From positions 64,001 through 128,000 of the IMG/VR virus record IMGVR_UViG_3300037067_016568: a stretch of 64,000 nucleotides of DNA. One strand, written 5' to 3'. This document shows, one piece after another, positions 1 through 64,000 of the stretch (the first letter of the stretch is position 1; each line of letters begins with the position of its first letter). Origin of the DNA: a virus (lineage: Duplodnaviria; Caudoviricetes). Under the pieces are notes generated by a model, which saw only the letters and a list, made by a program, of their open reading frames with translations, had not been told where the DNA came from and did not search any database. The translations under genes were made by a program, and so were the position numbers.

Positions 1-849
1 ACAACACCCATATTAACAACAAAACACCCGACTCTTATAGTCGGACACGCCATAAGTTTTCAAAACAATTCAGGCAGTTATGCTTCAATAATATTCAGAG
101 ATAATGGCGTCACAGGAGTTCGAGTCACATTTAATTATCTCGCATCGAATATCGAAGTATATGTTGGAAGTGAGTTGGTAGATACTGTTACTCTTACCAA
201 TTCATTTGAGCACGATGTATGGTATTATTTCGAAGCTAAAGTTTATTGCCATGATACTAACGGAACAATAGAAGTTCGAATCAATGAAACAACAATCATA
301 TCGTTGACAGATATCAACACTAAGGTAGGGACTGACTCCTATTACAATGTAATCCGCTTCGACTTCTATTATATCTATATCGATGATATGTATATATGCG
401 ACGGCTCTGGAACAGCGGTCAATGATTTTCAAGGTGTGTGTCGCATAATAGGTCTGTTTCCGGACGCTGACACTGATACTGTAGAATGGACACCAAATTC
501 AGGATCAATCCACTATAATCGTATAAATGAAAACCCGGATACTACAACTACTTATTTATCAAGTGCTAGCCAAAATTTAACAGATTTATTTTCGTATCCA
601 AGTTTAACTGGTATCAATAATATAGCCGGGATACAGATAGCGACCAAAGGAAACAACGATGCCGGCACATGTGCTATTCTGCAAATGCCGATAATATCAA
701 ACGAAATAACGGATGTAGGTGTAAATCAACAAATAATAGGCACTTCATATATAGAAGTGCAACGTATAAGCATGACAGATCCAAACACAGATCTGCCTTG
801 GACAATTGATGGTTTAGCAGCAGCATACTTGGGTATAAGGATGATGTAA
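1..849 (+). CDS. 5'-truncated tail/receptor-binding protein with LamG/concanavalin-like beta-sandwich (type A paralog)
   Basis: Frame 1 is open from the window edge to TAA 849. Shares motifs with 5081..6103 and 6106..8154 (WxYxExKxxC, DDxYIxDGxG, EWxPxxGxxHYxxIxENP, WTxxGL). Confidence 0.75.
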   Translation, partial: TTPILTTKHPTLIVGHAISFQNNSGSYASIIFRDNGVTGVRVTFNYLASNIEVYVGSELVDTVTLTNSFEHDVWYYFEAKVYCHDTNGTIEVRINETTIISLTDINTKVGTDSYYNVIRFDFYYIYIDDMYICDGSGTAVNDFQGVCRIIGLFPDADTDTVEWTPNSGSIHYNRINENPDTTTTYLSSASQNLTDLFSYPSLTGINNIAGIQIATKGNNDAGTCAILQMPIISNEITDVGVNQQIIGTSYIEVQRISMTDPNTDLPWTIDGLAAAYLGIRMM

Positions 850-877
850 AATCGGAACCATAAGAGTAGTAAGGCAG

Positions 878-2341
878 ATGGTGGAAGTCCTGACAAAAGG
901 GGACATTCTATCGCCATACACCTACGGACAAGGCAAAGTCACTAGACAAATGATTGACGTACTTGTGTCTGGCGAAGACGCATTGCCTCCATATTTGTAC
1001 GGACAAGGCAAAGTCACTAGACAAATGATTGACGTACTTGTGTCTGGCGGAGATGCATTGCCTCCATATATATATGGAACGTTAAAAATGTCACGGCAAG
1101 TTGTGGAAGTGTTATGTCCACAAGCTTATTATGACTTGGGTGCATATAATGATATTGAATTTGGTCAAGTAGTCAGCCCTCTTGTCGCATCTTCAGCAGT
1201 CCAGTTAATTAAACCGTTAGTGTCTAAAACTGATACTGTCCAAACTATACCTAACGTGGACGTAGTAAACCATGGCGACTTTCCAACGTGGTCAAACAAC
1301 GGCTCATACTGGCAGCAAACAAGACGTGCCATCAATATAAGAGCAGAGTCGAACGCAGCTTGTTTCAACCAAGTGACAACTCAATTCGGCGATACAGGTG
1401 CAGGCACGGCCAAATGGGTCGGAGGTGTAATTGCACCAAACGGCTGCATCTATGGCATACCTCACAGCAGTAATACAATTCTGAAAATCGACCCGACAAC
1501 AGATACAGTCACAACATTCGGAGATGTAGGATCTGATACTTACAAATGGTATGGCGGCGTTCTGGCTCCAAATGGTTACATCTATGGAATACCGTTTAAT
1601 GTTGGAACAATTCTAAAAATCGATCCGACAACAGATACATTCACAACATTTGCGAGTTCTGCATATGGATATGCCGGAGGAGCAGTTGCCGAAAATGGAG
1701 CAATTTATTGTGTCCCATGGAAAACAAATACAACAATTCTGAAGATTGATCCAGAAACAGACATAACCACTGAATTTGGCAGCTTAGCAGCAGATTCATC
1801 AAAATGGAGAAGCGGCATTTTGGCTCCTAACGGCTGCATTTATGGAATACCGGATACTAGCACTAGCGTTTTAAAAATCGACCCATCCACAGATACAGTC
1901 ACAACCTTTGGCAGTCTTTCAGGTAGCTTCAAATGGTTCAGCGGAGTCATCGCTTCTAACGGTATTATATATGGATTACCGGCAAGCAGCACATCTGCTC
2001 TAAGAATTGACCCAACTACAGACACAGTAGCCACCTTCAATGGGTTATCAAGTTCTTCAGGAAGATGCGGCTGTGGCTCTATATCTCCGAACGGGATGAT
2101 TTATTGTCCTCCATGGGACACATCTGCACAGACAGTGTTGAAGATTGATCCCACAACTGACATTATGACACAGTTCGATTCTCTGGGATCAGATGACAAC
2201 AAATGGCTTGGTGCAGTTCTTGCTCCAAACGGTGCTATTTATTGTATCCCTTATTCAGTCAGTGCGGTGCTAAAGATAGGTACTGAGTTAGATGACGTGC
2301 CGTTGGACTTTTGCTTATCACGCTATTTTAACAATTACTAA
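878..2341 (+). CDS. beta-propeller repeat protein, putative tail/receptor-binding (type B paralog)
   Basis: About 7 repeats of ~43 aa (KWxGGVLAPNGxIYGIP...LKIDPTTDTVTTFG), N-terminal 25-aa repeats, and C-terminal LSRxxNxY shared with 3932..5065 and 8156..9451. Confidence 0.75.
   Translation: MVEVLTKGDILSPYTYGQGKVTRQMIDVLVSGEDALPPYLYGQGKVTRQMIDVLVSGGDALPPYIYGTLKMSRQVVEVLCPQAYYDLGAYNDIEFGQVVSPLVASSAVQLIKPLVSKTDTVQTIPNVDVVNHGDFPTWSNNGSYWQQTRRAINIRAESNAACFNQVTTQFGDTGAGTAKWVGGVIAPNGCIYGIPHSSNTILKIDPTTDTVTTFGDVGSDTYKWYGGVLAPNGYIYGIPFNVGTILKIDPTTDTFTTFASSAYGYAGGAVAENGAIYCVPWKTNTTILKIDPETDITTEFGSLAADSSKWRSGILAPNGCIYGIPDTSTSVLKIDPSTDTVTTFGSLSGSFKWFSGVIASNGIIYGLPASSTSALRIDPTTDTVATFNGLSSSSGRCGCGSISPNGMIYCPPWDTSAQTVLKIDPTTDIMTQFDSLGSDDNKWLGAVLAPNGAIYCIPYSVSAVLKIGTELDDVPLDFCLSRYFNNY
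926..1075 (+). repeat. 75-bp tandem repeat encoding YGQGKVTRQMIDVLVSGxDALPPYx
   Basis: GGACAAGGCAAAGTCACTAGACAAATGATTGACGTACTTGTGTCTGGCG occurs at 926 and at 1001. Confidence 0.9.
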
Positions 2342-2342
2342 C

Positions 2343-3923
2343 ATGAAACCAATACTATCAAATTCAATCAGTCCAGAAGGCGTGTTCTTTGTTGAACATC
2401 TGCGCAGAGGTAGTGTGATAGGCCAGTACCGCATTCCAAATGGTGTTGTAAATCAGGGGAAAAATGACATTTTGAATAGTGTCTTTCATAATAGCACTCA
2501 ACGGCTATACTGGTGGATGGGTTTAATCGATTCTGTTGGATTTCAATCTATATCAGAGCTTGACACTTATTATGGAATCAATCTATACACAGAAGGATTA
2601 ACACTGCCATACTGGCGATTTTATTGGCAATATCGGAAACAAATTACGATATCGAATACAAACGTCGGGGCTAGCGATCTTACCAACTTTCCGCTGTGTG
2701 TCAGAATCATCAATGACGCAGATTTGAGAGCAGCAACAGCTACCGGATATGACATCAGATTTACGGCATCTGATGGCGTGACATTATTAAATTTCGAACG
2801 TGAATATTGGTCCGGTGGTTATGGTACAAACGCGAACGCTGTGTTCTGGGTGCAAGTTCCTCTTATAAGCCACTCTACTACAACGACAATTTATATGTAT
2901 TATGGTAATACTAATGCAACAGATGGGACTAGCATCAACGATACATGGACTTCTGATTACAAGGGCGTATGGCATTTTCCAGAAGTAAAGACAGGAACAG
3001 CTGGCGATTATAAAGACTCGACCTCTAATGCTAATGACAGTACTAGCACATCTAATCAACCCGCTAGAGTAACAGGTGAAATTGGATATGGCCAGTTTTT
3101 TGACGGCACTAAAAACATCTTTATACCGAATGATTCATCATTGACTGTTGCAGACATTACATTATCGATGTGGATCTATCCAAAAAACACTGCAAGTGGT
3201 GCTGATTTATGTGGCTTTGATAGTGGCTATGTTCTAGAAGTTGGGCGACAAGCAAGTGATAAGGTAGGCGCATATTTGTACTTGAATGCCGACTGGCGGG
3301 GTTTTAATTTTCAATGTCCTATCAATTTACTTGAATGGACATATCTTGTATTGGTTTATGATAGTTCTTCTGGTGATCTCAAATTATATGCAAATGGATC
3401 TTTGTATGATACTATCAATTATGCTGGCTCTTATCCTATTACGCATTCCCCATGGACATATAATGTTATAGGAGCATATACTACTTCACGTTATTTTACA
3501 GGCATCATCGATGAAGTTCGCATCTCGTCTGACGTCAAAACAGCCGATCAGATCAACTTCGAATGGTATAACACAACATCCGCCACGCATGAGATAACTT
3601 GGGGTGCAGAAGAACCACTGACAGCATTACCAGGCAACAACTGGCTCGAATTTACTGGTTATACTGATTGTGGTAATACAAATACCCGGCCCTTTTGGGA
3701 TAATATCGAGTCAACTGAGAAATTAGTTACCAATTCTTCTCCGGTGCTATTCGATCTGACTGAAGACTGCACTATAAGCGGCATATTCTTAGTGGGCGGT
3801 ATGAATTCCCAAATAAAGGGCGACAGCACCGTTGGAGTTTTATGGGCGACTGCTATCCCTACAAATAATATAATAGGCGAAGTGTCAGATCAGATCAGAG
3901 TCAGATATTTGGTGAATGTTTAG
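2343..3923 (+). CDS. tail-associated protein with DUF2341 + LamG domains
   Basis: DUF2341-type motifs (YRKQITI, NFPLCV, DIRFT, FWVQVP, IYMYYGN) and LamG motifs (TLSMWI, LYANG, FTGIIDEVRIS). Start moved to the ATG at 2343, directly after the upstream stop. Confidence 0.75.
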   Translation: MKPILSNSISPEGVFFVEHLRRGSVIGQYRIPNGVVNQGKNDILNSVFHNSTQRLYWWMGLIDSVGFQSISELDTYYGINLYTEGLTLPYWRFYWQYRKQITISNTNVGASDLTNFPLCVRIINDADLRAATATGYDIRFTASDGVTLLNFEREYWSGGYGTNANAVFWVQVPLISHSTTTTIYMYYGNTNATDGTSINDTWTSDYKGVWHFPEVKTGTAGDYKDSTSNANDSTSTSNQPARVTGEIGYGQFFDGTKNIFIPNDSSLTVADITLSMWIYPKNTASGADLCGFDSGYVLEVGRQASDKVGAYLYLNADWRGFNFQCPINLLEWTYLVLVYDSSSGDLKLYANGSLYDTINYAGSYPITHSPWTYNVIGAYTTSRYFTGIIDEVRISSDVKTADQINFEWYNTTSATHEITWGAEEPLTALPGNNWLEFTGYTDCGNTNTRPFWDNIESTEKLVTNSSPVLFDLTEDCTISGIFLVGGMNSQIKGDSTVGVLWATAIPTNNIIGEVSDQIRVRYLVNV

Positions 3924-3931
3924 GAGATCAG

Positions 3932-5065
3932 ATGTCTTTCTATAAGCCTTTAGTAGTCAAATCAAAAACGATTGAATCTCTAGCAGGCGGCGATATGCTA
4001 GGGCACGGTGACTTCCCACTGTGGGATAAAAATACTTTATCGTGGCCTCTATTACGAGATGCAATATGCAGCAGAGTTGGATTAAATAGAGCCGGTTCTC
4101 AAAGGACGATATCAACGTTCGGAAGCGTTTCGGCATCTGGCGATAAATGGCTTGGTGGTGTTCTAGCACCGAATGGCTACATTTATGGGATACCGAGAAG
4201 TGTCACAGAAGTACTAAAGATCGACCCAACTACCGATACAGTGACAACATTCGGAAATGTAGGAGCCGGGTCTGCTGAGTGGGCAGGCGGTGTTCTAGCA
4301 CCAAATGGCTATATTTACGGGATACCATTGGAAAATACAGCGATATTGAAAATTGATCCGAACACTGATACTGTTACGACGTTTGGTAATATCTCTGGCA
4401 GCACCAAATACCACGGTGCAGTTGTAGCAACAAACGGCATGATCTATGGTATTCCATGGGGAGCGACAGAGGTGCTAAAGATTGATCCTACTACTGATAC
4501 AGTGACAACATTCGGCAGTCTATCAGGGACAAACAAATGGCAAGGCGGTGTTCTTGCACCGAATGGTATGATTTATTGCATACCTGGTGGAGCGACAGAG
4601 GTGCTAAAGATTGATCCTACTACTGATACAGTGACAACATTCGGCAGTCTATCAGGATCTTATAAATGGTTTGGTGGTGCTCTAGCTTTAAATGGTATGA
4701 TTTACAGTGCGCCTCAAGATGCGTACTATGCACTAAAGATAGACCCAACAACAGACACAGCGACGACAATTGGCACTTATTTGAGCGGAGCATATAAATT
4801 TATTGGGTGTGCTTTAGCACCTGATGGACTGATCTACGGCATACCGTGCAATGATACCACAGGATATGTAATCGATCCAGTTACGGACACAACGGCAACA
4901 TATGGCAGCCCAGGAAGTGGCGATAAATGGAATGGCGGTGTCCTAGCACCAAATGGTTGCATATATGGAATGCCATATGATGCAACAACCGTTCTTAAGT
5001 TGGGCGGTCCTATGGATGATGTGCCAGAAGGTTTTTGTTTGTCTCGGCACTACAACAAAGTTTAG
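3932..5065 (+). CDS. beta-propeller repeat protein (type B paralog)
   Basis: Seven KWxGGVLAPNGxIYGIP repeats; GGAG SD upstream. Confidence 0.75.
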   Translation: MSFYKPLVVKSKTIESLAGGDMLGHGDFPLWDKNTLSWPLLRDAICSRVGLNRAGSQRTISTFGSVSASGDKWLGGVLAPNGYIYGIPRSVTEVLKIDPTTDTVTTFGNVGAGSAEWAGGVLAPNGYIYGIPLENTAILKIDPNTDTVTTFGNISGSTKYHGAVVATNGMIYGIPWGATEVLKIDPTTDTVTTFGSLSGTNKWQGGVLAPNGMIYCIPGGATEVLKIDPTTDTVTTFGSLSGSYKWFGGALALNGMIYSAPQDAYYALKIDPTTDTATTIGTYLSGAYKFIGCALAPDGLIYGIPCNDTTGYVIDPVTDTTATYGSPGSGDKWNGGVLAPNGCIYGMPYDATTVLKLGGPMDDVPEGFCLSRHYNKV

Positions 5066-5080
5066 CAAAGGAGGTGTGTA

Positions 5081-6103
5081 ATGCTATTACTTGTTGAAGG
5101 TTTTGAAGGTTTTGGAACAGCCACTGGTGTCAATGTTAGCTCCTATATCCGTGAGAAATACAATGGAGACCCCGGAGCGTTCTATCTAGACGATGGAGCA
5201 TATGGTGGTTACAGCATATATAGCGACACTACCGGCATAACACGATGGATGGGCCTTGGATTTGATACATCGTCGCCTACCATTTATTTCGGCTTTGCAA
5301 TGAAAGGCGTTGCAAATACTACAGTTAATATGCTTTATTTCTGGACTGGGCCAACTACTAGACAGGCAGTTTATTTTACATGGACTTATAACACAGGCGA
5401 AATCACCGCCAGAACATATGGTGGCTCTACACTTGGCACTACAAGTGGTGCTGGTATAACAGTAGGTAGTGGATGGCATTATGTCGAGATTAAAGCCTAT
5501 TGTCATACAACTAACGGCACAATTCAAATTGTGGTTGATGGGGCTTCTAGGCTGGAGTGCAGTGGAAACACAAGCAGCTTATATGGAGAAGCCTATTACA
5601 ATAATATTAATGTAGACGTAACATCTCAGCTTCGTCTTGATGATATGTATATTCTTGACGATACCGGAACAATAAACAACACTTTTCTTGGCCGCCAATG
5701 CGTCGTTGGAATACTACCAGCAAGCGATACGTCGACAGAAGAATGGTCGCCTAGTTCTGGAACGTCTCACTATGATTTAATAGATGAAAATCCAACCGAT
5801 GGTGATACGACCTATGTAGCAGATGATACTACAGGCCATAGAGATTTATATGGTTATAGTCAGTTTACCCAAAGGTCGATTACAGGTATCCAAATTAATA
5901 CCGTTTGTAAAACGCCAGATTCTGCTACTGGTATCAAAATCAATACAATGTCTGGCGGGACGGTTTATAGCGGGCCAAGCCAGTCTATATCTAGCGCATC
6001 TTATGGTACTGTCAAAAGAATTGAAGAAATAGACCCAGATACATCGGATTTTTGGACGACGGAAGGATTAAATGCAGCTAAATTTGGATTTGAAGTGGGA
6101 TAA
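5081..6103 (+). CDS. tail/receptor-binding beta-sandwich protein (type A paralog)
   Basis: Strong SD (AAGGAGG); begins MLLLVEGFEGFG like 6106..8154; LamG-like WHYVEIK...LDDMYI core. Confidence 0.7.
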   Translation: MLLLVEGFEGFGTATGVNVSSYIREKYNGDPGAFYLDDGAYGGYSIYSDTTGITRWMGLGFDTSSPTIYFGFAMKGVANTTVNMLYFWTGPTTRQAVYFTWTYNTGEITARTYGGSTLGTTSGAGITVGSGWHYVEIKAYCHTTNGTIQIVVDGASRLECSGNTSSLYGEAYYNNINVDVTSQLRLDDMYILDDTGTINNTFLGRQCVVGILPASDTSTEEWSPSSGTSHYDLIDENPTDGDTTYVADDTTGHRDLYGYSQFTQRSITGIQINTVCKTPDSATGIKINTMSGGTVYSGPSQSISSASYGTVKRIEEIDPDTSDFWTTEGLNAAKFGFEVG

Positions 6104-6105
6104 CA

Positions 6106-8154
6106 ATGTTGCTAGCAATCGAAGGATTTGAAGGTTTCGGAACAACAACAGCCTCAGATATTACTACATATTTAGCGGAAAAATTCAGTGATGTGAGTGC
6201 GGGGCCTTTCTACCTAGATGCAGGGCGATATTTCGGGTTTAGTATCTATTCATCAGATACAGATCAATCGCAAACGATACCTTTCTATACTAATACTGAA
6301 GACCCAACGATTGTCATGGGCTTCAATTTCTTTTGTAATGCTGTGACACCCGTAGCGCTTATAATCTTTTATGCTGGTACTACACCAACTCTCGCATGCA
6401 CTATCAAGTGGAGTACAGTTACAGCTGGAGAGCTATCAATTTATGATTATAATGATACTCTTCTAGGGACTACAAGCGGTGCGGGGCTTGCATTGGGAAC
6501 AAAATGGCACTATGTCGAAGCCAAGGTCATTTGCAATGCTTCTACAGGCAATGTAATTATAAAAGTCGATGAAAAAGTCAAACTGGAATTAGACAATATA
6601 AACACAAGCAATTCATCAAGTGACACAGCTTATTCTAAAGTTAGTGTAGTTGTTGCCAACCAATACAGAATGGACGATTTCTATATTGCTGACGGAACTG
6701 GATTTAATAATGATTTCTTAGGTGAAAAAGCAGTAGTCGGTTGTTTGCCAATAGGCGATACAGACACGATAGAATGGACCCCAAGCACTGGAACAACTCA
6801 CTATGACTTGGTAAATGAGAATCCAGCCGATGGCGACACAACTTATGTGTCTGATTATGGCATAGGATACACCGATCTTTATCAATATTCAATAGACCCA
6901 AACGTAACAGTGATCTCTGGAATACAAATAAACACAATAAGCAAGCAAATTAGTGGGTCAACTGTAGGAGGTATAAAAGGTGTTGTTGGGTTTGAAGGCT
7001 ACGCCGATGACGAAGTAGCACAAATTGTTTCATCATCTTACAGTACTAAAATCAGGATAATAGAGGAAAAATATTTAGCTATACCTTATTGTAAAAAGAT
7101 CACGATCTCACACACGAATGTTGCTGATACTTTAATTGATTTCCCATTATGTGTGAAAATTGAGGGTGATACAGATATTGGTGCGATATGCTTATCATCA
7201 GGTGATGATATTTTCTTCACTGATGCAGATTTCAATGTACTGTATGCAGAATTAAATAGCCCTTTTACAGTCAGCAGTGGTGCAGCCTCAGGTATATTCT
7301 GGGTCAAAATACCTAAAATTCTTTCTACAGCTGATACTATGATTTATTGCTTCTATGGCAACAAGGCGGCGGCGGCTAGAACGGGCATGACATCAGTTTG
7401 GAATGCTGATTTTCAAAATGTGTATCATTTTGGAACGAGCTCATCGCTGATTTTAACAGATTCAACCATCAATGCAAATACAGCTACTTCGACGAGCGTC
7501 ACTGCTACTGATGGCAAATTCGATGGTGGTGCTAATTTTAACGGATCTGCTTATCTCACTATACCAACTGCTTCTTTAATCGGTACGCCTCAATTTACCA
7601 TTTCATATTGGGTGAATATTACAACGCTTGGAGATGGTGGTATATTTTCCAAGGGCAATTGGAATGCCTGGGAAAATGATATGTTGTTTGTTATGGATGG
7701 CAGTTATAATCAGTGGTATCAAATTGACTATGGCGCAGATGGCGGTCCCAACATAGGCACTAACCCATATTCTACGAACACTTGGTATCGCTATTCCGTC
7801 GTATATGATGGCACACAAACAGATGCCGATCCTACTATACAAAACAATAAGCGTGTGAAAATATGGAGGAATGGAATACAACAGACATTAGACTTCGCTG
7901 CTTATAACGCTCCAGCAACAACATCTCCAAGTATGCCGGTTAACGGAAACCTTGGACAGTATATGTGCAATAATGGCTTCAGGCTTCGCGGCAAGTTGGA
8001 TGAAGTGCATATTTCAAATACTGCATATTCTTCTGCATGGGTGGTTTTCGAGTATTGCAATCAAAGTTCTGGCGAAATAACATGGGGCGAACAAACTACT
8101 CCTAAATGGTCCGCAACCTTATTTAATCGAGTCGGCATTGGTATAAAGATATAA
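6106..8154 (+). CDS. type A paralog carrying an inserted DUF2341 + LamG cassette
   Basis: First ~325 aa align with 5081..6103, followed by YCKKITIS..DFPLCV..FWVKIP..LRGKLDEVHIS; the final residues resume the type A C-terminus. Confidence 0.7.
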   Translation: MLLAIEGFEGFGTTTASDITTYLAEKFSDVSAGPFYLDAGRYFGFSIYSSDTDQSQTIPFYTNTEDPTIVMGFNFFCNAVTPVALIIFYAGTTPTLACTIKWSTVTAGELSIYDYNDTLLGTTSGAGLALGTKWHYVEAKVICNASTGNVIIKVDEKVKLELDNINTSNSSSDTAYSKVSVVVANQYRMDDFYIADGTGFNNDFLGEKAVVGCLPIGDTDTIEWTPSTGTTHYDLVNENPADGDTTYVSDYGIGYTDLYQYSIDPNVTVISGIQINTISKQISGSTVGGIKGVVGFEGYADDEVAQIVSSSYSTKIRIIEEKYLAIPYCKKITISHTNVADTLIDFPLCVKIEGDTDIGAICLSSGDDIFFTDADFNVLYAELNSPFTVSSGAASGIFWVKIPKILSTADTMIYCFYGNKAAAARTGMTSVWNADFQNVYHFGTSSSLILTDSTINANTATSTSVTATDGKFDGGANFNGSAYLTIPTASLIGTPQFTISYWVNITTLGDGGIFSKGNWNAWENDMLFVMDGSYNQWYQIDYGADGGPNIGTNPYSTNTWYRYSVVYDGTQTDADPTIQNNKRVKIWRNGIQQTLDFAAYNAPATTSPSMPVNGNLGQYMCNNGFRLRGKLDEVHISNTAYSSAWVVFEYCNQSSGEITWGEQTTPKWSATLFNRVGIGIKI

Positions 8155-8155
8155 T

Positions 8156-9451
8156 ATGTCACTTAGAGTAACTAGACAACAAATTGAGGTTCTCATCTCG
8201 CCGGGCCTGCGAGTAACAAGGCAGCAAATTGAAGCCCTCGTATCTATGCCGCCAATTGCGACAACGCGGCAGCAGGTTGAAGTATTAACTGCGCCACCAA
8301 CACAGATTTACCGAAACCCATTAATAATAACAGAAGATGATACTATTCAATCGCTACCATTAAATTACATCTTAAACCATGGCGATCCTCCCCCGTGGGA
8401 AGATAATTCTATAAATTGGCCACAAACCAGATCATCATGGGCCGCACGCGCTTGCATTAATGCAGCATGTTGGTATCAAAGAACTGAAATAATAATTAAC
8501 CCTAATATAACGTCAGACGAAAGAAAGTGGTCTGGGAGCGTTCTGGCACCGAACGGTTGCATCTATGGAATACCAAAAGACGCCACAAGCATATTGAAAG
8601 TCGATCCTTCCGACAACATAGCCATGGTATTTGGAAGCCTTTCTTCTGATCAGTACAAATGGCAAGGCGGCGTATTGGCTCCAAATGGTTGTATTTATGG
8701 TTTTCCACAAGATTCAACATCAATACTGAAGATAGATACATCAACAGATACGGTAACAACATTCGGCAACATAGCTGGGACTGATAAATGCCAGAGTGGA
8801 GTCCTAGCCGCCAATGGCATGATTTATAGCGTCCCATATTCGCAAACAGCCATTATAAAGATCGACCCGTCAACTGATACAGTTACGACATTCGGCGACT
8901 TATCAGGGACCGAGAAATGGATGGGCGGTGTCCTGGCTCCGAATGGTTACATTTATGGGATACCATATGATTCTACAGAAGTTCTGAAAATCGATCCAAC
9001 GACAGATACGGTAACAACATTCGGTAGTCTGTCTGGCGGCGATAAATGGCAGGGTGGAGTCCTAGCACTTAATGGCATGATTTATGGAATTCCTTTTACT
9101 GGCAGATATGTTCTTAAAATAGATCCTACAACTGATACAGCTACAACTCTATCAACAGATCTTACTACAGATGGCGGCAAATGGACCGGAGGAGTACTAG
9201 CACCAAACGGCATGATTTATGGAATACCATTTTTAAGTACATCTGTTTTACAAATAGATCCAACAACCGACAGGGCGACTACGTTTGGCAGCGTTGGATC
9301 TGGTTCAAACAAATGGGTTGGTGGCGTTGTCGCGCCAAACGGCCAAATTTATTGCCTGCCAGCATTTAGCGACAGCATACTAATCATAGGCGCTCAAGCT
9401 GTTGATATCCCAATTGATTTGTTGTTATCAAGGCACTTCAACAAATATTAA
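8156..9451 (+). CDS. beta-propeller repeat protein (type B paralog)
   Basis: N-terminal LRVTRQQIEVL repeats plus seven propeller repeats. Confidence 0.75.
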   Translation: MSLRVTRQQIEVLISPGLRVTRQQIEALVSMPPIATTRQQVEVLTAPPTQIYRNPLIITEDDTIQSLPLNYILNHGDPPPWEDNSINWPQTRSSWAARACINAACWYQRTEIIINPNITSDERKWSGSVLAPNGCIYGIPKDATSILKVDPSDNIAMVFGSLSSDQYKWQGGVLAPNGCIYGFPQDSTSILKIDTSTDTVTTFGNIAGTDKCQSGVLAANGMIYSVPYSQTAIIKIDPSTDTVTTFGDLSGTEKWMGGVLAPNGYIYGIPYDSTEVLKIDPTTDTVTTFGSLSGGDKWQGGVLALNGMIYGIPFTGRYVLKIDPTTDTATTLSTDLTTDGGKWTGGVLAPNGMIYGIPFLSTSVLQIDPTTDRATTFGSVGSGSNKWVGGVVAPNGQIYCLPAFSDSILIIGAQAVDIPIDLLLSRHFNKY

Positions 9452-9480
9452 ATAGAGATACATTTGAAGGTAGGACTAGG

Positions 9481-9714
9481 ATGATACCACTAGACGTTTT
9501 ACAAAACAATCTGATACTGATATCCCATCACGCTGGTGACGCTCTCCAAGCATTGGAAGACGGAGATGATACTGTCGTCGAAGCAAGCCTAACAGACATA
9601 CAAGAGACAGTTGATGAGCTAAAGGCTTACCTGCCAAAAGATTTATCAAGAGAAATAGAGGCTAAGGAGATGGGCATGGATTCTCTGGTAGAAGAAATCG
9701 CCAGAGATATGTAA
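9481..9714 (+). CDS. hypothetical acidic helical protein
   Basis: 77-aa ORF, co-oriented, with SD-like AGGA. Confidence 0.55.
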   Translation: MIPLDVLQNNLILISHHAGDALQALEDGDDTVVEASLTDIQETVDELKAYLPKDLSREIEAKEMGMDSLVEEIARDM

Positions 9715-9741
9715 ATACACATGGATGTATTTGAGTAGGTA

Positions 9742-9807
9742 CCATTCTCAGTTGTCCTGAGAATGGAGAGTAGTAGTAGTCGTAGTAGTCGTAGTAGTAG
9801 GAGGTGA
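9742..9807 (+). promoter_or_regulatory. 5' leader: 10-bp hairpin plus (GTA/GTC)10 triplet run forming the uORF MESSSSRSSRSSRR
   Basis: CCATTCTCAG-ttgtc-CTGAGAATGG at 9742-9766; ATG 9763 to TGA 9807 overlaps the AGGAGGTGA SD of 9811. Confidence 0.45.
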
Positions 9808-9810
9808 CTC

Positions 9811-10689
9811 ATGTCACTAGATTCAAAGCTCACAGGTGCTCGTGCCATTCTAGAGGCACACAATTCTCAAAGCACCAAACCCGTGGACATCGATGAGTTC
9901 TTGAAGAATCTCACCGATATGGGCGGCTCCAGTGAAGAAGCACTGGAGGAAGCAACTTGGGAAGACTTAGAGAACTGCGGTGCTCCAAGGATTCTAGCAC
10001 GAAAAATCGCCACTTTATTCCGTGGTGGTAATCAGCCTGCCGCTGGACCAGTCCAGAAGGTAATTGTGGAAGAAACCGATCCAGAGAAGCTGGCGAAAGC
10101 CATGACATTGGCACAGCTGATCGATGCCTACAATCCCAAACAACCGAAATCAGCTGTTGCTGAAAGGTTGGCATTCTTCTCAGAAGGGAAGAAGTTCATC
10201 ATTTTCAACGATGATGGAACAGTCAATAAAGAAATCACGCTCAAGCTATTGGAAGAGCTTGATGATCATGGCGAAATGCCAACTTACGTAGCTCCGGATG
10301 GTAGCGTCAAGCCGACATACTCTGTTGGTGAAAAGCCAAGCCAAGCCGCTCACGAGCATCCTCTTTATCCAGATACTCCGTTGCGTGGCGGGGCATCAAG
10401 TGCAGGGTGCGAGTGGGGCACAATCGATTTACAGATTCAGCAAACTCTCTATTTAGCAGTCACTGAAACCAATGAAATCGATATGAGAGCGGTAAGTGAG
10501 TGGGATATATTCGACATAGCTGTTGGCGGCATCGCCAAAGTCAATCGCCGATTTATTCAAGCCGCTAAGCTCTACAATGAGCGCAAAGCACTTGGTAACT
10601 TACCGAGTTTGCGTGTAAAACTCGGCAAATCAAAAACCGGGAGTAAAGGAAACAATCCCTTTAATCTCGGCCAGAATCGTTCCACTTAA
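9811..10689 (+). CDS. hypothetical protein (possible SAM-like N-terminal helical domain)
   Basis: 292-aa ORF with a perfect SD; ATWEDLENCGAPRILARKI resembles a SAM/HhH motif. Confidence 0.6.
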   Translation: MSLDSKLTGARAILEAHNSQSTKPVDIDEFLKNLTDMGGSSEEALEEATWEDLENCGAPRILARKIATLFRGGNQPAAGPVQKVIVEETDPEKLAKAMTLAQLIDAYNPKQPKSAVAERLAFFSEGKKFIIFNDDGTVNKEITLKLLEELDDHGEMPTYVAPDGSVKPTYSVGEKPSQAAHEHPLYPDTPLRGGASSAGCEWGTIDLQIQQTLYLAVTETNEIDMRAVSEWDIFDIAVGGIAKVNRRFIQAAKLYNERKALGNLPSLRVKLGKSKTGSKGNNPFNLGQNRST

Positions 10690-10700
10690 CCCGTCAACCG

Positions 10701-10739
10701 GCACAGCATGCCCTAATATGGGCATGCTGTGCTCTTATT
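10701..10739 (+). terminator. 13-bp perfect hairpin, putative intrinsic terminator or processing stem
   Basis: GCACAGCATGCCC-taatat-GGGCATGCTGTGC followed by TCTTATT. Confidence 0.55.
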
Positions 10740-10749
10740 GGAGATCATC

Positions 10750-11868
10750 ATGAGTCACACGATGGAAGTTAATGGCTTATATGCCAGAATAAACACACCA
10801 GAGGCATTGAGCGGGGACTGCCTTCATAAGTTGCCACCGCATTGCCTACGCCCAACCTATGCTGTTGATGAATACCCAGCTTGCCCAGCTAACTGGATGC
10901 ACGGCTCCAGCAAAGCGAGCAGCTACTTTGTGCCAGTTCAAGTTGGCCGTGGTATGTGGTTCGATTTTACAATGAATGCCGGAAACAGATATGATATTGC
11001 TGTTGTCATATCTGTTCAAGGAGTTAATCCCGTCACTGGTAAAAAAGTAACTGAATTAAATCTCGAACAATATCGAGATAACTGCCCGATTCACAACAAG
11101 CCCTTTCAACAAGACCGTTATTGCGAAGAATGTGGTTATAAGTGGCCTGGGCAGAATTACCTAGCCACAACAACCGGCTATACATTGTGGATTGATGGCT
11201 TCCGGAACGAAAAAGGCGAAGTCCGCCAATATATCATCACTGAAGATATTGCGCGTGGCATTGCCGCCCAAGTGGTAGGAAAAGACCGCGTTTGGGCTAT
11301 TGGCTTTGCGTTCTATCTGAGCAAAGAGCCCAGACCCAAAATCGTTCATACATCTGAAATCCACACATCTGGATTTAGCTCTGTGATGGATTTCGGCGGC
11401 TATGAGTCTTTGAAGGCTGATAGTTCTTTTGATGATGAATATGGTGCCAGCGCTGATATGTTGATGGACGATGGTCTTCATGGAGCACAAGGGCCATGTG
11501 GACCAGTAGGGCCATGCGGGGCAGAAGACAAAGGGACATATGCTTCTCTTATGAATATGTCTACTGTTAAATGCTCTACAAGCATGTCTTCGTCACGATC
11601 TATGAGTAAGGTTTTAAGGTCGGCTCCTGTCAGCGGGCAAAAAGTTAAACCTGCTGTTCAGAAAAAAGTTCTTGAAATAGGAGCAGGCTCCAGAATAGAT
11701 CAAGAAATCGGTGCAGACCCAAATCCAATCGATTATTGGCAGGCAGAACCGGCTGGAATGATCTACGTGAATTACGTTGATGAACAAACGGCGAATGACA
11801 TCATCAACGCCGGACGCAGAGAAGACAAAGAAGATGGTGCTCTACACGGGCTAAAAGTCGGCAATTAG
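10750..11868 (+). CDS. conserved uncharacterised protein with inserted Zn-ribbon
   Basis: Motifs MWFDF, GVNPVTG, QNYL, WIDGF..GEVRQY and GAGSRIDQEIGADP recall an uncharacterised bacterial/fungal family; CPIH..CEECG Zn site. Start set at the ATG after GGAG. Confidence 0.55.
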   Translation: MSHTMEVNGLYARINTPEALSGDCLHKLPPHCLRPTYAVDEYPACPANWMHGSSKASSYFVPVQVGRGMWFDFTMNAGNRYDIAVVISVQGVNPVTGKKVTELNLEQYRDNCPIHNKPFQQDRYCEECGYKWPGQNYLATTTGYTLWIDGFRNEKGEVRQYIITEDIARGIAAQVVGKDRVWAIGFAFYLSKEPRPKIVHTSEIHTSGFSSVMDFGGYESLKADSSFDDEYGASADMLMDDGLHGAQGPCGPVGPCGAEDKGTYASLMNMSTVKCSTSMSSSRSMSKVLRSAPVSGQKVKPAVQKKVLEIGAGSRIDQEIGADPNPIDYWQAEPAGMIYVNYVDEQTANDIINAGRREDKEDGALHGLKVGN

Positions 11869-14312
11869 CCGTAAATAGCCCTGCCGGGTAATACATCTTC
11901 TATAATCATTCGGCACAACATTCGGTCGAATTCCATGAATATCTTGGATTCGACCGAATCACTACCACAACTCTCTGTTACCTGCTCCCACAATCGATGG
12001 GCTGCGGCTTTGAATTTGAGGGTGGCTTCTTTGCGTTGTTTGCAGATGTAGGCATTCGAGACGGACGGTATAGGATTTCCTTCATCATCCGTTGTTTCAA
12101 ATATGTCATTCCACAAATAAACATTCGATTGTCTGCCTGCCTTTGCGTCAGCTAAAGGCGGATATCCAGCCTCGGCCCAACGTGATTTACCACCTTGCGC
12201 ATCGATCTCCGGATCGTCGGGCGTACCTCGTTCTGGATAATCACTGATACCATAGAGTCGCAGTAGCATTCGATACTGATGCATTGGCACTGAGTTAGAT
12301 GATGGCTTAAGCTTGATGTCCTGCTTGGCGATCTTTTGCAACATTCTGATTTCTTTGCGAATGTCGCCGAACTTGCCATCTGTCTGTATGGTACCAGCAA
12401 TCGCTTCAAGAAGTTCATTAATTTCTTCTCGCCACTCACCTAAGCTAGAATCAACGTCTCTCTCAATATCGGCAAAGTCTCTTCTAGCCTTTGTAGTGTC
12501 TAAACCTTGCGATTCAGCAGAGACATAATCATCAACTGCCGTAGCAAGTGCATCAAGAAGTTTGCTGGCCTCTGCTGCATTCTCTCTCTTTTCCTTGGAC
12601 GGATCGAAGTTCGGTGAAACTTGCTCGATTGCCATTCTCAGCACTTCACGAACTTCAGGCGACTGCAATTTTGCGATATCGTCATCTGGTCGCGTAATTC
12701 CTTGACGCTCATACTCCTTACCTGTCTTTTTGCTGCGTACAGTCAGGCCAGTCTTAGATGTTCCTCTCACATTTACCTCTTCTCTGATTCTCAATACCTC
12801 TTGTTGTGCGTAGCTCATCAAGATAAACTGCAATAAAGCATAAGGATCGGCTGATTCCAACGCTTTCTCAAGTCTGGCCCTCATTTCTTTGAGGCCGACA
12901 AACCCAGGCGACTCTGGTAGGTCTTCTTGTGGTTGCTCATAGGCAACATTGTGCATCTTTCCACTTAGTTTGCCGGTATGCTCTTTCCACAATGTTTGAG
13001 CTTCATCAATATATTTCTTGGCATTAATAGCCAAATGAGGGTCACTCTTCGCCTTCTCGGCTAATGTTCGTTGATTTCTAAGGAACTTTTCAGCATCCTT
13101 AAACGCCTTCAAAGTACCATACTCCCTGGGTTTCTTTCCGACCGCCCCTTGTGTAGTCAAACCAGGACTCAGGCGATCCTTTTCTTCTTGCCCTATCCTA
13201 TCGAATATCTTATCCGCATTAACTTGTTCTTGTCGTATTTCTCCCACGTCCCCTGTTTTTATAGCACGAATGATATTGTCCCTTAGTTCGAACAACTCAG
13301 GAGGAAAATCGCCAAATGGATGTAATGGTCCCGGTGGCGCTTTGACACGCCCGTCACCAGCTACACGAAGAAGATCCTTAATATCGTCGTCACTAGTTCC
13401 ATAAGGAATCTTACCACACTTACTACATCTCTCCTTAATCTTTACCGGCTCTCCGTTCTTGTCCCTTACTATTTTGTCTTTTTCATCTCTGACTACCACA
13501 TCAACAAATCCAGTACCCTTACAACGAGGACATATGTTAATGACGTCGAATGCTTTTTCGACAGCTTTGGCGTCATCGTCTAATGGCCTGCCACTTCCAG
13601 CATCTCTTAATGCCTTGTTTATGACAGATTGGACACTTCTTTTGAGTCCTCTGACTCTACGATATTCGTCACCATAGCCAGCTGGTGCTCCTGCCTTCAT
13701 AGCCTGCTCTATGGCATGTCCTACGAACCCGGTAAATCTAACATTAGGTCTTGCCTCATCCTTTGGAAGCATCTGTAGTATAGCTATGGCTCCCTGCTGG
13801 ATAGAATTATCGACATCAGATTCGTCATACTTACCATGAGTTGCCTTGGCAGCTCTCACCACTGGCTGTTTGGTGGCTATGCGATGAAGCCCGCCGCGCT
13901 CATCTTTATCTATGCTCTTGTGCATCATCGCCAACAATACTTCGCCGGGTGCCCATGGTCTGATGCCATCATGCTCCTTGCTATAAGGATTTACTCCGTT
14001 GAATGATATCTCATCAGCTTCTTTTGTTGAAGAAGTAATACCTTTTTTACCTGTGTCTTTTGGGCCATACGGAACATTATTCTTGTAGTACATCGGCGGT
14101 ATATAATCATTCCCTTTTACATATTCCTCCCATCCAACACAAGGACCCCTACAGTTCCTCAGAGCCGACATTTTGTCGGCTTGATTGGACATATCAACAA
14201 CTGTAGGATCGTAGACATATTTCGGATCATTAGGGTATGATATCCGTGTTCTTCTCTTCTTTTTCTTTTTAGCCTCGTTGAGGGCTATATTTATTCGTTT
14301 TAAGATATCCAT
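11865..14312 (-). CDS. large sigma70-like factor with DnaJ-type Zn-finger insertion
   Basis: Region 2-like VVRAAK..DVDNSIQQGAIAILQML..NVRFTGFVGHAIEQAMK; region 4-like QYRMLLRLYGI...VSNAYICKQRKEATLKFK; CPRCKGTG..CSKCG between them. Confidence 0.55.
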   Translation of the reverse strand: MDILKRINIALNEAKKKKKRRTRISYPNDPKYVYDPTVVDMSNQADKMSALRNCRGPCVGWEEYVKGNDYIPPMYYKNNVPYGPKDTGKKGITSSTKEADEISFNGVNPYSKEHDGIRPWAPGEVLLAMMHKSIDKDERGGLHRIATKQPVVRAAKATHGKYDESDVDNSIQQGAIAILQMLPKDEARPNVRFTGFVGHAIEQAMKAGAPAGYGDEYRRVRGLKRSVQSVINKALRDAGSGRPLDDDAKAVEKAFDVINICPRCKGTGFVDVVVRDEKDKIVRDKNGEPVKIKERCSKCGKIPYGTSDDDIKDLLRVAGDGRVKAPPGPLHPFGDFPPELFELRDNIIRAIKTGDVGEIRQEQVNADKIFDRIGQEEKDRLSPGLTTQGAVGKKPREYGTLKAFKDAEKFLRNQRTLAEKAKSDPHLAINAKKYIDEAQTLWKEHTGKLSGKMHNVAYEQPQEDLPESPGFVGLKEMRARLEKALESADPYALLQFILMSYAQQEVLRIREEVNVRGTSKTGLTVRSKKTGKEYERQGITRPDDDIAKLQSPEVREVLRMAIEQVSPNFDPSKEKRENAAEASKLLDALATAVDDYVSAESQGLDTTKARRDFADIERDVDSSLGEWREEINELLEAIAGTIQTDGKFGDIRKEIRMLQKIAKQDIKLKPSSNSVPMHQYRMLLRLYGISDYPERGTPDDPEIDAQGGKSRWAEAGYPPLADAKAGRQSNVYLWNDIFETTDDEGNPIPSVSNAYICKQRKEATLKFKAAAHRLWEQVTESCGSDSVESKIFMEFDRMLCRMIIEDVLPGRAIYG

Positions 14313-14426
14313 AGGTTACTCCCACAGTCTGCGAAGTGTTACCTTAATATATTTGGCTACTGCCTGGGTGAAATTACTACAAGTATCTTATAGTACATCA
14401 GCACTCAACCACGATGAAATACTATA

Positions 14427-15338
14427 ATGTTTGTAGAATCGCACCGCCATCTGTCTGGCTCTATCTTACCTACCACAGTCTGGAAAATCATCCAGAAGTT
14501 CGAATTATTTGATATCGCTACTTCTATAGATGATGTATATGAGCAGCTATGCATCTTGCCTGAAAATGCTGACTTTCAGGATTTCTGCAGCAAACTCGAC
14601 ATCTTAAAGAAATTGCCTTGGGATGATTGGGTATTAGAATTAGTTGCTAGCCAAGTATGCACAGACTTAAATATGACAAATATAAGACATTCTACACTTA
14701 GTTTATCATTAAACAAATTCGCGGAAAACGGAGATTTGGTCACTGCTGGCGAACGAGTCTTTGATATTATAGATAAGGCCGCCGAGAACGCTGGAGTAAC
14801 AGTCAATTATTTAGTGTCCATAAGTTATAGCTGGCCGCTTGAGTTACAAATAGAAACTCTCAAACTGATTGAACCTCTAGGGCATCGAGCAGTCGGTATC
14901 GATTTTGTCAACGATGAAACTGTAGCACAATGGGCTATTTACCCAAAACTGATCAAGCCATGGCTGGAACGTGGCAAAGTAGTACGTGCTCATGTTGGAG
15001 AGAGACTTGGGACCAGTGCGAATATCGATGCTGCTATCGATATGGGCGTTTCAAGAATAGCTCATGGAATTTATGCAACTCCAGAACAGCAAGATAAGGC
15101 TATTGAATATGGCATTGTCTTTGATATGTCGCTACACAGTAATATTTATACAAATGCAATACCAAAAGAGCAACACCCAATTAAGGACATGCAATCTAGA
15201 GGATGTCTAATAACGCTCGGCACAGACGATCCAACACAGTTTAGATGCACGATGCAAGATGAATATAATATGGCTGGTATGTTGGGTGCCGATGCAGTAG
15301 CACTACAACAAACGGCCAATACGCTAAAGATAACATGA
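14427..15338 (+). CDS. adenosine/AMP deaminase family protein
   Basis: All amidohydrolase motifs are present: ESHRHLSGS, AVGIDF, HVGE, RIAHG, SN, GTDDP. Confidence 0.9.
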   Translation: MFVESHRHLSGSILPTTVWKIIQKFELFDIATSIDDVYEQLCILPENADFQDFCSKLDILKKLPWDDWVLELVASQVCTDLNMTNIRHSTLSLSLNKFAENGDLVTAGERVFDIIDKAAENAGVTVNYLVSISYSWPLELQIETLKLIEPLGHRAVGIDFVNDETVAQWAIYPKLIKPWLERGKVVRAHVGERLGTSANIDAAIDMGVSRIAHGIYATPEQQDKAIEYGIVFDMSLHSNIYTNAIPKEQHPIKDMQSRGCLITLGTDDPTQFRCTMQDEYNMAGMLGADAVALQQTANTLKIT

Positions 15339-15350
15339 AAGGAGTTTGTC

Positions 15351-15542
15351 ATGAAGCTCAGAGATCTAGTGCAACAACTGGGTTTATATAACCAAGACGC
15401 TGATATAGCTGTTGTCGTTCATAATAGACGCGAAGATTTCTCCATTTCATTCGGAGATAGCGAAGGCGTCACAAAAGAGACATGTAAAACAGTTGGTTTC
15501 TATGTCGATGCGCTGAATGGGCAGGAGTTTAAGAAAGGGTAA
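15351..15542 (+). CDS. hypothetical protein
   Basis: 63 aa with AAGGAG SD; MKLRDLVQQL..DADIAV is a common small phage protein pattern. Confidence 0.6.
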   Translation: MKLRDLVQQLGLYNQDADIAVVVHNRREDFSISFGDSEGVTKETCKTVGFYVDALNGQEFKKG

Positions 15543-15545
15543 TAA

Positions 15546-15812
15546 ATGCTGGTAGTCCATTGCAAAAAATCACCATATACAGTGTATTGCGGACGCCCGT
15601 CACCACTAGGAAACCCTTTTCCTATAGGACCAGGTTGCACAAGAGAAGAATCAATCGCTAAGTTTGAAGAATATGCAAGAAACAATCCAGAAGTCTTGGA
15701 ATGGATAAAAGTGCTCCCAGAAGATGCAGTTTTGGCGTGTTGGTGTGCACCAAAACCATGTCACTGTGATGTCATCATTAAATTATGGAAAGAGCTTAAT
15801 GACGTCGCTTAG
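15546..15812 (+). CDS. DUF4326 family protein
   Basis: VYCGRPSPLGNPF...LACWCAPKPCHCDVI signature. Confidence 0.9.
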   Translation: MLVVHCKKSPYTVYCGRPSPLGNPFPIGPGCTREESIAKFEEYARNNPEVLEWIKVLPEDAVLACWCAPKPCHCDVIIKLWKELNDVA

Positions 15813-16209
15813 TGCGCTCAATCAAATCGAGTACGTTTGGATATAATTTTAGGGATTTCATCTCTTTCACAGTAAAGAAACCCAACGAAGCAAATTCGTG
15901 GTTTGGCTTTAGTGTCTTAAGGTCAGTAGAATTTGTTCTACACGGAACAAAAGCCACGAACCCCTTTCTTTTGTCTTTGATTGGGCCTGATACAGCTTTA
16001 CATTTCACGCCAGTTTCTTCTCTGGCTTCCCTGGCAGCAGCCTTCTCTGGTGTCTCACCGGGTTTGATACCACCACCCGGAAAACACCATTTGCCGGACC
16101 TATCGTCTTCCGATTTAGATAGCCCCAACAGCCATTTATCACGACATCTTACAATGCCGACAGCAGCAGTGAAGTCGTTGCCCTCTACCAATAACTGTAA
16201 TCGCATCAC
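15796..16209 (-). CDS. Nudix hydrolase
   Basis: Nudix box GGGIKPGETPEKAAAREAREETG, preceded by GKWCFP. Confidence 0.92.
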   Translation of the reverse strand: MMRLQLLVEGNDFTAAVGIVRCRDKWLLGLSKSEDDRSGKWCFPGGGIKPGETPEKAAAREAREETGVKCKAVSGPIKDKRKGFVAFVPCRTNSTDLKTLKPNHEFASLGFFTVKEMKSLKLYPNVLDLIERTKRRH

Positions 16210-16514
16210 TCTCCTCGTTTCAAAATGATGATGTTAAATATGTCAGATTGTGGGTTTGGCAAACCGTCGACTATAATAAATTCATGCACAAAAGGTGCAT
16301 CCATAGCACCAGAAGAATGAATGCCACGCAATTCCAAAGTTATAGTAGTACTATCTATGACTGGCACTTTCTTAACCAAGCAGCGGCCTGTTTCTGAAAC
16401 AGTGTCGGTGACCAGTAATTTGCCGTCAACCAAAACCTGCAATTCACGGGTGGCAACATTTGGGCTCTTTAAATCGTCAGGAATATTCATAACGATGTCA
16501 ATTGTTCCAACCAT
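16206..16514 (-). CDS. hypothetical beta-rich protein
   Basis: ATG 16514 follows GGAG; stop overlaps the Nudix start. Confidence 0.55.
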   Translation of the reverse strand: MVGTIDIVMNIPDDLKSPNVATRELQVLVDGKLLVTDTVSETGRCLVKKVPVIDSTTITLELRGIHSSGAMDAPFVHEFIIVDGLPNPQSDIFNIIILKRGE

Positions 16515-16615
16515 GATTCTCTCCTGAAATGCAAAAATTACAAACCAAACACTATCATATATTTGTTGTTTAGTTTTAACCAATAATCAAAATTATATAC
16601 AGAAGCGGTGACTAT

Positions 16616-17548
16616 ATGGCCAATGCTAAAAAAAGAGGTCGTCGAGGACGCAGACAGTGGCAGCCGGAATATCGTGCTTCCGAGGAAAATCCGGCTCGCT
16701 TAATTGATGTGAATGAGCCTGGCCTTCCTGGAATACATAGTGTCAAGAAAACATCACCACTCCCAAAGGAATTTTGCTGGGGGCATATGCCAGAAGGAAA
16801 AACAATGTTGTCACAAACATTAGAGAACAAGCTAAATTGTGCATTAAAACCATTGATGTCACAGCTTGAGCTTGATAATGATAATACTAGACTGGCATTG
16901 GAAGAGATGATGGATATTGCCATTTCACCATGCCGCTTCGATAACAAAAAGCAATTCGCACGTTTCTTAACAGAAGGTGTTATACTAAACGTCAACAGAT
17001 TAGTCTCTCAAGGAATAGGGATTCCACAAGGCGAATATGTCTTATATAGCATAACTCCTGAAAAGGCAATGCTAGTTCCTACTTCTGAAGTTTCAGTTCA
17101 AGAAACTGACTTCAGTAAGTCTCCACAATCATTCGAAATCCACACTAGCAGATTATTGGGGTGCTGGAATAAAATCGAGGGTACTATAGTAGAAGACAAT
17201 GTTCCACCACGACGATTCGGACGTAAAGAAATAGAACAAACATCTACATCGAAATATAAAAGCGTGCCAGAGGTCGTATCTGCTCTAGAACGTGCTGGCA
17301 AAACACAAGAGGAAGTTGCGGATGAAATTGGTGTTCATCCATCTACAGTTAGCCGATACAAACGCGCTACCAGCCACAAAGGAGGGCGGGTACCGAGTTT
17401 AGGCGCAGCATTAAAGTTAGCAGACGCTACAGGCTCAAATATTGAAGCTATGTTCGGCAACGTTGAACCACCACAAAAACATAGACGAACTAGTGGAAGC
17501 GGTGGTGGCAGAAACCCTGCATATAGGCAGGGCAATAATTCTAACTAG
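16616..17548 (+). CDS. XRE-family HTH domain protein
   Basis: C-terminal GKTQEEVADEIGVHPSTVSRY..PSLGAALKLADA. Confidence 0.8.
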   Translation: MANAKKRGRRGRRQWQPEYRASEENPARLIDVNEPGLPGIHSVKKTSPLPKEFCWGHMPEGKTMLSQTLENKLNCALKPLMSQLELDNDNTRLALEEMMDIAISPCRFDNKKQFARFLTEGVILNVNRLVSQGIGIPQGEYVLYSITPEKAMLVPTSEVSVQETDFSKSPQSFEIHTSRLLGCWNKIEGTIVEDNVPPRRFGRKEIEQTSTSKYKSVPEVVSALERAGKTQEEVADEIGVHPSTVSRYKRATSHKGGRVPSLGAALKLADATGSNIEAMFGNVEPPQKHRRTSGSGGGRNPAYRQGNNSN

Positions 17549-17608
17549 ATTTAAACAGTAAATAGTTTCATTGGTCTGATATTGCACAGCACCAGAGATA
17601 TATAAATA

Positions 17609-18034
17609 ATGTATATAGAGCCAGTGCCGATTGGAGAAGACTACAATCAGTCATGTACCGTCTTCGAAATCAGGATATATGATCATCTCAACCATATTGA
17701 GCCATCTCAATTCGGCTTATGTGATGTGCCAAGTATCGATCCAGAAACATATTATGTAACTAGCGGTGACGCCATATGCAAAACAGAACAGCTACATAAA
17801 GATCTATGGGTATTAGTAGGGAAAATACAAAAGTTGGTCAATCAGAAACCAACAAAGGAAATGACAGCATATTTGAAAGCGTTATATGGATGCGCTGTCA
17901 GGTCGAAAAATTTGATCAATAAATTAAAAGTCGCCAAAGGTGAAGCCGTATTTCTCGAAACAGAATGGCGTGATAGAAAAGTCATAGCAGTAGCTAAAAA
18001 CCCCAGGCCAAAAACAAAAAACATAGAGGTCTAG
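17609..18034 (+). CDS. hypothetical protein
   Basis: 141-aa ORF directly preceded by TATAAATA. Confidence 0.55.
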   Translation: MYIEPVPIGEDYNQSCTVFEIRIYDHLNHIEPSQFGLCDVPSIDPETYYVTSGDAICKTEQLHKDLWVLVGKIQKLVNQKPTKEMTAYLKALYGCAVRSKNLINKLKVAKGEAVFLETEWRDRKVIAVAKNPRPKTKNIEV

Positions 18035-18047
18035 GGTCACTATCAAG

Positions 18048-18644
18048 TCATTTGGAATCCAAGGGTCCAAATCCTAAATCTTCACGACTAAATGGTTTCC
18101 CGCGTGCGAATGCTAATACATCCATAAGCGCAGAATGCCACTTACGCTCCGCAGAACCGCCGCCAGATTGCAGTTTTGACTCTATCACAAGTATTATTTG
18201 TGCCGCGTCTGCAATAGCTATAATATCCCACTTCAGAGGCTCGTTATAATCGCCGAAACCATAGTGGTTCTCACGTTTCAAGACTTTAAGTCCAATTGTT
18301 GTCAAAATAGTTCTTATCAGCTTCTTTGCCATAAGACCATTTGCACCACTTGTTTTCGTCGGCCTACCACTGTTACCGTGATGCAAGCCCTTAATTTCAT
18401 CGAATAGCGATTGATCGATCTGCTTGTGGCCCTCCGGCACCAATCCATGATGACAACAGAACTTATTGAGATCGAATATTGGTGTAGTAAATTCTGGATA
18501 TTCTTGTAGTTTCGCAATCAACATCGGCGTAACCAAATCATTGATATTAGCGTAAACAATCAATGGTATGACTCTATAGCCAGACTTGATTTTGTTTTCT
18601 ACTTCTTGGAGCTCGCGTTGTGCTTGTGATAGTCGTTTCTTCAT
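18048..18644 (-). CDS. PD-(D/E)xK nuclease, putative restriction endonuclease
   Basis: KWDII...VIESKLQSGGGSAERK fits D..ExKxQxxxGSxxxK; lies directly downstream of the MTase. Confidence 0.6.
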   Translation of the reverse strand: MKKRLSQAQRELQEVENKIKSGYRVIPLIVYANINDLVTPMLIAKLQEYPEFTTPIFDLNKFCCHHGLVPEGHKQIDQSLFDEIKGLHHGNSGRPTKTSGANGLMAKKLIRTILTTIGLKVLKRENHYGFGDYNEPLKWDIIAIADAAQIILVIESKLQSGGGSAERKWHSALMDVLAFARGKPFSREDLGFGPLDSK

Positions 18645-18645
18645 C

Positions 18646-19467
18646 TCAAATTCTCCATGCAATAAGTTCTTGTTCTATTATACCAGTTGTGTACTTAGGT
18701 TGAACACTGTGCCTCAATGGCACTGTTTTCAAAATGGCATCGGTTCCAGTAAACTGATCCAAGATGAATTGGTGTGCTCTGTTTGTGTAAACAAATGGTT
18801 GCTTACTATCTAAAATACATCGGATCAGTTCGACCTGATGTATGGCAGAAAATTCACCGCTATAATCAGTAAATTTCTTATCACCAAAATATGGTGGATC
18901 AACGAATAATAGGAATTTGTCATTACCAATATGATTGATGGTATCGATCGCCTTGCTATGACGAATTAACGTTCCTTGCAGAGCTTGTGAATCGCATCGT
19001 ATCAGTTCTGCATTACAAATTTCTGGATTTCGATAACTACCGGGCGGGACATTGAAGCGGCCTTGTTTATTAACACGCATCAATCCATTAAAGCATGTTC
19101 GCAGCAAGAACATTATCCTCGCTGCCTTCTTAACTGGATCATCTGGACTTGATGCTCGTATTCTTCGATATGTCGTTAATGATTGCTCTTCTGATTTATG
19201 GATGTATCTATATTCCGGTCTTGATAATTCAGATATTAACTCTTCTGGCATGTCTCTTATCACGCAATATAAAACAATCAATTCATCGTTAACATCAGCA
19301 ATGATTCTCTTTTTGAATTTGTCGAAGATGGTCCAATAAAGAGCACCGCCACCAACCATTGGTTCACAATAACCGATATCATCAGGAAAATGTTTCAGAA
19401 TTTCATGCAACTCTGACAATAAATACGCCTTACCACCAGCCCACTTTACAAACGGTTTCGGATTCAT
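18646..19467 (-). CDS. dam: Dam-family (D12 class) N6-adenine DNA methyltransferase
   Basis: KPFVKWAGGK, EPMVGGGA, CFNGLMRVNKQGRFNVPPG, DPPY. Confidence 0.93.
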   Translation of the reverse strand: MNPKPFVKWAGGKAYLLSELHEILKHFPDDIGYCEPMVGGGALYWTIFDKFKKRIIADVNDELIVLYCVIRDMPEELISELSRPEYRYIHKSEEQSLTTYRRIRASSPDDPVKKAARIMFLLRTCFNGLMRVNKQGRFNVPPGSYRNPEICNAELIRCDSQALQGTLIRHSKAIDTINHIGNDKFLLFVDPPYFGDKKFTDYSGEFSAIHQVELIRCILDSKQPFVYTNRAHQFILDQFTGTDAILKTVPLRHSVQPKYTTGIIEQELIAWRI

Positions 19468-19525
19468 ATTGTATGCCTCATTGTGCGTATTTAATAGAAT
19501 ACCAAATAACATTATAGGAGAAGTG

Positions 19526-20230
19526 ATGCATCAAGGTCTATATATTGTGTTCGAGGGCAGTGATTTCTCTGGTAAATCGACACTTGCTCATTTAGTTATG
19601 GAGGAATTGCGCGATACAGATTTAAATTGCATTTTGACCCATCATCCTGGATCTACACCACTTGGTAAGCACTTACGAAAGCTTGTTAAAACGCCGGAAG
19701 TTTTTCAAAGCGACGAGCCAATCGAAATTGATAACATGTCGGTCCAAATGATGATGATGATCGACCACAGTTGTTTTGTGAATACGAAGTTAATTCCATA
19801 TCTGGAAGACGGCGGTGTCGTTCTAGCAGATAGATCGAATTATATAGGATGCATTGTCTATGGTGTTGCAGAAGGACTAAAATTAACAACAATCAATAAA
19901 TTGTTGGGGCTCGTTCAGTCGCCCGCACCAGATAGGGTATTTATCATTTCAAATCGGTGGGAGACGATTGTTGAACGAATGAAAAAATCTGATCGAGCTA
20001 AATCTGATAGATATGACAGCAACGTTGATTTGCTGCATCGTGTCGGCGAACTCTATGATAATCTTCTCAAGCTAAGCCCAGAAGCACTCATGATGTTGTC
20101 CAGATATGCTCCGCTTGAGCATATCAAGTACCTTAATGGAGACACACCAGCCATAGAATTAGCAAAATCAATAGCACAACAAATAAAGCGACTTGCCAGT
20201 GAGAAAATGGCGAATATTGCTTCCCCCTAA
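19526..20230 (+). CDS. tmk: thymidylate (dTMP) kinase
   Basis: IVFEGSDFSGKST P-loop, HPGSTPLGKHLR, VVLADR, PDRVF; AGGAG SD before ATG 19526. Confidence 0.9.
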   Translation: MHQGLYIVFEGSDFSGKSTLAHLVMEELRDTDLNCILTHHPGSTPLGKHLRKLVKTPEVFQSDEPIEIDNMSVQMMMMIDHSCFVNTKLIPYLEDGGVVLADRSNYIGCIVYGVAEGLKLTTINKLLGLVQSPAPDRVFIISNRWETIVERMKKSDRAKSDRYDSNVDLLHRVGELYDNLLKLSPEALMMLSRYAPLEHIKYLNGDTPAIELAKSIAQQIKRLASEKMANIASP

Positions 20231-20489
20231 GACCTTGCGCATATTCTTGTTTGCGTTTCTTGAGTCTCGATAGCTTTTTCGCTGCCAATATCTCTTCAGC
20301 AGAAATCGGCTTAGCCTCTACAAACTGCAGGTTTTTGCTGCGTAGATCGCGTCTTATTTTATTAAAATCTCCATAGACGTTGCCAGGATTGACTTCTATA
20401 GTGAAAGTCTGTATTTTATTGTTAGAATCGACAGCAACGCATCTCCACCACCGCAGTTGAGAAACATCAAAATCATTTGTGTCTTCCAT
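20133..20489 (-). CDS. hypothetical protein with C-terminal transmembrane helix
   Basis: 118 aa ending in VALFVVLLILLILWLVCL. Confidence 0.55.
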   Translation of the reverse strand: MEDTNDFDVSQLRWWRCVAVDSNNKIQTFTIEVNPGNVYGDFNKIRRDLRSKNLQFVEAKPISAEEILAAKKLSRLKKRKQEYAQGLRGKQYSPFSHWQVALFVVLLILLILWLVCLH

Positions 20490-20504
20490 AAAGAGTGAAA
20501 TACA

Positions 20505-20996
20505 ATGAATGCAACATTAGTGTTCCCGTTGTCAGAGAAAAAACAAATTGTTCAATATCCAGAAGATTTTGTTCGCTTGGAATTCAAGCTTATCGATCCA
20601 GAAGCACGCGTTCCTTATCGCAAGCGTGATACAGATTCTGGTTATGACGTCTATTCAATTGAAGACGTCACAATAAAACCGCACAGCACAGAGAATATCC
20701 GCACAGGAATCATTGTTGCGTGTCCAGCCGGATGGTACTACACTGTTGAAGGTAGATCGTCGATGTGGATAGCTGGAGTGGCACCATTCCATGGTATCAT
20801 CGATGCGACCTATACAGGACCTCTTTTCGTTCGATTGTTCAATATGTCAGATGCTGAATATTGCATTAAGAAACACGACAGAGTAGCTCAAATCATTCTA
20901 CACAAAGCATATAATGCAGCATTTGTCGAGGTGGAGGAATTCAGCACGACACACAATCAAAGAGGAGCAGCTGGCTTCGGTTCCAGTGGGCGATAA
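20505..20996 (+). CDS. dut: trimeric dUTPase
   Basis: Motifs SGYDV, GRSS, GIIDATYTG, RVAQII, RGAAGFGSSG. Confidence 0.95.
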   Translation: MNATLVFPLSEKKQIVQYPEDFVRLEFKLIDPEARVPYRKRDTDSGYDVYSIEDVTIKPHSTENIRTGIIVACPAGWYYTVEGRSSMWIAGVAPFHGIIDATYTGPLFVRLFNMSDAEYCIKKHDRVAQIILHKAYNAAFVEVEEFSTTHNQRGAAGFGSSGR

Positions 20997-21030
20997 ATCC
21001 CGCTAATATTGTTTGGATAAGGAGATCGGA

Positions 21031-21339
21031 ATGTTGGTGGTGGTCTACGGTAAAGCCGTCGATGATAAAGAATTAGGGATTTATATAGAAGGTGTGTTTT
21101 TTGGTGGTATTGCCACGACTCAAGAGGAAGCTGACCATCTTGCAAAAACATGTGTTAACTGCACGATAGGCGGTGTCGCAATCCCTAGAATTATTCCTGT
21201 TGGTGACAAAAACCTACATCAAATATTCAAGGAAGCTAAAGTTCGTTTCGATAAAATCGAAAGAGAGATGATGGAAACTGAAGATATCCTTCTCGCAAAT
21301 CAGCAGAGAAATAAAAGTAAGAGTAAAACCAAAAAATAG
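21031..21339 (+). CDS. hypothetical protein
   Basis: ATG 21031 follows AAGGAG. Confidence 0.55.
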   Translation: MLVVVYGKAVDDKELGIYIEGVFFGGIATTQEEADHLAKTCVNCTIGGVAIPRIIPVGDKNLHQIFKEAKVRFDKIEREMMETEDILLANQQRNKSKSKTKK

Positions 21340-21348
21340 CTTCTACGA

Positions 21349-21428
21349 CTTTTTCTTTTGGCTTTCTTTGGCCGTGTAGAGCTTTCAGCCCATTCAAAGC
21401 CGCCTCGCACAAAAGCCAAAAGAAAAAG
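21349..21428. terminator. 17-bp perfect inverted repeat between convergent genes
   Basis: CTTTTTCTTTTGGCTTT (21349-21365) and AAAGCCAAAAGAAAAAG (21412-21428). Confidence 0.5.
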
Positions 21429-21456
21429 CCAGAAGAGGCTCTTCTGAAACGGTCTT

Positions 21457-23886
21457 CTAAGCTAACTCTAGCTGCCCATGGACATATTCTGAGAACGCCC
21501 TGTCGTAGTCTCTGACAACTATACGACGCATTTTGCACCCTGGGAACATTCGCATACCAAATTTACCCATCGGTGTTTCTCTGATAATTGGGAAATATGG
21601 TGTAGAAATTGCAACTGGCGTTGGAAGTATCCCGCTTGCATCAGTGCTTGGTGGTATTAATAATCCATTCCACCATATCCACACTTGGCCACCACGTTGC
21701 ATGATTTCCAACTCATTCCAATATTCAACATTACCTGTCGTATCTGGCGACAAGCCATAGCCGCCATCATAAACAATAAATCCTGGCTGGTTAACTGCAG
21801 GAACCTCGCCACTACCATTATACGGTGCATCCTGAATATATGTTCCACTGACCGCATATCCGGGTGCCATGCCGCGAACAAAATCATCATCAATATCGAT
21901 GGTGTCTCCCTCGTAATTGAGACCAACATCGAGTGTTCCCACTTTAAAAAATAGCTCGACTTTGTTATCGGATGTCAAGGTGAAGTTTAACCTCACGCAT
22001 GGACAGCTATATTCTTGGTGTAGTACTTGTGCAATTTCTGCAACAACACCAACAAATGGTGTAGCACCGATCAAAGCGACAACATCCTCCGCATGCAAGG
22101 AACACATTGCTTTATAATCATACTTCCATGTTATACCAGCATTCAATCCAGTCAAGAGCCGTAATGAACCATGCTGAGGGAGGTCTTGGAAGCTAGCACC
22201 ACGAAGCAGTGCATAGTACCCTGTGTCGTGTGCAAGCGGACCAGTTTCAACAACGTTCAAGAAATATTCTTCGGTACTGTCAATCGGTGCATTCAATAAT
22301 ATATCATATGGCGGATAGACACCGCTTTCTGAAGGTCTGCCTAGCTCTATATTAACCAAACAAGAAGAAGCTCTGTGTCTATTCCATAAACAGACAGGCC
22401 GTTGTCGATACGAATCAGTAGACGATTGTCTTTCGACACGCAGACCCGGTAGATTGACGTCGATATTCGCAATATATTGATCATTGACGTCAAAAATCAT
22501 GATCTCTGATCCAGCGGTACCGCCAGACTGTGTGCCAGCGACCTCAGTAAGCAAGTAAGGCGGATCGATACCAGTCATACCCCATATACGGTGCTCGAAA
22601 TTTCTGAGATCAGAAACCAACTCGTAATCAAACGCCCCAGTTGGAGATGTTGGTTCTGTTCTCGCGGTCAATTGCGTGCCAAATTCGACACCTCCTACTT
22701 CAGACCAAATGTTTTGAGCGTCTAAGGTTGGTTTACAATTGAAGACATACTGGCGGATTGGCACATCATTTACCGAGCCTACCTGGAAGAACCACATATC
22801 AACTATGGTCCCAATAGGCAATATGCTGATTGTCTTATCCAATACTAGTGCTTTGCTATTCACACCACCTTCTGGATAGCTATATTGCCACACATTGGTC
22901 GCTATAAATGAAGTATTGTCAGCAACCATAGCGCCATGAACATCCCACCATTTACAGACGTACTGATTTGTTGATAAAATCTGAGTAGTATAATCTGTGA
23001 TGACAGCAGACCGCTTTGTTAATAAATTACCGTTGTATAACAACCCGCCAAGAATACCAGGAGCGGATTCCATGTTGAGGTCGAATCGAACCTGGTCCCC
23101 GTTACTGTCGCTGCCCATGAACCATACGCACTCTGGCGTAGCGCCAGCACCAGGCGTCATCGCCCAACCAACATCAGTCTGAGTGTTGTTTGTGGCGACT
23201 CTTTTAAGAACTAGTTCAAATTCACCGACACCAGGAGCGACTGAATCATCATATCTCTTAAATATCAACGACGGATAAGAAGTCTTGGTATTGAGCGATG
23301 TCGCCGGATCGGCTGGATTAACTATCATCGACTCAGGCAATAGATAGACCTTCAACTCGCCATATGAGCTAGTACCAGGCATTTTGCCAGCACAAGATGG
23401 CGGTCTAATTGACGATACTTCAGTCTCATCTTGAACCCAAAAAATCGATGCACATGTCTCAACATTACAGTTCAGTGGAATAGGTGAATCGACCGTCCAT
23501 CTGATTACATTACCGAAACGCTCTATAGACACAAACTCGCTTCCAGCGGCGAGAATAATATCACCCTGCATCCAGCCACCGTCGTCTGGGAAACCACCAC
23601 CTTGAAAGCCGACGATACCTAACCTCATTTGCGTAAGTGCATCAAGCTTGCACTTATCGTCAGCCGCCATTAGACCCATAGTGTCGCAGGTAGCAACTGG
23701 GACTGGATCAGATGAGATATGGCTGGTGCCGTGAATGCCTATTTGGCTTATTTGGCTGTCACGCCCCCATAGCGACCGCGTTTCAGCATCATATGCAAAT
23801 CCGCTAATTATGTCATCAGGCCCACTGACCTGAATCCACTGTTTGTCAACTAAAGAGGAATGTAATGGTATTTTGGTCAATGGCAT
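21457..23886 (-). CDS. putative virion (tail/baseplate) protein
   Basis: 809 aa, beta-rich; GLMAADDKCKLD tail-fibre-type motif shared with 28673 and 33196. Confidence 0.6.
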   Translation of the reverse strand: MPLTKIPLHSSLVDKQWIQVSGPDDIISGFAYDAETRSLWGRDSQISQIGIHGTSHISSDPVPVATCDTMGLMAADDKCKLDALTQMRLGIVGFQGGGFPDDGGWMQGDIILAAGSEFVSIERFGNVIRWTVDSPIPLNCNVETCASIFWVQDETEVSSIRPPSCAGKMPGTSSYGELKVYLLPESMIVNPADPATSLNTKTSYPSLIFKRYDDSVAPGVGEFELVLKRVATNNTQTDVGWAMTPGAGATPECVWFMGSDSNGDQVRFDLNMESAPGILGGLLYNGNLLTKRSAVITDYTTQILSTNQYVCKWWDVHGAMVADNTSFIATNVWQYSYPEGGVNSKALVLDKTISILPIGTIVDMWFFQVGSVNDVPIRQYVFNCKPTLDAQNIWSEVGGVEFGTQLTARTEPTSPTGAFDYELVSDLRNFEHRIWGMTGIDPPYLLTEVAGTQSGGTAGSEIMIFDVNDQYIANIDVNLPGLRVERQSSTDSYRQRPVCLWNRHRASSCLVNIELGRPSESGVYPPYDILLNAPIDSTEEYFLNVVETGPLAHDTGYYALLRGASFQDLPQHGSLRLLTGLNAGITWKYDYKAMCSLHAEDVVALIGATPFVGVVAEIAQVLHQEYSCPCVRLNFTLTSDNKVELFFKVGTLDVGLNYEGDTIDIDDDFVRGMAPGYAVSGTYIQDAPYNGSGEVPAVNQPGFIVYDGGYGLSPDTTGNVEYWNELEIMQRGGQVWIWWNGLLIPPSTDASGILPTPVAISTPYFPIIRETPMGKFGMRMFPGCKMRRIVVRDYDRAFSEYVHGQLELA

Positions 23887-23929
23887 GCTTGTTTCTCCAC
23901 AATGTCATTTGTATCTTTGGGTGGTGATA

Positions 23930-25234
23930 CTACTCTTCAGGCCATGGCTTGCCACAACGATTGCAATTCCCATTATCACCACGTTCAAGCCGAGCGCCGC
24001 AATGAGGGCAGCATTCTTCGGGATGCTCAGGATCGTAACTAGGATCTTTCTTCCGTGATTCTAGTAGCATTCGTTTGACAGGACTACCCCTAAATTTTTG
24101 AACTGCTTCATTTATAGATGCATCAGAGCAGTCCGACTTAACAATCAGTTCATTCTCAATTATCTCAAATAGCACCGTATGATCATAATCCCATCCAGCA
24201 TCGTATAATATTTCTGCATGGCTAGTCGAATCTATGATAAATTGATCTGATAAAATGTCATATATAGCTAATTTATTAGCTGCTTCTGTCAGTAGTTTGC
24301 TGCCTGGTTTGTGATGTCTTATGTATGAATCTGTCGAATCCCAAATGAACCCAATATCCGGTGAATAAGTAAACCCCTCATACCCAAGGTCATCCAAATG
24401 ATATCCTGGATCATATCCCAAATCTTCTTCTGGCTCTGGTTCCGGCTCTTTCGGTCGGAGTGGCCTCCTAATCTCTCCTAAATCATCATAGTTATCCTCA
24501 TAACCAAGATCATCCAAATGATATTCCGGGCCGTAATCGTCAGGCTCCAGCTCGTCCATCTTCCGAAGTTCTTTGGCTATCTCAACCTGACGCTCTAATT
24601 CCCTTAGTTTCTTTCTATCTCTGACATATCTTGCATTTTTTGCTTTTCTTGCGTCTTCTGCCCCGTCGATGCCCATTCTTTCAGGAGACGTTCTACGCCT
24701 TTGTTTCTTTGGATCATATAACCTACGTTTAAGCTGCCATGCACCCCTGCCCAAATCATCAATACGATCTGCGTCTTTCTCAGGCTCTGAAATATGCTTC
24801 GCCTTATCTATGTCAGTAGCCGTCTTAACCTTCATATCTCTAGACGATGGTTTAGACTTTATATATGAGTCAAATTCTCCTCGCTCAACTTGTCTGATAT
24901 ATTTTGTATCATATGTTCTGTAGAACATGGCCACATCAGGCAGTTGCGATTTAAGAAAGCGATATCTGGACCGCAAAGAACCACGTTTGAAAAGCCTGTC
25001 GGCCAATTTGCGAAGCTTAATCAATTGACCGCTTGATAGATAATTAAGATTCACGCCACCTACTAAATTATTCTTAGTAGATGGATGCTTCCAATCGCCG
25101 AGCACCAAAACTGAAGGCTTTGGGTCAGTATCATAATTCAAATAGCCAAATGATGATTGAGGATATGTGTGTTTAGCTAAACGGCGACTCGCAGTTTTTC
25201 GAAGGCTTCGCTCAGATATTAAGCGTAGTGGCAT
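23930..25234 (-). CDS. T4 gp2 (DNA end protector)-like N-terminal domain with acidic repeats and C-terminal Zn ribbon
   Basis: YDTDPKPSVLVL..GVNLNYL..YRFLK..FYRTY resembles the gp2 core; YHLDDLGYE occurs twice; CPHC..CNRC. Confidence 0.5.
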   Translation of the reverse strand: MPLRLISERSLRKTASRRLAKHTYPQSSFGYLNYDTDPKPSVLVLGDWKHPSTKNNLVGGVNLNYLSSGQLIKLRKLADRLFKRGSLRSRYRFLKSQLPDVAMFYRTYDTKYIRQVERGEFDSYIKSKPSSRDMKVKTATDIDKAKHISEPEKDADRIDDLGRGAWQLKRRLYDPKKQRRRTSPERMGIDGAEDARKAKNARYVRDRKKLRELERQVEIAKELRKMDELEPDDYGPEYHLDDLGYEDNYDDLGEIRRPLRPKEPEPEPEEDLGYDPGYHLDDLGYEGFTYSPDIGFIWDSTDSYIRHHKPGSKLLTEAANKLAIYDILSDQFIIDSTSHAEILYDAGWDYDHTVLFEIIENELIVKSDCSDASINEAVQKFRGSPVKRMLLESRKKDPSYDPEHPEECCPHCGARLERGDNGNCNRCGKPWPEE

Positions 25235-25248
25235 GTCGCTCTCACAGT

Positions 25249-25542
25249 TTATAACACTGACTGCATCAATATTCTATTACCCACAAAATTGATCTCTGCC
25301 CCAATAACTTTAACTTCGCCAAATCCTCGTGATTCTAGCGTGTATAGTAATTGCTCTATTTCAGGTGTCGTCCCAAATATATTAAGATTCCTAATGTCGT
25401 CTAACGATACACTGTCGTTGCCATTCTGGGACATCCTAGCTATTACTACAAATAGCTTTTTGGCTTGAAAAGGCAGCTTTTCAAATAATCTGGACTGCGT
25501 GCTCTGTTTCGACTCAACAATGGGTATCCTGATAATCTTCAT
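25249..25542 (-). CDS. hypothetical winged-helix-like protein
   Basis: 97-aa ORF in the minus-strand run. Confidence 0.5.
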   Translation of the reverse strand: MKIIRIPIVESKQSTQSRLFEKLPFQAKKLFVVIARMSQNGNDSVSLDDIRNLNIFGTTPEIEQLLYTLESRGFGEVKVIGAEINFVGNRILMQSVL

Positions 25543-25615
25543 AAAATTATCTACCTAAATACGACAAAGGCGACAGATAACGGACATACCGTTTGACTGT
25601 CGCCTTTGTGGTGTG

Positions 25616-28111
25616 TTAGAATCCTTGACGTCGCAATCGCCGTCTTGGCCCGATGTCGATATCGACTTCTTCCTCTGGGGCTGCACCAAATTCCATACCA
25701 GGTGTCGCAGTTCTGCGCTGGCCACAGCCATAACAGACACCATGCTCATCGGGCGATTCTGACGATCCGCAATTTGGACACATCCGACCCTCTGGATCAA
25801 AGAAGCCAGGTGCTTCAGGATTGTGGGCTTGCTCATATTCAGGCTCATCGTCATCGATAATATCGTCTTCGAATTCGCCCTCAACATTGTCCATATCGTC
25901 AGAATCGAAGCCACGATAAAATGCTTCGCGTTCCGGCGTATGGATTTGGGAACCCCACGCCTCAGAAACCGTTTGGAAAGCACGCTTTGCAATTGGCCAT
26001 GCGAACGGCCCGACAACAGCTGCACCCCAATTGTGATTCTTAACTCTGCAGGCGATTCCTTCTGCTACAACGCGATCGGCAAAAGCATTGGCGACCATAC
26101 CTGTCTTGAACAGAATCTTGCCCTCGCAGAAAATCGGATCACGCTTCCTTGTCTCGGCCAGCGGCAATCTGTGGCGATGAATGATGGCCTTTTGGTGAGG
26201 AATGGAGTACAACGCCTCCAAAACGATATTCTTACCACTCATTACCTGCAGCAGCTCTTCAATTACTGTCAAGGCATCGGTGAGTGATGTATAAACGCCA
26301 GATGCATCCTCTGTCTTGACACCAAATCGTATCGTGTATTTTCCAGCACGACCAATTTTCTTAGCACCATGACTGATCGCTTCTTTGGCTACGCGCGATA
26401 GCCGCATAATATTCTCTTTCATGGTACCGCTGCCACCGCCAAAGGCAGCTTGACCGCCAGTATTCTTCATCTTCGGCTTCAACGGCGTTTGCTTTCCGGG
26501 AACTTCTGTAGTAATGCCATCCGAAGCAGTTCCGGATGTGCTTTCACATGTCTCTTGGGGAGGTATTTTGGTCCCCAATTCTCCCTGTCCCTTCTTTGTT
26601 TTATCGCTTGTGAAGTGCCCATGTGAATCAGCGCTAGCACCTTCAGCATTGACGCTACCCCATCCATTGCTTTCATGCAACAGATCACACAACATACAGC
26701 CGCTTTCATCAAGAATAGTGCCACACCGAGCACATCGAGATTCCGATCTCACTATCTTTTGAGATGGGGCCTCGGCACTTTTTTCGTCTGCCTCTCTCTC
26801 CTTCTCATCTGCGGCACCGGTAGATATGTCTTTGCCACGGCCTTTCATAGCAGTAGCAGTGGCATTCCCCTTAACACCCGATGCTATTTTCTGCATCAGA
26901 TTGCCGCTCTCCGGCGACGTGACCTCTTCGCCGGGGATTTCCTCTGTACATTCCATGCACTCGTCTTCCTCTTCCTGAGCACCATCATCTTCAGGGCCGA
27001 TATCGATATCGCCTTCGGCTGCTTCATCTTCTGGCGTTTCAAGCTGTTCGTTGTGGCCAGCAATTAAATTGGCAGCTCTTTCAAAGTCATCGCCGATAGC
27101 TTGAAAGACGTCGGCCAGGTCATCTGGTGTGCCGCCCTCAATATCAACGATTTCAGCCCCGATATCATCTTCAGGAGCTTCGATTTCACCGCCTTCGATT
27201 TCACCGCCTTCGATTTCACCGCCTTCGATTTCAGGAGGGATCTCATCATCCTCGCTGACCGGAATATCTGCGACGGCTCCAGAGCTAACCATCTCGGTTA
27301 TAGGGCGTGGTTGCCAGAATTTACCACTTGCATCGTTGCCCTCATAGAACATGAACTTTCGACTTGCAGCCATTAAATTCTGCAAATGTTGTTCTGACAA
27401 CATCGTTTGCACACCATGAGCCTGGCATAACTGCTGGAAATCCTCCAGGCAGACATAAGACGAATTCGTGCTATAATTTTCGAACAGACCCAGGAGATCG
27501 ACACTATCACCTTCCATTATGCTGGCAATATTGTCGAGAGACCATTCTTCAGCCATCCGATTTTGGCTGCCCTTGACGGTCTCGAATTGACCACCTTTGT
27601 TCTTCTGCATGGAGTTCTGGCCGAGTTCAGACCCCATCGTACCGATTGGGGTCGTGATGCCATCACTGGCCATTCCGGCAGCAATATTCATAGTCTCAAA
27701 TGTACCACCAGTATTCTTCTGTCTGGTCTTGAGATTCATGTCCTTGATCTGGGTAGTAATGCCGTCAGTGGCTTCTCCAGACTTGCTGTCGCCAAACTCA
27801 TCAAAGCCGCCGGTATTCTTCTGCTTGCCGCCGAGCTTATCAGTTTTACCACCCATTTTAGTCATGAAGTCGCCCTTGACTCCCTTAGCATCTTGGACTT
27901 CTTCTGAAATGCGTGATGTTGCCATTGCGAACTCCTGTAGTTTAATGGGTGCCTGGATATCTTGGCACTCTGGATCAAGCTCGTTTAATACCCTTTTGTC
28001 TTGCTGTCCGGACTTCTTAACAGTCCGCTCAGGATGACCCATTGGGTTTATCTCATCCTTCTCATTTTTGTCCGCATCAGCAGCATTAGGGACGTTTCGC
28101 GGTTTGTTCAT
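25616..28111 (-). CDS. large acidic low-complexity protein, putative internal head/scaffold protein
   Basis: E/D-rich; recurring KNTGGxF and xSDGITT motifs; GGEIE x3; two CxxC..CxxC ribbons; many (L/I/V)xE sites. Start moved to ATG 28111. Confidence 0.55.
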   Translation of the reverse strand: MNKPRNVPNAADADKNEKDEINPMGHPERTVKKSGQQDKRVLNELDPECQDIQAPIKLQEFAMATSRISEEVQDAKGVKGDFMTKMGGKTDKLGGKQKNTGGFDEFGDSKSGEATDGITTQIKDMNLKTRQKNTGGTFETMNIAAGMASDGITTPIGTMGSELGQNSMQKNKGGQFETVKGSQNRMAEEWSLDNIASIMEGDSVDLLGLFENYSTNSSYVCLEDFQQLCQAHGVQTMLSEQHLQNLMAASRKFMFYEGNDASGKFWQPRPITEMVSSGAVADIPVSEDDEIPPEIEGGEIEGGEIEGGEIEAPEDDIGAEIVDIEGGTPDDLADVFQAIGDDFERAANLIAGHNEQLETPEDEAAEGDIDIGPEDDGAQEEEDECMECTEEIPGEEVTSPESGNLMQKIASGVKGNATATAMKGRGKDISTGAADEKEREADEKSAEAPSQKIVRSESRCARCGTILDESGCMLCDLLHESNGWGSVNAEGASADSHGHFTSDKTKKGQGELGTKIPPQETCESTSGTASDGITTEVPGKQTPLKPKMKNTGGQAAFGGGSGTMKENIMRLSRVAKEAISHGAKKIGRAGKYTIRFGVKTEDASGVYTSLTDALTVIEELLQVMSGKNIVLEALYSIPHQKAIIHRHRLPLAETRKRDPIFCEGKILFKTGMVANAFADRVVAEGIACRVKNHNWGAAVVGPFAWPIAKRAFQTVSEAWGSQIHTPEREAFYRGFDSDDMDNVEGEFEDDIIDDDEPEYEQAHNPEAPGFFDPEGRMCPNCGSSESPDEHGVCYGCGQRRTATPGMEFGAAPEEEVDIDIGPRRRLRRQGF
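27178..27232 (-). repeat. 15-bp tandem repeat encoding GGEIE
   Basis: CTTCGATTTCACCGC repeated ~3.7 times. Confidence 0.9.
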
Positions 28112-28127
28112 ATTATATCTTTGAGCG

Positions 28128-28673
28128 TCATATATTAGATTTCTTTTTAAAGGCCCTAATTTGCCAATTCTTATCTGGTATATTTTCTTTATGTGCCGCT
28201 GCATCAGGCGCAACATATTCTATATAGGCTCTGTCTTCTATAATAACCCACTCGCAGTAGAATTGTCTGGAGCAGAAATCATTAACCTGCTTATGTAGGT
28301 CCCCGCCAGAAAAAATTATTCTGCGTGGAAAAGTTGCCAATGAAGAATCATAATATGTAAAGACTTTATGTTTATTATCAACTTCTTTCGACATTATCCT
28401 TCTCGATGATGATGTACTATTTTTAGTATCATCAATAATCATGGCTGGAAAATGCTGTACAAGAAATGATTCTAGAGCGATAGCCCATTGCCTATTTTTA
28501 GTAATAATACGTAGCAACTCATACATCTTTACTCTGTTCTCAGAACAACCATGGCCTCCCATCAGAAAATTCATAAGATCTTGATGCAGATCAGTATCAA
28601 GATTTTTTAGCCATGTTAGAAATAATTCTGATTTGGCTAAGTAGCAGAATTCAGCAGAGTTGATTTTCTTCAT
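28128..28673 (-). CDS. hypothetical protein
   Basis: 181 aa; start overlaps the upstream stop. Confidence 0.6.
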   Translation of the reverse strand: MKKINSAEFCYLAKSELFLTWLKNLDTDLHQDLMNFLMGGHGCSENRVKMYELLRIITKNRQWAIALESFLVQHFPAMIIDDTKNSTSSSRRIMSKEVDNKHKVFTYYDSSLATFPRRIIFSGGDLHKQVNDFCSRQFYCEWVIIEDRAYIEYVAPDAAAHKENIPDKNWQIRAFKKKSNI

Positions 28674-31600
28674 CAGGATATAACTGGGAACAGAATTATG
28701 TCGACATCATCAGGATTGCCCATTGCTTCCTTTGCGATCTGCTCAAGCTGTGATATGCGCTTATACAACACAACGCCACTCTCTGGGATTCCTGCAAAAT
28801 GTGAGCCATCCAATGTTGGCCAAGCGAATACGGGCCTGTTGTACTTCTCGATGCAAAGCTGCATACCATCTATATACTGCCGCGTTATTATATAATCTTG
28901 GCCAGCGATATCCACAACAATGCCTGGTGTCTGTGTCAAGTGCCAGCCTTCCATCATCCTCACCTGCGCGTAACTGATTGCGCAGCTATCATCAAATGAT
29001 TGAAACTCGAAGTCGTTTTTAACAAATAGGTCTTTCGTCGTAAAACGAACACTGATTTTACCTGATCCATCAAGGAGAACAGGAGATACTAACTTAGCTA
29101 TTACCTCTCCTCCTTGATGATCTATCTCTATTGTTAAACCACGATAGTTCGACCTAGCAACATCTTGCTCCGTAAAAGCACCTAAGTTGGGAAATCTTTT
29201 AGTGGCTTTTCCATTGTTTGACTGATATTCAATCTCTATGTGACCAGTATATTGATCACCAGATCTGAAACAACAATCTGTTATATCGACAACATATTCC
29301 CCCTTAGGGAGCTCTCCAGTAGCGGCCTTAAAGAATCCTTGATTTCCCTCGTCAACATCTAATATCAATTCGATACTATCGTCATGTAAAAGATTTTCAA
29401 CAGCATATGCTTTGAACTTTACCTCTGTTCCAGCCATAGACCATAAACCGTCAATAGACCATTTTGAGCAATTTGCATTGACTATCACCGATCCGAAGTT
29501 AGACACATCACCAAGACAATCTTGTGAATTCCAACCCAGAATTGTACATCTATAATCACTGCCGCCTACTCTATCCGTGAACTGTCCAGGTTCAACACTA
29601 ACAGGATCAACTTGCTCAACAATTATTTGTACGCTCTTTTTGTTAGGTGCATCGAAATTGAAACCGCCAGAATAAGCGTTATGGGCCACACGACATAATA
29701 TTAGATTATCAACAGCAAAAGGGGAACCTATCGTCATAGTGATAGCATCAGGAACCAACTCTTTCTCACATCGACTAGTAAACCAAGTTGCTAAAGATCC
29801 ATCACTGATGACAAAATCACGCGTCAATATGTTTCCGGTTCCATTCGGTAGCTCCCTACAGAACCGCTTATCTGTTTTTGATATCCTTGGCCCAACAGAA
29901 CCGCAGCTAGCAGAATAAGGTGGTTGTAACGGCAATGGATGCTCAACACGTATCTGCAGCCACCATGCCTCTAGCGGCCCTTGCGCCGCAACTATCCTGC
30001 GGTTTGTTTGAATGAAGGCATTGGACCATCCGTCCCCTGCGCCTTGTAAAAATCTTACATTTTTTGTAATTGCTTCTAAATTGAAACTGGATATATCGCC
30101 AGCTTGTCTGACAATGCAGATATTATAAACACCGTTAAATAGCTTATCAAAAAAATTGCCGTCACGAAACGTTATTTCCCCTAAGTTATCTCTGTAATCT
30201 GCACCAAATCCCTTTGTATAATAAATCTTGAATTCTGCATCAGATTCAATTTTTAACACTACTGGTTCATTTACATCAAATGCCGAAAGTGCCTCTGATA
30301 GCGACATGCTAGCATTTGGATCAGCTAGGATTTGTTGCCGAACAAGCGCCTCAAAACGAGAGTCACCAGGAGATACTAATTCGGCTGGGATACTAGACTC
30401 TAAGACCCAACTTGAGGCCGGTTTGGCATATGTCAAAACGTTAAATGTCATTCTGGCTAAATTCTGTCCACCATCAGTTCTGTGAGCGAATTGCACAGTT
30501 TTACAGCTTCGCAACTCATAAGCTTGCTGAGATACAGGATTTGCAACAGGATTACATGGTTGATCGACTACATAATAATTCGGATCTGTTTCTGATGTAT
30601 CGTCTGTCCCGGCATAGATTATCCACAAACCATCGGGAATGCCTGTAAAAACAATCTCGCCCTGGTTCGTCGTCGATGTTCCAGCATAAGCACTACAAAG
30701 TGGATAGCCAGTCGTATAATATCGCACGGAAACCCACGTGCTATTGATTGCCTCCGCGTCACCTGAAACAGTAACGACTAGGACGTTGGAACCTGAAGAA
30801 CATTTAACTATCTGTTGCACTGGTGTAGTTGTCACACCTGTCGTAGCTGTTGATGTAAGTTGTGTTATCTGTAACGTATTTGGCTGGACTAGAGACCATC
30901 CATCAGGAGCAAATAAACATCCATCTTTTTCAAGAGTGATATTATATTGCTCTAAGCTTGACAGATTCTTAAAATAAATATCACCATCACTGTTGGTTTG
31001 ACCGTAAGCCAAAGTAGTTCCGTTGGTTGACTTAACTGATACGACGACAGATTTGCATAACGATAACGGACTACCAGTTATTGTAACCCTAAGCTCAGAA
31101 CTTGTAACTGGATTGTTTGAGCGAAATGCATTAACTGCTAACTTGCGTGCCAATGAAACACCGGGCGGCAAATAAAGATTAACGCCTGGAGTAATCTTGC
31201 CGTATATAGCCCCTTGATATACTGTCGATGAGCCACTGCCCGTCTCTGGTATATCTAAAGCAGTATTATAGTCTGCTGGATATTCTGTATCTGGAACTTC
31301 AGCGGCTGAAGAAGTCAAAACGGCATCACGAGCAACATAACGAGGAATAAACCCAGGCGGGCATTCATCATATTTTAATGCTTTACCGTCTGAAGATAAT
31401 ATTATGCCTGGTATACATGCACTTCCACCAACTGGATCTAAATTATTAGGAAGATTATGGATGTTGTTTGCACCATATCCTTCACCACAAGATTGATCCA
31501 TAATAGTCGTATTGACTATCGACCTACCGCTCTGCCTCGGTTGGCCGTCAATTACTATACTCTGTGCTGTCGAATCAATAGACTCATTAGTAATGGTAGT

Positions 31601-32701
31601 CAAATGGCCGGTAGATGGATCGGTAAATGTAGTGGCTACAGCTGTTGTACTTTTCAGAGTCACAGCCTGTGATGCTTGAATTCTTTGCTCTTCAATATAA
31701 CGCCTTGTCTCAGCATTTCGCGATTGAGATTGACAATATTCTAACGCACAACATAGAGCTGCCTTTTGTTCGTCAAAAAGTCCAGCCATTACTGAAAGCC
31801 AAAACTGAACAATATTCTCACAATCACTTTTAATAGCAGCTACTTCGCGATTGAATTCAGTCTCAATCGATTCTAAAATGCCTGAAACATCTAAATAATA
31901 AACTTCCTGTGAATTGCTATAACAAGTATCAGGGAGCCATGTGATAACAGCCTGTGATGCAGTTGTTGGGAGTGCTACTAGCCATGTACTGTTAGACGTA
32001 GATGTCAGTTTAAGTTGTGATGGGCATGCATCTGGATTACCTATGATAGATCGTGTAACTACTAAATAGTTCTCTGTTTCACTTATTTCTTCAGTCCCAA
32101 TAGAGGTAATAGCGCGAGTAACATTTTGATTTACTCTTTCTAACGATGCAGGTTCCGGTTGGATAGTGATACTAAATGGCGCATTCGCGCCGTCATCGCC
32201 AGCGGGACCATTAGGACCGTATGGCAGATAATCTTGTCCTCGCGGACCGGTGTCACCCTTATCTCCTTTAGGACCACGAGGTGAGCGAACCACAAAACGC
32301 TCACTATCGATCATAAATTGAAAGAATGCTGTGGTATCGATTGTAAAGTTAAATGCATAAGTGTTCTGATGAATCTGTCTCGTAATCGTAGAAACATCGC
32401 TTATCTTAGCATTGCTGTCTATTTTGACATATTCATCGCCTTCTACCAAAGCGATAGTACCACTCGAAAACGCATAATCATACCCAGCAACAGTGATAGT
32501 AGTTTGAGGTGGTGGGACAATCAAGCCATTTAATTTTTTTAAATCGCTCGATGCCATCAATCCAGACATCAACGGCGTAGCGAGTGTTATGGTGCCTCCC
32601 TCTTGCTGATGCCAGATGTGCAGAATGGCATCGTAAACATAGGTAAGACCATCTTCTACCGTTACTACATCACCGTTTTTAGGATTCGGAGGGAAAGGCA
32701 T
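28673..32701 (-). CDS. tail-fibre-like virion protein with collagen-like repeats
   Basis: MPFPPNPKNGD..YVYD..W N-terminus, GLMASSDLKKL, GPKGDKGDTGPRG collagen segment, Cys-rich coiled coil, Ig-like segments. Confidence 0.65.
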   Translation of the reverse strand: MPFPPNPKNGDVVTVEDGLTYVYDAILHIWHQQEGGTITLATPLMSGLMASSDLKKLNGLIVPPPQTTITVAGYDYAFSSGTIALVEGDEYVKIDSNAKISDVSTITRQIHQNTYAFNFTIDTTAFFQFMIDSERFVVRSPRGPKGDKGDTGPRGQDYLPYGPNGPAGDDGANAPFSITIQPEPASLERVNQNVTRAITSIGTEEISETENYLVVTRSIIGNPDACPSQLKLTSTSNSTWLVALPTTASQAVITWLPDTCYSNSQEVYYLDVSGILESIETEFNREVAAIKSDCENIVQFWLSVMAGLFDEQKAALCCALEYCQSQSRNAETRRYIEEQRIQASQAVTLKSTTAVATTFTDPSTGHLTTITNESIDSTAQSIVIDGQPRQSGRSIVNTTIMDQSCGEGYGANNIHNLPNNLDPVGGSACIPGIILSSDGKALKYDECPPGFIPRYVARDAVLTSSAAEVPDTEYPADYNTALDIPETGSGSSTVYQGAIYGKITPGVNLYLPPGVSLARKLAVNAFRSNNPVTSSELRVTITGSPLSLCKSVVVSVKSTNGTTLAYGQTNSDGDIYFKNLSSLEQYNITLEKDGCLFAPDGWSLVQPNTLQITQLTSTATTGVTTTPVQQIVKCSSGSNVLVVTVSGDAEAINSTWVSVRYYTTGYPLCSAYAGTSTTNQGEIVFTGIPDGLWIIYAGTDDTSETDPNYYVVDQPCNPVANPVSQQAYELRSCKTVQFAHRTDGGQNLARMTFNVLTYAKPASSWVLESSIPAELVSPGDSRFEALVRQQILADPNASMSLSEALSAFDVNEPVVLKIESDAEFKIYYTKGFGADYRDNLGEITFRDGNFFDKLFNGVYNICIVRQAGDISSFNLEAITKNVRFLQGAGDGWSNAFIQTNRRIVAAQGPLEAWWLQIRVEHPLPLQPPYSASCGSVGPRISKTDKRFCRELPNGTGNILTRDFVISDGSLATWFTSRCEKELVPDAITMTIGSPFAVDNLILCRVAHNAYSGGFNFDAPNKKSVQIIVEQVDPVSVEPGQFTDRVGGSDYRCTILGWNSQDCLGDVSNFGSVIVNANCSKWSIDGLWSMAGTEVKFKAYAVENLLHDDSIELILDVDEGNQGFFKAATGELPKGEYVVDITDCCFRSGDQYTGHIEIEYQSNNGKATKRFPNLGAFTEQDVARSNYRGLTIEIDHQGGEVIAKLVSPVLLDGSGKISVRFTTKDLFVKNDFEFQSFDDSCAISYAQVRMMEGWHLTQTPGIVVDIAGQDYIITRQYIDGMQLCIEKYNRPVFAWPTLDGSHFAGIPESGVVLYKRISQLEQIAKEAMGNPDDVDIILFPVIS

Positions 32702-32708
32702 ATTACTC

Positions 32709-33185
32709 TCACTGTCCAATAAGTGCTGGTGGTATGTGTCTCCAAATTCTTACACGGACGCTCCCGACTGAATCGGCTGGTGGTGAAAATCGCAGTCTAT
32801 GAGGAGAAGTAAATTCCAGATAGAAGCAATTATTCAAATCGGTCATGTCAACACGTTTAAACGCCTCAACGTTTGTTGCTTCGACTTCTATAGGATACCC
32901 TATAGAAGTCCAATTGGTACCAGCGCTGCTTTTCCATTCAACTTGTAATCCACGTTTTCCGCCGACAACAAATACAGCGGGGCTTCCTTTCAGTAACAGA
33001 AACGCACCACTTATATATTTAACTATATAACCGCCCAGCGGGAGCAATAATGAAACTGATCCTTTATCGCATACATCTATTGACTTTATAAGCCCTGTAG
33101 GATTTCCAGAGACTTCTATAATTCCAAAATCATCTGGTAAAGAATTTATATATTCTGGTCCAAATATACTAGCTGCTATTGACAT
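32709..33185 (-). CDS. hypothetical virion-associated protein
   Basis: 158 aa between two fibre genes; GGYIVKYISGAF resembles the GEYVVDITDCCF segment of 28673. Confidence 0.55.
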   Translation of the reverse strand: MSIAASIFGPEYINSLPDDFGIIEVSGNPTGLIKSIDVCDKGSVSLLLPLGGYIVKYISGAFLLLKGSPAVFVVGGKRGLQVEWKSSAGTNWTSIGYPIEVEATNVEAFKRVDMTDLNNCFYLEFTSPHRLRFSPPADSVGSVRVRIWRHIPPALIGQ

Positions 33186-33195
33186 TTAATACTGC

Positions 33196-36100
33196 CTACG
33201 GGCTGCCGCAATCTGAGCATGGAATTGTCGTGTCGACTACCTTAGCACATTCAGTGCTTCTATAGCTACTCCACCAAGCGTCATCACCCACATGGAAAAT
33301 AGTATCATTATCTTTATTTAGAAAATAAACAGTGGCAGTATTTATCGCTTGCAACCACCTACCACTGTAATCTATTTCTACAACCAATGGGTGCCTGTAT
33401 CCATATGTCGTGTACCCTGAGGCCGGAACGGTGCATTCTAATTCCAACACAGCAGCATTAATTTCATCTGACATTACAAATCCAACGTCAGTTTCAATCG
33501 TATCGACAGAATCGGTCAATCTAGGGCCAATCCATCGACCCAATTCTTCATCATAGTATGACAGTGGCGACGACTGATCTACCTCAACACCATGAGTTGT
33601 ATTGTTATGTTCTGATACGGCTCGATTGATCCAATATACCGAGTCTGGCCGCATCGATTCTGTTGTATCTAATAAGACAGCTATTAAATCAGGGCAACTT
33701 GCTCCATTATTTGTGATTTCATTGTAGAATTCTATTATATCAGTGGCTGTTACACGTTTTTGACCAAAGCCACGCCAAGGAAGAACTTTATGAGTAATAG
33801 TTCCTTTACTGTCTTGTGGAAAACTGCCATCTTCTATCGACGTGTCGACGTTTGTCCCCCAAGAAATATCAGGTAAAATATCATGCTCATCTTCTTGATA
33901 ATCGTGAGCTTTATCTATAGTCCAGCCTTTTGTCTTCGAACCGTCGGCGTCTGCATATTGGTCAGGGCCGCGATCCGTTTGCTCATAATAAACAGATTGT
34001 CCTGGATTTGCTAACTGTAAAACACCTATCGTCACCTGCTGTCCAGAACATAGTGAGCTAAGCCATGTATTCCATCTTGACTTGTCATATTTATAATTAT
34101 CGTATCCTTGATTGAATCCACTACCTTCATAACTGACGTATCCATCGTTGCTTGTTGGTGTAGTTGGACAGTTAGATTCATCAGTAATAACGAGTATCAA
34201 CATTTGATACGAAGCTGTCGGAATATACGTAGGCTTTGGCATCCAATAATAAAGCAATTGCTCAGCTATACCAACAGCTCTACCAAGCCAACGCTCAGCC
34301 GCATCAATAGTCGATCTTACATACAAAGTCGGAAATAGAATCGACTGCTTAGCAGGCGATACATACTCCCAACCCCATAAATAAGCATCACTTGCTTTCT
34401 TCGTTGTGTAACCGTCAATTACTGGTGGAACAGCTAATTCGCCAGCTTTGTTTGTTCCTATATCAACAGTATCTGTTGATATGTGTAAATTAGGATAAAC
34501 CTTCTGGATTAAAGAAACACCGGCATCAACAGTATCATTCACATTTGTGGGATTACCTAAGGAACCTGAGGTATCAACAACAACATATAAAATTGTAGGT
34601 GCATAATCACCATTATCTATGATATTATTAAACACTGCCAACATATCATCAGCAGTAAATGACGCGGCGCTCGTTTGAGCTATCGTGATTTTGTTCCTGT
34701 CTGTATCACCGGGCCACGATGCGTTGCTCGGCTTTAAAGCGCCGCCTAACGGCGGATTACCGGCATATCCTTTAGGTTGCAGGATGCCTAATCGAATTTT
34801 ATTGTCGCTGCCTTGTAAAATTGCCAGGTAATCTTTCCACTTTGCTGCATCATATTCCCAAGCTGTCGTATTTGGCGGTATCCCAACTGGTCCACTCACA
34901 CCATCCGGTCCTTTATAACCGCTATAGCTATAAATCGGACTTGCTTCATCTGTTATACACATAATGACAACACGATCATTGCCAGGTATGGTAACGGACG
35001 GACATTGTGAACACATATATCTGCTAGCTGTCTTCGTTGCATCAACTAACCATCGATCATCTTGATTGTGATCTGGTGATGACGAACCAATGGTAGAAAT
35101 AAAACAGATGTCTGGATATAGCTTTTCTAACTCTGCAACAGCATCATCTAACGCTTTTTGCTCTTCTAATGCGTATTCGGCGACTTTGCTCATTGCTTTG
35201 GATTTAAACAAAATATTTATCTGATTAGGCAAAAAATCACTGCCGCAAAGCTTAATCGGCCTAGAATCATCATCATAATCGATATTAGTAAGCATCTTCT
35301 CCACAAAAGTTACAATATTGCTCGACGTAATCTTTGGACTTTGCACAGATAACAGATGATAAAATGTATGATCTCTCATAGAGTCATACGGTAAAGAACA
35401 TTCTGCACACAGCATATCACGCTCATCGCCATAATAGGCAGTATCAGTATTAGGGATTTGAAGCAATCCCAAGGCAACAACCTGGTTTGAAGTCAAACTA
35501 TTGATAAACTTCTCCCATGCTGCCTTATCGTTATTATAATAATTTACTATAGCTAGGTCTTCGCTTGGTATGCCGGTTACATATACTGGATTCGCTTCAT
35601 CAGTAATGATTATCTGCATCATGCGATACGGCAACAAGCATTTAGCTGGATTGGTAGGATCAAATGGTGCAGAAGCAGAATACTGCGTCCGCACTAATGC
35701 AGTATTGTCTGACACAGATGACTCATCATCAGATCCAACAGCCAAAGTCGTGACACCTGTTGCACCAGGAGCAGGTTGTGGCGTCTGACCTGCCTGAACA
35801 ATAGGAACCACAACGTCAATCTTAAGCACTACATCTGTACCAGCATTATGTGTTGTAGCTGTAGTACTATCATGTCCTCTTGTAACGGTCCAGATAGTAG
35901 TGCCAAATCCACCAGTAACTAGCATATGCTCGGTACCGACCATTACAGTATATGATTCATCTGTAGGGAATCCAGCATATGAATCAACGCCTATTTGCGT
36001 ATCAGTTTCAGAAATGTCAGATACTATTTTCGTATTTGCTATTCCAGTTGAGCAATCAGATGGAGCTATACCAAGACAGAATTCTAGAGGGCGCTGAAAT

Positions 36101-37185
36101 TCGCATTGTGCCACTTGTTGTGCTATCGTCGCTAGAGCTTCTCTGGCCGCTGCATCCTTGCTCTCAATATACGACTTCATCTGGGCCATCCATATGTCCT
36201 GAAACGACGCCAGCTTCTCTTTATATGAATCAACAACAACTTTAACCAAATCACTTAGTTTTGTCAATTCAATTGATGAAACCTCTCCAACCTGCAAATC
36301 TGGTGACATCTTTACAAGCAGCACATCAGCTGTATCTGGATCGGACAGTGGGTCTCCGTTTGGATATGCCAACACCCAATCATCCAGCGTGACATAATCT
36401 TTTCCGTCCTCTGGAATAGTTGGATATGAAAGCGATCTCTGTATCGGTTGCGCAGATAATTGGTCCGCTGGTGCCGTATTGGATGGCACATTCATTTTGG
36501 CAGTTGTATATGACATCAGCCCGGCTGTTCCGTCCATGCGTAACGCAACCACTGCTGTGTCGACTATATCTGATGTATCAACAACTTTAATCCCGCTGAA
36601 AGTATGGGCGACTGTTGCATCTAGCCCAGCATCACCTTTCTCACCTTCCGGGCCATCATTAAACCCATCAATGCCAGCGGGCCCTGTAGCTCCTTTTTCA
36701 CCCTTTCTGCCAATAGGCCCAACCACTTCTAGACACAGAGCATCTATAAAATTCTGACTGAGCGAAAATCGCAATCCTGACAAATTAGTACCAGAAGCAT
36801 CATCAGGCAGTGCCTGCCCTAAATATGGTGCTCCGTCTGCATCGATACATTCAATGTTCAGACTATCACTATGTAATTGGACTTGCCCGCTGACTAGACC
36901 AACCTGATTATCAGGAGACCTAATTATTGCACCTTGTTCGGTAACAATTCCAAATGCACCAGCAATAACAGGAATAGAATCTAAGAACCTCTTGCTTTGT
37001 GAACTCATCAACCCTGTCGTATTGACATCGGCCAATGGATAGGTAGTGGCAGTACCTATATTAACCCAAACGTCAAGGTCAGCCGTCCATCGCCATCTTA
37101 CCAGGTTCCCGTCTACCCATATCTGGCCATCAACTGGATTTGTAGGCAATCGATTAGATGTAGAATTCTCGTTTTGTATAGACAT
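33196..37185 (-). CDS. tail-fibre-like protein with collagen repeats and three vWA-like modules
   Basis: LPTNPVDGQIW, GLMSSQSKRFL and GxxG collagen segment paralogous to 28673; ITDE x3 with DTSGS/DTTES MIDAS-like motifs. Confidence 0.65.
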   Translation of the reverse strand: MSIQNENSTSNRLPTNPVDGQIWVDGNLVRWRWTADLDVWVNIGTATTYPLADVNTTGLMSSQSKRFLDSIPVIAGAFGIVTEQGAIIRSPDNQVGLVSGQVQLHSDSLNIECIDADGAPYLGQALPDDASGTNLSGLRFSLSQNFIDALCLEVVGPIGRKGEKGATGPAGIDGFNDGPEGEKGDAGLDATVAHTFSGIKVVDTSDIVDTAVVALRMDGTAGLMSYTTAKMNVPSNTAPADQLSAQPIQRSLSYPTIPEDGKDYVTLDDWVLAYPNGDPLSDPDTADVLLVKMSPDLQVGEVSSIELTKLSDLVKVVVDSYKEKLASFQDIWMAQMKSYIESKDAAAREALATIAQQVAQCEFQRPLEFCLGIAPSDCSTGIANTKIVSDISETDTQIGVDSYAGFPTDESYTVMVGTEHMLVTGGFGTTIWTVTRGHDSTTATTHNAGTDVVLKIDVVVPIVQAGQTPQPAPGATGVTTLAVGSDDESSVSDNTALVRTQYSASAPFDPTNPAKCLLPYRMMQIIITDEANPVYVTGIPSEDLAIVNYYNNDKAAWEKFINSLTSNQVVALGLLQIPNTDTAYYGDERDMLCAECSLPYDSMRDHTFYHLLSVQSPKITSSNIVTFVEKMLTNIDYDDDSRPIKLCGSDFLPNQINILFKSKAMSKVAEYALEEQKALDDAVAELEKLYPDICFISTIGSSSPDHNQDDRWLVDATKTASRYMCSQCPSVTIPGNDRVVIMCITDEASPIYSYSGYKGPDGVSGPVGIPPNTTAWEYDAAKWKDYLAILQGSDNKIRLGILQPKGYAGNPPLGGALKPSNASWPGDTDRNKITIAQTSAASFTADDMLAVFNNIIDNGDYAPTILYVVVDTSGSLGNPTNVNDTVDAGVSLIQKVYPNLHISTDTVDIGTNKAGELAVPPVIDGYTTKKASDAYLWGWEYVSPAKQSILFPTLYVRSTIDAAERWLGRAVGIAEQLLYYWMPKPTYIPTASYQMLILVITDESNCPTTPTSNDGYVSYEGSGFNQGYDNYKYDKSRWNTWLSSLCSGQQVTIGVLQLANPGQSVYYEQTDRGPDQYADADGSKTKGWTIDKAHDYQEDEHDILPDISWGTNVDTSIEDGSFPQDSKGTITHKVLPWRGFGQKRVTATDIIEFYNEITNNGASCPDLIAVLLDTTESMRPDSVYWINRAVSEHNNTTHGVEVDQSSPLSYYDEELGRWIGPRLTDSVDTIETDVGFVMSDEINAAVLELECTVPASGYTTYGYRHPLVVEIDYSGRWLQAINTATVYFLNKDNDTIFHVGDDAWWSSYRSTECAKVVDTTIPCSDCGSP

Positions 37186-37240
37186 AGAATGATCCTGCTT
37201 TTCCCTATATTTCCTCCCAGTATCTACACTACTATTATGG

Positions 37241-37408
37241 CTACGATGTTGGCTTTTTTACGAGTGCCAAGCACAGTAGCCAGATAATAGCAGCAATAAT
37301 ATAGGTGCGGACATCTACGACAAAGAATTCCGCCAACTTGACAGCACCAATATATGCCAAAATCAACAACAAGACAGATGCCAAAATTGTTGATTTTGTG
37401 TGCTGCAT
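37241..37408 (-). CDS. small two-TM membrane protein (55 aa, not in the ORF track)
   Basis: MQHTKSTILASVLLLILAYIGAVKLAEFFVVDVRTYIIAAIIWLLCLALVKKPTS; starts 1 nt after the upstream stop. Confidence 0.6.
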   Translation of the reverse strand: MQHTKSTILASVLLLILAYIGAVKLAEFFVVDVRTYIIAAIIWLLCLALVKKPTS

Positions 37409-37409
37409 A

Positions 37410-37814
37410 CTACTCGCCATCCAATTTATTTAACTGATGGGCAAACGCCATAATGGCTTTGTTCGAACTTCCATGCTCCAAGATATGATGCCCAAGAGCT
37501 ATACAAAAATCAACATCGAGCAATATTGGTATGTAGTCAGCCATTACCAAAAATGCTCCAATTTGGAACGAAAAGGGGGTTTTACCGTTGGCCTTTTCAT
37601 GCCGCTCCACAGTCCGATCGTGAGACGAAGACCTTCTTTCTGGCTCCGGCTCAAAATCGAGCTCTGGTTCTAGCTCATCGGCACCGTATGGGTTTTGGGT
37701 CTGGTCATCTTCAGGCTCATCTGTCCTACGAGGACAAGTTTTTTCGTGAAGAGTCAAGCCAGATTTGCTCTTAACGGGCTTTCCACAAAACCTGCAACAC
37801 AGTTGTTGGTTCAT
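37410..37814 (-). CDS. C2HC zinc-finger protein
   Basis: CRFCGKPVKSKSGLTLHEKTC. Confidence 0.6.
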   Translation of the reverse strand: MNQQLCCRFCGKPVKSKSGLTLHEKTCPRRTDEPEDDQTQNPYGADELEPELDFEPEPERRSSSHDRTVERHEKANGKTPFSFQIGAFLVMADYIPILLDVDFCIALGHHILEHGSSNKAIMAFAHQLNKLDGE

Positions 37815-37888
37815 CGCTAGCTTTCTATAAAAATGGGTGTCACTTATAACTAGAACTCATAAAGAGTCAAGCATGCAAAGATACATTT

Positions 37889-38143
37889 ATGGAATCATTT
37901 TTTGACGAGCTAAAGCTCATAAAAGCCGGGAATGTTTTATACCAGGGGTGGCTTGATTATGCTTTATCATTCACCAAATCAGATATACGAGAAATTATCG
38001 AGAATGGCCTAACATACCAGGCAAACAGTTTGCGTTCTATGATTCGTGAATTGGTCGCCGGGCAGGTCATACCAGAAACACTACATCGCAAGCTAGACAT
38101 AATTTTGGTTGCCACTAGACGCAAAGCTGATCAATTGAGATAA
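37889..38143 (+). CDS. hypothetical protein
   Basis: 84 aa, preceded by the AAAGATACA motif. Confidence 0.5.
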   Translation: MESFFDELKLIKAGNVLYQGWLDYALSFTKSDIREIIENGLTYQANSLRSMIRELVAGQVIPETLHRKLDIILVATRRKADQLR

Positions 38144-38223
38144 CTTATATTCTCCGCATTATCGCTGATTTAAATACGCATTACATTGTGTTTTGCTTAC
38201 ATTTGAACCGGCTCTTACTTAAG

Positions 38224-38466
38224 TCAAGACACCAATTCATTCGGATGGATTACTTCAGCTATACGAGCAATTCCATCAGGATATAATATTTCTGCAATTG
38301 TCTCTGCGATCTCATGTCGCATAGTTTTGTCGCATTCAGAATCCATAGCTTCAAACAACTCAAGAAGCGTATGTACTTTTGTATCGTTCTGCAGAATTTT
38401 GCGAACTAATTTCTTACGAACTCTGTCTGCATTCATGCTATCAGAATCTCCAACATTAAATACCAA
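38224..38466 (-). CDS. hypothetical protein
   Basis: 80-aa ORF. Confidence 0.45.
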   Translation of the reverse strand: MVFNVGDSDSMNADRVRKKLVRKILQNDTKVHTLLELFEAMDSECDKTMRHEIAETIAEILYPDGIARIAEVIHPNELVS

Positions 38467-38500
38467 TCACGTATTTAACGACTAACATAAGGAGCCATAT

Positions 38501-39052
38501 ATGGCAACAGTCTGGCCAGCAACACACGACGTTTTTGACAAATTACAAGAAGTCAAGGATAAATATCACTCTAATTTGGGAGAGATATCAGTAGTCGTTG
38601 AATTCTCAGACGCCAAACCATTCAAAGTCAATCGTCTAAATCTTGGCAATGTGCGCAAATTTTCATGCGCCAATAAAATTTGGCAAAAAGGTGACTTCGA
38701 CTTCTGCATTACAATCGTCGGTGAAGTTTGGCAGGACATACTTCAAGGCGACGAACAACATAATGCAATACTAGATTTGCATTTGACACGGATTGAACCG
38801 GTCTGCGTACCGCAAATCATTGTCGAAAATAAGAAGCGCCATGCTGTAAAAGACGAATTTGGTAGAATCGTTTTTACCGAAGAACAAAAACTTGATAAAA
38901 ACGGTAATCCAATGTGGCGTATAGTCCCAATCGATCTCGGTGTATTGTCTCAAAATATACGCCGATTTGGATATTGGTTCGAGGACTTGGTAGAATTTCG
39001 CGACAATCTTCTTATACTATCACATTCGGACTCTAAGGTGGAGATGCAATGA
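38501..39052 (+). CDS. phage metallopeptidase-like protein (HExxH degenerate)
   Basis: DFCITI...W..L...AILDLHLTRI..WRIVPIDL....IRRFG matches the family pattern; AAGGAG SD. Confidence 0.5.
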   Translation: MATVWPATHDVFDKLQEVKDKYHSNLGEISVVVEFSDAKPFKVNRLNLGNVRKFSCANKIWQKGDFDFCITIVGEVWQDILQGDEQHNAILDLHLTRIEPVCVPQIIVENKKRHAVKDEFGRIVFTEEQKLDKNGNPMWRIVPIDLGVLSQNIRRFGYWFEDLVEFRDNLLILSHSDSKVEMQ

Positions 39053-39981
39053 GTATATCATCAAGGCTAGATGCCTCAAAGGACATTGAAGATTTCGAGT
39101 TACAACAATCGACCAAAAAAGCCTTAGGGGATCTTCTAAACGCCAAAGCAGAAGGCAAATTGATCGAATGCCTCGACGACGGATTTGTCAGATTAGTCGA
39201 CCATATGGGCGACGATTCCGCAATTGTGCAGGCAGCTAGAGTAAGTTATGGAGCGGGCACAAAATCCGTCAGCGATGATAGAAGCCTCATTCGCTACCTG
39301 ATGAAAAACCGCCACACAACGCCCTTTGAGATGATAGAGTTTAAGTTCCACGTTCGTGTGCCGATGGACTGCTGGCGTCAATGGATCAGGACGAGAACGG
39401 CTTCTGTTAATGAATATTCGACCAGATATTCTGAGGCTATTGACTCAATGCAGGCTGTAAAAACATGGCGGTGCCAAAGCACAACAAACAAACAGGGTTC
39501 CTCGGAGCAAAGAGTTGAATGGCCAGACGATGCTACTTTGAGAGATATTTCAGCAGAGGAATATCTCTCAAATAGAGAAGCAGAGTTCCATCAAAAAGCT
39601 AGAGATTTATATAAGGAGCGGCTAGCTTTCGGCATCGCCAGAGAACAAGCAAGAAAAGATCTACCGCTTAGCACCTACACCGAAGCATATTGGAAAATTG
39701 ACGGTCATAATTTATTGCATTTTCTTGGGCTTCGTATGGATGGGCATGCTCAGCAAGAGATTAGAGAGTATGCGTATGCGATATGGAATTTGATACGAGA
39801 TATCGTACCATTTACATGTGAAGCTTTTGAAGATTACCGTTTGGACGCAATGACGTTCAGCCAAGTAGAAATCTGGGAGCTATGTAGAATACTGCATCCA
39901 GACAAATCGTACCCGACAAAATCGCTGGGAACGCGAGAACGCAAAGAATTCTTAGAAAAGTTAAATCGACTAGATTTATGA
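39049..39981 (+). CDS. thyX: FAD-dependent thymidylate synthase
   Basis: IVQAARVSY, HTTPFE, RQWIRTRTASVNEYSTRY, REQARKDLP, FLGLRMDGHAQQEIREYA. Confidence 0.96.
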   Translation: MSISSRLDASKDIEDFELQQSTKKALGDLLNAKAEGKLIECLDDGFVRLVDHMGDDSAIVQAARVSYGAGTKSVSDDRSLIRYLMKNRHTTPFEMIEFKFHVRVPMDCWRQWIRTRTASVNEYSTRYSEAIDSMQAVKTWRCQSTTNKQGSSEQRVEWPDDATLRDISAEEYLSNREAEFHQKARDLYKERLAFGIAREQARKDLPLSTYTEAYWKIDGHNLLHFLGLRMDGHAQQEIREYAYAIWNLIRDIVPFTCEAFEDYRLDAMTFSQVEIWELCRILHPDKSYPTKSLGTRERKEFLEKLNRLDL

Positions 39982-40391
39982 TCGGCGATAACGAGATATC
40001 TACTGTCGCCAAGAAATTCGATGTCGGATGGGAGAACGACAAAGAACATACTGATTATAGCTATTCAGGCGGCAGAAACATCTATCTCGGAAGGTATAAA
40101 GACCCAGAGCTAAGATTAGTTTCTTTTTTCCACGAGCTAGGCCACGTTCTAATCCCGCAAGATTTCAGAGAAAAGTGGGATTTCAATAAACTGATTTTGG
40201 AAATAGAATGCTGGAGTATAGGCTTGGAGATAGCCAGACAAGAAGGCATTTTATTTTCAGACTCAGCATTGAAATGGGGATATGGGCAAGCTCTTACCTA
40301 TGCTGGATGGGAAGAAAGAGAACTCATTCCAGAAGCCTGGGAAAAACGTAGAATAAAACTATGGATATCACTAAACAGGCTGGACCTGTAA
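39978..40391 (+). CDS. HExxH zincin-like protein
   Basis: FFHELGH and a downstream EIECW third-ligand motif. Confidence 0.6.
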   Translation: MIGDNEISTVAKKFDVGWENDKEHTDYSYSGGRNIYLGRYKDPELRLVSFFHELGHVLIPQDFREKWDFNKLILEIECWSIGLEIARQEGILFSDSALKWGYGQALTYAGWEERELIPEAWEKRRIKLWISLNRLDL

Positions 40392-40727
40392 GCTATCCGA
40401 TTTGATTTTCTTCTCCACATAGTCGATTGTACGCCGCACCTTGTTCATAAAAGAACGTGCGTCTGCAATACATGCATCTACAGCCTCTTGCGGAGTATCA
40501 AACCTGCCATTGTTCTCAAAGAAACTGTCACCACAGCCAGGAATATCGTCGCGGGTCGTCAGCATCGCAAAATACTTGCCAGCCGTAGCCAGATGGACGG
40601 AAACGAATTTGTTGATAGCCATGCAGTGCCAACCGCAGTTGTCCCATATTTTCAACTGCCAGTCTGCTCCCAGTAAACCATCCATCATTTCAGCGCCTTT
40701 AGCTCTTGCCTCAGTTTCTGTCATCAT
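40371..40727 (-). CDS. hypothetical protein
   Basis: 118 aa with AAGGAGG SD. Confidence 0.6.
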   Translation of the reverse strand: MMTETEARAKGAEMMDGLLGADWQLKIWDNCGWHCMAINKFVSVHLATAGKYFAMLTTRDDIPGCGDSFFENNGRFDTPQEAVDACIADARSFMNKVRRTIDYVEKKIKSDSLQVQPV

Positions 40728-40739
40728 TATAGACCTCCT

Positions 40740-41177
40740 TTAGCGACTGTAAATACGACCAACATAGATGGGTTGTAATGGATATCCCCACCCCGCAGTG
40801 CAACGTGGGTAAGAATAATTGTAGTTGTAATATCTATACTTGTAATAAGAGCGATGCCAGTAGGTTTGCGCCCGTATCTGCATTTTCGCCATTTTAATTG
40901 CGAAGTTTCTTTCGTCTCGCAATCTCTTTTCCTCTTTTTTGATGATATATGCCTTGGCCGTGGCTGCAATTTGCGTCGGCGTCATTGCATTCAATTTCTT
41001 CTCCCATTCTGCCACTTTCTTATCATTGAATCGCAAGTCTACCATCAAATAAGCAAGCAGCCATTCCTTTTGCTGCTGCGCCGTCATGCTGTCTATTGGC
41101 AATGGCTTCTGCTGTGGTACTTGAGCCTTCGGGACTTGCGACAGAACAATAGCTGATACAAGAATTAACACACTCAT
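40740..41177 (-). CDS. hypothetical secreted protein
   Basis: Signal-peptide-like N-terminus and Tyr-rich C-terminus; AAGGAG SD. Confidence 0.55.
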   Translation of the reverse strand: MSVLILVSAIVLSQVPKAQVPQQKPLPIDSMTAQQQKEWLLAYLMVDLRFNDKKVAEWEKKLNAMTPTQIAATAKAYIIKKEEKRLRDERNFAIKMAKMQIRAQTYWHRSYYKYRYYNYNYSYPRCTAGWGYPLQPIYVGRIYSR

Positions 41178-41458
41178 TGTTCGTCTCCTTTGTCGACAAC
41201 ACCGACACTCATAAACTGTTCATGCAAGCGATGAAGTTTATCATAAAATATTTTGACGCCCTCAGCATCTTCCAACACAACGGAATCGATCATATTCTTG
41301 AATTCAAGTGCCATCGCAGTGTATAGTCGTTCAAGCTTTTCGATCTCTTCTGTCGCACGACGTAATTCACGGCTGCGACAGAAGAGCTTAATGCTCATAT
41401 AGATGGTCATCAGAGAGCAGAACAAACATACAAAATTGCATATAGCGAATAGTATCAT
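41174..41458 (-). CDS. hypothetical membrane-anchored protein
   Basis: N-terminal TM helix followed by coiled coil. Confidence 0.55.
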   Translation of the reverse strand: MILFAICNFVCLFCSLMTIYMSIKLFCRSRELRRATEEIEKLERLYTAMALEFKNMIDSVVLEDAEGVKIFYDKLHRLHEQFMSVGVVDKGDEQ

Positions 41459-41459
41459 A

Positions 41460-41924
41460 TCAGTCCAAATTAATTACGCGGTCTATGTCGTCGAGTTTGG
41501 AAGATGGAGACGCAAAAACTTTATCTTGCTCTCGGACCAATTCTACAATATTATCTACATTAATGGCGTGATGCCCATCGATTGCTTGTGTAATCTGTAA
41601 TTCGGTCAAGATACCAAACTGCCATGCTCGCAAGCATGCAATCATGTTGTCTAGGCTCTCTCTGCATACATCCTTATAAAGAAGCCAAATACGCGACTCA
41701 TAGATGCCCAGAGAATCCAGCGACATCAAAGCACTTATTCCATTTAGAACCTCTTCGCTTTTCAGAAGTTCTACACAAATACGCACGGCTCCAGGATTGC
41801 CACCGGCCATTTTCATAATGGCGGTCATGGTATTGTCATCTAACGACAACCGCTCCTTTTTCTTTGGTGCCCTGTGTAGTGCTTCAAAAGGGCTACCACC
41901 CGACCAACATGCTGAACCCATCAC
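41460..41924 (-). CDS. conserved phage hypothetical protein
   Basis: MAGGNPGA..LDSLGIYESRIWLLYKDVC. Confidence 0.6.
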   Translation of the reverse strand: MMGSACWSGGSPFEALHRAPKKKERLSLDDNTMTAIMKMAGGNPGAVRICVELLKSEEVLNGISALMSLDSLGIYESRIWLLYKDVCRESLDNMIACLRAWQFGILTELQITQAIDGHHAINVDNIVELVREQDKVFASPSSKLDDIDRVINLD

Positions 41925-42017
41925 TATAACTCCAGAATACTATGTCCCTTACATCTATAATTTTTGTAGCATCAAAAGATATGCTAATTAATCCGAGAAG
42001 GATGTCAAATATACAGT

Positions 42018-42233
42018 ATGAAACTTATACAACTATCAGAAGATGGTGTAACTAGGGAGAGGAAACAAACCTCACAACCCAAAAAACGGGTATGGCAGAC
42101 TGACGAGCACCAGGGAAAGAAATGTAGTGCAGCTAGGTCTGTAGGTCCGGAAGCTAAACCATATAGATGGAGCACAGGAAAACCGATGTCGGGGGATGGT
42201 TACGCTGAACATATCTTGAAACCAGGACACTAG
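42018..42233 (+). CDS. small basic protein with MKLxxLxE N-terminus
   Basis: Begins MKLIQLSED. Confidence 0.5.
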   Translation: MKLIQLSEDGVTRERKQTSQPKKRVWQTDEHQGKKCSAARSVGPEAKPYRWSTGKPMSGDGYAEHILKPGH

Positions 42234-42234
42234 C

Positions 42235-42447
42235 CTAAAATCGCACTAGCTTTGGACCTCCATCGCCATATAACCAATATTGAGATGGTGCCATCTCTGA
42301 TTCATCAAACGCAGAACAGCAACGACTAACGTGCCTCTTTCCATCATCGCACCACCACGTCGTCTGGTTATCGTACTTCCACTTTCCGCCAAATAATTCC
42401 GACAATCGTTTAGCCCTGTTTACAACTGTATGTTCCAGCTGAAGCAT
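42235..42447 (-). CDS. hypothetical protein
   Basis: 70 aa, coupled to neighbouring ORFs. Confidence 0.5.
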   Translation of the reverse strand: MLQLEHTVVNRAKRLSELFGGKWKYDNQTTWWCDDGKRHVSRCCSAFDESEMAPSQYWLYGDGGPKLVRF

Positions 42448-42641
42448 CAGACCCGCCTCTCAACAAGCCTAATCTTTATATCGTCTGGTAATGGTTGAGA
42501 GCTAGTTATTTCAAGCCACGCACCACAATCAGGGCAAATCACCTGACTTCTCTCTTGCGTTGCTCTCTTCTTGGCGTCCTCTCGCTTCTCTTCCTCGGTA
42601 GCATTATGATGTTCTTTGATGCCGTCGAATTTACCCTTCAT
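42447..42641 (-). CDS. small CxxC protein
   Basis: ICPDCG; ATG follows GGAG. Confidence 0.5.
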   Translation of the reverse strand: MKGKFDGIKEHHNATEEEKREDAKKRATQERSQVICPDCGAWLEITSSQPLPDDIKIRLVERRV

Positions 42642-42892
42642 AAGTTCTCCTCTCCCCAAGCTCCCCATTTCTTAATTTCATCTTGCCAATGTTGTGGCAT
42701 ATCAGAAATCTTTATAATTTCAGTGGCATTAGAATTTGCTCTTCTAACCGACAAAATGCCTTCTGGCAATTCTTTACCATTATCGTAAATAGATGCTGCA
42801 CCCTCAACTGTCTCACCGTCAACAGCATGCAATTGTATAAACAACATTCTAGCCATCTGGATCACCGAATTTCTTGAACATGTCAGCCACAA
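42638..42892 (-). CDS. hypothetical protein
   Basis: ORF in a tightly packed minus-strand run; start uncertain. Confidence 0.45.
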   Translation of the reverse strand: MWLTCSRNSVIQMARMLFIQLHAVDGETVEGAASIYDNGKELPEGILSVRRANSNATEIIKISDMPQHWQDEIKKWGAWGEENL

Positions 42893-43478
42893 AATCAGGT
42901 TGCTGATAATATATGCGTTGTTTGTCTAGTACCCATTGAGCTAATGGAGTTAGAAGTAATCCGCGAACAACACAGAGATCATGACTCAGCTTTTCATCCA
43001 ACAAATAAGAAAAAGGTGGTGCTAAAAAGGGCTTATCTTCTTTACCGTTTTCATTCCATTTAACCAACTTATTGGCCATTCTGAATTTTCCGCGATTATG
43101 GCCAGTTTTATAAATTGGTGAATCGCGACGACGCCTAATGTATTCTCTATAATCGATCATGCCGCACGATATAGCAGCCATTATTGACGCTTGCGAAGGA
43201 TCAAAATATGCAACTATTAATACATCAGCTTTCGATTTGCAAAAATCGCTTTCGCCGCATACTACAGTCATATATCCGGATTCGGTGCAGATCTTTTCTT
43301 GGACTCTAATGCGCCTGCCATGGATGTCAATTATGTCGTAGTCAATCTTATCGACAATATCTGTATAAGTCTTATCAAATATTATCTCCTTGTATCCAAC
43401 GCCGAATTGAGATTGGAGATATGGCTTTAATAGCCTGTGTCCTTTTTTATAAATCATGAATTGTTCCTCAAATGCCAT
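42849..43478 (-). CDS. hypothetical protein, possibly nuclease-like
   Basis: IDYD..RIRVQEK could be a D..QxK variant. Confidence 0.45.
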   Translation of the reverse strand: MAFEEQFMIYKKGHRLLKPYLQSQFGVGYKEIIFDKTYTDIVDKIDYDIIDIHGRRIRVQEKICTESGYMTVVCGESDFCKSKADVLIVAYFDPSQASIMAAISCGMIDYREYIRRRRDSPIYKTGHNRGKFRMANKLVKWNENGKEDKPFLAPPFSYLLDEKLSHDLCVVRGLLLTPLAQWVLDKQRIYYQQPDFVADMFKKFGDPDG

Positions 43479-43479
43479 T

Positions 43480-43737
43480 TTACCAGCCGCCTCCGACTAT
43501 TTCAGCTGATACCCATGGGCCATCCCAGCGTTTGCAATGGCTACATTCTCGTCGCGTAGTCGGGATACCTTCACCCCAATCAGAGTGCTTATCCGTTACT
43601 CCATGTGGAACGTCACGTATCGTATGTTCAATACCAGCCTCTTTACAGTGCTTACAGTCATATTCATTCCATATTATACGGCCATCAGGACCGGTCTTCG
43701 CCAGTGCAGTTAATCTAGTATCAGAATTTGTACTCAT
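43480..43737 (-). CDS. Zn-ribbon protein
   Basis: CKHC..CSHC. Confidence 0.55.
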   Translation of the reverse strand: MSTNSDTRLTALAKTGPDGRIIWNEYDCKHCKEAGIEHTIRDVPHGVTDKHSDWGEGIPTTRRECSHCKRWDGPWVSAEIVGGGW

Positions 43738-44465
43738 ATTGGCGGCAACAATTGTGGAGCCGGTGCAGGCAACAATGGGATGTCTGATCCGTCACTACGA
43801 TTATTCCAACTCCAAAACATCATATATCCCATTCGACCTAGAATTATCTGATCGACAGTTGCGTTTTTGGTAAGTCTCTCCTGCAGGTCTGCAACTTCTG
43901 AAATACTCTTGACACCTAGATATTCAAATGCGGGCCATCTGAATTCCAATGGCAATATATCTTCCTTCTTTGGATTAGTATATGTTGTCCCATAACTATT
44001 TGTTGTTCTATAAGTAACGTTCAAAGTATTCGATTCTGATGTGGCAAGAGCAACACGGATAATAACTAACTTCTTAGTAATGTCATCAACAGAATCTTCA
44101 AACTTCCTTTGGTACTCTGACGGATTCACACTGCGAAGAAATGACACAAAGAACCTATCTGTACATCCTTCGCTAGCAACTTGATTACAATGATTATAAT
44201 AACAATGATAGATTCCTTGAATTTCGCGTGAAAATAGAATGCCGGCAAATGGGCTTGGCGGCATGTCAGCCAACAAACTTGCTACATGTTTAACTGCTCT
44301 TTCCCATAACTCGTTTCTGACATCGTATTGCGAGTCGACAATCGCACATGCAAGCCTCCATGTGTCATCTCCTCCTTTCTCGGCCTCCGATTCAAAAACG
44401 ATTAAGGGATCGATGTTGTTTGGTGCTGGATTGTATTTCTTTAATTGATACAGTATCGATTTCAT
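43734..44465 (-). CDS. hypothetical protein
   Basis: ~243-aa ORF. Confidence 0.55.
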   Translation of the reverse strand: MKSILYQLKKYNPAPNNIDPLIVFESEAEKGGDDTWRLACAIVDSQYDVRNELWERAVKHVASLLADMPPSPFAGILFSREIQGIYHCYYNHCNQVASEGCTDRFFVSFLRSVNPSEYQRKFEDSVDDITKKLVIIRVALATSESNTLNVTYRTTNSYGTTYTNPKKEDILPLEFRWPAFEYLGVKSISEVADLQERLTKNATVDQIILGRMGYMMFWSWNNRSDGSDIPLLPAPAPQLLPPI

Positions 44466-44507
44466 GTTAATCAAATACGTATTTCACAACTTTAAAAAGG
44501 AGAAGTC

Positions 44508-45515
44508 ATGAACATATTGGTTACTGGTGGGGCTGGCTATATAGGATCGCATGCGGTAAAGCGATTGCTGGATGAAAAGCATAAAGTCGCTGTAATTGAC
44601 AATCTATCGCGCGGGCATATAGAAGCGATAGATTGTCGTGCGGACTTTTATAGAGCTAAGCTGTCTGAAACAGATAAGTTACTTCGAATCCTATTGCAAC
44701 ACAGGATCGAATGTGTTATGCATTTCGCAGGACTTACATATGTTGGTGAGTCTGTGAGAAGACCACTTGATTACTACCGCAACAATGTCTCAGGAGCAAT
44801 CAGCTTGCTAGATGCTATGGATGCTGCGCATGTAAAGCAACTTGTATTTAGTTCCACAGCAGCAGTCTTTGGTGAGCCAAAAGAAGTCCCGATACATTGC
44901 TTTGTGGCACGTGATCCCATAAACCCATATGGGCGATCCAAGTACTTCATCGAAGAAATATTACACAATTACTCGACATCGGATAGAAGATTCACATTCG
45001 CTGTATTAAGATACTTTAACGTAGCAGGAGCAGCCTTTGATGGGTCTATTGGAGAAGACCATAAACCAGAAACACATCTCATACCGTCTCTGCTGTTATC
45101 TGCATTACTGAGCAAACAGCCGAGAGCCCAAATTTTTGGGATAGATTATCCAACTCCAGATGGCACTTGCATACGAGATTATGTTCATGTTGAAGATTTA
45201 ATCACAGCACATATTCTGGCAATGGAATCACTAAAATCAGGAGAAACACAACAATATAACATCGGCATTGGTCGAGGTTATTCGGTAAGAGAAGTCATAG
45301 ATGCAGTACAAAGAATCACTGGAGTAGCCTTTGAAATAGAAGAATTACCGAGGCGTCCTGGCGATCCGTCAGTTTTATATGCGAATTCTGATCGCATCAA
45401 AAGAGATCTGAACTGGTCTCCAAAGTATGGCCTAGATGCCATGATTACCACAGCTTGGAATTGGTTTCAGAATCATCCAAATGGCTACATACCGGACACT
45501 CATGCGTCCGGTTAA
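44508..45515 (+). CDS. galE: UDP-glucose 4-epimerase
   Basis: ILVTGGAGYIGSH, FSSTAAV, YGRSK, RYFNVAGA, DGTCIRDYVHV, RRPGDP. Confidence 0.96.
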   Translation: MNILVTGGAGYIGSHAVKRLLDEKHKVAVIDNLSRGHIEAIDCRADFYRAKLSETDKLLRILLQHRIECVMHFAGLTYVGESVRRPLDYYRNNVSGAISLLDAMDAAHVKQLVFSSTAAVFGEPKEVPIHCFVARDPINPYGRSKYFIEEILHNYSTSDRRFTFAVLRYFNVAGAAFDGSIGEDHKPETHLIPSLLLSALLSKQPRAQIFGIDYPTPDGTCIRDYVHVEDLITAHILAMESLKSGETQQYNIGIGRGYSVREVIDAVQRITGVAFEIEELPRRPGDPSVLYANSDRIKRDLNWSPKYGLDAMITTAWNWFQNHPNGYIPDTHASG

Positions 45516-46200
45516 TTTCGATCTGCTTGAATGTATTCTGCCACAGATCGATTATTGTAACATATGGAGAAATGTAATTGAGATTGCCGCTGCATATTTT
45601 CAATGCCTCAGCAGCTTCTATAGATGCAATGACGTTCGTTATCGGACTAAGCATCCCAATTTCATCATCATTTGTAGGCACACCATCAAGGAAAAGGCAT
45701 CGTAGGCAAGCTGTTCTTCCAGGGACAACAGTCATTGTGTTCCCATAAGCACCATCGCAGCCACCAAAAATCCACGGCTTTTTAAGTTTGATAGCTGCAT
45801 CATTAATAATGAATTTTGTAGCAATATCGTCTGTACCATCAAGGATGATATCTACATCATTGCAGAGATGCTCAATGTTTGAGGCATCAATTCGTGAATT
45901 AGTCGGCTCAATACATGTAGATCTGTTAACGGCCAGAAGCTTTTGAGCGACTACAACAGACTTAAGTCTGCGGACGTCCTGTTCATCGAATAATAACTGT
46001 CGATGTAAATTGCTCATATCGACAGTATCATAATCAGCGATGCGCAGAAATCCGACACCGGCCCTCACCAACAAGTTGGCAATAGTCGATCCAAGTGCAC
46101 CGCATCCACATATCAATACACGTGACTGGCTCAGCAACCGTTGTCCCTCTTCTCCAATCGGTTCAAATCTGGTCTGCTGGATATATCGATTACCAGTCAT
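45445..46200 (-). CDS. ThiF/MoeB/HesA family adenylyltransferase (E1-like)
   Basis: GCGALGS, DYDTVDMSNLHRQ, DGTD, CLRC...CPVC. Confidence 0.92.
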   Translation of the reverse strand: MTGNRYIQQTRFEPIGEEGQRLLSQSRVLICGCGALGSTIANLLVRAGVGFLRIADYDTVDMSNLHRQLLFDEQDVRRLKSVVVAQKLLAVNRSTCIEPTNSRIDASNIEHLCNDVDIILDGTDDIATKFIINDAAIKLKKPWIFGGCDGAYGNTMTVVPGRTACLRCLFLDGVPTNDDEIGMLSPITNVIASIEAAEALKICSGNLNYISPYVTIIDLWQNTFKQIEINRTHECPVCSHLDDSETNSKLW

Positions 46201-49198
46201 CATCGTCTTCATCTTCATCTTCTGATACCGGCTGGTACCTGATTGTTATTGATTTGATCGCTTCAAAATAATCATCATCTTCTGCTGTCCCATCATAACC
46301 GCATTTCTTGGCCTCTACCAAGAATTGTTCTATTGTCAAACCATCAAAGTTGATGTTTCTTTCAATGAGATAACCTGCAGCGTTGTCAATCCACCGTGGC
46401 CACAGATCCGGAACTTTTAAATCTTCTTTATAGCCTTCCCACAAAACATCGTCTTCATCGACATAATCATCGAGGAATTTAACATGCTGCTCTTCATACC
46501 ATGCCACTTTTTTAGCATTTGTAATTGCTTGTTCAATAGCGTGGATTGGCCTACTGTAACGCCGCTGTTTTTTCTCGACAGCCTTTGCCCGATCTTCCTC
46601 TGTGATAGCTGCTGCGATATTGTTTTCAAATGTGACAATCGCTTTATATGTCACCCATGGTGGGTTTTTCATATCGATACAAACACCGCTATATCCTGCA
46701 ATCCGGAATTTGAATTCATCACCTTTTTTCTTCCATATTATAGAGATCCTGGCATACTCAGGACTGTGAGTATCACCAGTCATAAACCATTTAGATGCTG
46801 CCCCATGATATAACAAATAATACAAATAAATGCGTTCTTTGCTATCACTAACAACAGCAAGTGGTTGCAACCACTTTCTATATCCTTTCTTATGCCGCCA
46901 ATCAAGGAAAATAGACTTATCGGCATCGGGCTTCTTGGTACGCTCCATCTCAAGCTTGGCAAGAATAAACTCCGCCGCTTGTTTTCGTTCAGCATCGGTT
47001 AGATGCTCTTGCGGTCTAGCACCAATATTCCATTCATTCCACCGATTATGTGCACACACAAGTTGCCAGCTTTGATGCCTAATGTCAACAACAGTCCAAT
47101 CCTTAGACGAAATAAGCCGAACAAAGACACCACAATCAAAATGGATAATGTTCTGGCCATCGGTTGTGGCTAACACAGAACTAAGACTGGCATCAGCATA
47201 TAGACGCCATACCTCTTCCCTGACATAGATGTTTTCATCGTTCTCGAACCGCAACACAGTATAACTGCGATCTGGGCGGTAGAAAATCGCAAGAGTCTTC
47301 TCGTCGCCAAGCTTCTCAGCAGCGTGATTGTGAGCATCAGCCAAATTATCATCATATAAGGTTCGTCGACGACCATATTCAGAAACAATCATGCGCAAAG
47401 CTTTAGCATCATCAGATGTCAATGCTCTATGTTCTCGTACTTTGAATTTCCACCAATGTATCAAAGCATCAATGCTGCGTTCAGCAGATGCAATCGATGT
47501 ATTGTGTGCTTTCGCGATTTCGCCAATTAGTAGCTGCCTGAATGGTGCCTCTTCTTCTAACTCTTTCTGTTTAATCTTTAGTGCCGCTTTCAATAGCGGG
47601 ACCATATGTATGTAGTTGTGCCTGTTTGTGCGAGAATAGAGATAGTAGTTAATGTCAGATATTGTCACATTATCAATATTGATAATAAAATCATCTCTCT
47701 TATAGACAGTATAGCTGACACGAATCCTGCTCCTCTCGCCCCATCCTCTATCATTCTCATAATAGAACTTGAATCCTTCATTCGGTACCTTCTTTTCAAG
47801 AACATGTAGCTGATAACTGTTCGGACGCAAAGCATATTTATTGCCTTGACGTTTGCCGAGTTCTTGATAATGAAAATGATAACTATCAAATTCGCCAGCA
47901 ATCCGACATCCAACTTCAAGCGCACCATTCACACTGTCGAGCCACTTATCAAAACCTGGACGTCCAGTACCCAGCAAGTTCTCAGCATCATATCTCAATA
48001 TGACGTGTTGTTGCCCTTCAATAGCACATACATTAATTGGTTCATCCGGCAAAGGGTGAAAAACCTTAGTGCGATCGACAATACCTTGGATCAATATCAA
48101 TGCTGCATAAAACCGCCGTTTTTTGGACTCTGCTTTGTCCATGGCTTGCATGTATTTAGACGAGCCGGGCGTCAGAGGTTCTCTAATTGTCTCATGTGTC
48201 CTCCAATCCGTGCGAGACTCATAAAAGAAATGCTCAAACTCGTCTTTTCGCGGCAGAAAAACATCTTCAACCCATAGCGTTGTGAAGACACGATATAAGT
48301 TGTCACCGTTACGAATTAGAATGTATAGGCACTTATTCCGCCTATTCAATTCAGAATTGACGAATGGATTGTCGTCATAATGCTTCGGATTGCGCCGTGG
48401 CTTTAACGCGACAATGCCCCTGCGTTCAGGAAGAACTTGTTGCAAATGAGCAGGGTCACATATCCATTTATCGAAGCTCTCTATGTTCTCAAAATCAATG
48501 CCGCCGCACTTGGCATTATCACTAGCAACAGCACTCTCTTCATCCATATAGAGAACTTGTTGCCTGACGACGATTTTTTCATCCTGTGGAGCAGGCTCGC
48601 CTCTCTGAATTCGAATAATCTCTTCATCTTGGCCGAGATAGGCGTTAATAATATAGATCGCCTCTTGTGCCAATTCGATCTGTTTGGTGAGAGCCGCCGA
48701 TTTGGCATGTAATATGAGTTGCTGCTCTTTAATAAGTGATGCTAATGCAGCTTGACGTTTCGCGATCTGATTCTTGGTCACGGCGAATGCGGTTTTGACC
48801 TTTTTCAGATTCTTAGCAGCGACAACAGGATTCGCACGGCTTACGACAGACGCAAATTCCGTCGCCGAAGATTGCTTTACAGGTTGAGTTTCGTCGTTTA
48901 GCAGCTTCGGTGTAGTGGCCGATTCGATGAGATTGTCTTGTCTGTCTCCGATGTTATGGAGATCATTTAAAAGGGCATTTAATTCGCCTTGCCGCTCTTC
49001 GACGCCATCAGGAGCTAGGTCGAAAGAACTCGTAAATACTCCCAATGGCAGCGTCCAAGTCGATTCCCCTTGAATCAACGTCACCTCGTCTCCAACGATA
49101 TCAGACAAATACCATAACGACCCTACCTCCATTTCGCTGAGAGATTCATCATCCGGGTCGTCAATATGCTCAACCAGTCTATAATATCCTTGTTCCAT
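46190..49198 (-). CDS. large hypothetical protein (1002 aa) with N-terminal coiled coil
   Basis: Long uninterrupted ORF; no family recognised. Confidence 0.7.
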   Translation of the reverse strand: MEQGYYRLVEHIDDPDDESLSEMEVGSLWYLSDIVGDEVTLIQGESTWTLPLGVFTSSFDLAPDGVEERQGELNALLNDLHNIGDRQDNLIESATTPKLLNDETQPVKQSSATEFASVVSRANPVVAAKNLKKVKTAFAVTKNQIAKRQAALASLIKEQQLILHAKSAALTKQIELAQEAIYIINAYLGQDEEIIRIQRGEPAPQDEKIVVRQQVLYMDEESAVASDNAKCGGIDFENIESFDKWICDPAHLQQVLPERRGIVALKPRRNPKHYDDNPFVNSELNRRNKCLYILIRNGDNLYRVFTTLWVEDVFLPRKDEFEHFFYESRTDWRTHETIREPLTPGSSKYMQAMDKAESKKRRFYAALILIQGIVDRTKVFHPLPDEPINVCAIEGQQHVILRYDAENLLGTGRPGFDKWLDSVNGALEVGCRIAGEFDSYHFHYQELGKRQGNKYALRPNSYQLHVLEKKVPNEGFKFYYENDRGWGERSRIRVSYTVYKRDDFIINIDNVTISDINYYLYSRTNRHNYIHMVPLLKAALKIKQKELEEEAPFRQLLIGEIAKAHNTSIASAERSIDALIHWWKFKVREHRALTSDDAKALRMIVSEYGRRRTLYDDNLADAHNHAAEKLGDEKTLAIFYRPDRSYTVLRFENDENIYVREEVWRLYADASLSSVLATTDGQNIIHFDCGVFVRLISSKDWTVVDIRHQSWQLVCAHNRWNEWNIGARPQEHLTDAERKQAAEFILAKLEMERTKKPDADKSIFLDWRHKKGYRKWLQPLAVVSDSKERIYLYYLLYHGAASKWFMTGDTHSPEYARISIIWKKKGDEFKFRIAGYSGVCIDMKNPPWVTYKAIVTFENNIAAAITEEDRAKAVEKKQRRYSRPIHAIEQAITNAKKVAWYEEQHVKFLDDYVDEDDVLWEGYKEDLKVPDLWPRWIDNAAGYLIERNINFDGLTIEQFLVEAKKCGYDGTAEDDDYFEAIKSITIRYQPVSEDEDEDDDDW

Positions 49199-49229
49199 AC
49201 CATTTTTATAGCGGGAGAGTATAAATTAT

Positions 49230-49415
49230 TTAACTACGACTGTACTTGACATCCATAGTAATCGTAGCTAACTCTGAACTGAGCGGTATGTCGTCAAAAT
49301 GCATAGCCACAGGATAAATATTCACGAAACGCAGCACTTCACCATTCTCAAGTATGGCTATGTAATCTCTGGTGCCATCTTCCTGCTCTTCAAACCAGCC
49401 ATCTCTGATTGTCAA
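49230..49415 (-). CDS. small hypothetical protein (TTG start)
   Basis: GGAGGAG SD precedes TTG at 49415, which overlaps the upstream TGA. Confidence 0.5.
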   Translation of the reverse strand: MTIRDGWFEEQEDGTRDYIAILENGEVLRFVNIYPVAMHFDDIPLSSELATITMDVKYSRS

Positions 49416-49948
49416 GGTAACTCCTCCGCTATGTCTCCAGGGCCTAGATCTGGCTCTTCTGCAGAGAATTGCTCTACCTTCATATCCCTGGCTGTATAGT
49501 TGCTCCTCTCTCGAAACTGTCTCCGAGCGTCTTCCGAGCTCGTCGCTTGCAGCCAGTAGCCGATGCGGCTTTCGAGACCATCTGGCATCGTAATCGTTCC
49601 CCGGACTTTGTAGAAGCCCGCGTCGTATCTGTTTTCGATATCTGCCGCCTTTTGACCGTGGGCGTTCAGATGCCAAGCAATAATATTCTGAAAATTTAAT
49701 CCATAATCCTTCTTTGGCGGCTCAACGCGCAGGCCCTCAACATCAGCTAGAAAATCTCCGTACGGATACTCCAATAATCCATCTATCTCAGAAGGTCCGA
49801 AATCGTATTTGGCAAGGCTGATACAATTAACAATATCATCACTATTTGGGTTCTCCTCATCGAACGTCACCCAAATCTTCATTTTACCATCGCCGATGTC
49901 AATTTCGTAAGTGCGTAATTCATTTGGACCAGCAATCTTGATATGCAT
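49412..49948 (-). CDS. hypothetical protein
   Basis: 178-aa ORF. Confidence 0.55.
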   Translation of the reverse strand: MHIKIAGPNELRTYEIDIGDGKMKIWVTFDEENPNSDDIVNCISLAKYDFGPSEIDGLLEYPYGDFLADVEGLRVEPPKKDYGLNFQNIIAWHLNAHGQKAADIENRYDAGFYKVRGTITMPDGLESRIGYWLQATSSEDARRQFRERSNYTARDMKVEQFSAEEPDLGPGDIAEELP

Positions 49949-50045
49949 ATTATAATCATCAGCAACTTGCTTGATAAGACTCGCCAGCCTTACTATTTTT
50001 CTTCGATTCTGACATATTATTCTCCTTCATTATCTTCGAATAGCA

Positions 50046-51221
50046 CTATTTCATCATTGGCTTCGGCTTCATCTTTAAATAACGTCGCATTTCGTCAGCA
50101 ATCTTTACAGACTCCCTATAATACGTCACGCGACTTTTTAATTCGAAGATATGTCCGCAACCACATTTATGCATCAATTCAACAAGTCGGCTGTCCGACT
50201 GTAGGTCTGAATTCAAAAATGCATCTAAATTGTCCAACCCAAGGTACTGCTTGTCAAGCCGACCTACCCTCAATCGACTTTGAAATTTATCGCCCTCAGG
50301 CGTACCATCCATTGTAAGAAATAGGAAAGTAGTAATGCAAATGGCATTATTCACGACCTGACATACAAAATATCCAATTTTACAGCCACTAAAGTAACAT
50401 TCAAGTAAAAACCTACCATTGGTTTCATCTCTTCCATGGCTATTAATTATCGCCTTATTAACTGATTGCCATATGCACCTATATGCCGCACTTTCAGGGT
50501 AGAATGTGACGCCGATACGTTCAATCATGCGTTCTATAGCATGAATTTGCACATAGATTGGCAATTCCATATCCACACCGATTGGCTTTATATTTAATTT
50601 AAGCCATTTAGGAGCAATACCACTTGGATTAGCAATTGCGTATCCAACTCTACTGATGCCGCCGATATTGAACATTTTCGATTTACAATATCTCGATATT
50701 TCAACCACAAAGCGGTTATGGCTGGATTTGAAATGGAAACAGTAGAAGCAGTTGACAGAACTTGACTTGATTAAATAGTGATGTACAGCCTCGACCGTAC
50801 TATTGTAAATTTCGTCGATTTTTTCGTGGCAATATTCTTCTGCTTCTATTATACCACGAAAACTTGCCTTTTCATTCGGCGTCATATATTTTGACGCCTT
50901 AACTGCATTCTTGATTTCTCGCAAGAGAGGATATAATATAGACCAAAACAATTGTGCTGGACGTTCATAGTCTGCGATTTTAACTGTCGCTTCATCGATG
51001 TGTTTTTGAGCACATCGAATCATGGCGTCACTGACGCCACCGACGCCCGGAATCACTTTGATTGGACGCAAAGGAACTCTGTTAATAGTATTAACATTAC
51101 GGTTTAGGAACTTCCTAACCGTCGAGTTCATAGCTGATATATTGTCGAGAAATATCTCTAAAACGACTTTAGGGACGTATGGCTTACGTCGATCGTATTT
51201 GTGTTTGTGCTTTGGTTTCAT
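50046..51221 (-). CDS. hypothetical protein
   Basis: 391 aa; HAIERMIER motif. Confidence 0.6.
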   Translation of the reverse strand: MKPKHKHKYDRRKPYVPKVVLEIFLDNISAMNSTVRKFLNRNVNTINRVPLRPIKVIPGVGGVSDAMIRCAQKHIDEATVKIADYERPAQLFWSILYPLLREIKNAVKASKYMTPNEKASFRGIIEAEEYCHEKIDEIYNSTVEAVHHYLIKSSSVNCFYCFHFKSSHNRFVVEISRYCKSKMFNIGGISRVGYAIANPSGIAPKWLKLNIKPIGVDMELPIYVQIHAIERMIERIGVTFYPESAAYRCIWQSVNKAIINSHGRDETNGRFLLECYFSGCKIGYFVCQVVNNAICITTFLFLTMDGTPEGDKFQSRLRVGRLDKQYLGLDNLDAFLNSDLQSDSRLVELMHKCGCGHIFELKSRVTYYRESVKIADEMRRYLKMKPKPMMK

Positions 51222-51729
51222 GTAGGTATCTGTAAGCCCGGTCTCTCTTCTTCAATATGTCGACTTTATCATTAAGACGCTGGATAGCTGAAATGTGGTG
51301 TTCTATTTTCCGTTTCCTTCTCGCACATACCTCTTGTAAATGGGCTAATTCAGACGCCTGCCTCTTGAGCATTTTCTTTGCTAGTTTATATCCTGCTTGT
51401 AATTCTTCATATTCTCGTTTTAATTTATTATATTCTTTTTTTAACGACGCTTCTTCTTGGTAATCAGCCAAAAAACCGTCAACAAACTGCACGACGTCCA
51501 TTAAGCATTTTGCCAATGAAACAAATCGATTATTACTCCTGACACTTAATGCTACAGTGTTAGATGTTGAACGATCTTCGCGAAAATCATCAATGACTTT
51601 TCTATCTTGTTTAAGCTGCTTGCGTTGACCGGCAAGCAGCTGTGCCAATTGCGTGTGTAGGTTCTGCTTCGGCGTCATGTTTGGAGCCAGCTGTTTTTGT
51701 GACTTTATACATATATACAAGTTCCCCAC
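51184..51729 (-). CDS. coiled-coil protein
   Basis: Heptad-rich C-terminal half; start uncertain. Confidence 0.55.
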   Translation of the reverse strand: MGNLYICIKSQKQLAPNMTPKQNLHTQLAQLLAGQRKQLKQDRKVIDDFREDRSTSNTVALSVRSNNRFVSLAKCLMDVVQFVDGFLADYQEEASLKKEYNKLKREYEELQAGYKLAKKMLKRQASELAHLQEVCARRKRKIEHHISAIQRLNDKVDILKKRDRAYRYLHETKAQTQIRST

Positions 51730-51749
51730 TATGAAGTGATGATATGTTA

Positions 51750-52526
51750 TTATGCCGCAGCCTTAATATCGTGAAAGATTCGCGACAGCGACCTAGTATC
51801 CAACTGCTTAACAGCAGTTGCCCTTCTAAGCGGCGCTGCAAATACGTTGGCCGAGGCTCGAAAATGATTCTCGTCATGCAAAATCATCACATAACGAGTA
51901 ATTAGATGGTCGGTCGGTGTAAAGTTACCATCAAGTACAACACATAATTTCTCAATGGGCTTTCCATTGAGATAAACAACTGTCATACCGTGGCCCGGAT
52001 AAATTTGATAGACTTTACCAGAACGAGCTTGGACTGATATGAAGCCATTTCGCAGAAATCGCTGGAAGCCGTCATCTCCAAGCATTCTGCGTAGCGTCTG
52101 ACGAGCACGAATTTCACGCTCCTCGGCAGCAGCCCTGACAGGAGTACGTGACGTAATAATAAGTGGTGCCTGACGAGATTGCAAAATTTGTCGAAACCTC
52201 TGGCTTGGAGAAATCGGAGCAGCACGTACCACAGACCAGTCATAACAGCTACTGGGCCAGGTGTAATTTGCCTTGGCGATATATTTGCCGATACTTCCAG
52301 TACCATCTTCATCTGACCAGAAATCACAATAGTTACAAAGAGTTGCTGTGTGAGTACGCTTCTCTTTGATGCGACACATACTGGCATTAGATGAAATATC
52401 CATCCATTTAATATAGATCCCATTGTCTGTCGTACAATCGGTCGGATAGATAATCGAAGCTGATGCTGTCGGTATGCATGGTGTATATGCCGTCGTGCCT
52501 GCGTCGTCGTAGTTATTAAAAATCAT
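51750..52526 (-). CDS. conserved hypothetical protein
   Basis: RARQTLRRML..GFISV..SGKVYQI..LCVV..DENHF. Confidence 0.6.
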   Translation of the reverse strand: MIFNNYDDAGTTAYTPCIPTASASIIYPTDCTTDNGIYIKWMDISSNASMCRIKEKRTHTATLCNYCDFWSDEDGTGSIGKYIAKANYTWPSSCYDWSVVRAAPISPSQRFRQILQSRQAPLIITSRTPVRAAAEEREIRARQTLRRMLGDDGFQRFLRNGFISVQARSGKVYQIYPGHGMTVVYLNGKPIEKLCVVLDGNFTPTDHLITRYVMILHDENHFRASANVFAAPLRRATAVKQLDTRSLSRIFHDIKAAA

Positions 52527-52528
52527 TT

Positions 52529-52864
52529 CTAACCCTTCTTAGCTAGTTTGAGCGGTAAGAAAAGAACTTGCTCTGCCATTGGATCAAATTCGTCCATCTT
52601 ATCTGGCATAGCCTTGCCACCGACACCGACACGATATGGCGTTAACTCCTTCTTAAGGATGTCAAACATTTCCTTGGCTGCCTGAATCTCTGCTAAACTA
52701 TCAGAGTTCCAGACAACACGTTTATCACCGTCACGTTGATTCATGACATGAAACATACCGTGCTTAGGCGGTGGTACAACACCATCTAATACACGCAAAA
52801 GCGGTGAGACAGGGACACGAATTGATGGGCCACCGTCTATAATAGGAACTTCAACGAAATTCAT
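52529..52864 (-). CDS. hypothetical protein
   Basis: GDKRVVWN..EIQAAKEMF..FDPMAE; ATGA overlap with the upstream gene. Confidence 0.6.
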   Translation of the reverse strand: MNFVEVPIIDGGPSIRVPVSPLLRVLDGVVPPPKHGMFHVMNQRDGDKRVVWNSDSLAEIQAAKEMFDILKKELTPYRVGVGGKAMPDKMDEFDPMAEQVLFLPLKLAKKG

Positions 52865-53259
52865 TTCGCCCTCCCAAGAAATCGATCTGTCCACGACTCG
52901 CGCAAAATAGTTTGCGCAGTCTCCCAAGGTTCGGCTATAAAATCTCTATTGCTCTTAATGACGACACCATCACGCTCACTCCGAAGATCTTGCTTTTTGA
53001 CTATGCTCTGCATGCATTTGGTTCTGGGTTTTTCAGACCAAGCAGCAATAGTTGGGCATAGTTCTTCCTTTGAATTGCCGTTAAATCGGCCATCTTCAAC
53101 GATTTGCCCATTCTTGACGCACCGCTGATGCTGATGCTGGCATTTTGGGCAAACCACAGTGACTCGGTGATTCAAAGAAATGTCGAGTTTGACTAGGATA
53201 AATCCACCACATCCACCGCCACTTTTTGTGCAATGGATCTCTTGCCATATACTGGACAT
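52861..53259 (-). CDS. Zn-ribbon protein
   Basis: CTKSGGGC...CPKCQHQH. Confidence 0.6.
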   Translation of the reverse strand: MSSIWQEIHCTKSGGGCGGFILVKLDISLNHRVTVVCPKCQHQHQRCVKNGQIVEDGRFNGNSKEELCPTIAAWSEKPRTKCMQSIVKKQDLRSERDGVVIKSNRDFIAEPWETAQTILRESWTDRFLGRAK

Positions 53260-53260
53260 A

Positions 53261-53605
53261 TCACTTCCTTGCGGTAGTAAATTCATGCAGAGATTTAAAG
53301 GTATCACCGACATTGACTTCGTGAACCCTTATTTTGGCGTCGAACGACCATAAATTGATATCGACTACAACATTCACGCAAGTCATGCGTTTGGTATCGA
53401 CATAATTGAAGGTCCCTCCTCGATCCATGAGCTTCAACCAAGCTTGAACCCAGATACCGCATGGCACTGCGGCCTTTAGGTTCACCGAATCAGCGTGAAA
53501 ATGAACTTCGCCATTCTTCTCGTGAACGCGAATATCATCGACTTTGGTCTTGTCGCCTTTGACGAGATCAGATGCATTCACCACGGTCTCACGTTCGCCG
53601 CCCAT
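53261..53605 (-). CDS. hypothetical protein
   Basis: AGGAGG SD. Confidence 0.6.
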   Translation of the reverse strand: MGGERETVVNASDLVKGDKTKVDDIRVHEKNGEVHFHADSVNLKAAVPCGIWVQAWLKLMDRGGTFNYVDTKRMTCVNVVVDINLWSFDAKIRVHEVNVGDTFKSLHEFTTARK

Positions 53606-53692
53606 AGCAACCTCCTATAGTTAGTGATATAGATGCTACAAATAAATGACATGTAGCAATTCTATTATATCATACCTTCCTCAAGACGTCAA

Positions 53693-54484
53693 CTACCAAT
53701 CTCCACCCGCTCCACCCCCGCCGAAATCGCCCCCACCGCCGCCGTAGCTGCTGGTTCCGCTATCACTACTACCGCTGCCCAAACTGCCGAGAATTGATCC
53801 GATAACTGCACCATCACCATCCACTCCACCAGATTTCAACAACACGACAATAATAATGAGAATAACAATGATGATAATTACGATTCCAAGCCAAGTGGTC
53901 CAGAAGCTCGTTTCAGCAGGTGGTTCTGGAATCGCTGCTACTCCTCCACCGCCTATCTGTACGTTGATGGCATTGACTGCTCCTACGATACCAGCGAAAT
54001 AATCACCAGCCTTGAATTTCGGTTTCACAACATGTGCTAAGATACGACGGCATGATGCGTCAGTTAAATCTCCCTCCAGCCCACGACCAACTGTAATCCA
54101 AGTCTTGTGTTCTTCTACAGCGATGACAAACAAAACGCCGTTGTCCTTGTCCTTCTGTCCGAGCTTCCAGCTTATAGCTGTTTCAAGTGCGAATTTCCCA
54201 ATTTCTTTACCGTCCAGTTGTGGTACAATTAGAACCACAATTTGATTGCCGGTTTTTTCCTGGATTGCTAACAAATTCTGACTGACGGTTTCAATCTGAG
54301 CATCAGTCAGTAATTTAGCGTCGTCATTGACCGGGCCACGAAGCTGTGGTGCTGTTTCATTAGCATGTGCGGCCCGATATGCTTTCCGAATAGCCGGTAT
54401 CAAAATCGCCGTCAAAATACCTATAATAAATATGACAACTAACAACTCTATAAGTGTAAAACCACCCCTATCGCGTATCTTCAT
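53693..54484 (-). CDS. TPM (YgcG-like) domain protein with prepilin-type N-terminal cleavage/methylation motif
   Basis: RGGFTLIELLVVIFIIGIL; VNDDAKLL..WKLGQKDKDNGVL..VGRGLEGDLTD; TM helix; GGGGDFGGGGAGGDW tail. Confidence 0.88.
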   Translation of the reverse strand: MKIRDRGGFTLIELLVVIFIIGILTAILIPAIRKAYRAAHANETAPQLRGPVNDDAKLLTDAQIETVSQNLLAIQEKTGNQIVVLIVPQLDGKEIGKFALETAISWKLGQKDKDNGVLFVIAVEEHKTWITVGRGLEGDLTDASCRRILAHVVKPKFKAGDYFAGIVGAVNAINVQIGGGGVAAIPEPPAETSFWTTWLGIVIIIIVILIIIVVLLKSGGVDGDGAVIGSILGSLGSGSSDSGTSSYGGGGGDFGGGGAGGDW

Positions 54485-54556
54485 ATCTTTTATCCTTATG
54501 ATTCAGTGCGCTCGTTAGCAGGCTAAAAGCGCTCTCGACATATAGATATGTTCATC

Positions 54557-55159
54557 CTAGAATTCAACCTTCGGCGTTGTTTTATCGGTTTCTGAGACCT
54601 CTAAACGTTCAGCTTTCTTAAAGTTATGAAAGCTGGCGACCAATTGACTAAAAAAGCCGCCGCAAAGAGTATTGTAATCCTTCACTGCCTTGTTATATCG
54701 TTGTCTAGCCTCATTGATACGGTTTTCCGTCCCTTCAAGCTGCGATTGCAAGTCCTTAAAATTTTCATTTGCCTTTAGATCAGGATATTTTTCTTGAACT
54801 AGCAAAAGCCGCGATATAGCCGACGAAAGCTCGCCCTGTGCTTCGGCGAATTTTCTCATTTGCTCCGGGTCTGTCGCAGCGGCATTGATATTCACTTGAC
54901 CTACCTTGGCTCTCGCCTCGGTCACAGCAGTGAATGTTCCTTTTTCATGCTCTGCATATCCTTTGACCACAGCAACGAGATTAGGAATAAGATCGGCTCG
55001 TCTCTTGACAGTAGCACCGACATTATCAGCCTTTTCGTAGACCGTATTGATACCGTTGTTCAAGTCATTGTATGTGCTTCTCCATGAGAGTACCACAATG
55101 AGAGCGACCACAACAAACACAGCAGAAAGGCCAAGTAACACATTCGAGCAACTTTTCAT
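54557..55159 (-). CDS. lemA: LemA family protein
   Basis: N-terminal TM, RRADLIPNLV..VKGYAEHE, YPDLKANENF..LEGTENRI..R.RYN. Confidence 0.95.
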   Translation of the reverse strand: MKSCSNVLLGLSAVFVVVALIVVLSWRSTYNDLNNGINTVYEKADNVGATVKRRADLIPNLVAVVKGYAEHEKGTFTAVTEARAKVGQVNINAAATDPEQMRKFAEAQGELSSAISRLLLVQEKYPDLKANENFKDLQSQLEGTENRINEARQRYNKAVKDYNTLCGGFFSQLVASFHNFKKAERLEVSETDKTTPKVEF

Positions 55160-55187
55160 GATAATCTCCTGTTAAATGGTTGAAATA

Positions 55188-56090
55188 CTACTTCTTAGTT
55201 CTCCAACGCTTCACATCGCCGTGTTGAATGCACTTTATATGTAGCCCTTCAACACATAAAATCCAATTATTGTATCGGCAGTATCTTGCAGTCGAACTAC
55301 TATATTCCATTTCAGCACCACCACGTGGTGCTTCCACTTCGCTACCCTTCGCCAAATACCTACGAAGACGTGCTCTGATAGCATTATCGTCGTTATAAAT
55401 CTTGTCTTTCCGCCCCAGATGTTGGCGCATTTGTTGCACAGCCAGTGGAGATACACGAATCGGATTCGGTTTTCTCCTTCTCCGCTGTGATTTCTGTGGA
55501 AGAGGTTCAACAGGCTCCAATAAAGGTTCGTCTGCCGTTTCAGCCAAAATTTGGGCAACCAACGATTGATCTATTTCAGGTGGTGGTTGCACATCAACAG
55601 GCGATGGTCGAGGGCAATTATTACGACATTCAATAGGTTCTGAATCCGTAATTTGATTCGGCTGCAATGCCACTTCTATAGGCATATATCGCAGCCTGTG
55701 ATACATTGTATTCAAAGAATATCCACACTTCTCAGCCCATTCTTTGACCGTTAACGACTTGCCATCATATTCGTATGGCCGTCGCTGGCGTCTTTCTTGA
55801 GACAGTGCAACACTTATCGGCTGATTTTTCAACCGCCAGCAGAGAGCCCTAACCGTATATCCTAACTCCTTCGCCCACTCCTCTATTGTGAGAGACTTTC
55901 CGTGACATGCATACTTAGCATCATTCGGAAGAGAAGCACTCTTTTTCTGCTTAATTTCAGGAGCAAGTATCTTAGCAGGATCGGTAATCCCACTGTTCAT
56001 TCTCCTGTAAATCGTCGAAGTAGAAATGCCGATCTCTGCTGACCATTCAGGTATAGTCTGAACCTTGCCTTTGTGCGCTAAAACTAGCAT
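55188..56090 (-). CDS. protein with three tandem small HTH DNA-binding repeats
   Basis: TIPEWSAEIGISTSTIYRR, LTIEEWAKELGYTVRALCWRL, LTVKEWAEKCGYSLNTMYHRL. Confidence 0.65.
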   Translation of the reverse strand: MLVLAHKGKVQTIPEWSAEIGISTSTIYRRMNSGITDPAKILAPEIKQKKSASLPNDAKYACHGKSLTIEEWAKELGYTVRALCWRLKNQPISVALSQERRQRRPYEYDGKSLTVKEWAEKCGYSLNTMYHRLRYMPIEVALQPNQITDSEPIECRNNCPRPSPVDVQPPPEIDQSLVAQILAETADEPLLEPVEPLPQKSQRRRRKPNPIRVSPLAVQQMRQHLGRKDKIYNDDNAIRARLRRYLAKGSEVEAPRGGAEMEYSSSTARYCRYNNWILCVEGLHIKCIQHGDVKRWRTKK

Positions 56091-56100
56091 AATCGAACCA

Positions 56101-56994
56101 TTAGTGTGGATGTTTTACTGCTACCCCCATTAATTCTGGTAATGCACCAACATCTACGGGCTTAAATAAATCTGGATCATAGGTCAGAAGCAGCCGCTCC
56201 GGTGGCGGTTCGATCTGTCTGGCTTCCTTTTTAACCTTACGTGCCCTTCGTTTCTTTGGTTTCGACTCTTTTGGCTTCGGTGGCTTCGGTGGCTTCGGTG
56301 GCTTCCGTTTTTTACGCTTTAACTTGACTGTTGAATGGTAAACTATAGTACCACCATCATCAGGCTCTTCCAATACTTGTTGTACTATCTCCCGTGGTCT
56401 CTTTGGCTCTTCTGGTTCCTCAGCTTCTATAGGCATGAAACGTGGTCTAGTGGGTCTAGACATTATTTCTTTTCTGATTGCTAGCTGTATCTCCTCCTCG
56501 TCTGCAAATTTCCTCGCGCCCTTTAAATCTTCAATTTCATTATGGATTTTTTGACATTTCGCACATAATTCATCATCTATACATTTGGGGTCATCTATAG
56601 GCGACCCACAATTCCAGCAATGAATAGGACATGCTCCGCATCGGCCATGATCTGGTTTTGGAGAAGACTTGAGTCTTCCGCAATTCCAACAATACCATCC
56701 AGTAAATCGAACCTCACGATCATCTGACTGTAATGGACCGCGATATTCAACAAGTTCACGTACTCTTAGCTGGGTCAGAGCACGACGTACAAGGTGTTTG
56801 AGGCCATAATAAACGGCTAAATTAACGTCTGTCTTAGCCGGTTGTTTGCGTTTTGTGTTTTGATAATACTTCTTTGATACTGCTTCTGGTTTAACATACC
56901 TAGAAGCACGGTTGATCAACTCATATTGTGAATGCCATTCTCTGTCGGATAGGGCCTCCAACATCCATGCTTTCGTAATTGGGTTACTGCCCAT
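56101..56994 (-). CDS. wHTH-like protein with double Zn ribbon and basic tail
   Basis: CWNCG x2; KPP repeats (9-bp tandem at 56272-56305). Confidence 0.55.
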   Translation of the reverse strand: MGSNPITKAWMLEALSDREWHSQYELINRASRYVKPEAVSKKYYQNTKRKQPAKTDVNLAVYYGLKHLVRRALTQLRVRELVEYRGPLQSDDREVRFTGWYCWNCGRLKSSPKPDHGRCGACPIHCWNCGSPIDDPKCIDDELCAKCQKIHNEIEDLKGARKFADEEEIQLAIRKEIMSRPTRPRFMPIEAEEPEEPKRPREIVQQVLEEPDDGGTIVYHSTVKLKRKKRKPPKPPKPPKPKESKPKKRRARKVKKEARQIEPPPERLLLTYDPDLFKPVDVGALPELMGVAVKHPH

Positions 56995-58032
56995 TTATTT
57001 CCTCTTATGTTCAGCGTCCCAATTGCGGAATAGCGTTTCCATACATTTCCGGATATCTTTCCAGATCTGACGTATTTGAGCTACGTCATGTTCGTCTTTA
57101 ATACCAAGATCGCCAAAGTCCACGTAAGGCTCGCCGTTGGGACCACGCTTGAGAAACTGATGCAGGCTGCCAAGCCCTGATCTGAACGCTGTGCGTTTCG
57201 GCCTCTTCTTGCGGCTTTTACCCGATCCGTACTCTTCAACCCATCTCTTTTTGTAGTCGACCAAAACTTGCATAGCTGCAGGTTCTCCACCCCTCGCAAG
57301 CGCCTCAACCATTTGATCTGCGCAATTGCCTGCATCGGTGGCAGTTGGCCCGTATTGTGCAACCACCTGGGCAAACTTAACCTTCAAAGGGCCGTTTTGC
57401 CGTATCTTCACGATTTCCTGCAAATGAGAATCGGTCAGATTGTCGACTCGAACATTGAACCCACGCAACTCATTCCGTTGAATGTCGTTAGCAAGTTCTC
57501 TTCTGATTTTCTCAGCCGACACACCAAACCATTTCGCCAACTCGGCGATAGGCTTGTTATATGTGTCAATCAGATACTTCACATGCAATATACGATGTGC
57601 TACGGACAACGATTTCTTGTCCGCGATACAATTGAAGCTACGTGCAATAAGATCACGTAGATACTTATCTTGCGTATCGACAAGATAGCATTCCATCTGA
57701 AAGTCGGGCGGCAGTTGATCTTTCAGATATAGATCGTTGATGAACGTTTCGAGACGGTGATTGCCGTCTGCGATAAGGTTTCCTTTCATGCCGGTTTCCG
57801 GCACCAAAGCAACAAGACGCTCGACTTGCAACGAATTCTCAATCTGTTCCGCCAGATTGAGAGCGTGATCTCCGTCGACGAATGAATCGAACCTCGTCTG
57901 GAGTTCTCTCGTACCGGGAATATTGAGTTGAGAAATGCGTAACTTAACAACCGAAAAATCCACGCCATGCGCCCTGAGACGCGACTCTGCCTGCTCGCTC
58001 CCAATCCACGTAATCTTAAGGTGTTTCGCCAT
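56995..58032 (-). CDS. ParB-like N-terminal domain plus HTH protein
   Basis: LIADGNHRL; IAELAKWFGVSAEKIRR. Confidence 0.6.
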   Translation of the reverse strand: MAKHLKITWIGSEQAESRLRAHGVDFSVVKLRISQLNIPGTRELQTRFDSFVDGDHALNLAEQIENSLQVERLVALVPETGMKGNLIADGNHRLETFINDLYLKDQLPPDFQMECYLVDTQDKYLRDLIARSFNCIADKKSLSVAHRILHVKYLIDTYNKPIAELAKWFGVSAEKIRRELANDIQRNELRGFNVRVDNLTDSHLQEIVKIRQNGPLKVKFAQVVAQYGPTATDAGNCADQMVEALARGGEPAAMQVLVDYKKRWVEEYGSGKSRKKRPKRTAFRSGLGSLHQFLKRGPNGEPYVDFGDLGIKDEHDVAQIRQIWKDIRKCMETLFRNWDAEHKRK

Positions 58033-58067
58033 AATAAAACCTCGGTTAGAGTGAAAACATATGGTTA

Positions 58068-58087
58068 TAGCACGATCAATCGTGCTA
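58068..58087. promoter_or_regulatory. palindromic operator-like site upstream of the ParB-like gene
   Basis: TAGCACGAT-ca-ATCGTGCTA, lying between a minus-strand TTGACG and TATAAC. Confidence 0.5.
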
Positions 58088-58160
58088 ATTAACCGTCAAT
58101 ATTAACGTCCTCCACCCCCCGCCTATTTTACGGTTGTATAATACTAAATGTAGTTATATG

Positions 58161-58198
58161 GAAAGAGCCGGGCAGGGAATCCCATGTCCGGCTCTTTC
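58161..58198 (-). terminator. intrinsic terminator-like hairpin after the Ro60 gene
   Basis: GAAAGAGCCGGGCA...TGTCCGGCTCTTTC stem, 6 nt after the stop codon. Confidence 0.7.
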
Positions 58199-58204
58199 GA
58201 CTAC

Positions 58205-59617
58205 CTATTGGAGGCTGACCTGCTCTAACGATGCTATAAATCTCAAAAAGTGTTCAGACCATCCGGCAATCTCAGCCGTCCAAACGCCCTTGTAATTGAT
58301 ACCAAGTGCATGCGAGGACACATCAATCACGTAATTCCTTTTGCCGAATGGTTTTGGTTGCCGACGCTCCGGCCAATCACAATCTTGTGAATCGCTGAAA
58401 ATGAGCAACCTGTCTGGCGTCTCCTCTTTTTTACTAATATGTTCACAAACTTGTCTGGTGAAAATACCACCACCGCCCAAATGGTGCTTAAGGTTCAATA
58501 TCTCGTCCGCCAGAGCAAAACCTCGAAGTGGTTTAACTTTTTGAGTATGATGCTCACGCGAATAGTCATTGCCTGCCGTAGCATAAACGGAGATATGATC
58601 GCAACATTCTGCAGCTAAGACAGCCATGGCAGCGGCTGCATCCATTCTCGTGAATTCTGACTTATCGGAAAGTTGATTTCCCATTGAGCCGGAAACATCG
58701 ATCACTAAAGTCGTGAAGCCAGGGAAACGCGGCCACGTCTTGGTGCATCGATACATCAAATCCTCGATTTCTCGTGACCAGTCGGGAGCATACTTTCGAG
58801 CCTGCAAAAAATTTATCGGCAGTAGCATGTCTACCTTACAATTTTTGAAAGCTTTAGCGATTGCATCACGAGACACACTTGCTTTCTGCATATTCCGCAG
58901 ATTCCGCAGGAAAGCAAGTGCTGGAAGCCTCGACGACTCAATCAGTCGCTCCCACACCTTCCGCTTTTCATCTTCGCTTTTAGCTGCAGATAACCCAACT
59001 TCCCACGTATCTGGGACGGCAAGCTCATTGGCGATTAGCCGCTTATATAATCCTTCTCGATCTTTCGTCGGCTTCGCATGTGAGAGGAATAAAACGTCTC
59101 GTAGTTTTACATCTTTATCAAGTCGATTATATTTGGCAAGCTGGTATTCATCAAACTTGCCAAATGCCTGCGCGAGACCCTTTTTTACTTGTGCGGACAA
59201 AGTTTTCAAAACGTCGCCGCCTACCGTTTCGCCATTATCAGACCAATACAGGGCTAAAAACTCGGTCATCTCGTCTGGTCTGTGACAGATCTTAGCAAGC
59301 GTATCGGCGACACCCGGCATCCCATGACGAGCCATTTCACGCACAAGCAATAGCGGGACGTGTCGCAGCTTCTGCTTAAAACGAGCCTCTATAGCCATTT
59401 CGCCAACACATGGAACCTTGGGCACCAGCGCCTTGATTTGCTCAACAATCAGTTCGCCATCACAATATGCATTCTTTTCCCATAATAGGCATGACATAAC
59501 AAGACGGCGCAGGGTAGCTTCGTCACTCTGCTTGGCGGCTCTTGGACCATGGCCACCAGCCAGTCTCTCATCAACATAAACATGCGATTTCTTCGTCTTT
59601 TTATTGATGGTTGCCAT
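58205..59617 (-). CDS. rsr: Ro60-related TROVE domain protein with vWA domain
   Basis: TROVE features (LRHVPLLL, RPDEMTEFLA, FDEYQLAKY, LRDVLFLSHAKP, PDTWE, LAFLRNLRN), vWA MIDAS IDVSGSM..FSDSQ, GWSE; GGAGG SD; adjacent Y RNAs. Confidence 0.95.
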   Translation of the reverse strand: MATINKKTKKSHVYVDERLAGGHGPRAAKQSDEATLRRLVMSCLLWEKNAYCDGELIVEQIKALVPKVPCVGEMAIEARFKQKLRHVPLLLVREMARHGMPGVADTLAKICHRPDEMTEFLALYWSDNGETVGGDVLKTLSAQVKKGLAQAFGKFDEYQLAKYNRLDKDVKLRDVLFLSHAKPTKDREGLYKRLIANELAVPDTWEVGLSAAKSEDEKRKVWERLIESSRLPALAFLRNLRNMQKASVSRDAIAKAFKNCKVDMLLPINFLQARKYAPDWSREIEDLMYRCTKTWPRFPGFTTLVIDVSGSMGNQLSDKSEFTRMDAAAAMAVLAAECCDHISVYATAGNDYSREHHTQKVKPLRGFALADEILNLKHHLGGGGIFTRQVCEHISKKEETPDRLLIFSDSQDCDWPERRQPKPFGKRNYVIDVSSHALGINYKGVWTAEIAGWSEHFLRFIASLEQVSLQ

Positions 59618-59640
59618 CTACGTTATCCTCCGTTACGCTA

Positions 59641-60054
59641 CTGTAGTCCATTCAGAAGTATTCCCTGTAGTCCTGTAGTTAGCTGGGAACGAACGATATT
59701 CTCCATTGCGACCGGCTCAGCATCGTGTTGTCGCACTCCTGTAGTCCTGTAATCCTGGGAACGAACGCTATTCTCCATTTTGGAAACGGCCTAACTCGTC
59801 TATCGTTCCCTGTAGTCCTGTAGTTACCTGGGAACGAACGCTATTCTCCATTAGGGAAACACCTCAGTTGAACCACCTCACTCCTGTAGTCCTGTAATCC
59901 TGGGAACGAACGCTATTCTCATTTTCCTGCGCCAATGGCCTGCTAGACTTCTCCTGTAGTTACCTGGGAACGAACGCTATTCTCCATTCAGACGACCTTG
60001 ATGACCGCCAAGCTTGACCCTGTAGTTACCTGGGAACGAACGCTATTCTCCATT
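59641..60054 (-). CRISPR. CRISPR-like repeat-spacer array without cas genes (6 repeats plus 1 collapsed, 5 spacers)
   Basis: Plus-strand consensus CCTGTAGTTACCTGGGAACGAACGCTATTCTCCATT (36 bp) at 59672, 59746, 59817, 59891, 59953 and 60019. The first four are preceded by an extra CCTGTAGT. Unique spacers are 30, 29, 30, 29 and 30 nt. A collapsed repeat CTGTAGT-CCATT lies at 59641. Strand is inferred from the operon. Confidence 0.7.
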
Positions 60055-60092
60055 TCGCTGTCAGGTGGTTCCCATCACCCTATGTATCAAAA

Positions 60093-60226
60093 ATGCTGCG
60101 GGAACAAGCGAAACAGGCTAGTTTAGCGCTCTGCCAATTGAGCTACACGGACAAGCCGTGATTGGATTCGAACCAACAACCGCTCGATTTCAAGTCGAAG
60201 TAACCCATCTCTACACCACGCAGCAT
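60093..60226 (-). ncRNA. yrlA: YrlA-type Y RNA with circularly permuted tRNA-like domain
   Basis: Terminal stem ATGCTGCG/CGCAGCAT; T-arm GTTGG-TTCGAAT-CCAAT precedes the closed acceptor-like stem CACGG/CCGTG and D-arm GCTC-AATTGGCA-GAGC; next to rsr. Confidence 0.85.
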
Positions 60227-60231
60227 ATTGA

Positions 60232-60299
60232 GAGCCGGGAACAAACTTACACGGCTTTTTCTTCATGGACCGAAGTAACCGTATAATCCACCACGGCTC
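60232..60299 (-). ncRNA. minimal Y RNA lacking the tRNA-like domain
   Basis: Terminal stem GAGCCG/CGGCTC with the same TGGNGNA, GGTTACTTCG and GTTTGTTCCC motifs as the YrlA copies; no T or D arms. Confidence 0.7.
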
Positions 60300-60302
60300 A
60301 AG

Positions 60303-60375
60303 TAGTGGGGGTCGGATTCGAACCGACGACCTGCAGGTTATGAGCCTGCCGAGCTACCAACTGCTCCACCCCACA
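60303..60375 (-). tRNA. tRNA-Met(CAT), initiator-like
   Basis: Cloverleaf TGTGGGGTGGAGCAGTTGGTAGCTCGGCAGGCT-CAT-AACCTGCAGGTCGTCGGTTCGAATCCGACCCCCACTA; U1:U72 mismatch and A11:U24 pair; CCA not encoded. Confidence 0.9.
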
Positions 60376-60378
60376 TCA

Positions 60379-60588
60379 TCAATTGTAAAGCTCCGGATAC
60401 AAACCACGCAAAAAATCTGTGAATTGCACTAACCCACCATACTGATCCAGCAATCCAGATTTGCACGCTCGGTCTTGTATATCCTCTAAAACGAATCTGA
60501 TCTGTGCGTCTGTAACTGGCCGACCATCTGGAAATAATGCTTCCAATCTTTCCAGACGTTGTTCAACTGTTAAATCCGCTGTCTTCAT
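60379..60588 (-). CDS. small hypothetical protein within the Y RNA cluster
   Basis: ~69-aa ORF (LTVEQRLERLEA) filling the gap between a Y RNA and the tRNA. Confidence 0.55.
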   Translation of the reverse strand: MKTADLTVEQRLERLEALFPDGRPVTDAQIRFVLEDIQDRACKSGLLDQYGGLVQFTDFLRGLYPELYN

Positions 60589-60604
60589 CGTTTTTACTTT
60601 CAAA

Positions 60605-60741
60605 TGCTGCGGGAACAGGCGAAACAGGTCAGTTTTAGCGCTCTACCAGCTGAGCTACGTCAGCCGTAGGCTGACGACTGGACTCGAACCAGCGACCTCT
60701 CGATTAGGAATCGAAGTAACCCATCTCTACACCACGCAGCA
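60605..60741 (-). ncRNA. yrlA: YrlA-type Y RNA
   Basis: TGCTGCG/CGCAGCA stem; T-arm GCTGG-TTCGAGT-CCAGT; acceptor-like CGTCAGCC/GGCTGACG; D-arm TAGCTCAGCTGGTAGAGC. Confidence 0.85.
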
Positions 60742-60751
60742 ATATCAAAAA

Positions 60752-60862
60752 TGCCGCAGGAATAAGCGAAGCAGGCTAGTGCTCCCGTGAGCGACGCCCC
60801 CATAAGGGAGGGGGCGATTGGAGTCGAACCAACGAAGTAACCCACTCCTTCGCCATGCGGCA
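60752..60862 (-). ncRNA. yrlA: YrlA-type Y RNA, compact variant
   Basis: TGCCGCA/TGCGGCA stem; GGCGAAGG Ro-site-like motif; T-arm GTTGG-TTCGACT-CCAAT; CGCCCCC/GGGGGCG stem; short D-arm GCTC-ACGG-GAGC. Confidence 0.8.
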
Positions 60863-60878
60863 AGTTCAATTGTCAAAA

Positions 60879-61016
60879 TGCTGCGGGAATAAGCGAAATA
60901 GGCAACGTTAGGTGCTCTGCCAACTGAGCTACACCAGCCGTAGGCTTAGTGACGGGACTCGAACCCGCGACCACCCGCTCCATAGGCGAAGTAACCCATC
61001 TCTGCGCCACGCAGCA
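60879..61016 (-). ncRNA. yrlA: YrlA-type Y RNA
   Basis: TGCTGCG/CGCAGCA stem; T-arm GCGGG-TTCGAGT-CCCGT; D-arm TAGCTCAGTTGGCAGAGC. Confidence 0.85.
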
Positions 61017-61017
61017 G

Positions 61018-61079
61018 TACTATTTAAATACATGCGGCCAATCTTGTCAAGTACTATCATATGACGCCACATGTGTCAA
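61018..61079 (-). promoter_or_regulatory. putative tandem sigma70-type promoters for the Y RNA/array/rsr unit
   Basis: Two perfect minus-strand TTGACA hexamers (61079-61074, 61050-61045). The proximal one starts ~34 nt from the 5' end of the first Y RNA. The -10 boxes are imperfect. Confidence 0.5.
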
Positions 61080-61107
61080 AAGTATCCAACCTTTTCCGGC
61101 AATAATT

Positions 61108-61590
61108 TTATTTCTCCCAATCGAGTCCTATCCGGTCGTCTATAGATATATCTGGGTCATTTAAAGTCCTGACCCAATTATCGATGTAAAGATTGTGGTC
61201 ATCACATTCTTCACATTCGTTCATACGATATCTCTTATGCTTAAAAGGCATACCTCTCTTAGCATCGATCGCAGCTTGCCAACATTTCCAGAATATTTTC
61301 CAGTCCTCTGGTAGCTCGCTCTCACACCAAGACTGAAAATTATCCCAACAATATTCTTCTTTATGAGTTCTAGTCCTTTTAATCTTGGTACGTGGGTGTG
61401 CCTTGTAGGTTTCAGAATAATATAGATAGCGAGTAACGTATATCGACGATTTTAAACCAAGCTTATGGATTCTGCGAGCTACAGCTATACGTATTCTCAA
61501 TGGGAGTTTCTTAAATCGTCTCACCCATTGAGCATTTATATTGCCTCTTTTATTTAAATAAGTCGCAACTATTTCGTCTACAAACTGCAT
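61108..61590 (-). CDS. hypothetical protein
   Basis: 160 aa, GAGG SD. Confidence 0.55.
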   Translation of the reverse strand: MQFVDEIVATYLNKRGNINAQWVRRFKKLPLRIRIAVARRIHKLGLKSSIYVTRYLYYSETYKAHPRTKIKRTRTHKEEYCWDNFQSWCESELPEDWKIFWKCWQAAIDAKRGMPFKHKRYRMNECEECDDHNLYIDNWVRTLNDPDISIDDRIGLDWEK

Positions 61591-61624
61591 ATACCTCAGA
61601 TACAGCGAACTCGTTCATCATTTT

Positions 61625-63151
61625 TTATTTTCGTATGAGTTCTCTGGCAGTTTCAACAAACGGTGCATCAGCAGGGCCACGCAAATGCGGTCCATGCCAG
61701 AATTTCTTGATTGTAATATTAGCAATCGGCCCAACTTGTAAGCCACATTTTCTGCATGGACAACCAATAAGATCATGCCGGTGAGTATCACCACATTCCT
61801 TACAGTAAATCCATTTATGAAACGTGCCTGGAATCGAAATTTGATATTCCAAGGTATTATGATTACCGGCCATGCCGCCATATCGCGTAGTCTTACCTTC
61901 AACCTTGACGATACGATATTCACGCCTAATAAGCTTTACCCTGCTACGTAAATGCTTTGGCCTGTTGCTGGCTGAGCAATTTATCTGTCCACGATGACGA
62001 ACTTCGTAATCGATGTTACGACAAGTTGCGAAATCCCAAATATTTCGAGATTTCATGAGAATAGCTGCTCTCTCGTCATTAGACATCTGGTTACACCATC
62101 TAACAACTTCTGGCACATTTGACGTCACATAAAGCTTACCAGCCATTGTGAACATCACGACCGTAACGCCGGTAAATGGCGGAACAACCGGCTTTGATAT
62201 GTCCGCTTTAAACCACTTGCTATCGGGTATATCTAGATCATGAAACCAGCAAACGCCGCGATAGTCACCCTGTTTGACCATGCCGACAGCAATAGCGTCG
62301 ACGCCTCGAACTAATGTGACAGGCTTATCAAATTCAATAAACGTTCTATTGAATGGCAAGTATTGTAGATCTGCCATTAACAACGTTTCATTCTTGCTGC
62401 ATAATATATCATTTGCAAGCGACGAATCCAGCAACATTAATTCTGTCTCATCAGAGCAGATCAAATCACAAGCGCACACTTTCGACAACTGCTCAGCATA
62501 CTTTGTGGCATGACAATGTAACGCATATTCAACTGAGCAGTTAGCCACGACATTCACCGTCTTCGCACCCTTATCGACGGTGCGAAGCGTATCAAGCTCC
62601 GCGACGTAAGGGCGTTCAACCCATGGCGATAGATCTGGTAAAGAGTCCGCAGATATCAAGGCATCAGCGAGAGGCACAGCCTTGATTTTTGCGTCTTTTA
62701 TGCCCATAGAGTTGAAACACTCAGTTATAACCTTGCTGTTAAATTCTGCAGACCGATCGCTCAGATCTGGCCACAATTTTCTGACTTTGCAATAAGCCTT
62801 GAAGGCAATATCAACTGGAAAATCACGTTTGACCCTCGGAATCGGAATCGTCGACGTGAATAGCGGTGGATCACAATCGAGATAAGAAAACAACATCTTG
62901 CCATGAGCATTACCAGGCTTTTGTAATTTGTTAATCAAAAACCTTTCGTCAGTGCCGAGACCAGCTAACTGCAGTGAATATTCAACTTCGAACTTATATG
63001 AGAACGCCAATTGCGCGGAAGTATCCTCAATATGTGATCTTAGGCGATCGTAAGCATGTTCAAGTGACCCAAATCCTCTTTTTGCTTTGAATTGTTGCTC
63101 GTCGAACCAGAGCAAACCCTTCTCGGCTCTGTCACATAGGTCTTTATTCAT
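61625..63151 (-). CDS. hypothetical protein with C-terminal Zn ribbon
   Basis: 508 aa; CKEC..CRKC; FWHGPHLRGP. Confidence 0.6.
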   Translation of the reverse strand: MNKDLCDRAEKGLLWFDEQQFKAKRGFGSLEHAYDRLRSHIEDTSAQLAFSYKFEVEYSLQLAGLGTDERFLINKLQKPGNAHGKMLFSYLDCDPPLFTSTIPIPRVKRDFPVDIAFKAYCKVRKLWPDLSDRSAEFNSKVITECFNSMGIKDAKIKAVPLADALISADSLPDLSPWVERPYVAELDTLRTVDKGAKTVNVVANCSVEYALHCHATKYAEQLSKVCACDLICSDETELMLLDSSLANDILCSKNETLLMADLQYLPFNRTFIEFDKPVTLVRGVDAIAVGMVKQGDYRGVCWFHDLDIPDSKWFKADISKPVVPPFTGVTVVMFTMAGKLYVTSNVPEVVRWCNQMSNDERAAILMKSRNIWDFATCRNIDYEVRHRGQINCSASNRPKHLRSRVKLIRREYRIVKVEGKTTRYGGMAGNHNTLEYQISIPGTFHKWIYCKECGDTHRHDLIGCPCRKCGLQVGPIANITIKKFWHGPHLRGPADAPFVETARELIRK

Positions 63152-63205
63152 ATTTCGGCCTGTTACAGATTAAATCAATAAAAACAACAAGTAGGTCAAC
63201 ATAAA

Positions 63206-63760
63206 TCATTGCTCGCCCTCGTCATGCGGGTCTAACTCACACACACCGCCCAAAATTTGTGTCGATCTGGCTTTTCTGCCAATATGCTCGGTCCATTTTC
63301 TCGATAAGCTACGGTCATCTACCGTCCCATCATCTTCTTTAGCATTGAGACAACGTTCACAACGACCATCATCAGTTATAGGCGGTCTCTCCCAACAAAA
63401 TCGACACAATTCATATTTTGGTTTCTTCGGCTTCTTTGGCTCTTCTTCTTTGTGTCGCTTCTTGCTTTTTGTCTTCTTTTGCCTATTTTCTTCTAATTTC
63501 TGTATCCTTGATTCTCCCCACTCTGGCGGATCGTCTGTCTCAAACACATGCCGAAACTCGCTAGTAGTTAGGACATTCTCAAGCTCTGAACGGTACGAAA
63601 CGGGAACAGAAAGATTATAATTTTCTTCGAACATCGTCAGCATAAGATGTTCGTCCAGGTAGACATTGGCATAATGTCTTACGTGATTAAGATTATAGCC
63701 AAAGCTTCTAACTATTTCGCTAGCCCATTCTTTGTTTATGCGGACCCGCAGCCATTGCAT
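63206..63760 (-). CDS. hypothetical Zn-finger protein
   Basis: CRFC..CERC. Confidence 0.55.
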   Translation of the reverse strand: MQWLRVRINKEWASEIVRSFGYNLNHVRHYANVYLDEHLMLTMFEENYNLSVPVSYRSELENVLTTSEFRHVFETDDPPEWGESRIQKLEENRQKKTKSKKRHKEEEPKKPKKPKYELCRFCWERPPITDDGRCERCLNAKEDDGTVDDRSLSRKWTEHIGRKARSTQILGGVCELDPHDEGEQ

Positions 63761-63813
63761 GACATATTACCCTGATCTATTCCTCGCACCCTCATTTATT
63801 TCTTTTTGTTTTG

Positions 63814-63999
63814 TTATTCTGGTGATGGCTTCTTACCAATGATAGTCTGGCCCTGATAATACCTCTTACGTCTGTTCATAAATGCTGTCTGCCTGCAAGC
63901 GCGACCGCCTTTCTGCATCAAATGATCGATAATATCGCTAGCTTCTTTCTTCGTCAGTGTACCCCAACTAACAGAATGTTCATTGCATACGAGTTGAAT
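63814..63999 (-). CDS. C-terminal fragment of a gene running off the window
   Basis: Frame is open from the edge (..LTKKEASDIIDHL..) to TAA at 63814. Confidence 0.5.
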   Translation of the reverse strand: MQLVCNEHSVSWGTLTKKEASDIIDHLMQKGGRACRQTAFMNRRKRYYQGQTIIGKKPSPE

Positions 64000-64000
64000 G

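Follow-up and report, generated by a model that had tools for sequence, protein, structure and literature searches.

The locus raises two questions: which system makes use of a short CRISPR array lodged between a cluster of Y-RNA-like genes and the gene for a Ro60 homologue, and what its guides may do. The window, that is, the whole stretch of 64,000 nucleotides that was analysed, covers bases 64001-128000 of a 184,768-bp IMG/VR record with a CheckV completeness of 51%. The source is a huge phage with a genome of roughly 360 kb, of which the record is a fragment of 184.8 kb. The array (array 5 of the record) occupies positions 59664..60054 of the window, is probably read from the minus strand, and consists of six repeats, whose core is 36 nt long, with five unique spacers between them. 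An earlier, sequence-only reading had already placed the repeats and spacers here, and on re-reading the coordinates agreed exactly. A CRISPR array in general is defined by at least three near-identical direct repeats of 23-47 nt with unique spacers of comparable length between them, which is the pattern seen in the window array.

The repeats, given here on the minus strand, are not all alike. R5 (59953-59988) and R6 (60019-60054) are canonical 36-mers and are letter-identical to repeats of the main arrays of the phage. R1 to R4 are variants that share an 8-nt duplication of the 3' handle, joined by two substitutions in R1 (59664-59707), by a 2-nt deletion in R2 (59738-59779) and by a 1-2-nt deletion in R4 (59883-59924); R3 (59809-59852) carries the duplication. 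Of the minus-strand spacers, S1 (59708..59737, 30 nt) stands behind variant repeat R2, S2 (59780..59808, 29 nt) behind R3 with its handle duplication, and S3 (59853..59882, 30 nt) behind variant repeat R4. S4 (59925..59952) has a canonical handle upstream, that of R5, and its length is 28 or 29 nt because of the deletion in R4. S5 (59989..60018, 30 nt) is leader-proximal and lies between two canonical repeats, and is therefore the best-supported guide. Directly upstream of the array in the minus sense, comparison of the flanks revealed a leader-like motif (60055..60082, minus strand) of about 27 nt, which is common to arrays 1, 2 and 5 on their Y-RNA-side flanks and whose core on the plus strand reads GGTGGTTCCC..CACC. 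At the opposite end, within the 5' leader of rsr, a repeat head is joined to a repeat tail (59635..59652, minus strand). This collapsed remnant of a seventh repeat marks the decaying trailer end of the array.

The spacers behave as guides and not as structural modules. The sequence-only reading had described the five as richer in G+C than the phage, and this was confirmed (0.551 versus 0.442; P = 0.005 for five random 30-mers). With all 24 genomic spacers included, the G+C content is 0.524 (P <5e-5). The high G+C of the spacers suggests that their targets belong to a genome with more G+C than that of the phage. The earlier observation that no spacer match could be seen by eye in the window holds for the whole 184,768-bp record, in which no protospacer was found, also when 16-nt seeds and one mismatch were allowed. 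In contrast, the claim that several spacers form hairpins was not borne out by mononucleotide shuffles, since the five MFE z-scores ranged from -0.9 to +1.2 on both strands and the mean z in the shuffle test was about 0 over 20 spacers; hairpin-forming spacers were dropped as a candidate because their folds are at shuffle level. The complementary ends described for S1 do exist as a 5-bp complement, but they do not exceed chance (one of 20 spacers, with 0.34 expected; P = 0.3), and the terminal pairing described for S2 requires the first base of the next repeat as well as a bulge and is worse than that of shuffles (z +1.06). When spacers were gathered from three related phages (the IMG/VR record analysed here, termed G000, together with G001 and L134), all 54 were unique. 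None is shared among relatives, and none folds beyond chance. The five spacers of the window are genuine CRISPR guides. Targeting of RNA had also been considered, and nothing pointed that way. Most spacers of the three phages have 29-31 nt, the full range being 16 to 44 nt, and some repeat units are without the 5' part of the repeat, which fits the view that only the 3' handle of the repeat and the initial part of the spacer are important.

The repeat core occurs in 28 copies in the record, all on the plus strand and distributed over five arrays. The four further arrays, built on the same 36-nt repeat, lie at genome positions 31633-32255, 33561-33806, 37136-37552 and 37728-37874, about 86-92 kb from the window array. 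Between them, with arrays on both sides, are two minus-strand genes encoding proteins of 453 and 380 aa, 86 kb from the window array. No Pfam match was obtained for either protein. The two are paralogues, the 380-aa protein being 30% identical to the 453-aa protein. The 453-aa protein matched the AsCas12f structures (7WJU, 8DZJ, 8J12) at E 4e-9; with a profile built from eight relatives the match to AsCas12f improved to E 1.3e-14, and every significant PDB match was a Cas12f.

Alignment to AsCas12f was then read at the catalytic positions. At RuvC-I, the GIDLG of AsCas12f stands opposite VVSGG, which replaces Asp by Ser; at RuvC-II, the position of the Glu falls within TYQP, which replaces Glu by Gln. 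The alignment stops at about residue 362 of the 422 residues of AsCas12f and the 453-aa protein ends about 13 residues later. Because of this early end, the RuvC-III Asp and the zinc-finger/TNB part are missing. Both paralogues are without all three RuvC catalytic positions and without the C-terminal zinc-finger region. The same condition was found well beyond this phage. An exhaustive profile search returned 372 cluster representatives, 181 of them at E <= 1e-30, nearly all 400-500 aa long. Not one of 151 aligned representatives has both acidic RuvC residues; in these a Q-P at RuvC-II is near-invariant and lengths are around 430 aa. These naturally dead and truncated Cas12f relatives make up a family of considerable size that is under selection. 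A peptide-word search of IMG/VR found no close relatives of the 453-aa protein. The 380-aa paralogue has a small family of its own, which occurs on the same contigs. Two of three distant family members sampled adjoin arrays, with repeats that end in CUACAGG or CUGUAGG, a handle of the CUACAGG-like kind found here. An ECF-type sigma gene lies 3 kb upstream of one distant member, L142. The proteins of G000 and G001 gave no Sigma70_r2 match, and r4_2 matches were sub-threshold only and far from the locus.

Relatives of the phage were reached through rsr, the Ro60 gene next to the window array, whose homologues led to two huge-phage contigs, G001 (363,885 bp; completeness 100%) and G002 (234 kb). 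In G001, a dead-Cas12f pair, a tracr-like RNA and three array groups built on a related repeat are found about 10 kb from rsr, and this arrangement of pair, RNA and arrays recurs in L134, a contig of an ENA assembly. The tandem pair of diverged paralogues is always kept in these two phages and the present one. The spacers differ among the three while the repeat family is kept. G000 and G001 are colinear elsewhere, but the CRISPR locus lies at different genome positions in the two, and G001 has a solo repeat far from its CRISPR locus. The exact two-repeat pattern was absent from 185,579 species genomes, where a search of this kind would overlook diverged repeats, and from the remaining IMG/VR records. 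Neither Cas1 nor Cas2 was found in G000, in the complete G001 or in G002, and no Cas9 (TIGR01865) was found in any of the three.

An RNA element of about 80-85 nt accompanies the protein pair. It is present in two copies in the record, one directly upstream (in the minus sense) of array 3 and the other between the two genes of the pair; G001 has four copies and L134 two. Sequence identity among the copies is 93-98%, whereas that of the proteins is about 50%. The predicted fold comprises a 7-bp hairpin with the loop CCUGU, a second long hairpin, the tail AGAGUUACC and a terminator-like U tract. The loop CCUGU and the 3' tail AGUUACCU complement, in two parts of 8 and 5 nt, the final 13 nt of the repeat as read in the minus sense (AGGUAACU-ACAGG), the end that abuts the spacer. 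A compensatory change supports this pairing: the repeat of the relatives, AGGUGACU, corresponds to a tail of AGUCACCU, and the tail/repeat pair that is U-A here is C-G in G001 and L134. The tail duplex has an energy of -10.7 kcal/mol against -6.1 kcal/mol for shuffled repeats (P 0.03) and the loop duplex alone is not significant, so that the energy test is a weak one. The stems of the tracr-like RNA show no covariation, because the RNA is so conserved. In size it differs from the tracrRNA of Cas12f, which has about 140-170 nt, as opposed to about 80 nt and a split anti-repeat of 13 nt here. The variant repeats, four of six in the window array, lose most of the tail pairing, and for this reason S1 to S3 may be poorly used.

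These observations bear on the strand from which guides would be made. Several G-U pairs of the duplex between the repeat and the tracr-like RNA are possible only in the minus sense. There is also a polarity in the array, with canonical repeats and the shared leader motif at the Y-RNA end and degenerate repeats and the remnant at the rsr end. The neighbouring genes are without exception minus-strand genes. Because of the complementarity to the tracr-like RNA with its G-U pairs, the degenerate repeats at the rsr end and the leader motif opposite, the guide RNA of the window array is probably the minus strand. A TATTCT hexamer, pointed out earlier as -10-like, is indeed present in each repeat; as a -10 element it probably lies on the wrong strand, and no plus-strand promoter was called. 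Plus-strand promoters in each repeat were accordingly rejected, the promoter scan having called none in the array.

The surroundings of the array belong to a Ro60 module. The rsr gene (58205..59617, minus strand) encodes a Ro60 homologue of 470 aa with TROVE and vWA domains (TROVE E 2e-15), its start codon follows the array at a distance of 46 nt, and its homologues in G001 and G002 are 71-73% identical. Upstream of the array, a Y-RNA-like cluster extends over 60090..61017, all on the minus strand. It contains YrlA-like RNAs at 60872-61017, 60752-60860, 60606-60741 and 60090-60226, a mini-Y RNA at 60236-60298, a tRNA-Met at 60303-60375 and a 74-aa ORF at 60379-60603. A sigma-70-like promoter was recognized by reading the sequence at about 61020-61050, also on the minus strand. 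In the minus sense the order is thus promoter, three YrlA, 74-aa ORF, tRNA-Met, mini-Y, fourth YrlA, leader-like motif, array, Shine-Dalgarno and rsr. The 'tRNA-Ser' called by ARAGORN is the tRNA-like module of the fourth YrlA. The 3' end of this fourth RNA has a long stem and a U5 run, a candidate terminator just before the array; since transcription may end there, the array may or may not be co-transcribed with the Y RNAs. In G001 and G002, YrlA-like RNAs are likewise found upstream of rsr, with small ORFs in place of the array. From this comparison we infer that the position between Y RNAs and rsr may be a lineage-specific placement and not a conserved part of the Ro60 module. The similarity between the repeat and the Y RNAs is at chance level in a shuffle test (best local score P = 0.34; shared 6-mers P = 0.5).

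Searches for targets were partial in coverage, and the absence of matches in them is not proof that targets are absent. Protospacers with a shared PAM had been named beforehand as evidence to look for. No credible match was obtained in any collection searched, and hence no adjacent motif could be derived. Against INPHARED phages and PLSDB plasmids, the window array gave only matches with E>=1. In the same two collections arrays 1-4 gave no credible match; one alignment of 34/37 to a Streptomyces plasmid extends 7 nt into the repeat and was read as chance. The 20-nt handle-proximal seeds of S1-S5 had zero matches in IMG/VR. In JGI metagenomes, searched with the S5 seed only, there were six contigs representing two distinct sequences, from genomes of 64-71% G+C; they were rejected as targets, since only 3-4 of the next 10 nt match, the flanks are unlike and the count is about that expected by chance. 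Nothing at E<=1e-3 was found in 1,203 bacterial genomes, 401 from each of three phyla, represented by a Planctomycetota, an Oscillospiraceae and a Prevotellaceae genome. Neither at full length nor with 16-nt seeds did G000, G001, G002 and L134 show any targeting of themselves or of one another, the single 16-nt seed match being at the level of the shuffled control. As to the host, relatives of LemA are at most 50-56% identical and scattered over many phyla, so that they do not point to one, and a look-up of the TPM protein in the Atlas gave no indication either.

Several other explanations of the array have to be weighed against this evidence. The sequence-only reading had put forward, as its main alternative, an orphan mini-array, type II-C-like, that makes use of a Cas9 of the host. 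A geometry of 36+30 is compatible with it, the start of the plus-strand repeat loosely resembles type II repeats, and TATTCT recurs in every repeat. This alternative is now extremely improbable, as the phage encodes Cas12f homologues of its own beside the same repeat, related repeats flank such genes in three phages, and no Cas9 was found in G000, G001 and G002. The long anti-repeat or tracrRNA expected of type II was looked for, and antisense matches to the repeat do not exceed 13 nt in the record; moreover, no promoter was called on the plus strand, the wobble pairs fit the minus strand only, and the two-repeat pattern is absent from the 185,579 species genomes and from IMG/VR. It is also highly improbable that the units are Ro60-bound RNA modules, whose repeats mimic the terminal stem of Y RNA and which are no CRISPR array at all or else target RNA. 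This was suggested by the location of the array on one strand between four or five Y-RNA-like genes and rsr and by a GUUCCC common to the repeat and the 3' strand of Y RNA. However, the resemblance of repeat and Y RNA does not exceed chance (P = 0.34 and P = 0.5), the array is absent from relatives that have rsr and Y RNAs (G001, G002), and the repeat family accompanies the Cas12f-like genes and not rsr, with spacers that are unstructured and match no phage RNA. Preferably, the repeat is assigned to the dead-Cas12f system of the phage.

Within this assignment it may still be asked whether the system, or the window array, has a guide function. The dead pair, the RNA and the arrays might imitate a type V-F system of the host and soak up or misdirect its components, as a form of anti-CRISPR. 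Inactivated Cas homologues of phages have been proposed as such mimics (PMC10910872, PMC12669027), in one case a phage Cas9 with a dead RuvC (PMC10910872), and a decoy would agree with a system that has no adaptation genes (cas1/cas2). Diversity of spacers would be superfluous in a decoy, whereas all 54 are unique and turn over between relatives; the family has a conserved RNA partner of its own, and none of 185,579 species genomes, as potential hosts, has the exact two-repeat pattern. We regard mimicry as very unlikely. The window array may, on the other hand, be the decaying relic of a CRISPR locus once near rsr and may no longer supply working guides. The weakened tail pairing of the variant repeats R1-R4 and the collapsed seventh repeat in the rsr leader are what such decay would leave. 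The main locus lies at different places in the otherwise colinear G000 and G001; in the latter it is still within about 10 kb of rsr, and a solo repeat is found there far from it. Against decay, R5 and R6 are identical to repeats of the main arrays, the leader-like motif is retained, and the spacers, five unique sequences, have normal lengths. Active arrays, too, commonly have degenerate repeats at the trailer end. A relic is considered unlikely. Finally, the placement itself might be functional, with the Ro60/Y-RNA machinery co-expressing and maturing the array and so feeding the dead mini-Cas12f, a possibility that is quite doubtful. Equally doubtful are its particulars, in which RNase P/Z-type cuts would be made at the tRNA-like modules, a Ro60-tethered exonuclease would trim the 3' ends of the crRNAs, and a heterodimer would silence genes of the host or of rival phages in the course of infection. 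If true, it would be the first link between Ro60 RNA surveillance and the biogenesis of CRISPR guides.

Taken together, the above results make it likely that the array in the window is a satellite array of the phage's own type V-F-derived, dCas12f-like system, by which DNA would be bound and not cut. That the array belongs to the dead-Cas12f system of the phage is, taken alone, highly probable; for the mode of action, binding without cutting and interference with transcription, the balance tips only slightly in favour. This explanation is supported by related phages, in which gene pair, RNA and repeat family recur together with spacers that differ from phage to phage. Counting against it are the failure to find a protospacer, the short and split anti-repeat, the variant repeats, the candidate terminator before the array, the distance of 86 kb to the effectors and the incompleteness of the record. 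According to this explanation, the window array would be transcribed on the minus strand, from the promoter upstream of the Y RNAs or from the short leader-like element. The transcript would be converted into crRNAs with a repeat-derived 5' handle and a guide of which the first 16-20 nt or so are important. A guide that needs no more than this part would explain the spacer lengths of 16-44 nt. The crRNAs may form a duplex with the tracr-like RNA and be taken up by the dCas12f-like proteins, with the two paralogues possibly acting as a heterodimer, and the complex would then bind matching DNA beside a short adjacent motif. As the target would be left uncut, transcription or replication of the host or of a rival element may be blocked or redirected.

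The closest parallels are found among nuclease-dead Cas12f homologues with C-terminal truncations, which were described by Hoffmann et al. (Nature 2026; PMC13472631). Most of these dCas12f proteins no longer have an array and act with a sigma-E partner in RNA-guided activation of transcription, with guides of 14-16 nt and a 5'-G TAM (PMC13472631). A distinct cluster adjoins CRISPR arrays, the guides of which sometimes match efflux-pump promoters, and repression was proposed for it; these are bacterial loci and the description is bioinformatic only (PMC13472631). Compared by description, the present proteins resemble this array-linked cluster (PMC13472631) in the mutated RuvC, the C-terminal truncation, the position beside arrays, the lack of sigma-E and the proposed role in RNA-guided, repressive DNA binding. 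They differ from it in that the system is that of a huge phage, with tandem paralogues, a short multi-copy tracr-like RNA and scattered arrays, one of which lies in a Ro60/Y-RNA operon. For the sigma-E type, no tracr RNA was found by Hoffmann et al. (PMC13472631). That type depends on a neighbouring rpoE whose product has a special C-terminal domain, whereas no sigma gene exceeded the threshold in G000 and G001. The dCas12f-sigma-E systems and the phage-encoded TldR proteins (TnpB-like nuclease-dead repressors) are likewise exapted, truncated and RuvC-dead relatives of TnpB/Cas12f that bind DNA with short guides; their guides are single chimeric RNAs and their arrays are gone, while this phage keeps arrays.

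With active type V-F Cas12f (AsCas12f, PDB 7WJU/8J12), the closest solved homologue, the system shares its miniature size, the dual-RNA logic and a 3' handle next to the spacer, and as Cas12f works as a dimer on one guide, a heterodimer of the paralogues is plausible here. The RuvC positions and the Zn-finger/TNB are missing, in contrast to Cas12f, and cas1/cas2 were not found. Like the compact arrays of huge phages and Cas12r, the system has short phage arrays without adaptation genes, which are thought to serve in conflict with the host or with rivals. Huge phages reportedly carry compact CRISPR arrays and Cas-poor systems, as Al-Shayeb et al. are said to have described in 2020. Unlike the active nucleases Cas-phi and Cas12r, the latter from Thermus phages (bioRxiv 10.64898/2026.04.20.719267), the effector predicted here cannot cut. 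The Ro60 surroundings resemble the Rsr/YrlA module, or phage Ro60-Y RNA module, of the Thermus phage phiLo (PMC12135203), in which a TROVE protein is likewise found beside tRNA-like Y RNAs on a phage. They differ from the Ro60 modules described, none of which is known to contain a CRISPR array, in that an array lies inside; this array is missing from the same operon in G001 and G002.

Nuclease-dead relatives of Cas12f have only recently been recognised as RNA-guided regulators of transcription, and the array-linked ones have so far received a brief bioinformatic mention. In the literature searched, the coverage of which was incomplete, no description of a phage form of array-linked dCas12f was found. 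Features not described in those papers are the pair of paralogues as a possible heterodimer, where Cas12f normally acts as a homodimer, the short multi-copy tracr-like RNA, the lack of adaptation genes, and the scattering of arrays over a genome of more than 300 kb, with one of them in a Ro60/Y-RNA operon. If the guides do silence genes of the host or of rivals, the system would be a natural and very compact viral CRISPRi, and its targets would reveal what huge phages switch off.

The repeats of the window array are not all identical. Within positions 59664-59952 two variants, A and B, alternate in the order A-B-A-B, and copies of the same type have 3-4 nt in common past the repeat border: type A copies are preceded by TTC and type B copies by CACT. 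Both observations hint that the array grew by duplication and recombination rather than by Cas1-Cas2 insertion, and growth of this kind fits with the lack of adaptation genes. Spacer S1 (window 59708-59737) and a spacer of the related huge-phage sequence L134 (L134:9780-9807) both begin with AGTGCGA in guide orientation, agree at 11 of their first 16 nucleotides and are each preceded by a variant repeat with ATTACAG; S3 likewise begins with AGTG. About 0.09 shared 7-nt spacer starts are expected by chance among all pairs. The start common to S1 and the L134 spacer may be due to descent of the unit from one ancestor, or to chance.

The handle-proximal part of S5, next to the repeat, has exact 20/20 matches in six JGI soil metagenome contigs (L136-L141), which represent two unrelated high-G+C sequences. 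Because none of these matches extends beyond 20 nt and the flanks are unlike, they are read as chance. At 20 nt, the match is nevertheless as long as the guide with which Cas12f-type proteins work.

Parts of the repeat also recur outside arrays. A 27-nt motif occurs as five solo copies in G000:C1, the phage record itself, outside the window and on both strands (near 208, 3431, 12782, 14330 and 48808). Its first 13-15 nt equal the end of the CRISPR repeat that pairs with the tracr-like RNA, and TTTGTAAAATAC comes after them. These copies might be guide-like units that stand alone, or else promoter elements. Over 9 nt, the tracr-like RNA (L009:13561-13654, minus strand) reads the same as the 5' part of this phage's repeat (GAGAAUAGC) and not as its complement; this identity may be left over from an origin of the RNA in a repeat.

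Next to the array, four YrlA-like RNAs and a mini-Y lie on the minus strand at window 60090-61017, each with a long stem at its end and then a U run. They score 22-43 bits, below the Rfam threshold of 69 bits, yet they neighbour a TROVE gene. What ARAGORN called 'tRNA-Ser(tga)' at window 60152-60226 belongs to the fourth YrlA-like RNA as its tRNA-like module. Elsewhere in the window (53693-55159, minus strand), two genes are found side by side, one of the LemA family and one with a TPM domain. The TPM-domain gene carries an N-terminal prepilin-type methylation motif, and the bacterial relatives of LemA that match best reach only about 50% identity and are scattered across many phyla.

Two phage-like contigs, L142 and L143, encode proteins that belong to the dead Cas12f-like family as distant members (E values of 1e-86 and 1e-65 to the family profile). 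Arrays with 72-74-bp periods lie beside these genes (L142:1513-2097 and 6412-6669; L143:2413-2816), and CUGUAGG or CUACAGG forms the end of the array repeats. For one of the two members, a gene for an ECF-type sigma factor is located 3 kb upstream.

The CRISPR-dCas12f locus occupies 31-38 kb in G000 and 199-205 kb in the related phage G001; the positions differ, whereas the genomes are otherwise colinear. In addition, an isolated repeat that has the leader-like flank is present at G001:C1:137461, far from the G001 locus. Judged from these positions, arrays or the whole CRISPR-dCas12f locus appear to move within these phage genomes.

Follow-up and report, generated by a model that had tools for sequence, protein, structure and literature searches.

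Nuclease-dead Cas12f proteins accompanied by CRISPR arrays have been described as a cluster (Hoffmann et al., Nature 2026; PMC13472631) and, in phages, under the name 'dCas14' (Al-Shayeb et al., 2020; PMC7162821), and repression has been proposed for them on the grounds that spacers match promoters or host genes (PMC13472631, PMC7162821). Such dCas12f with arrays are mentioned by Al-Shayeb (2020), Altae-Tran (2023), George and Hug (2025) and Hoffmann (2026); the phage-borne form has been glimpsed since 2020, with its targets and guide source not established. In the portions drawn on here, George and Hug (2025; PMC12607003) describe landfill phage type V clades with effectors of 300–474 aa, a weak or absent RuvC and orphan arrays, along with a complete 364-kb jumbo phage carrying arrays; tracrRNA, repeat origin and targets of those clades are not reported in these portions.

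The active type V-F1 nuclease AsCas12f1 (PDB 7wju, 8dzj, 8j12) is a further point of reference, and the tracrRNA of Cas12f1 forms a pseudoknot of a short and a long repeat/anti-repeat duplex (PMC11246509). Cas12m (type V-M) and TldR silence mobile elements or host genes (PMC12669027, PMC13472631). With regard to the origin of spacers, the relevant precedent is Flavobacterium columnare, in which an oppositely transcribed type VI-B array is loaded in trans by type II-C Cas1-Cas2 (PMC8092290).

Here we analyze an array in a 64,000-nt stretch of phage DNA (the window), positions 64,001–128,000 of the IMG/VR record IMGVR_UViG_3300037067_016568. The whole record, hereafter G000, spans 184,768 bp, is about half complete and occurs in landfill and groundwater runs; samples containing the phage include JGI 3300037067, 3300029288 and 3300014204, ENA ERZ27247350 and ERZ27247363, and SRR18595300. 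The phage system belongs with the array-bearing dCas12f and is neither an active V-F1 nuclease nor a II-C array nor a Ro60 guide system, and it is likely that the five window spacers are crRNA guides of this phage-encoded, nuclease-dead type V-F-like system, with the window array as its satellite copy. Like the Hoffmann cluster and the phage dCas14, it combines a Cas12f-like protein truncated before RuvC-III with nearby CRISPR arrays and lacks adaptation genes. Unlike them, insofar as the identity of the clades can be compared by description, it belongs to a jumbo phage of a probable Planctomycetota host and has two effector paralogues, a multi-copy compact tracrRNA, a satellite array 86 kb off and an inverted II-C-like repeat. 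The clades of George and Hug, likewise set beside the phage system by description and as far as these portions of their study go, share its landfill habitat, and their 364-kb phage is the size of G002, a complete sibling phage of 364 kb. What is new here is that an orphan array is tied to a distant effector and that the inverted II-C likeness is measured.

The window array and its insertion site

The window array (59664–60054) comprises six 36-nt repeats and five spacers of 28–30 nt (Table 1). The repeats are conserved, the spacers are unique and of even length, and the array has leader polarity, with intact repeats on the leader side and decayed repeats at the far end; Rfam contains no family for it. 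All five spacers of the original prediction are present, and the 36+30 geometry it gave is real when measured; S4 is a genuine spacer as well, although one extra T had been included in it. Overlooked at that stage were the minus-strand reading of the array and the 8-nt duplication of the handle end in the four leader-distal repeats (R1–R4), two of which have also changed further.

Table 1. Coordinates of the window array, its neighbors and the distant effector locus (window positions unless G000 is given)
Feature	Position	Strand	Remarks
YrlA-like Y RNA cluster and tRNA-Met	60090..61017	minus	upstream of array; array-free in relatives
Leader	60055..60085	minus	short hairpin motif, recurring at the same end of two effector-side arrays (G000 32256-32280, 33807-33830)
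Repeat R6, nearest leader	60019..60054	minus	13-nt handle intact at minus-strand 3' end
Spacer S5, first guide from leader	59989..60018	minus	handle intact; target search negative
Repeat R5	59953..59988	minus	intact
Spacer S4	59925..59952	minus	handle intact; sole metagenome match 18 nt, chance
Repeat R4	59883..59924	minus	mutated, with 8-nt duplication of handle end
Spacer S3	59853..59882	minus	behind damaged handle
Repeat R3	59809..59852	minus	8-nt duplication
Spacer S2	59780..59808	minus	duplicated handle before spacer; no IMG/VR match
Repeat R2	59738..59779	minus	mutated, with 8-nt duplication
Spacer S1	59708..59737	minus	same sequence in groundwater run X1; partial matches in three unrelated genes, chance
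Repeat R1, farthest from leader	59664..59707	minus	degenerate, with 8-nt duplication
Collapsed repeat and repeat-leader junction remnant	59628..59663	minus	overlaps ribosome-binding site of Ro60 gene
Ro60/TROVE gene, 470 aa	58205..59617	minus	neighbor of array
Sister arrays, same repeat	G000 31641-32255, 33569-33806, 37144-37552, 37736-37915		flank the two effector ORFs
Effector gene, 453 aa	G000 35735-37096	minus	Cas12f-like
Effector gene, 380 aa	G000 34458-35600	minus	Cas12f-like
Two tracrRNA-like genes	G000 ~37570-37648, ~35620-35698		~80 nt; pair and co-vary with repeat end read on minus strand

Read along the minus strand, the YrlA-like RNAs with tRNA-Met come first, followed by the leader, the array and the Ro60/TROVE gene. 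The array is inserted between the Y RNA cluster and Ro60, 86–92 kb from the effectors. At the Ro60 locus of six of six relatives (G002 and L129–L133; Ro60 identity 70–75%, Y RNAs in five) the array is absent, which argues that it is a satellite insertion rather than a Ro60 module. The same repeat forms four further arrays 86–92 kb away in G000. Transcription of the window array would start from its leader end and follow the minus strand, probably inside a Y RNA–Ro60 transcript; the Ro60 gene is probably the transcription context of the array and is not its effector. In 59500–61200 no promoter-like site was called. The −10-like hexamer TATTCT described near the repeat ends does exist, but its place is not that of the −10 box in II-C repeats, and the sister arrays carry variants of it.

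The window array persists in an independent groundwater run, and a strain of 99.8% identity, found in another sample, has the same spacers in the arrays compared; Logan contigs break at the repeats and give no view of spacer turnover. The siblings G000, G001, G002 and L006 share their architecture and have no spacer in common, which refutes structural RNA modules, as the original prediction had linked these to invariant spacers across relatives.

Effectors, tracrRNA and guide register

The 453-aa effector matches PADLOC Cas12u3/Cas12f as well as AsCas12f1, the latter both by sequence and, in a predicted model of low confidence, by fold. Neither the RuvC-I nor the RuvC-II position is occupied by an acidic residue, and the protein stops before the zinc finger and RuvC-III. 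The 157 homologues aligned agree in this respect: they have other residues in place of the RuvC-I Asp and the RuvC-II Glu, and none contains the zinc finger with RuvC-III. The 380-aa paralogue yields no family match of its own; its close relative P0012 matches the family profile at 2.8e-108. The features of a dCas12f are all observed, i.e., C-terminal truncation that removes part of RuvC, a preserved Cas12f fold and arrays nearby. An active V-F1 nuclease was considered and rejected, given that the RuvC D-E-D triad and the zinc finger are missing, and the effector is predicted from its sequence to be unable to cut. Because G000 is only about half complete, an active nuclease, or a cas1 gene, could be located in the missing part. 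The effector family includes 181 representatives at E below 1e-30, with members in Thermoguttaceae, Planctomycetaceae and Lentisphaerales assemblies. At 380–450 aa plus an 80-nt tracrRNA, the system is a compact natural CRISPRi candidate in a large uncharacterized family.

The search for an anti-repeat or tracrRNA, called for by the original prediction, yielded an element of the phage itself, on the minus strand, that co-varies with the repeat. This element of ~80 nt is present in two copies in G000 and in 2–4 copies in the siblings. On the minus strand it folds into a hairpin, the loop of which complements the final 6 nt of the repeat; a 3' tail complements the 7 nt before these and is followed by a T run. 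The tail co-varies with the repeat in G001, G002, L006 and L126. Complementarity and co-variation thus show that two short duplexes join the tracrRNA to the final 13 nt of every repeat, and hence each guide would consist of this handle followed by the spacer. The predicted architecture is the short plus long duplex pseudoknot of Cas12f1. The phage system resembles AsCas12f1 in the short/long duplex tracrRNA, the spacer 3' of the handle and the best sequence and fold match, and differs in the ~80-nt tracrRNA and in the loss of all three catalytic positions together with the zinc finger. RNA-guided DNA binding without cleavage, predicted for the phage system, would be common to Cas12m and TldR, which represent other lineages: Cas12m is not known to need a tracrRNA, and TldR employs a single omega-RNA-like guide without arrays.

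In distant homologues of the effector, co-directional 36-nt arrays share the same repeat 3' end, and for this reason the minus strand is taken as the reading strand. By this reading of the sequence, the window array is predicted to serve the distant dead Cas12f in trans, with S5 as the first guide. The tail duplex reaches −7.6 kcal/mol with the intact handle, compared to −2.3 in the spacer-adjacent register of R4–R1. Since the handles of R6 and R5 are intact, whereas R4–R1 are duplicated or mutated, S5 and S4 are probably the active guides, and S3–S1 are probably weakened, misregistered or retired.

The state of these repeats also bears on a different reading, under which the array is a decaying, mostly non-functional copy of the dead-Cas12f system in the Y RNA–Ro60 operon and its spacers no longer matter. 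Mutation or a register-shifting 8-nt duplication in four of the six repeats, the absence of the array from the six Ro60 relatives and the negative target searches are all consistent with decay, but R5, R6 and the leader are intact, the array has been kept in the independent groundwater run, and the five spacers are all full length and unique, which implies that they were gained at the site or copied whole. We therefore consider decay improbable and retain the interpretation of the array as a satellite source of guides.

In a Thermoguttaceae prophage-like locus (L126, G479:C410), a tracrRNA homologue directly precedes an array, both downstream of an integrase. The 13-nt handle also occurs by itself, as exact copies oriented opposite to the arrays, at G000:C1:3419-3431, 14318-14330 and 48796-48808.

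Likeness to type II-C repeats and the source of spacers

The resemblance of the repeat to type II-C arrays, recognized in the original prediction, holds when measured on the plus strand: the window repeat agrees with the repeats of Thermoguttaceae genomes carrying type II cas1 in 18–21 of 36 positions, with no offset, against 13 for shuffles. For Planctomycetota II-C repeats overall, the inverted match covers 19–22 of 36 positions at a shared 66-nt period (p ~0.002), and for those found independently through cas1 it covers 19–21 (p 0.0005–0.01); G929 and G843, which were found by a pattern derived from the phage repeat, are excluded as independent evidence. The match extends beyond the handle that pairs with the tracrRNA (13 of 23 positions, p 0.001; most conserved across 79 phage repeats). 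The repeats of G001, G002, L006 and L056 likewise match II-C repeats; the match is absent in the 72-nt-period arrays of the same effector family and in the 66-nt-period families L051 and L055 (the latter compared in part). Type II cas1 is present in 43 of 151 Thermoguttaceae genomes, where the repeats are 36 nt with a period of 65–66, and a II-C-like format, with a 36-nt repeat akin to II-C and spacers of 29–30 nt, is found in the phage. A cas9-cas1-cas2 locus, as expected of a II-C array, was not detected by the search for cas1 in the incomplete G000 record, and neither G001 nor the complete G002 yielded a Cas1.

The original prediction kept as its main alternative a mini-array that borrows the Cas9 of the host. 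Such an array would be read on the plus strand and loaded on host type II-C Cas9 to cut rival phages. The II-C likeness of the repeat, the 36+30 geometry, the leader at the II-C end and the frequency of type II cas1 among Thermoguttaceae would all suit such a function. However, the G026 tracrRNA, which may not be that of the true host, forms a duplex of −64.6 kcal/mol with its own repeat and one of −18.1 with the phage repeat (−24.0 and −7.0, respectively, for the first 16 nt); 95% of the 79 phage repeats begin with C, where the II-C repeats have G; the II-C −10 box is degraded; and the phage has a cognate, co-varying tracrRNA on the minus strand along with its own effector. Direct use by Cas9 thus appears quite unlikely; borrowed acquisition of spacers, or an origin of the array from a II-C array, accounts better for the resemblance to II-C.

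Given that the repeat looks like an inverted II-C repeat and that no cas1 is seen in the phage clade, it seems fairly probable that host type II-C Cas1-Cas2 write new spacers into the dCas12f arrays in trans. The Flavobacterium columnare VI-B array (PMC8092290) is similar in lacking adaptation genes, in its 36-nt repeats and in being transcribed opposite to the II-C array; there, the similarity to II-C is at the leader-distal end of the repeat, whereas in the phage it is also found mid-repeat, and the client effector is a phage-borne DNA-binding type V protein instead of VI-B, with in-trans acquisition being the presumed route. As in that system, opposite transcription would flip the PAM side to upstream of the guide. 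By this analogy, the PAM end of a new spacer would face the leader, the side on which a Cas12f guide, read from the opposite strand, has its 5' seed. Host II-C adaptation is accordingly a testable source of the guides, for which a reverse-complement PAM is predicted to lie upstream of the guide. There is no likeness between the phage leader and the host II-C leader beyond two bases; because the leaders differ in this way and the spacers of the near-identical strain are unchanged, the phage arrays may instead derive from a II-C array that was captured and is no longer loaded today, the likeness being a mere trace of origin.

A more far-reaching scenario, which we put forward tentatively and consider rather doubtful, is that the phage has host II-C Cas1-Cas2 load host-derived spacers into inverted mimic arrays that are read by the dead Cas12f, producing an adaptive, multiplexed library for silencing host genes. 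Self-targeting guides would be tolerated in this case because nothing is cut; host targets might be, for example, defense genes, and satellite arrays in other operons would time guide expression.

In a Planctomycetota assembly (L119, G843:C13:8000-22519), a TnpB/Cas12-like gene of 567 aa, in which RuvC and the zinc finger look intact, adjoins an array of 18 repeats whose repeat likewise resembles an inverted II-C repeat (23/36 to the window repeat); there is no cas1 near this gene in the stretch examined. The loci L048, L052, L054 and L060 encode the same effector family and have spacers of 34–39 nt and a different repeat 5' end; their arrays may be loaded by another host adaptation module.

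Spacer composition, targets and the phage neighborhood

The spacers had been described as richer in GC than the phage, and indeed the five window spacers have a GC content of 0.55 against 0.44 for the genome (p ~0.005); for all 21 full-length G000 spacers, the mean is 0.52 (p 0.0001). Most spacers contain stop-free, protein-like reading frames, which is weak evidence, and together with the GC content this fits capture from the coding DNA of a GC-richer genome. The proposed hairpins fared worse: folding is no better than that of shuffles (mean z of 21 spacers +0.24; S1 and S2 +0.8 on the plus strand), and −2.0 is reached by S5 on the plus strand only, one of ten tests across five spacers and both strands. 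The complementary ends of S1 and S2 are present, but are expected in 3% and 10% of shuffles, and the folding is at chance level.

As predicted, no spacer matches anything in the window, nor in the 185-kb record, and neither a protospacer nor a PAM was found for any of the five window spacers or 20 sister spacers. The recommended comparison to IMG/VR, plasmids and Planctomycetota genomes gave no protospacer in ~970 genome searches (overlapping samples), JGI metagenomes or IMG/VR; blastn against INPHARED and PLSDB returned chance matches only, and the sibling phages G001, G002, G006, G007 and G1054 contain no spacer match. The window array has no target in 401 Pirellulales, 121 genomes of the G929 family, 23 and 30 around G843 and 401 phylum-wide, in overlapping samples with the best few candidates per genome scored. 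The sister arrays have none among 201 Thermoguttaceae, and the true host genome is probably outside the collections searched. The large-collection scans covered S2, S4 and S5 and used exact patterns that allow no mismatch and exclude G at −2 or A at −3, so that true targets can be missed; in these scans, the exact 22-mer of S5 has no match in JGI metagenomes or GTDB, the 20-mers of S2 and S5 have none in IMG/VR, and the 18-mer of S4 has a single metagenome match that does not extend. Conversely, none of 123 host II-C spacers matches G000. Rejected as chance were partial matches of S1 in three different genes, a 25/30 match of a sister spacer in proB, and a 19/20 match in a heparinase-like gene, about one such match being expected by estimate. 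The five window spacers are ordinary variable guides.

The dead Cas12f would bind DNA and block transcription of its target in a GC-richer genome. The Planctomycetota host has a slightly better than even chance of being the target genome, and another mobile element is a less likely candidate, at roughly one chance in three. In one family member (L055, array 6284-7292), several spacers resemble promoter or ribosome-binding-site plus start-codon DNA, and two are duplicated.

Alternatively, the guides could serve the dCas12f with an output other than repression, such that recruitment of a partner (a sigma factor, an integrase or the zinc-ribbon/coiled-coil neighbors) activates or remodels the target. 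The characterized Bacteroidota dCas12f activates transcription with a sigma factor and a fused guide (PMC13472631), whereas the tracrRNA of the phage system is separate; and many family members have a small zinc-ribbon ORF and a 180-aa gene 3' of the arrays. Nevertheless, no sigma factor or transposase is recognized beside the effector genes, and the stop-free frames in most spacers resemble, weakly, random capture from coding DNA. We find this very unlikely; a dCas12f-sigmaE activator in particular was rejected, as the neighbors include no recognized sigma factor and the tracrRNA and arrays are separate. In G000, the zinc-ribbon ORF and the 180-aa coiled-coil gene are at 33304-33612 and 32895-33440 (minus), and the same arrangement is seen in L049, L052, L056, L057 and L060; the ORF could be a split-off TnpB/Cas12f zinc finger, or a partner.

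Least probable of all is a new Ro60-associated guide-RNA or Y RNA-mimic system, or a set of structural RNA modules: the array does lie between the YrlA-like RNAs and the Ro60 start on the same strand, but G002 and L129–L133 encode Ro60 without it, the same repeat adjoins dCas12f elsewhere, and the spacers are unstructured and variable. Membership of the array in the Ro60–Y RNA module was accordingly rejected, the array not being conserved with Ro60 and YrlA in relatives. In this phage, Ro60 is accompanied by at least four YrlA-like Y RNAs and tRNA-Met, as conserved in sibling phages; one YrlA within the cluster is miscalled as tRNA-Ser by ARAGORN. Downstream of a Ro60 relative, a gene resembling the major vault protein (MVP shoulder domain) is encoded at L131:5265-6665.

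Elsewhere in the window, a LemA gene and a TPM-domain gene with a prepilin-type N-terminal methylation motif are located at 53693-55159 (minus). Motifs of this style are common in Planctomycetota, and these genes support the assignment of the phage to a Planctomycetota host. Several ORFs at 878-9451 consist of 43–44-aa repeats (period 129–132 nt) and probably encode beta-propeller proteins.

What the first reader, a model, noticed from the sequence alone, without database searches (positions are those of the whole stretch)
60093..61016. Expanded, diversified Y RNA repertoire with interchangeable effector modules
Seen: five RNAs share a scaffold (terminal stem, TGGNGNA, GGTTACTTCG, GYYYRTTCCY) but differ in payload. 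Three have an extra hairpin plus a full T/acceptor/D mimic with different acceptor-like stems, one has a compact mimic with a 4-nt D-loop, and one has no tRNA domain. Established: characterised loci usually have one or two Y RNAs. Inference: the tRNA mimics may decoy host anticodon nucleases or tRNA-sensing defences, or recruit different partners. The series from full to compact to minimal to array repeat looks like progressive reduction of one element.
Basis: partly seen in the sequence, partly recalled or inferred. Interest (0 to 1): 0.7.

Follow-up and report, generated by a model that had tools for sequence, protein, structure and literature searches.

The report
Five Y RNAs before phage Ro60
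A giant phage carries five small Y-type RNA genes, four of them with tRNA look-alike inserts, in a row in front of its Ro60 RNA-binding protein gene; this is a real but divergent and rather large example of a known phage arrangement, and the neighbouring repeat array is a CRISPR array, not a shrunken Y RNA.

Summary
Five minus-strand elements (61016-60094) share one scaffold and lie directly upstream of a TROVE/Ro60 (Rsr) gene in a 185-kb jumbo-phage record.

- **What they are.** Three are full YrlA-type tRNA mimics, one is a compact version and one is a hairpin-only, YrlB-like form. All score below Rfam's YrlA threshold. A model built here finds them strongly, and 29 homologues show heavy covariation.
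- **The "extra hairpin".** This is the V arm already described for YrlA. In this phage family it looks like an anticodon arm.
- **"Expanded" is relative.** Tandem sets of 3-7 such RNAs precede Ro60 in other phages (CcrColossus 6-7). In 79 metagenomic loci the maximum found was 4.
- **"Interchangeable modules" is supported.** Element D has nearly the same scaffold as RNAs in two related phages but carries a different insert.
- **The "array repeat" step is refuted.** That array has the same repeat and a similar leader as the phage's own CRISPR arrays elsewhere in the genome.
- **Decoy function.** Not tested here.

This scan has reported similar phage Ro60-plus-Y-RNA arrays on other DNA. Verdict: a new member of a known kind, of moderate interest.

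The parts
61022..61050 (-). Promoter-like site (TTGACA, 17-nt spacer, TTAAAT) ending 6 nt before the 5' end of element E
   Evidence: Read directly. The consensus scan did not list it because its second hexamer lacks A at position 2. A similar TTGACA-N17-TTTAAT box lies upstream of the first Y RNA in relatives L003 and L021. Function is inferred.
60879..61016 (-). Y RNA E: full YrlA-type, with V hairpin, T arm, about 8-bp acceptor-like stem with a bulge, and D arm
   Evidence: R1 135.6 bits, E 2.9e-32. Rfam YrlA 36.9 bits, local hit. Fold; alignment.
60752..60862 (-). Y RNA D: compact form with no V hairpin, a T arm, a 7-bp acceptor-like stem and a 4-bp/4-nt mini D arm. It carries the exact published GNCGAA-type motif.
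   Evidence: R1 69.5 bits, E 2.1e-15. Fold -51.5 kcal/mol, z -4.05. Scaffold nearly identical to L003_Y2 and L021_Y2.
60605..60741 (-). Y RNA C: full YrlA-type, with V hairpin, T arm, 8-bp acceptor-like stem and D arm
   Evidence: R1 147.8 bits. Rfam YrlA 34.4 bits. Fold z -3.08.
60379..60603 (-). Small ORF (74 codons from TTG, 69 from the ATG at 60588) between C and the tRNA; status uncertain
   Evidence: No Pfam or PHROG match. No obvious ribosome-binding site in the sequence. Relatives have unrelated small ORFs between the last Y RNA and rsr.
60303..60375 (-). Genuine tRNA-Met (CAU), the only true tRNA in the 185-kb record. It ends 2-3 nt before element B.
   Evidence: Rfam tRNA 65.3 bits; ARAGORN.
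60230..60300 (-). Y RNA B: scaffold plus one short hairpin and no tRNA-like module (YrlB-like)
   Evidence: Fold -27.3 kcal/mol, z -4.02, 0 of 200 shuffles. Scaffold motif match. R1 detects it only weakly (26.6 bits, merged with the tRNA).
60094..60225 (-). Y RNA A: full YrlA-type, with V hairpin, T arm, 5-bp acceptor-like stem and D arm. Its 5' part is miscalled tRNA-Ser(tga) by ARAGORN.
   Evidence: R1 134.6 bits. Rfam YrlA 42.5 bits and tRNA 28.6 bits, just under the 29-bit cut-off. ARAGORN.
59640..60055 (-). Six-repeat CRISPR mini-array (36-44-nt repeats, 29-30-nt spacers) between the Y RNAs and rsr. It is not part of the Y RNA family.
   Evidence: The repeat core occurs 29 times in the record, in arrays at about 31.6-32.3, 33.6 and 37.1-37.9 kb as well as here. 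The 36-nt repeat is identical and the leader similar in the 31.6-kb array. The repeat does not fold better than shuffles.
58205..59617 (-). rsr: phage Ro60/TROVE protein (470 aa), the presumed binding partner of the five RNAs
   Evidence: Pfam TROVE 2.2e-15. PHROG 850 RNA-binding protein 5e-31, full length. Matches Thermus phage phiLo Ro60 structures 9L5Y/9KOP at E 4e-12 over residues 23-465. 45% identical to the crAss001 gp96 region.

Best explanation
The region is a non-coding RNA cluster belonging to the Ro60 (Rsr) gene of a jumbo phage. It encodes five Y RNAs of the bacterial and phage YrlA/YrlB kind: three full tRNA mimics (A, C, E), one compact mimic (D) and one hairpin-only form (B).

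Inferred mechanism: all are probably transcribed with the embedded tRNA-Met, the CRISPR mini-array and rsr from a promoter just upstream of E, then cut into single RNAs by host tRNA-processing and other endonucleases. Each RNA is expected to bind the phage Ro60 ring through the shared scaffold, that is the 5' UGGYGNAG strand, the 3' UUCC strand and the terminal stem. The insert projects outward as the effector-binding end, as in the published Ro60-Y RNA-PNPase machine. The different inserts (acceptor-like stems of 5, 7 and 8 bp, three different anticodon-like V loops, or no tRNA module) would then give several Ro60 particles with different host partners or different stability.

Shown here: the sequences, folds, covariation, family relationship and synteny. 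Inferred only: co-transcription, processing, Ro60 binding and partner choice.
For: 1. The Ro60 gene is adjacent and on the same strand.
2. Five elements share one scaffold, and the motif occurs nowhere else in the 185-kb record.
3. Rfam YrlA aligns the T arm, acceptor-like stem and D arm of A, E and C at E 1e-7 to 3e-5.
4. Model R1, built from 7 full elements, scores A, C and E at 135-148 bits and D at 69.5 bits. It finds 29 same-strand tandem elements next to rsr in 9 sources, the window included, at E up to 1e-4.
5. On that 29-sequence alignment 93.5% of cells pair, against 43-53% when partners are slid. 37 of 41 pairs show double changes, and 0 of 500 shuffles reach the observed values. An independent MAFFT/RNAalifold run on 7 sequences gives 8 compensatory pairs.
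6. The published YrlA landmarks are present: a GNCGAA-type motif (exact in D, 1-2 changes in A, C and E), YUAY before V, and V, T, AS and D stem-loops in that order (PMC4201824 section 6).
7. Hairpin-only partners like B are conserved in relatives (L003_Y2, L021_Y2, L004_Y3). They parallel the published YrlB, Yrn2 and M. smegmatis YrlB.
8. M. smegmatis YrlA and YrlB are processed from one precursor upstream of rsr (PMC4201824 section 8), and phage phiLo Ro60 binds two upstream Y-like RNAs and host PNPase in vitro (PMC12135203). Both serve as precedents.
Against: - No expression, processing or binding data exist for this phage, and its host is unknown.
- All Rfam YrlA hits are below the gathering score (at most 42.5 against 69), and only the tRNA-like core aligns.
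- The promoter is a by-eye call that the consensus scan did not list.
- The alignment used for the large covariation count was fitted to the model, which favours the structure (caveat).
- B is barely detected by R1.
- No PNPase, RtcB or Rnl2 gene was found in the half-genome held, so the effector is unknown.
Confidence: 0.85

Rival explanations
1. The tRNA-like inserts are decoys or sensors for host tRNA-targeting defences such as anticodon nucleases. Each Y RNA would display a different anticodon-like loop and acceptor-like stem.
For: The V hairpin has anticodon-arm dimensions: a 5-bp stem that covaries and a 7-nt loop. In 21 distinct arms from 16 loci, loop position 2 is U in 18, position 6 is a purine in 21 and position 7 is A in 21, while the middle triplet takes 15 different values. 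A 5-nt linker like a tRNA variable loop follows, and then the T arm. Paralogues within one phage carry different triplets (UGA, CCU and AUG in the window).
Against: - There is no functional evidence.
- Among the 21 arms scored, the triplets do not concentrate on classic nuclease targets; the single UUU loop lacks the U at position 2.
- The signature could be a relic of descent from tRNA, or a stable U-turn fold.
- The published view places V as a variable arm (PMC4201824).
- ARAGORN calls on permuted inserts proved non-discriminating.
Confidence: 0.1
2. Some copies, most likely D or B, are decaying duplicates with no function of their own, and the apparent series is just erosion.
For: D lacks the V hairpin and has a minimal D arm, and B has no tRNA module. 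Relatives with 71-73% identical Ro60 carry only three elements.
Against: - D and B keep a perfect scaffold and fold far better than shuffles (z about -4).
- Hairpin-only forms are conserved in relatives and in distant phages.
- D keeps intact 5-bp T and 7-bp acceptor-like helices.
Confidence: 0.12
3. The elements are tRNA pseudogenes or a degenerate tRNA gene array.
For: ARAGORN calls tRNA-Ser in A. The Rfam tRNA model scores A at 28.6 and C at 25.3 bits. A true tRNA sits in the cluster. GenBank annotates a tRNA-Gln and a tRNA-Thr inside homologous elements of CcrColossus and Xanthomonas phage 10KY502B.
Against: - The T arm precedes the D arm and the acceptor-like stem is closed by a loop.
- A conserved non-tRNA scaffold with covariation flanks every insert in phages of unrelated hosts.
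- The elements always lie next to rsr on the same strand, mostly upstream of it.
Confidence: 0.03

Closest known systems
YrlA Y RNAs (Rfam RF02553; S. Typhimurium, M. smegmatis, mycobacteriophages; Chen et al. 2014, PMC4201824; structure in bioRxiv 10.1101/312249)
   Same: - Encoded next to rsr on the same strand.
- A 5' GNCGAA-type motif, then YUAY, then V, T, closed acceptor-like and D stem-loops in the same order.
- The D and T arm sequences align to the Rfam consensus.
- The acceptor-like stem varies in length, as published.
   Different: - Scores are below the Rfam gathering cut-off because the Ro-binding flanks differ.
- Both strands of the scaffold helix are conserved.
- The V arm is a regular 5-bp/7-nt anticodon-arm look-alike.
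- There are four tRNA-type copies in one locus, including a compact form without V and with a 4-nt D loop.
YrlB / Yrn2 (second, hairpin-type Y RNAs of S. Typhimurium, M. smegmatis and D. radiodurans; PMC4201824)
   Same: Element B is a short extended hairpin that shares the Ro-binding motif and is encoded beside a YrlA-type RNA.
   Different: There is no sequence similarity beyond the motif, and B has not been shown to bind Ro60.
Thermus phage phiLo Ro60 with Yrl1 and Yrl2 (PMC12135203; PDB 9KOP, 9L5Y)
   Same: A phage Ro60 with Y-like RNAs encoded just upstream. The window's Ro60 matches these chains over its full length at E 4e-12.
   Different: The phiLo RNAs are not detected by R1 (the only L011 hit lies inside a tRNA-Ser, E 0.9), and there are two of them rather than five.
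Tandem Y RNA clusters of cultured phages, found here with R1: Caulobacter phage CcrColossus, Brevundimonas phage Bambus, Rhizobium phage RHph_Y65 and Xanthomonas phage 10KY502B
   Same: The same scaffold consensus and the same position upstream of rsr. Full and hairpin-only forms are mixed, with 3 to 7 copies per locus.
   Different: These records do not annotate the RNAs, and two annotate part of one as a tRNA. None of the loci examined has a CRISPR array between the RNAs and rsr.

Membership tests
YrlA (Y RNA-like A) | Encoded close to a Ro60/Rsr gene on the same strand | tested here: met
   A ends 476 nt upstream of the rsr start and E begins about 1.4 kb upstream, all on the minus strand.
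YrlA (Y RNA-like A) | GNCGAAN0-1G motif near the 5' end (PMC4201824) | tested here: inconclusive
   The motif is exact in D. E differs at one position, and A and C at two. The family consensus across 29 phage elements is GGYGNAG, which includes the published motif.
YrlA (Y RNA-like A) | Conserved T and D stem-loops with a closed acceptor-like stem-loop between them, T before D | tested here: met
   Met for A, C and E (Rfam local alignments; consensus fold). D has the T arm and acceptor-like stem but a reduced D arm. B has none.
YrlA (Y RNA-like A) | YUAY followed by a V stem-loop upstream of T | tested here: met
   UUAC is present in all five. The V hairpin is present in A, C and E, and all 5 of its pairs show compensatory changes.
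YrlA (Y RNA-like A) | Score at or above the Rfam RF02553 gathering threshold (69 bits) | tested here: not met
   42.5, 36.9, 34.4 and 21.7 bits. Every YrlA hit in the comparison phage loci scanned is also below threshold, 28.7-55.9 bits.
YrlA (Y RNA-like A) | Bound by Rsr and modified like tRNA (pseudouridine 55, dihydrouridine) | not testable with these tools
   This needs immunoprecipitation and modification mapping.
tRNA | Cloverleaf with open acceptor stem, D arm before anticodon arm before T arm, score above the Rfam RF00005 cut-off (29 bits) | tested here: not met
   A scores 28.6 and C 25.3 bits, with mismatched acceptor pairs. Only 60375-60303 is a true tRNA (65.3 bits).
CRISPR array (for the repeat array 59640-60055) | Same repeat as other arrays of the genome, constant spacer length, shared leader | tested here: met
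   29 copies of the repeat core in five clusters. The 36-nt repeat is identical, the spacers are about 29-30 nt and the leader is similar. The link to the dead-Cas12f genes rests on earlier notes and was not retested.

The most novel reading that the evidence does not exclude
This family of phage Y RNAs is built as complete, circularly permuted tRNAs in which the V hairpin is a true anticodon-arm mimic. The phage would then keep a panel of Ro60-tethered pseudo-tRNAs with different anticodon-like loops and acceptor-like stems, swapped on a constant Ro60-binding scaffold, to engage different host tRNA-binding enzymes or tRNA-targeting defences. Placement of the phage's CRISPR mini-array in the same transcription unit would also link guide-RNA production to the Ro60 particle.
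Probability: 0.1. Interest if true: 0.75.

Novelty: new member of a known kind. Interest (0 to 1): 0.4.

Why it matters
**Annotation.** A whole subfamily of phage Y RNAs falls under the Rfam YrlA threshold and so goes unannotated, or is half-annotated as tRNA, for example in CcrColossus and a Xanthomonas phage. The model built here recovers these RNAs in phages of Caulobacter, Brevundimonas, Xanthomonas, Rhizobium and Streptomyces hosts and in dozens of metagenomic phages.

**Biology.** The locus offers a compact natural set for asking what the tRNA-like end of bacterial Y RNAs binds, which the published work leaves open. It provides one scaffold with four insert types in one phage, and a fifth insert type on a near-identical scaffold in two related phages.

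**Origin of Y RNAs.** The anticodon-arm-like V hairpin and the D-arm-like 5' strand fit the published idea that YrlA arose from a dimeric tRNA transcript (bioRxiv 10.1101/312249, discussion).

Tried and rejected
1. **Rfam at gathering thresholds** found only the tRNA-Met. At permissive thresholds YrlA hits appear but stay sub-threshold.
2. **ARAGORN on in-silico permuted inserts** (cut in the acceptor-like loop, scaffold removed) called a tRNA in 18 of 29. With the V hairpin shuffled it still called a tRNA in 635 of 900 constructs. The test does not discriminate, so it is not used as evidence for V being an anticodon arm.
3. **The array repeat as a minimal Y RNA** was rejected for four reasons:
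   - It is the same repeat as the genome's other CRISPR arrays.
   - It shows no stable fold.
   - By eye, the spacers do not form a consistent terminal stem.
   - R1 has no hit there.
4. **RNA-repair partners:** no RtcB or Rnl2-type ligase was found in the 185-kb record, which is only about half the genome.
5. **Neighbouring ORFs** (508, 160, 345, 297 and 184 aa) have no Pfam or PHROG match, and the three of them searched against PDB sequences (508, 345, 297 aa) have none there.
6. **Literature access:** the reviews by Sim and Wolin (2018) and Sim et al. (2020) and the supplement of Chen et al. 2014 are not held. I therefore could not check whether multi-copy phage clusters or the anticodon-like V loop are already described there.
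7. **The consensus promoter scan** did not list the site I read by eye upstream of E.

Full report
**Setting**

The window is bases 64001-128000 of a 184,768-bp IMG/VR virus record judged about 51% complete, so it is a jumbo-phage fragment. Everything discussed lies on the minus strand. In 5' to 3' order:
- a promoter-like site at 61050-61022
- element E (61016-60879)
- element D (60862-60752)
- element C (60741-60605)
- a 74-codon ORF (60603-60379)
- tRNA-Met (60375-60303)
- element B (about 60300-60230)
- element A (60225-60094)
- a six-repeat array (60055-59640)
- a 470-aa ORF (59617-58205)

That ORF is a Ro60/Rsr orthologue. The evidence is Pfam TROVE at 2.2e-15, a full-length match to PHROG 850 "RNA-binding protein" at 5e-31, a full-length match to the Thermus phage phiLo Ro60 structures 9KOP and 9L5Y at 4e-12, and 45% identity to the crAss-like phage TROVE proteins.

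**Observation check**

The five elements align on a common frame. The frame is a 7-bp terminal stem, a one-base bulge, a GG:CC clamp, an asymmetric internal loop, a second stem of 8-11 bp, then a variable insert.
- The 10-nt box is exact five times, and only here.
- A fixed-spacing scaffold pattern hits exactly five times in the whole record.
- Single-sequence folds give this architecture. Z-scores are about -4 for B and D and -3.1 for C. They are weaker for A (-1.8) and E (-1.0), where the minimum-energy fold competes with alternatives.

**What the elements are**

At gathering thresholds Rfam reports only the tRNA-Met. At permissive thresholds the YrlA model aligns the T arm, closed acceptor-like stem and D arm of A, E and C (42.5, 36.9 and 34.4 bits; E 1e-7 to 3e-5) and weakly D (21.7 bits). 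All are under the 69-bit cut-off, because only model positions 23-89 align.

The published YrlA description lists a 5' GNCGAA-type motif, a conserved YUAY, then V, T, AS and D stem-loops, with V "less conserved" and read as the variable arm (PMC4201824, section 6). A, C and E have all of these in that order. D has the exact published motif, no V, and a shrunken D arm. B resembles the second, hairpin-type Y RNAs (YrlB, Yrn2) of the three characterised bacteria.

**Relatives and covariation**

Three phages with 70-73% identical Ro60 carry the same RNAs upstream of rsr. These are L003 (364 kb), L004 (234 kb) and L021 (388 kb).
- Seven full elements aligned by MAFFT give a 41-pair consensus with 8 compensatory pairs.
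- Model R1, built from them, scores A, C and E at 135-148 bits and D at 69.5 bits. It finds nothing else in the record.
- In annotated phages R1 finds same-strand tandem elements in the gap before rsr: six to seven in Caulobacter phage CcrColossus, four in Brevundimonas phage Bambus, four in Rhizobium phage RHph_Y65, three in Xanthomonas phage 10KY502B and two in Streptomyces phage Quantum.
- On the 29-sequence alignment 93.5% of cells pair, against 43-53% with slid partners. 37 of 41 pairs have double changes, and no shuffle reaches the observed values.
- That alignment is fitted to the model, which flatters the structure. The margin is nevertheless large, and the independent 7-sequence fold agrees.

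**How unusual is five?**

R1 was run over 79 further Ro60 loci from viral metagenomes, with 2.5-kb flanks. Thirty-two loci had hits: 22 with one, 5 with two, 3 with three and 1 with four.

The window's five is therefore in the upper tail, and only CcrColossus exceeds it in my sample. R1 was trained on this clade and is less sensitive elsewhere, so the comparison is biased in the window's favour. Real tRNAs interleaved with Y RNAs also occur in L028. This scan has already reported arrays of four to seven Y-like RNAs in front of phage Ro60 genes on other DNA.

**Modularity**

D's scaffold is nearly identical to that of the second RNA of L003 and L021. They share the terminal stem, the 5' 30 nt and the 3' 18 nt, with only a few differences. 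D carries a T arm, a 7-bp GC-rich stem and a mini D arm, whereas the other two carry a V hairpin and a 4-bp GC hairpin.

Other loci show T-only and D-only inserts. This supports a constant Ro60-binding frame with exchangeable or reducible inserts. The direction of change is unknown.

**The V hairpin**

In 21 distinct V arms from 16 loci the stem is 5 bp and the loop 7 nt. Loop position 2 is U in 18, position 6 is a purine in 21 and position 7 is A in 21. The three middle positions take 15 different values.

A 5-nt linker resembling a tRNA variable loop follows, and then the T arm. This is the signature of an anticodon arm. It explains why tRNA finders call the 5' part of several elements as tRNAs:
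- ARAGORN in A, L003, L008 and L026
- the GenBank tRNA-Gln of CcrColossus and tRNA-Thr of 10KY502B, both inside R1 hits

It also fits the published proposal that YrlA descends from a dimeric tRNA transcript (bioRxiv 10.1101/312249, discussion). Whether the signature is functional mimicry or a relic cannot be decided here. My attempt to test it with ARAGORN on permuted inserts failed its control.

**The array**

The repeat core of the array at 60055-59640 occurs 29 times in the record. The other copies lie in arrays at about 31.6-32.3, 33.6 and 37.1-37.9 kb. The 31.6-kb array has the identical 36-nt repeat, spacers of about 29-30 nt and a similar leader. Earlier notes on this genome assign those arrays to a nuclease-dead Cas12f system; I did not retest that.

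The repeat does not fold better than shuffles. The array is therefore a fifth CRISPR mini-array, not the end point of a Y RNA reduction series. Its short resemblance to the scaffold motifs is best read as chance. Its position between the Y RNAs and the rsr start codon, on the same strand, is unusual. L003, L004 and L021 have small unrelated ORFs there instead.

**Mechanism and limits**

Identity as Y RNAs of the YrlA/YrlB kind is well supported (confidence 0.85). Co-transcription, processing punctuated by the tRNA, Ro60 binding through the scaffold and recruitment of different partners by the inserts are all inferences. They rest on the published systems (PMC4201824; PMC12135203) and on the anatomy. 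No RtcB or Rnl2-type ligase was found in the half-genome held, so an RNA-repair link is not supported. The decoy idea remains a minority reading.

**Verdict**

This is a real, divergent and comparatively large member of a known kind.

Noticed in passing
window 59640-60055 (minus strand): A six-repeat CRISPR mini-array with the same 36-nt repeat and a similar leader as the phage's arrays 86-92 kb away sits between the Y RNA cluster and the rsr start codon. Three close relatives lack it. Read-through from the Y RNA promoter would put guide RNAs, Y RNAs and the Ro60 mRNA on one transcript.
   Followed up: partly
window 60303-60375 (minus strand): The only true tRNA in the 185-kb record is a tRNA-Met(CAU) inside the Y RNA cluster. 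By eye it has initiator-like traits: an unpaired 1:72 position, A11:U24, and two of the three G:C pairs in the anticodon stem.
   Followed up: partly
L007 2673-2740 (NC_019406, CcrColossus) and L008 3286-3353 (OQ622092, Xanthomonas phage 10KY502B): The GenBank features tRNA-Gln and tRNA-Thr lie inside strong R1 hits (97.3 and 95.1 bits) and are probably the 5' parts of Y RNAs miscalled as tRNAs. ARAGORN makes the same kind of call in the window (60152-60226), L003, L008 and L026.
   Followed up: partly
L003 3336-3390; also L021 about 1577-1630 and L004 about 1438-1490: A conserved hairpin of about 50 nt (z -3.8 in L003) follows the first Y RNA in the three close relatives and is absent from the window. 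It could be another small RNA or a processing signal.
   Followed up: no
window 3' ends of A, C, D and E (e.g. 60093-60085, 60878-60872): Each Y RNA ends in the terminal stem followed at once by a run of 3-5 U, and the same holds in most elements of the relatives. This may be a processing or protein-binding signal, since the long-range stem is not a classical terminator hairpin.
   Followed up: no
L005 4919-5825 (crAss001, NC_049977): In crAss-like phages the non-coding gap lies downstream of the TROVE gene. It gives only a split tRNA-model hit (46.6 bits with a long insertion) and weak R1 hits. Their partner RNAs, if any, appear to be built differently.
   Followed up: no
L003 2570-2990: In the relative L003, the ORF upstream of the Y RNA cluster looked to me, by eye and from memory, like a NADAR/YbiA-type domain protein. 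It is not conserved at that position in the window.
   Followed up: no
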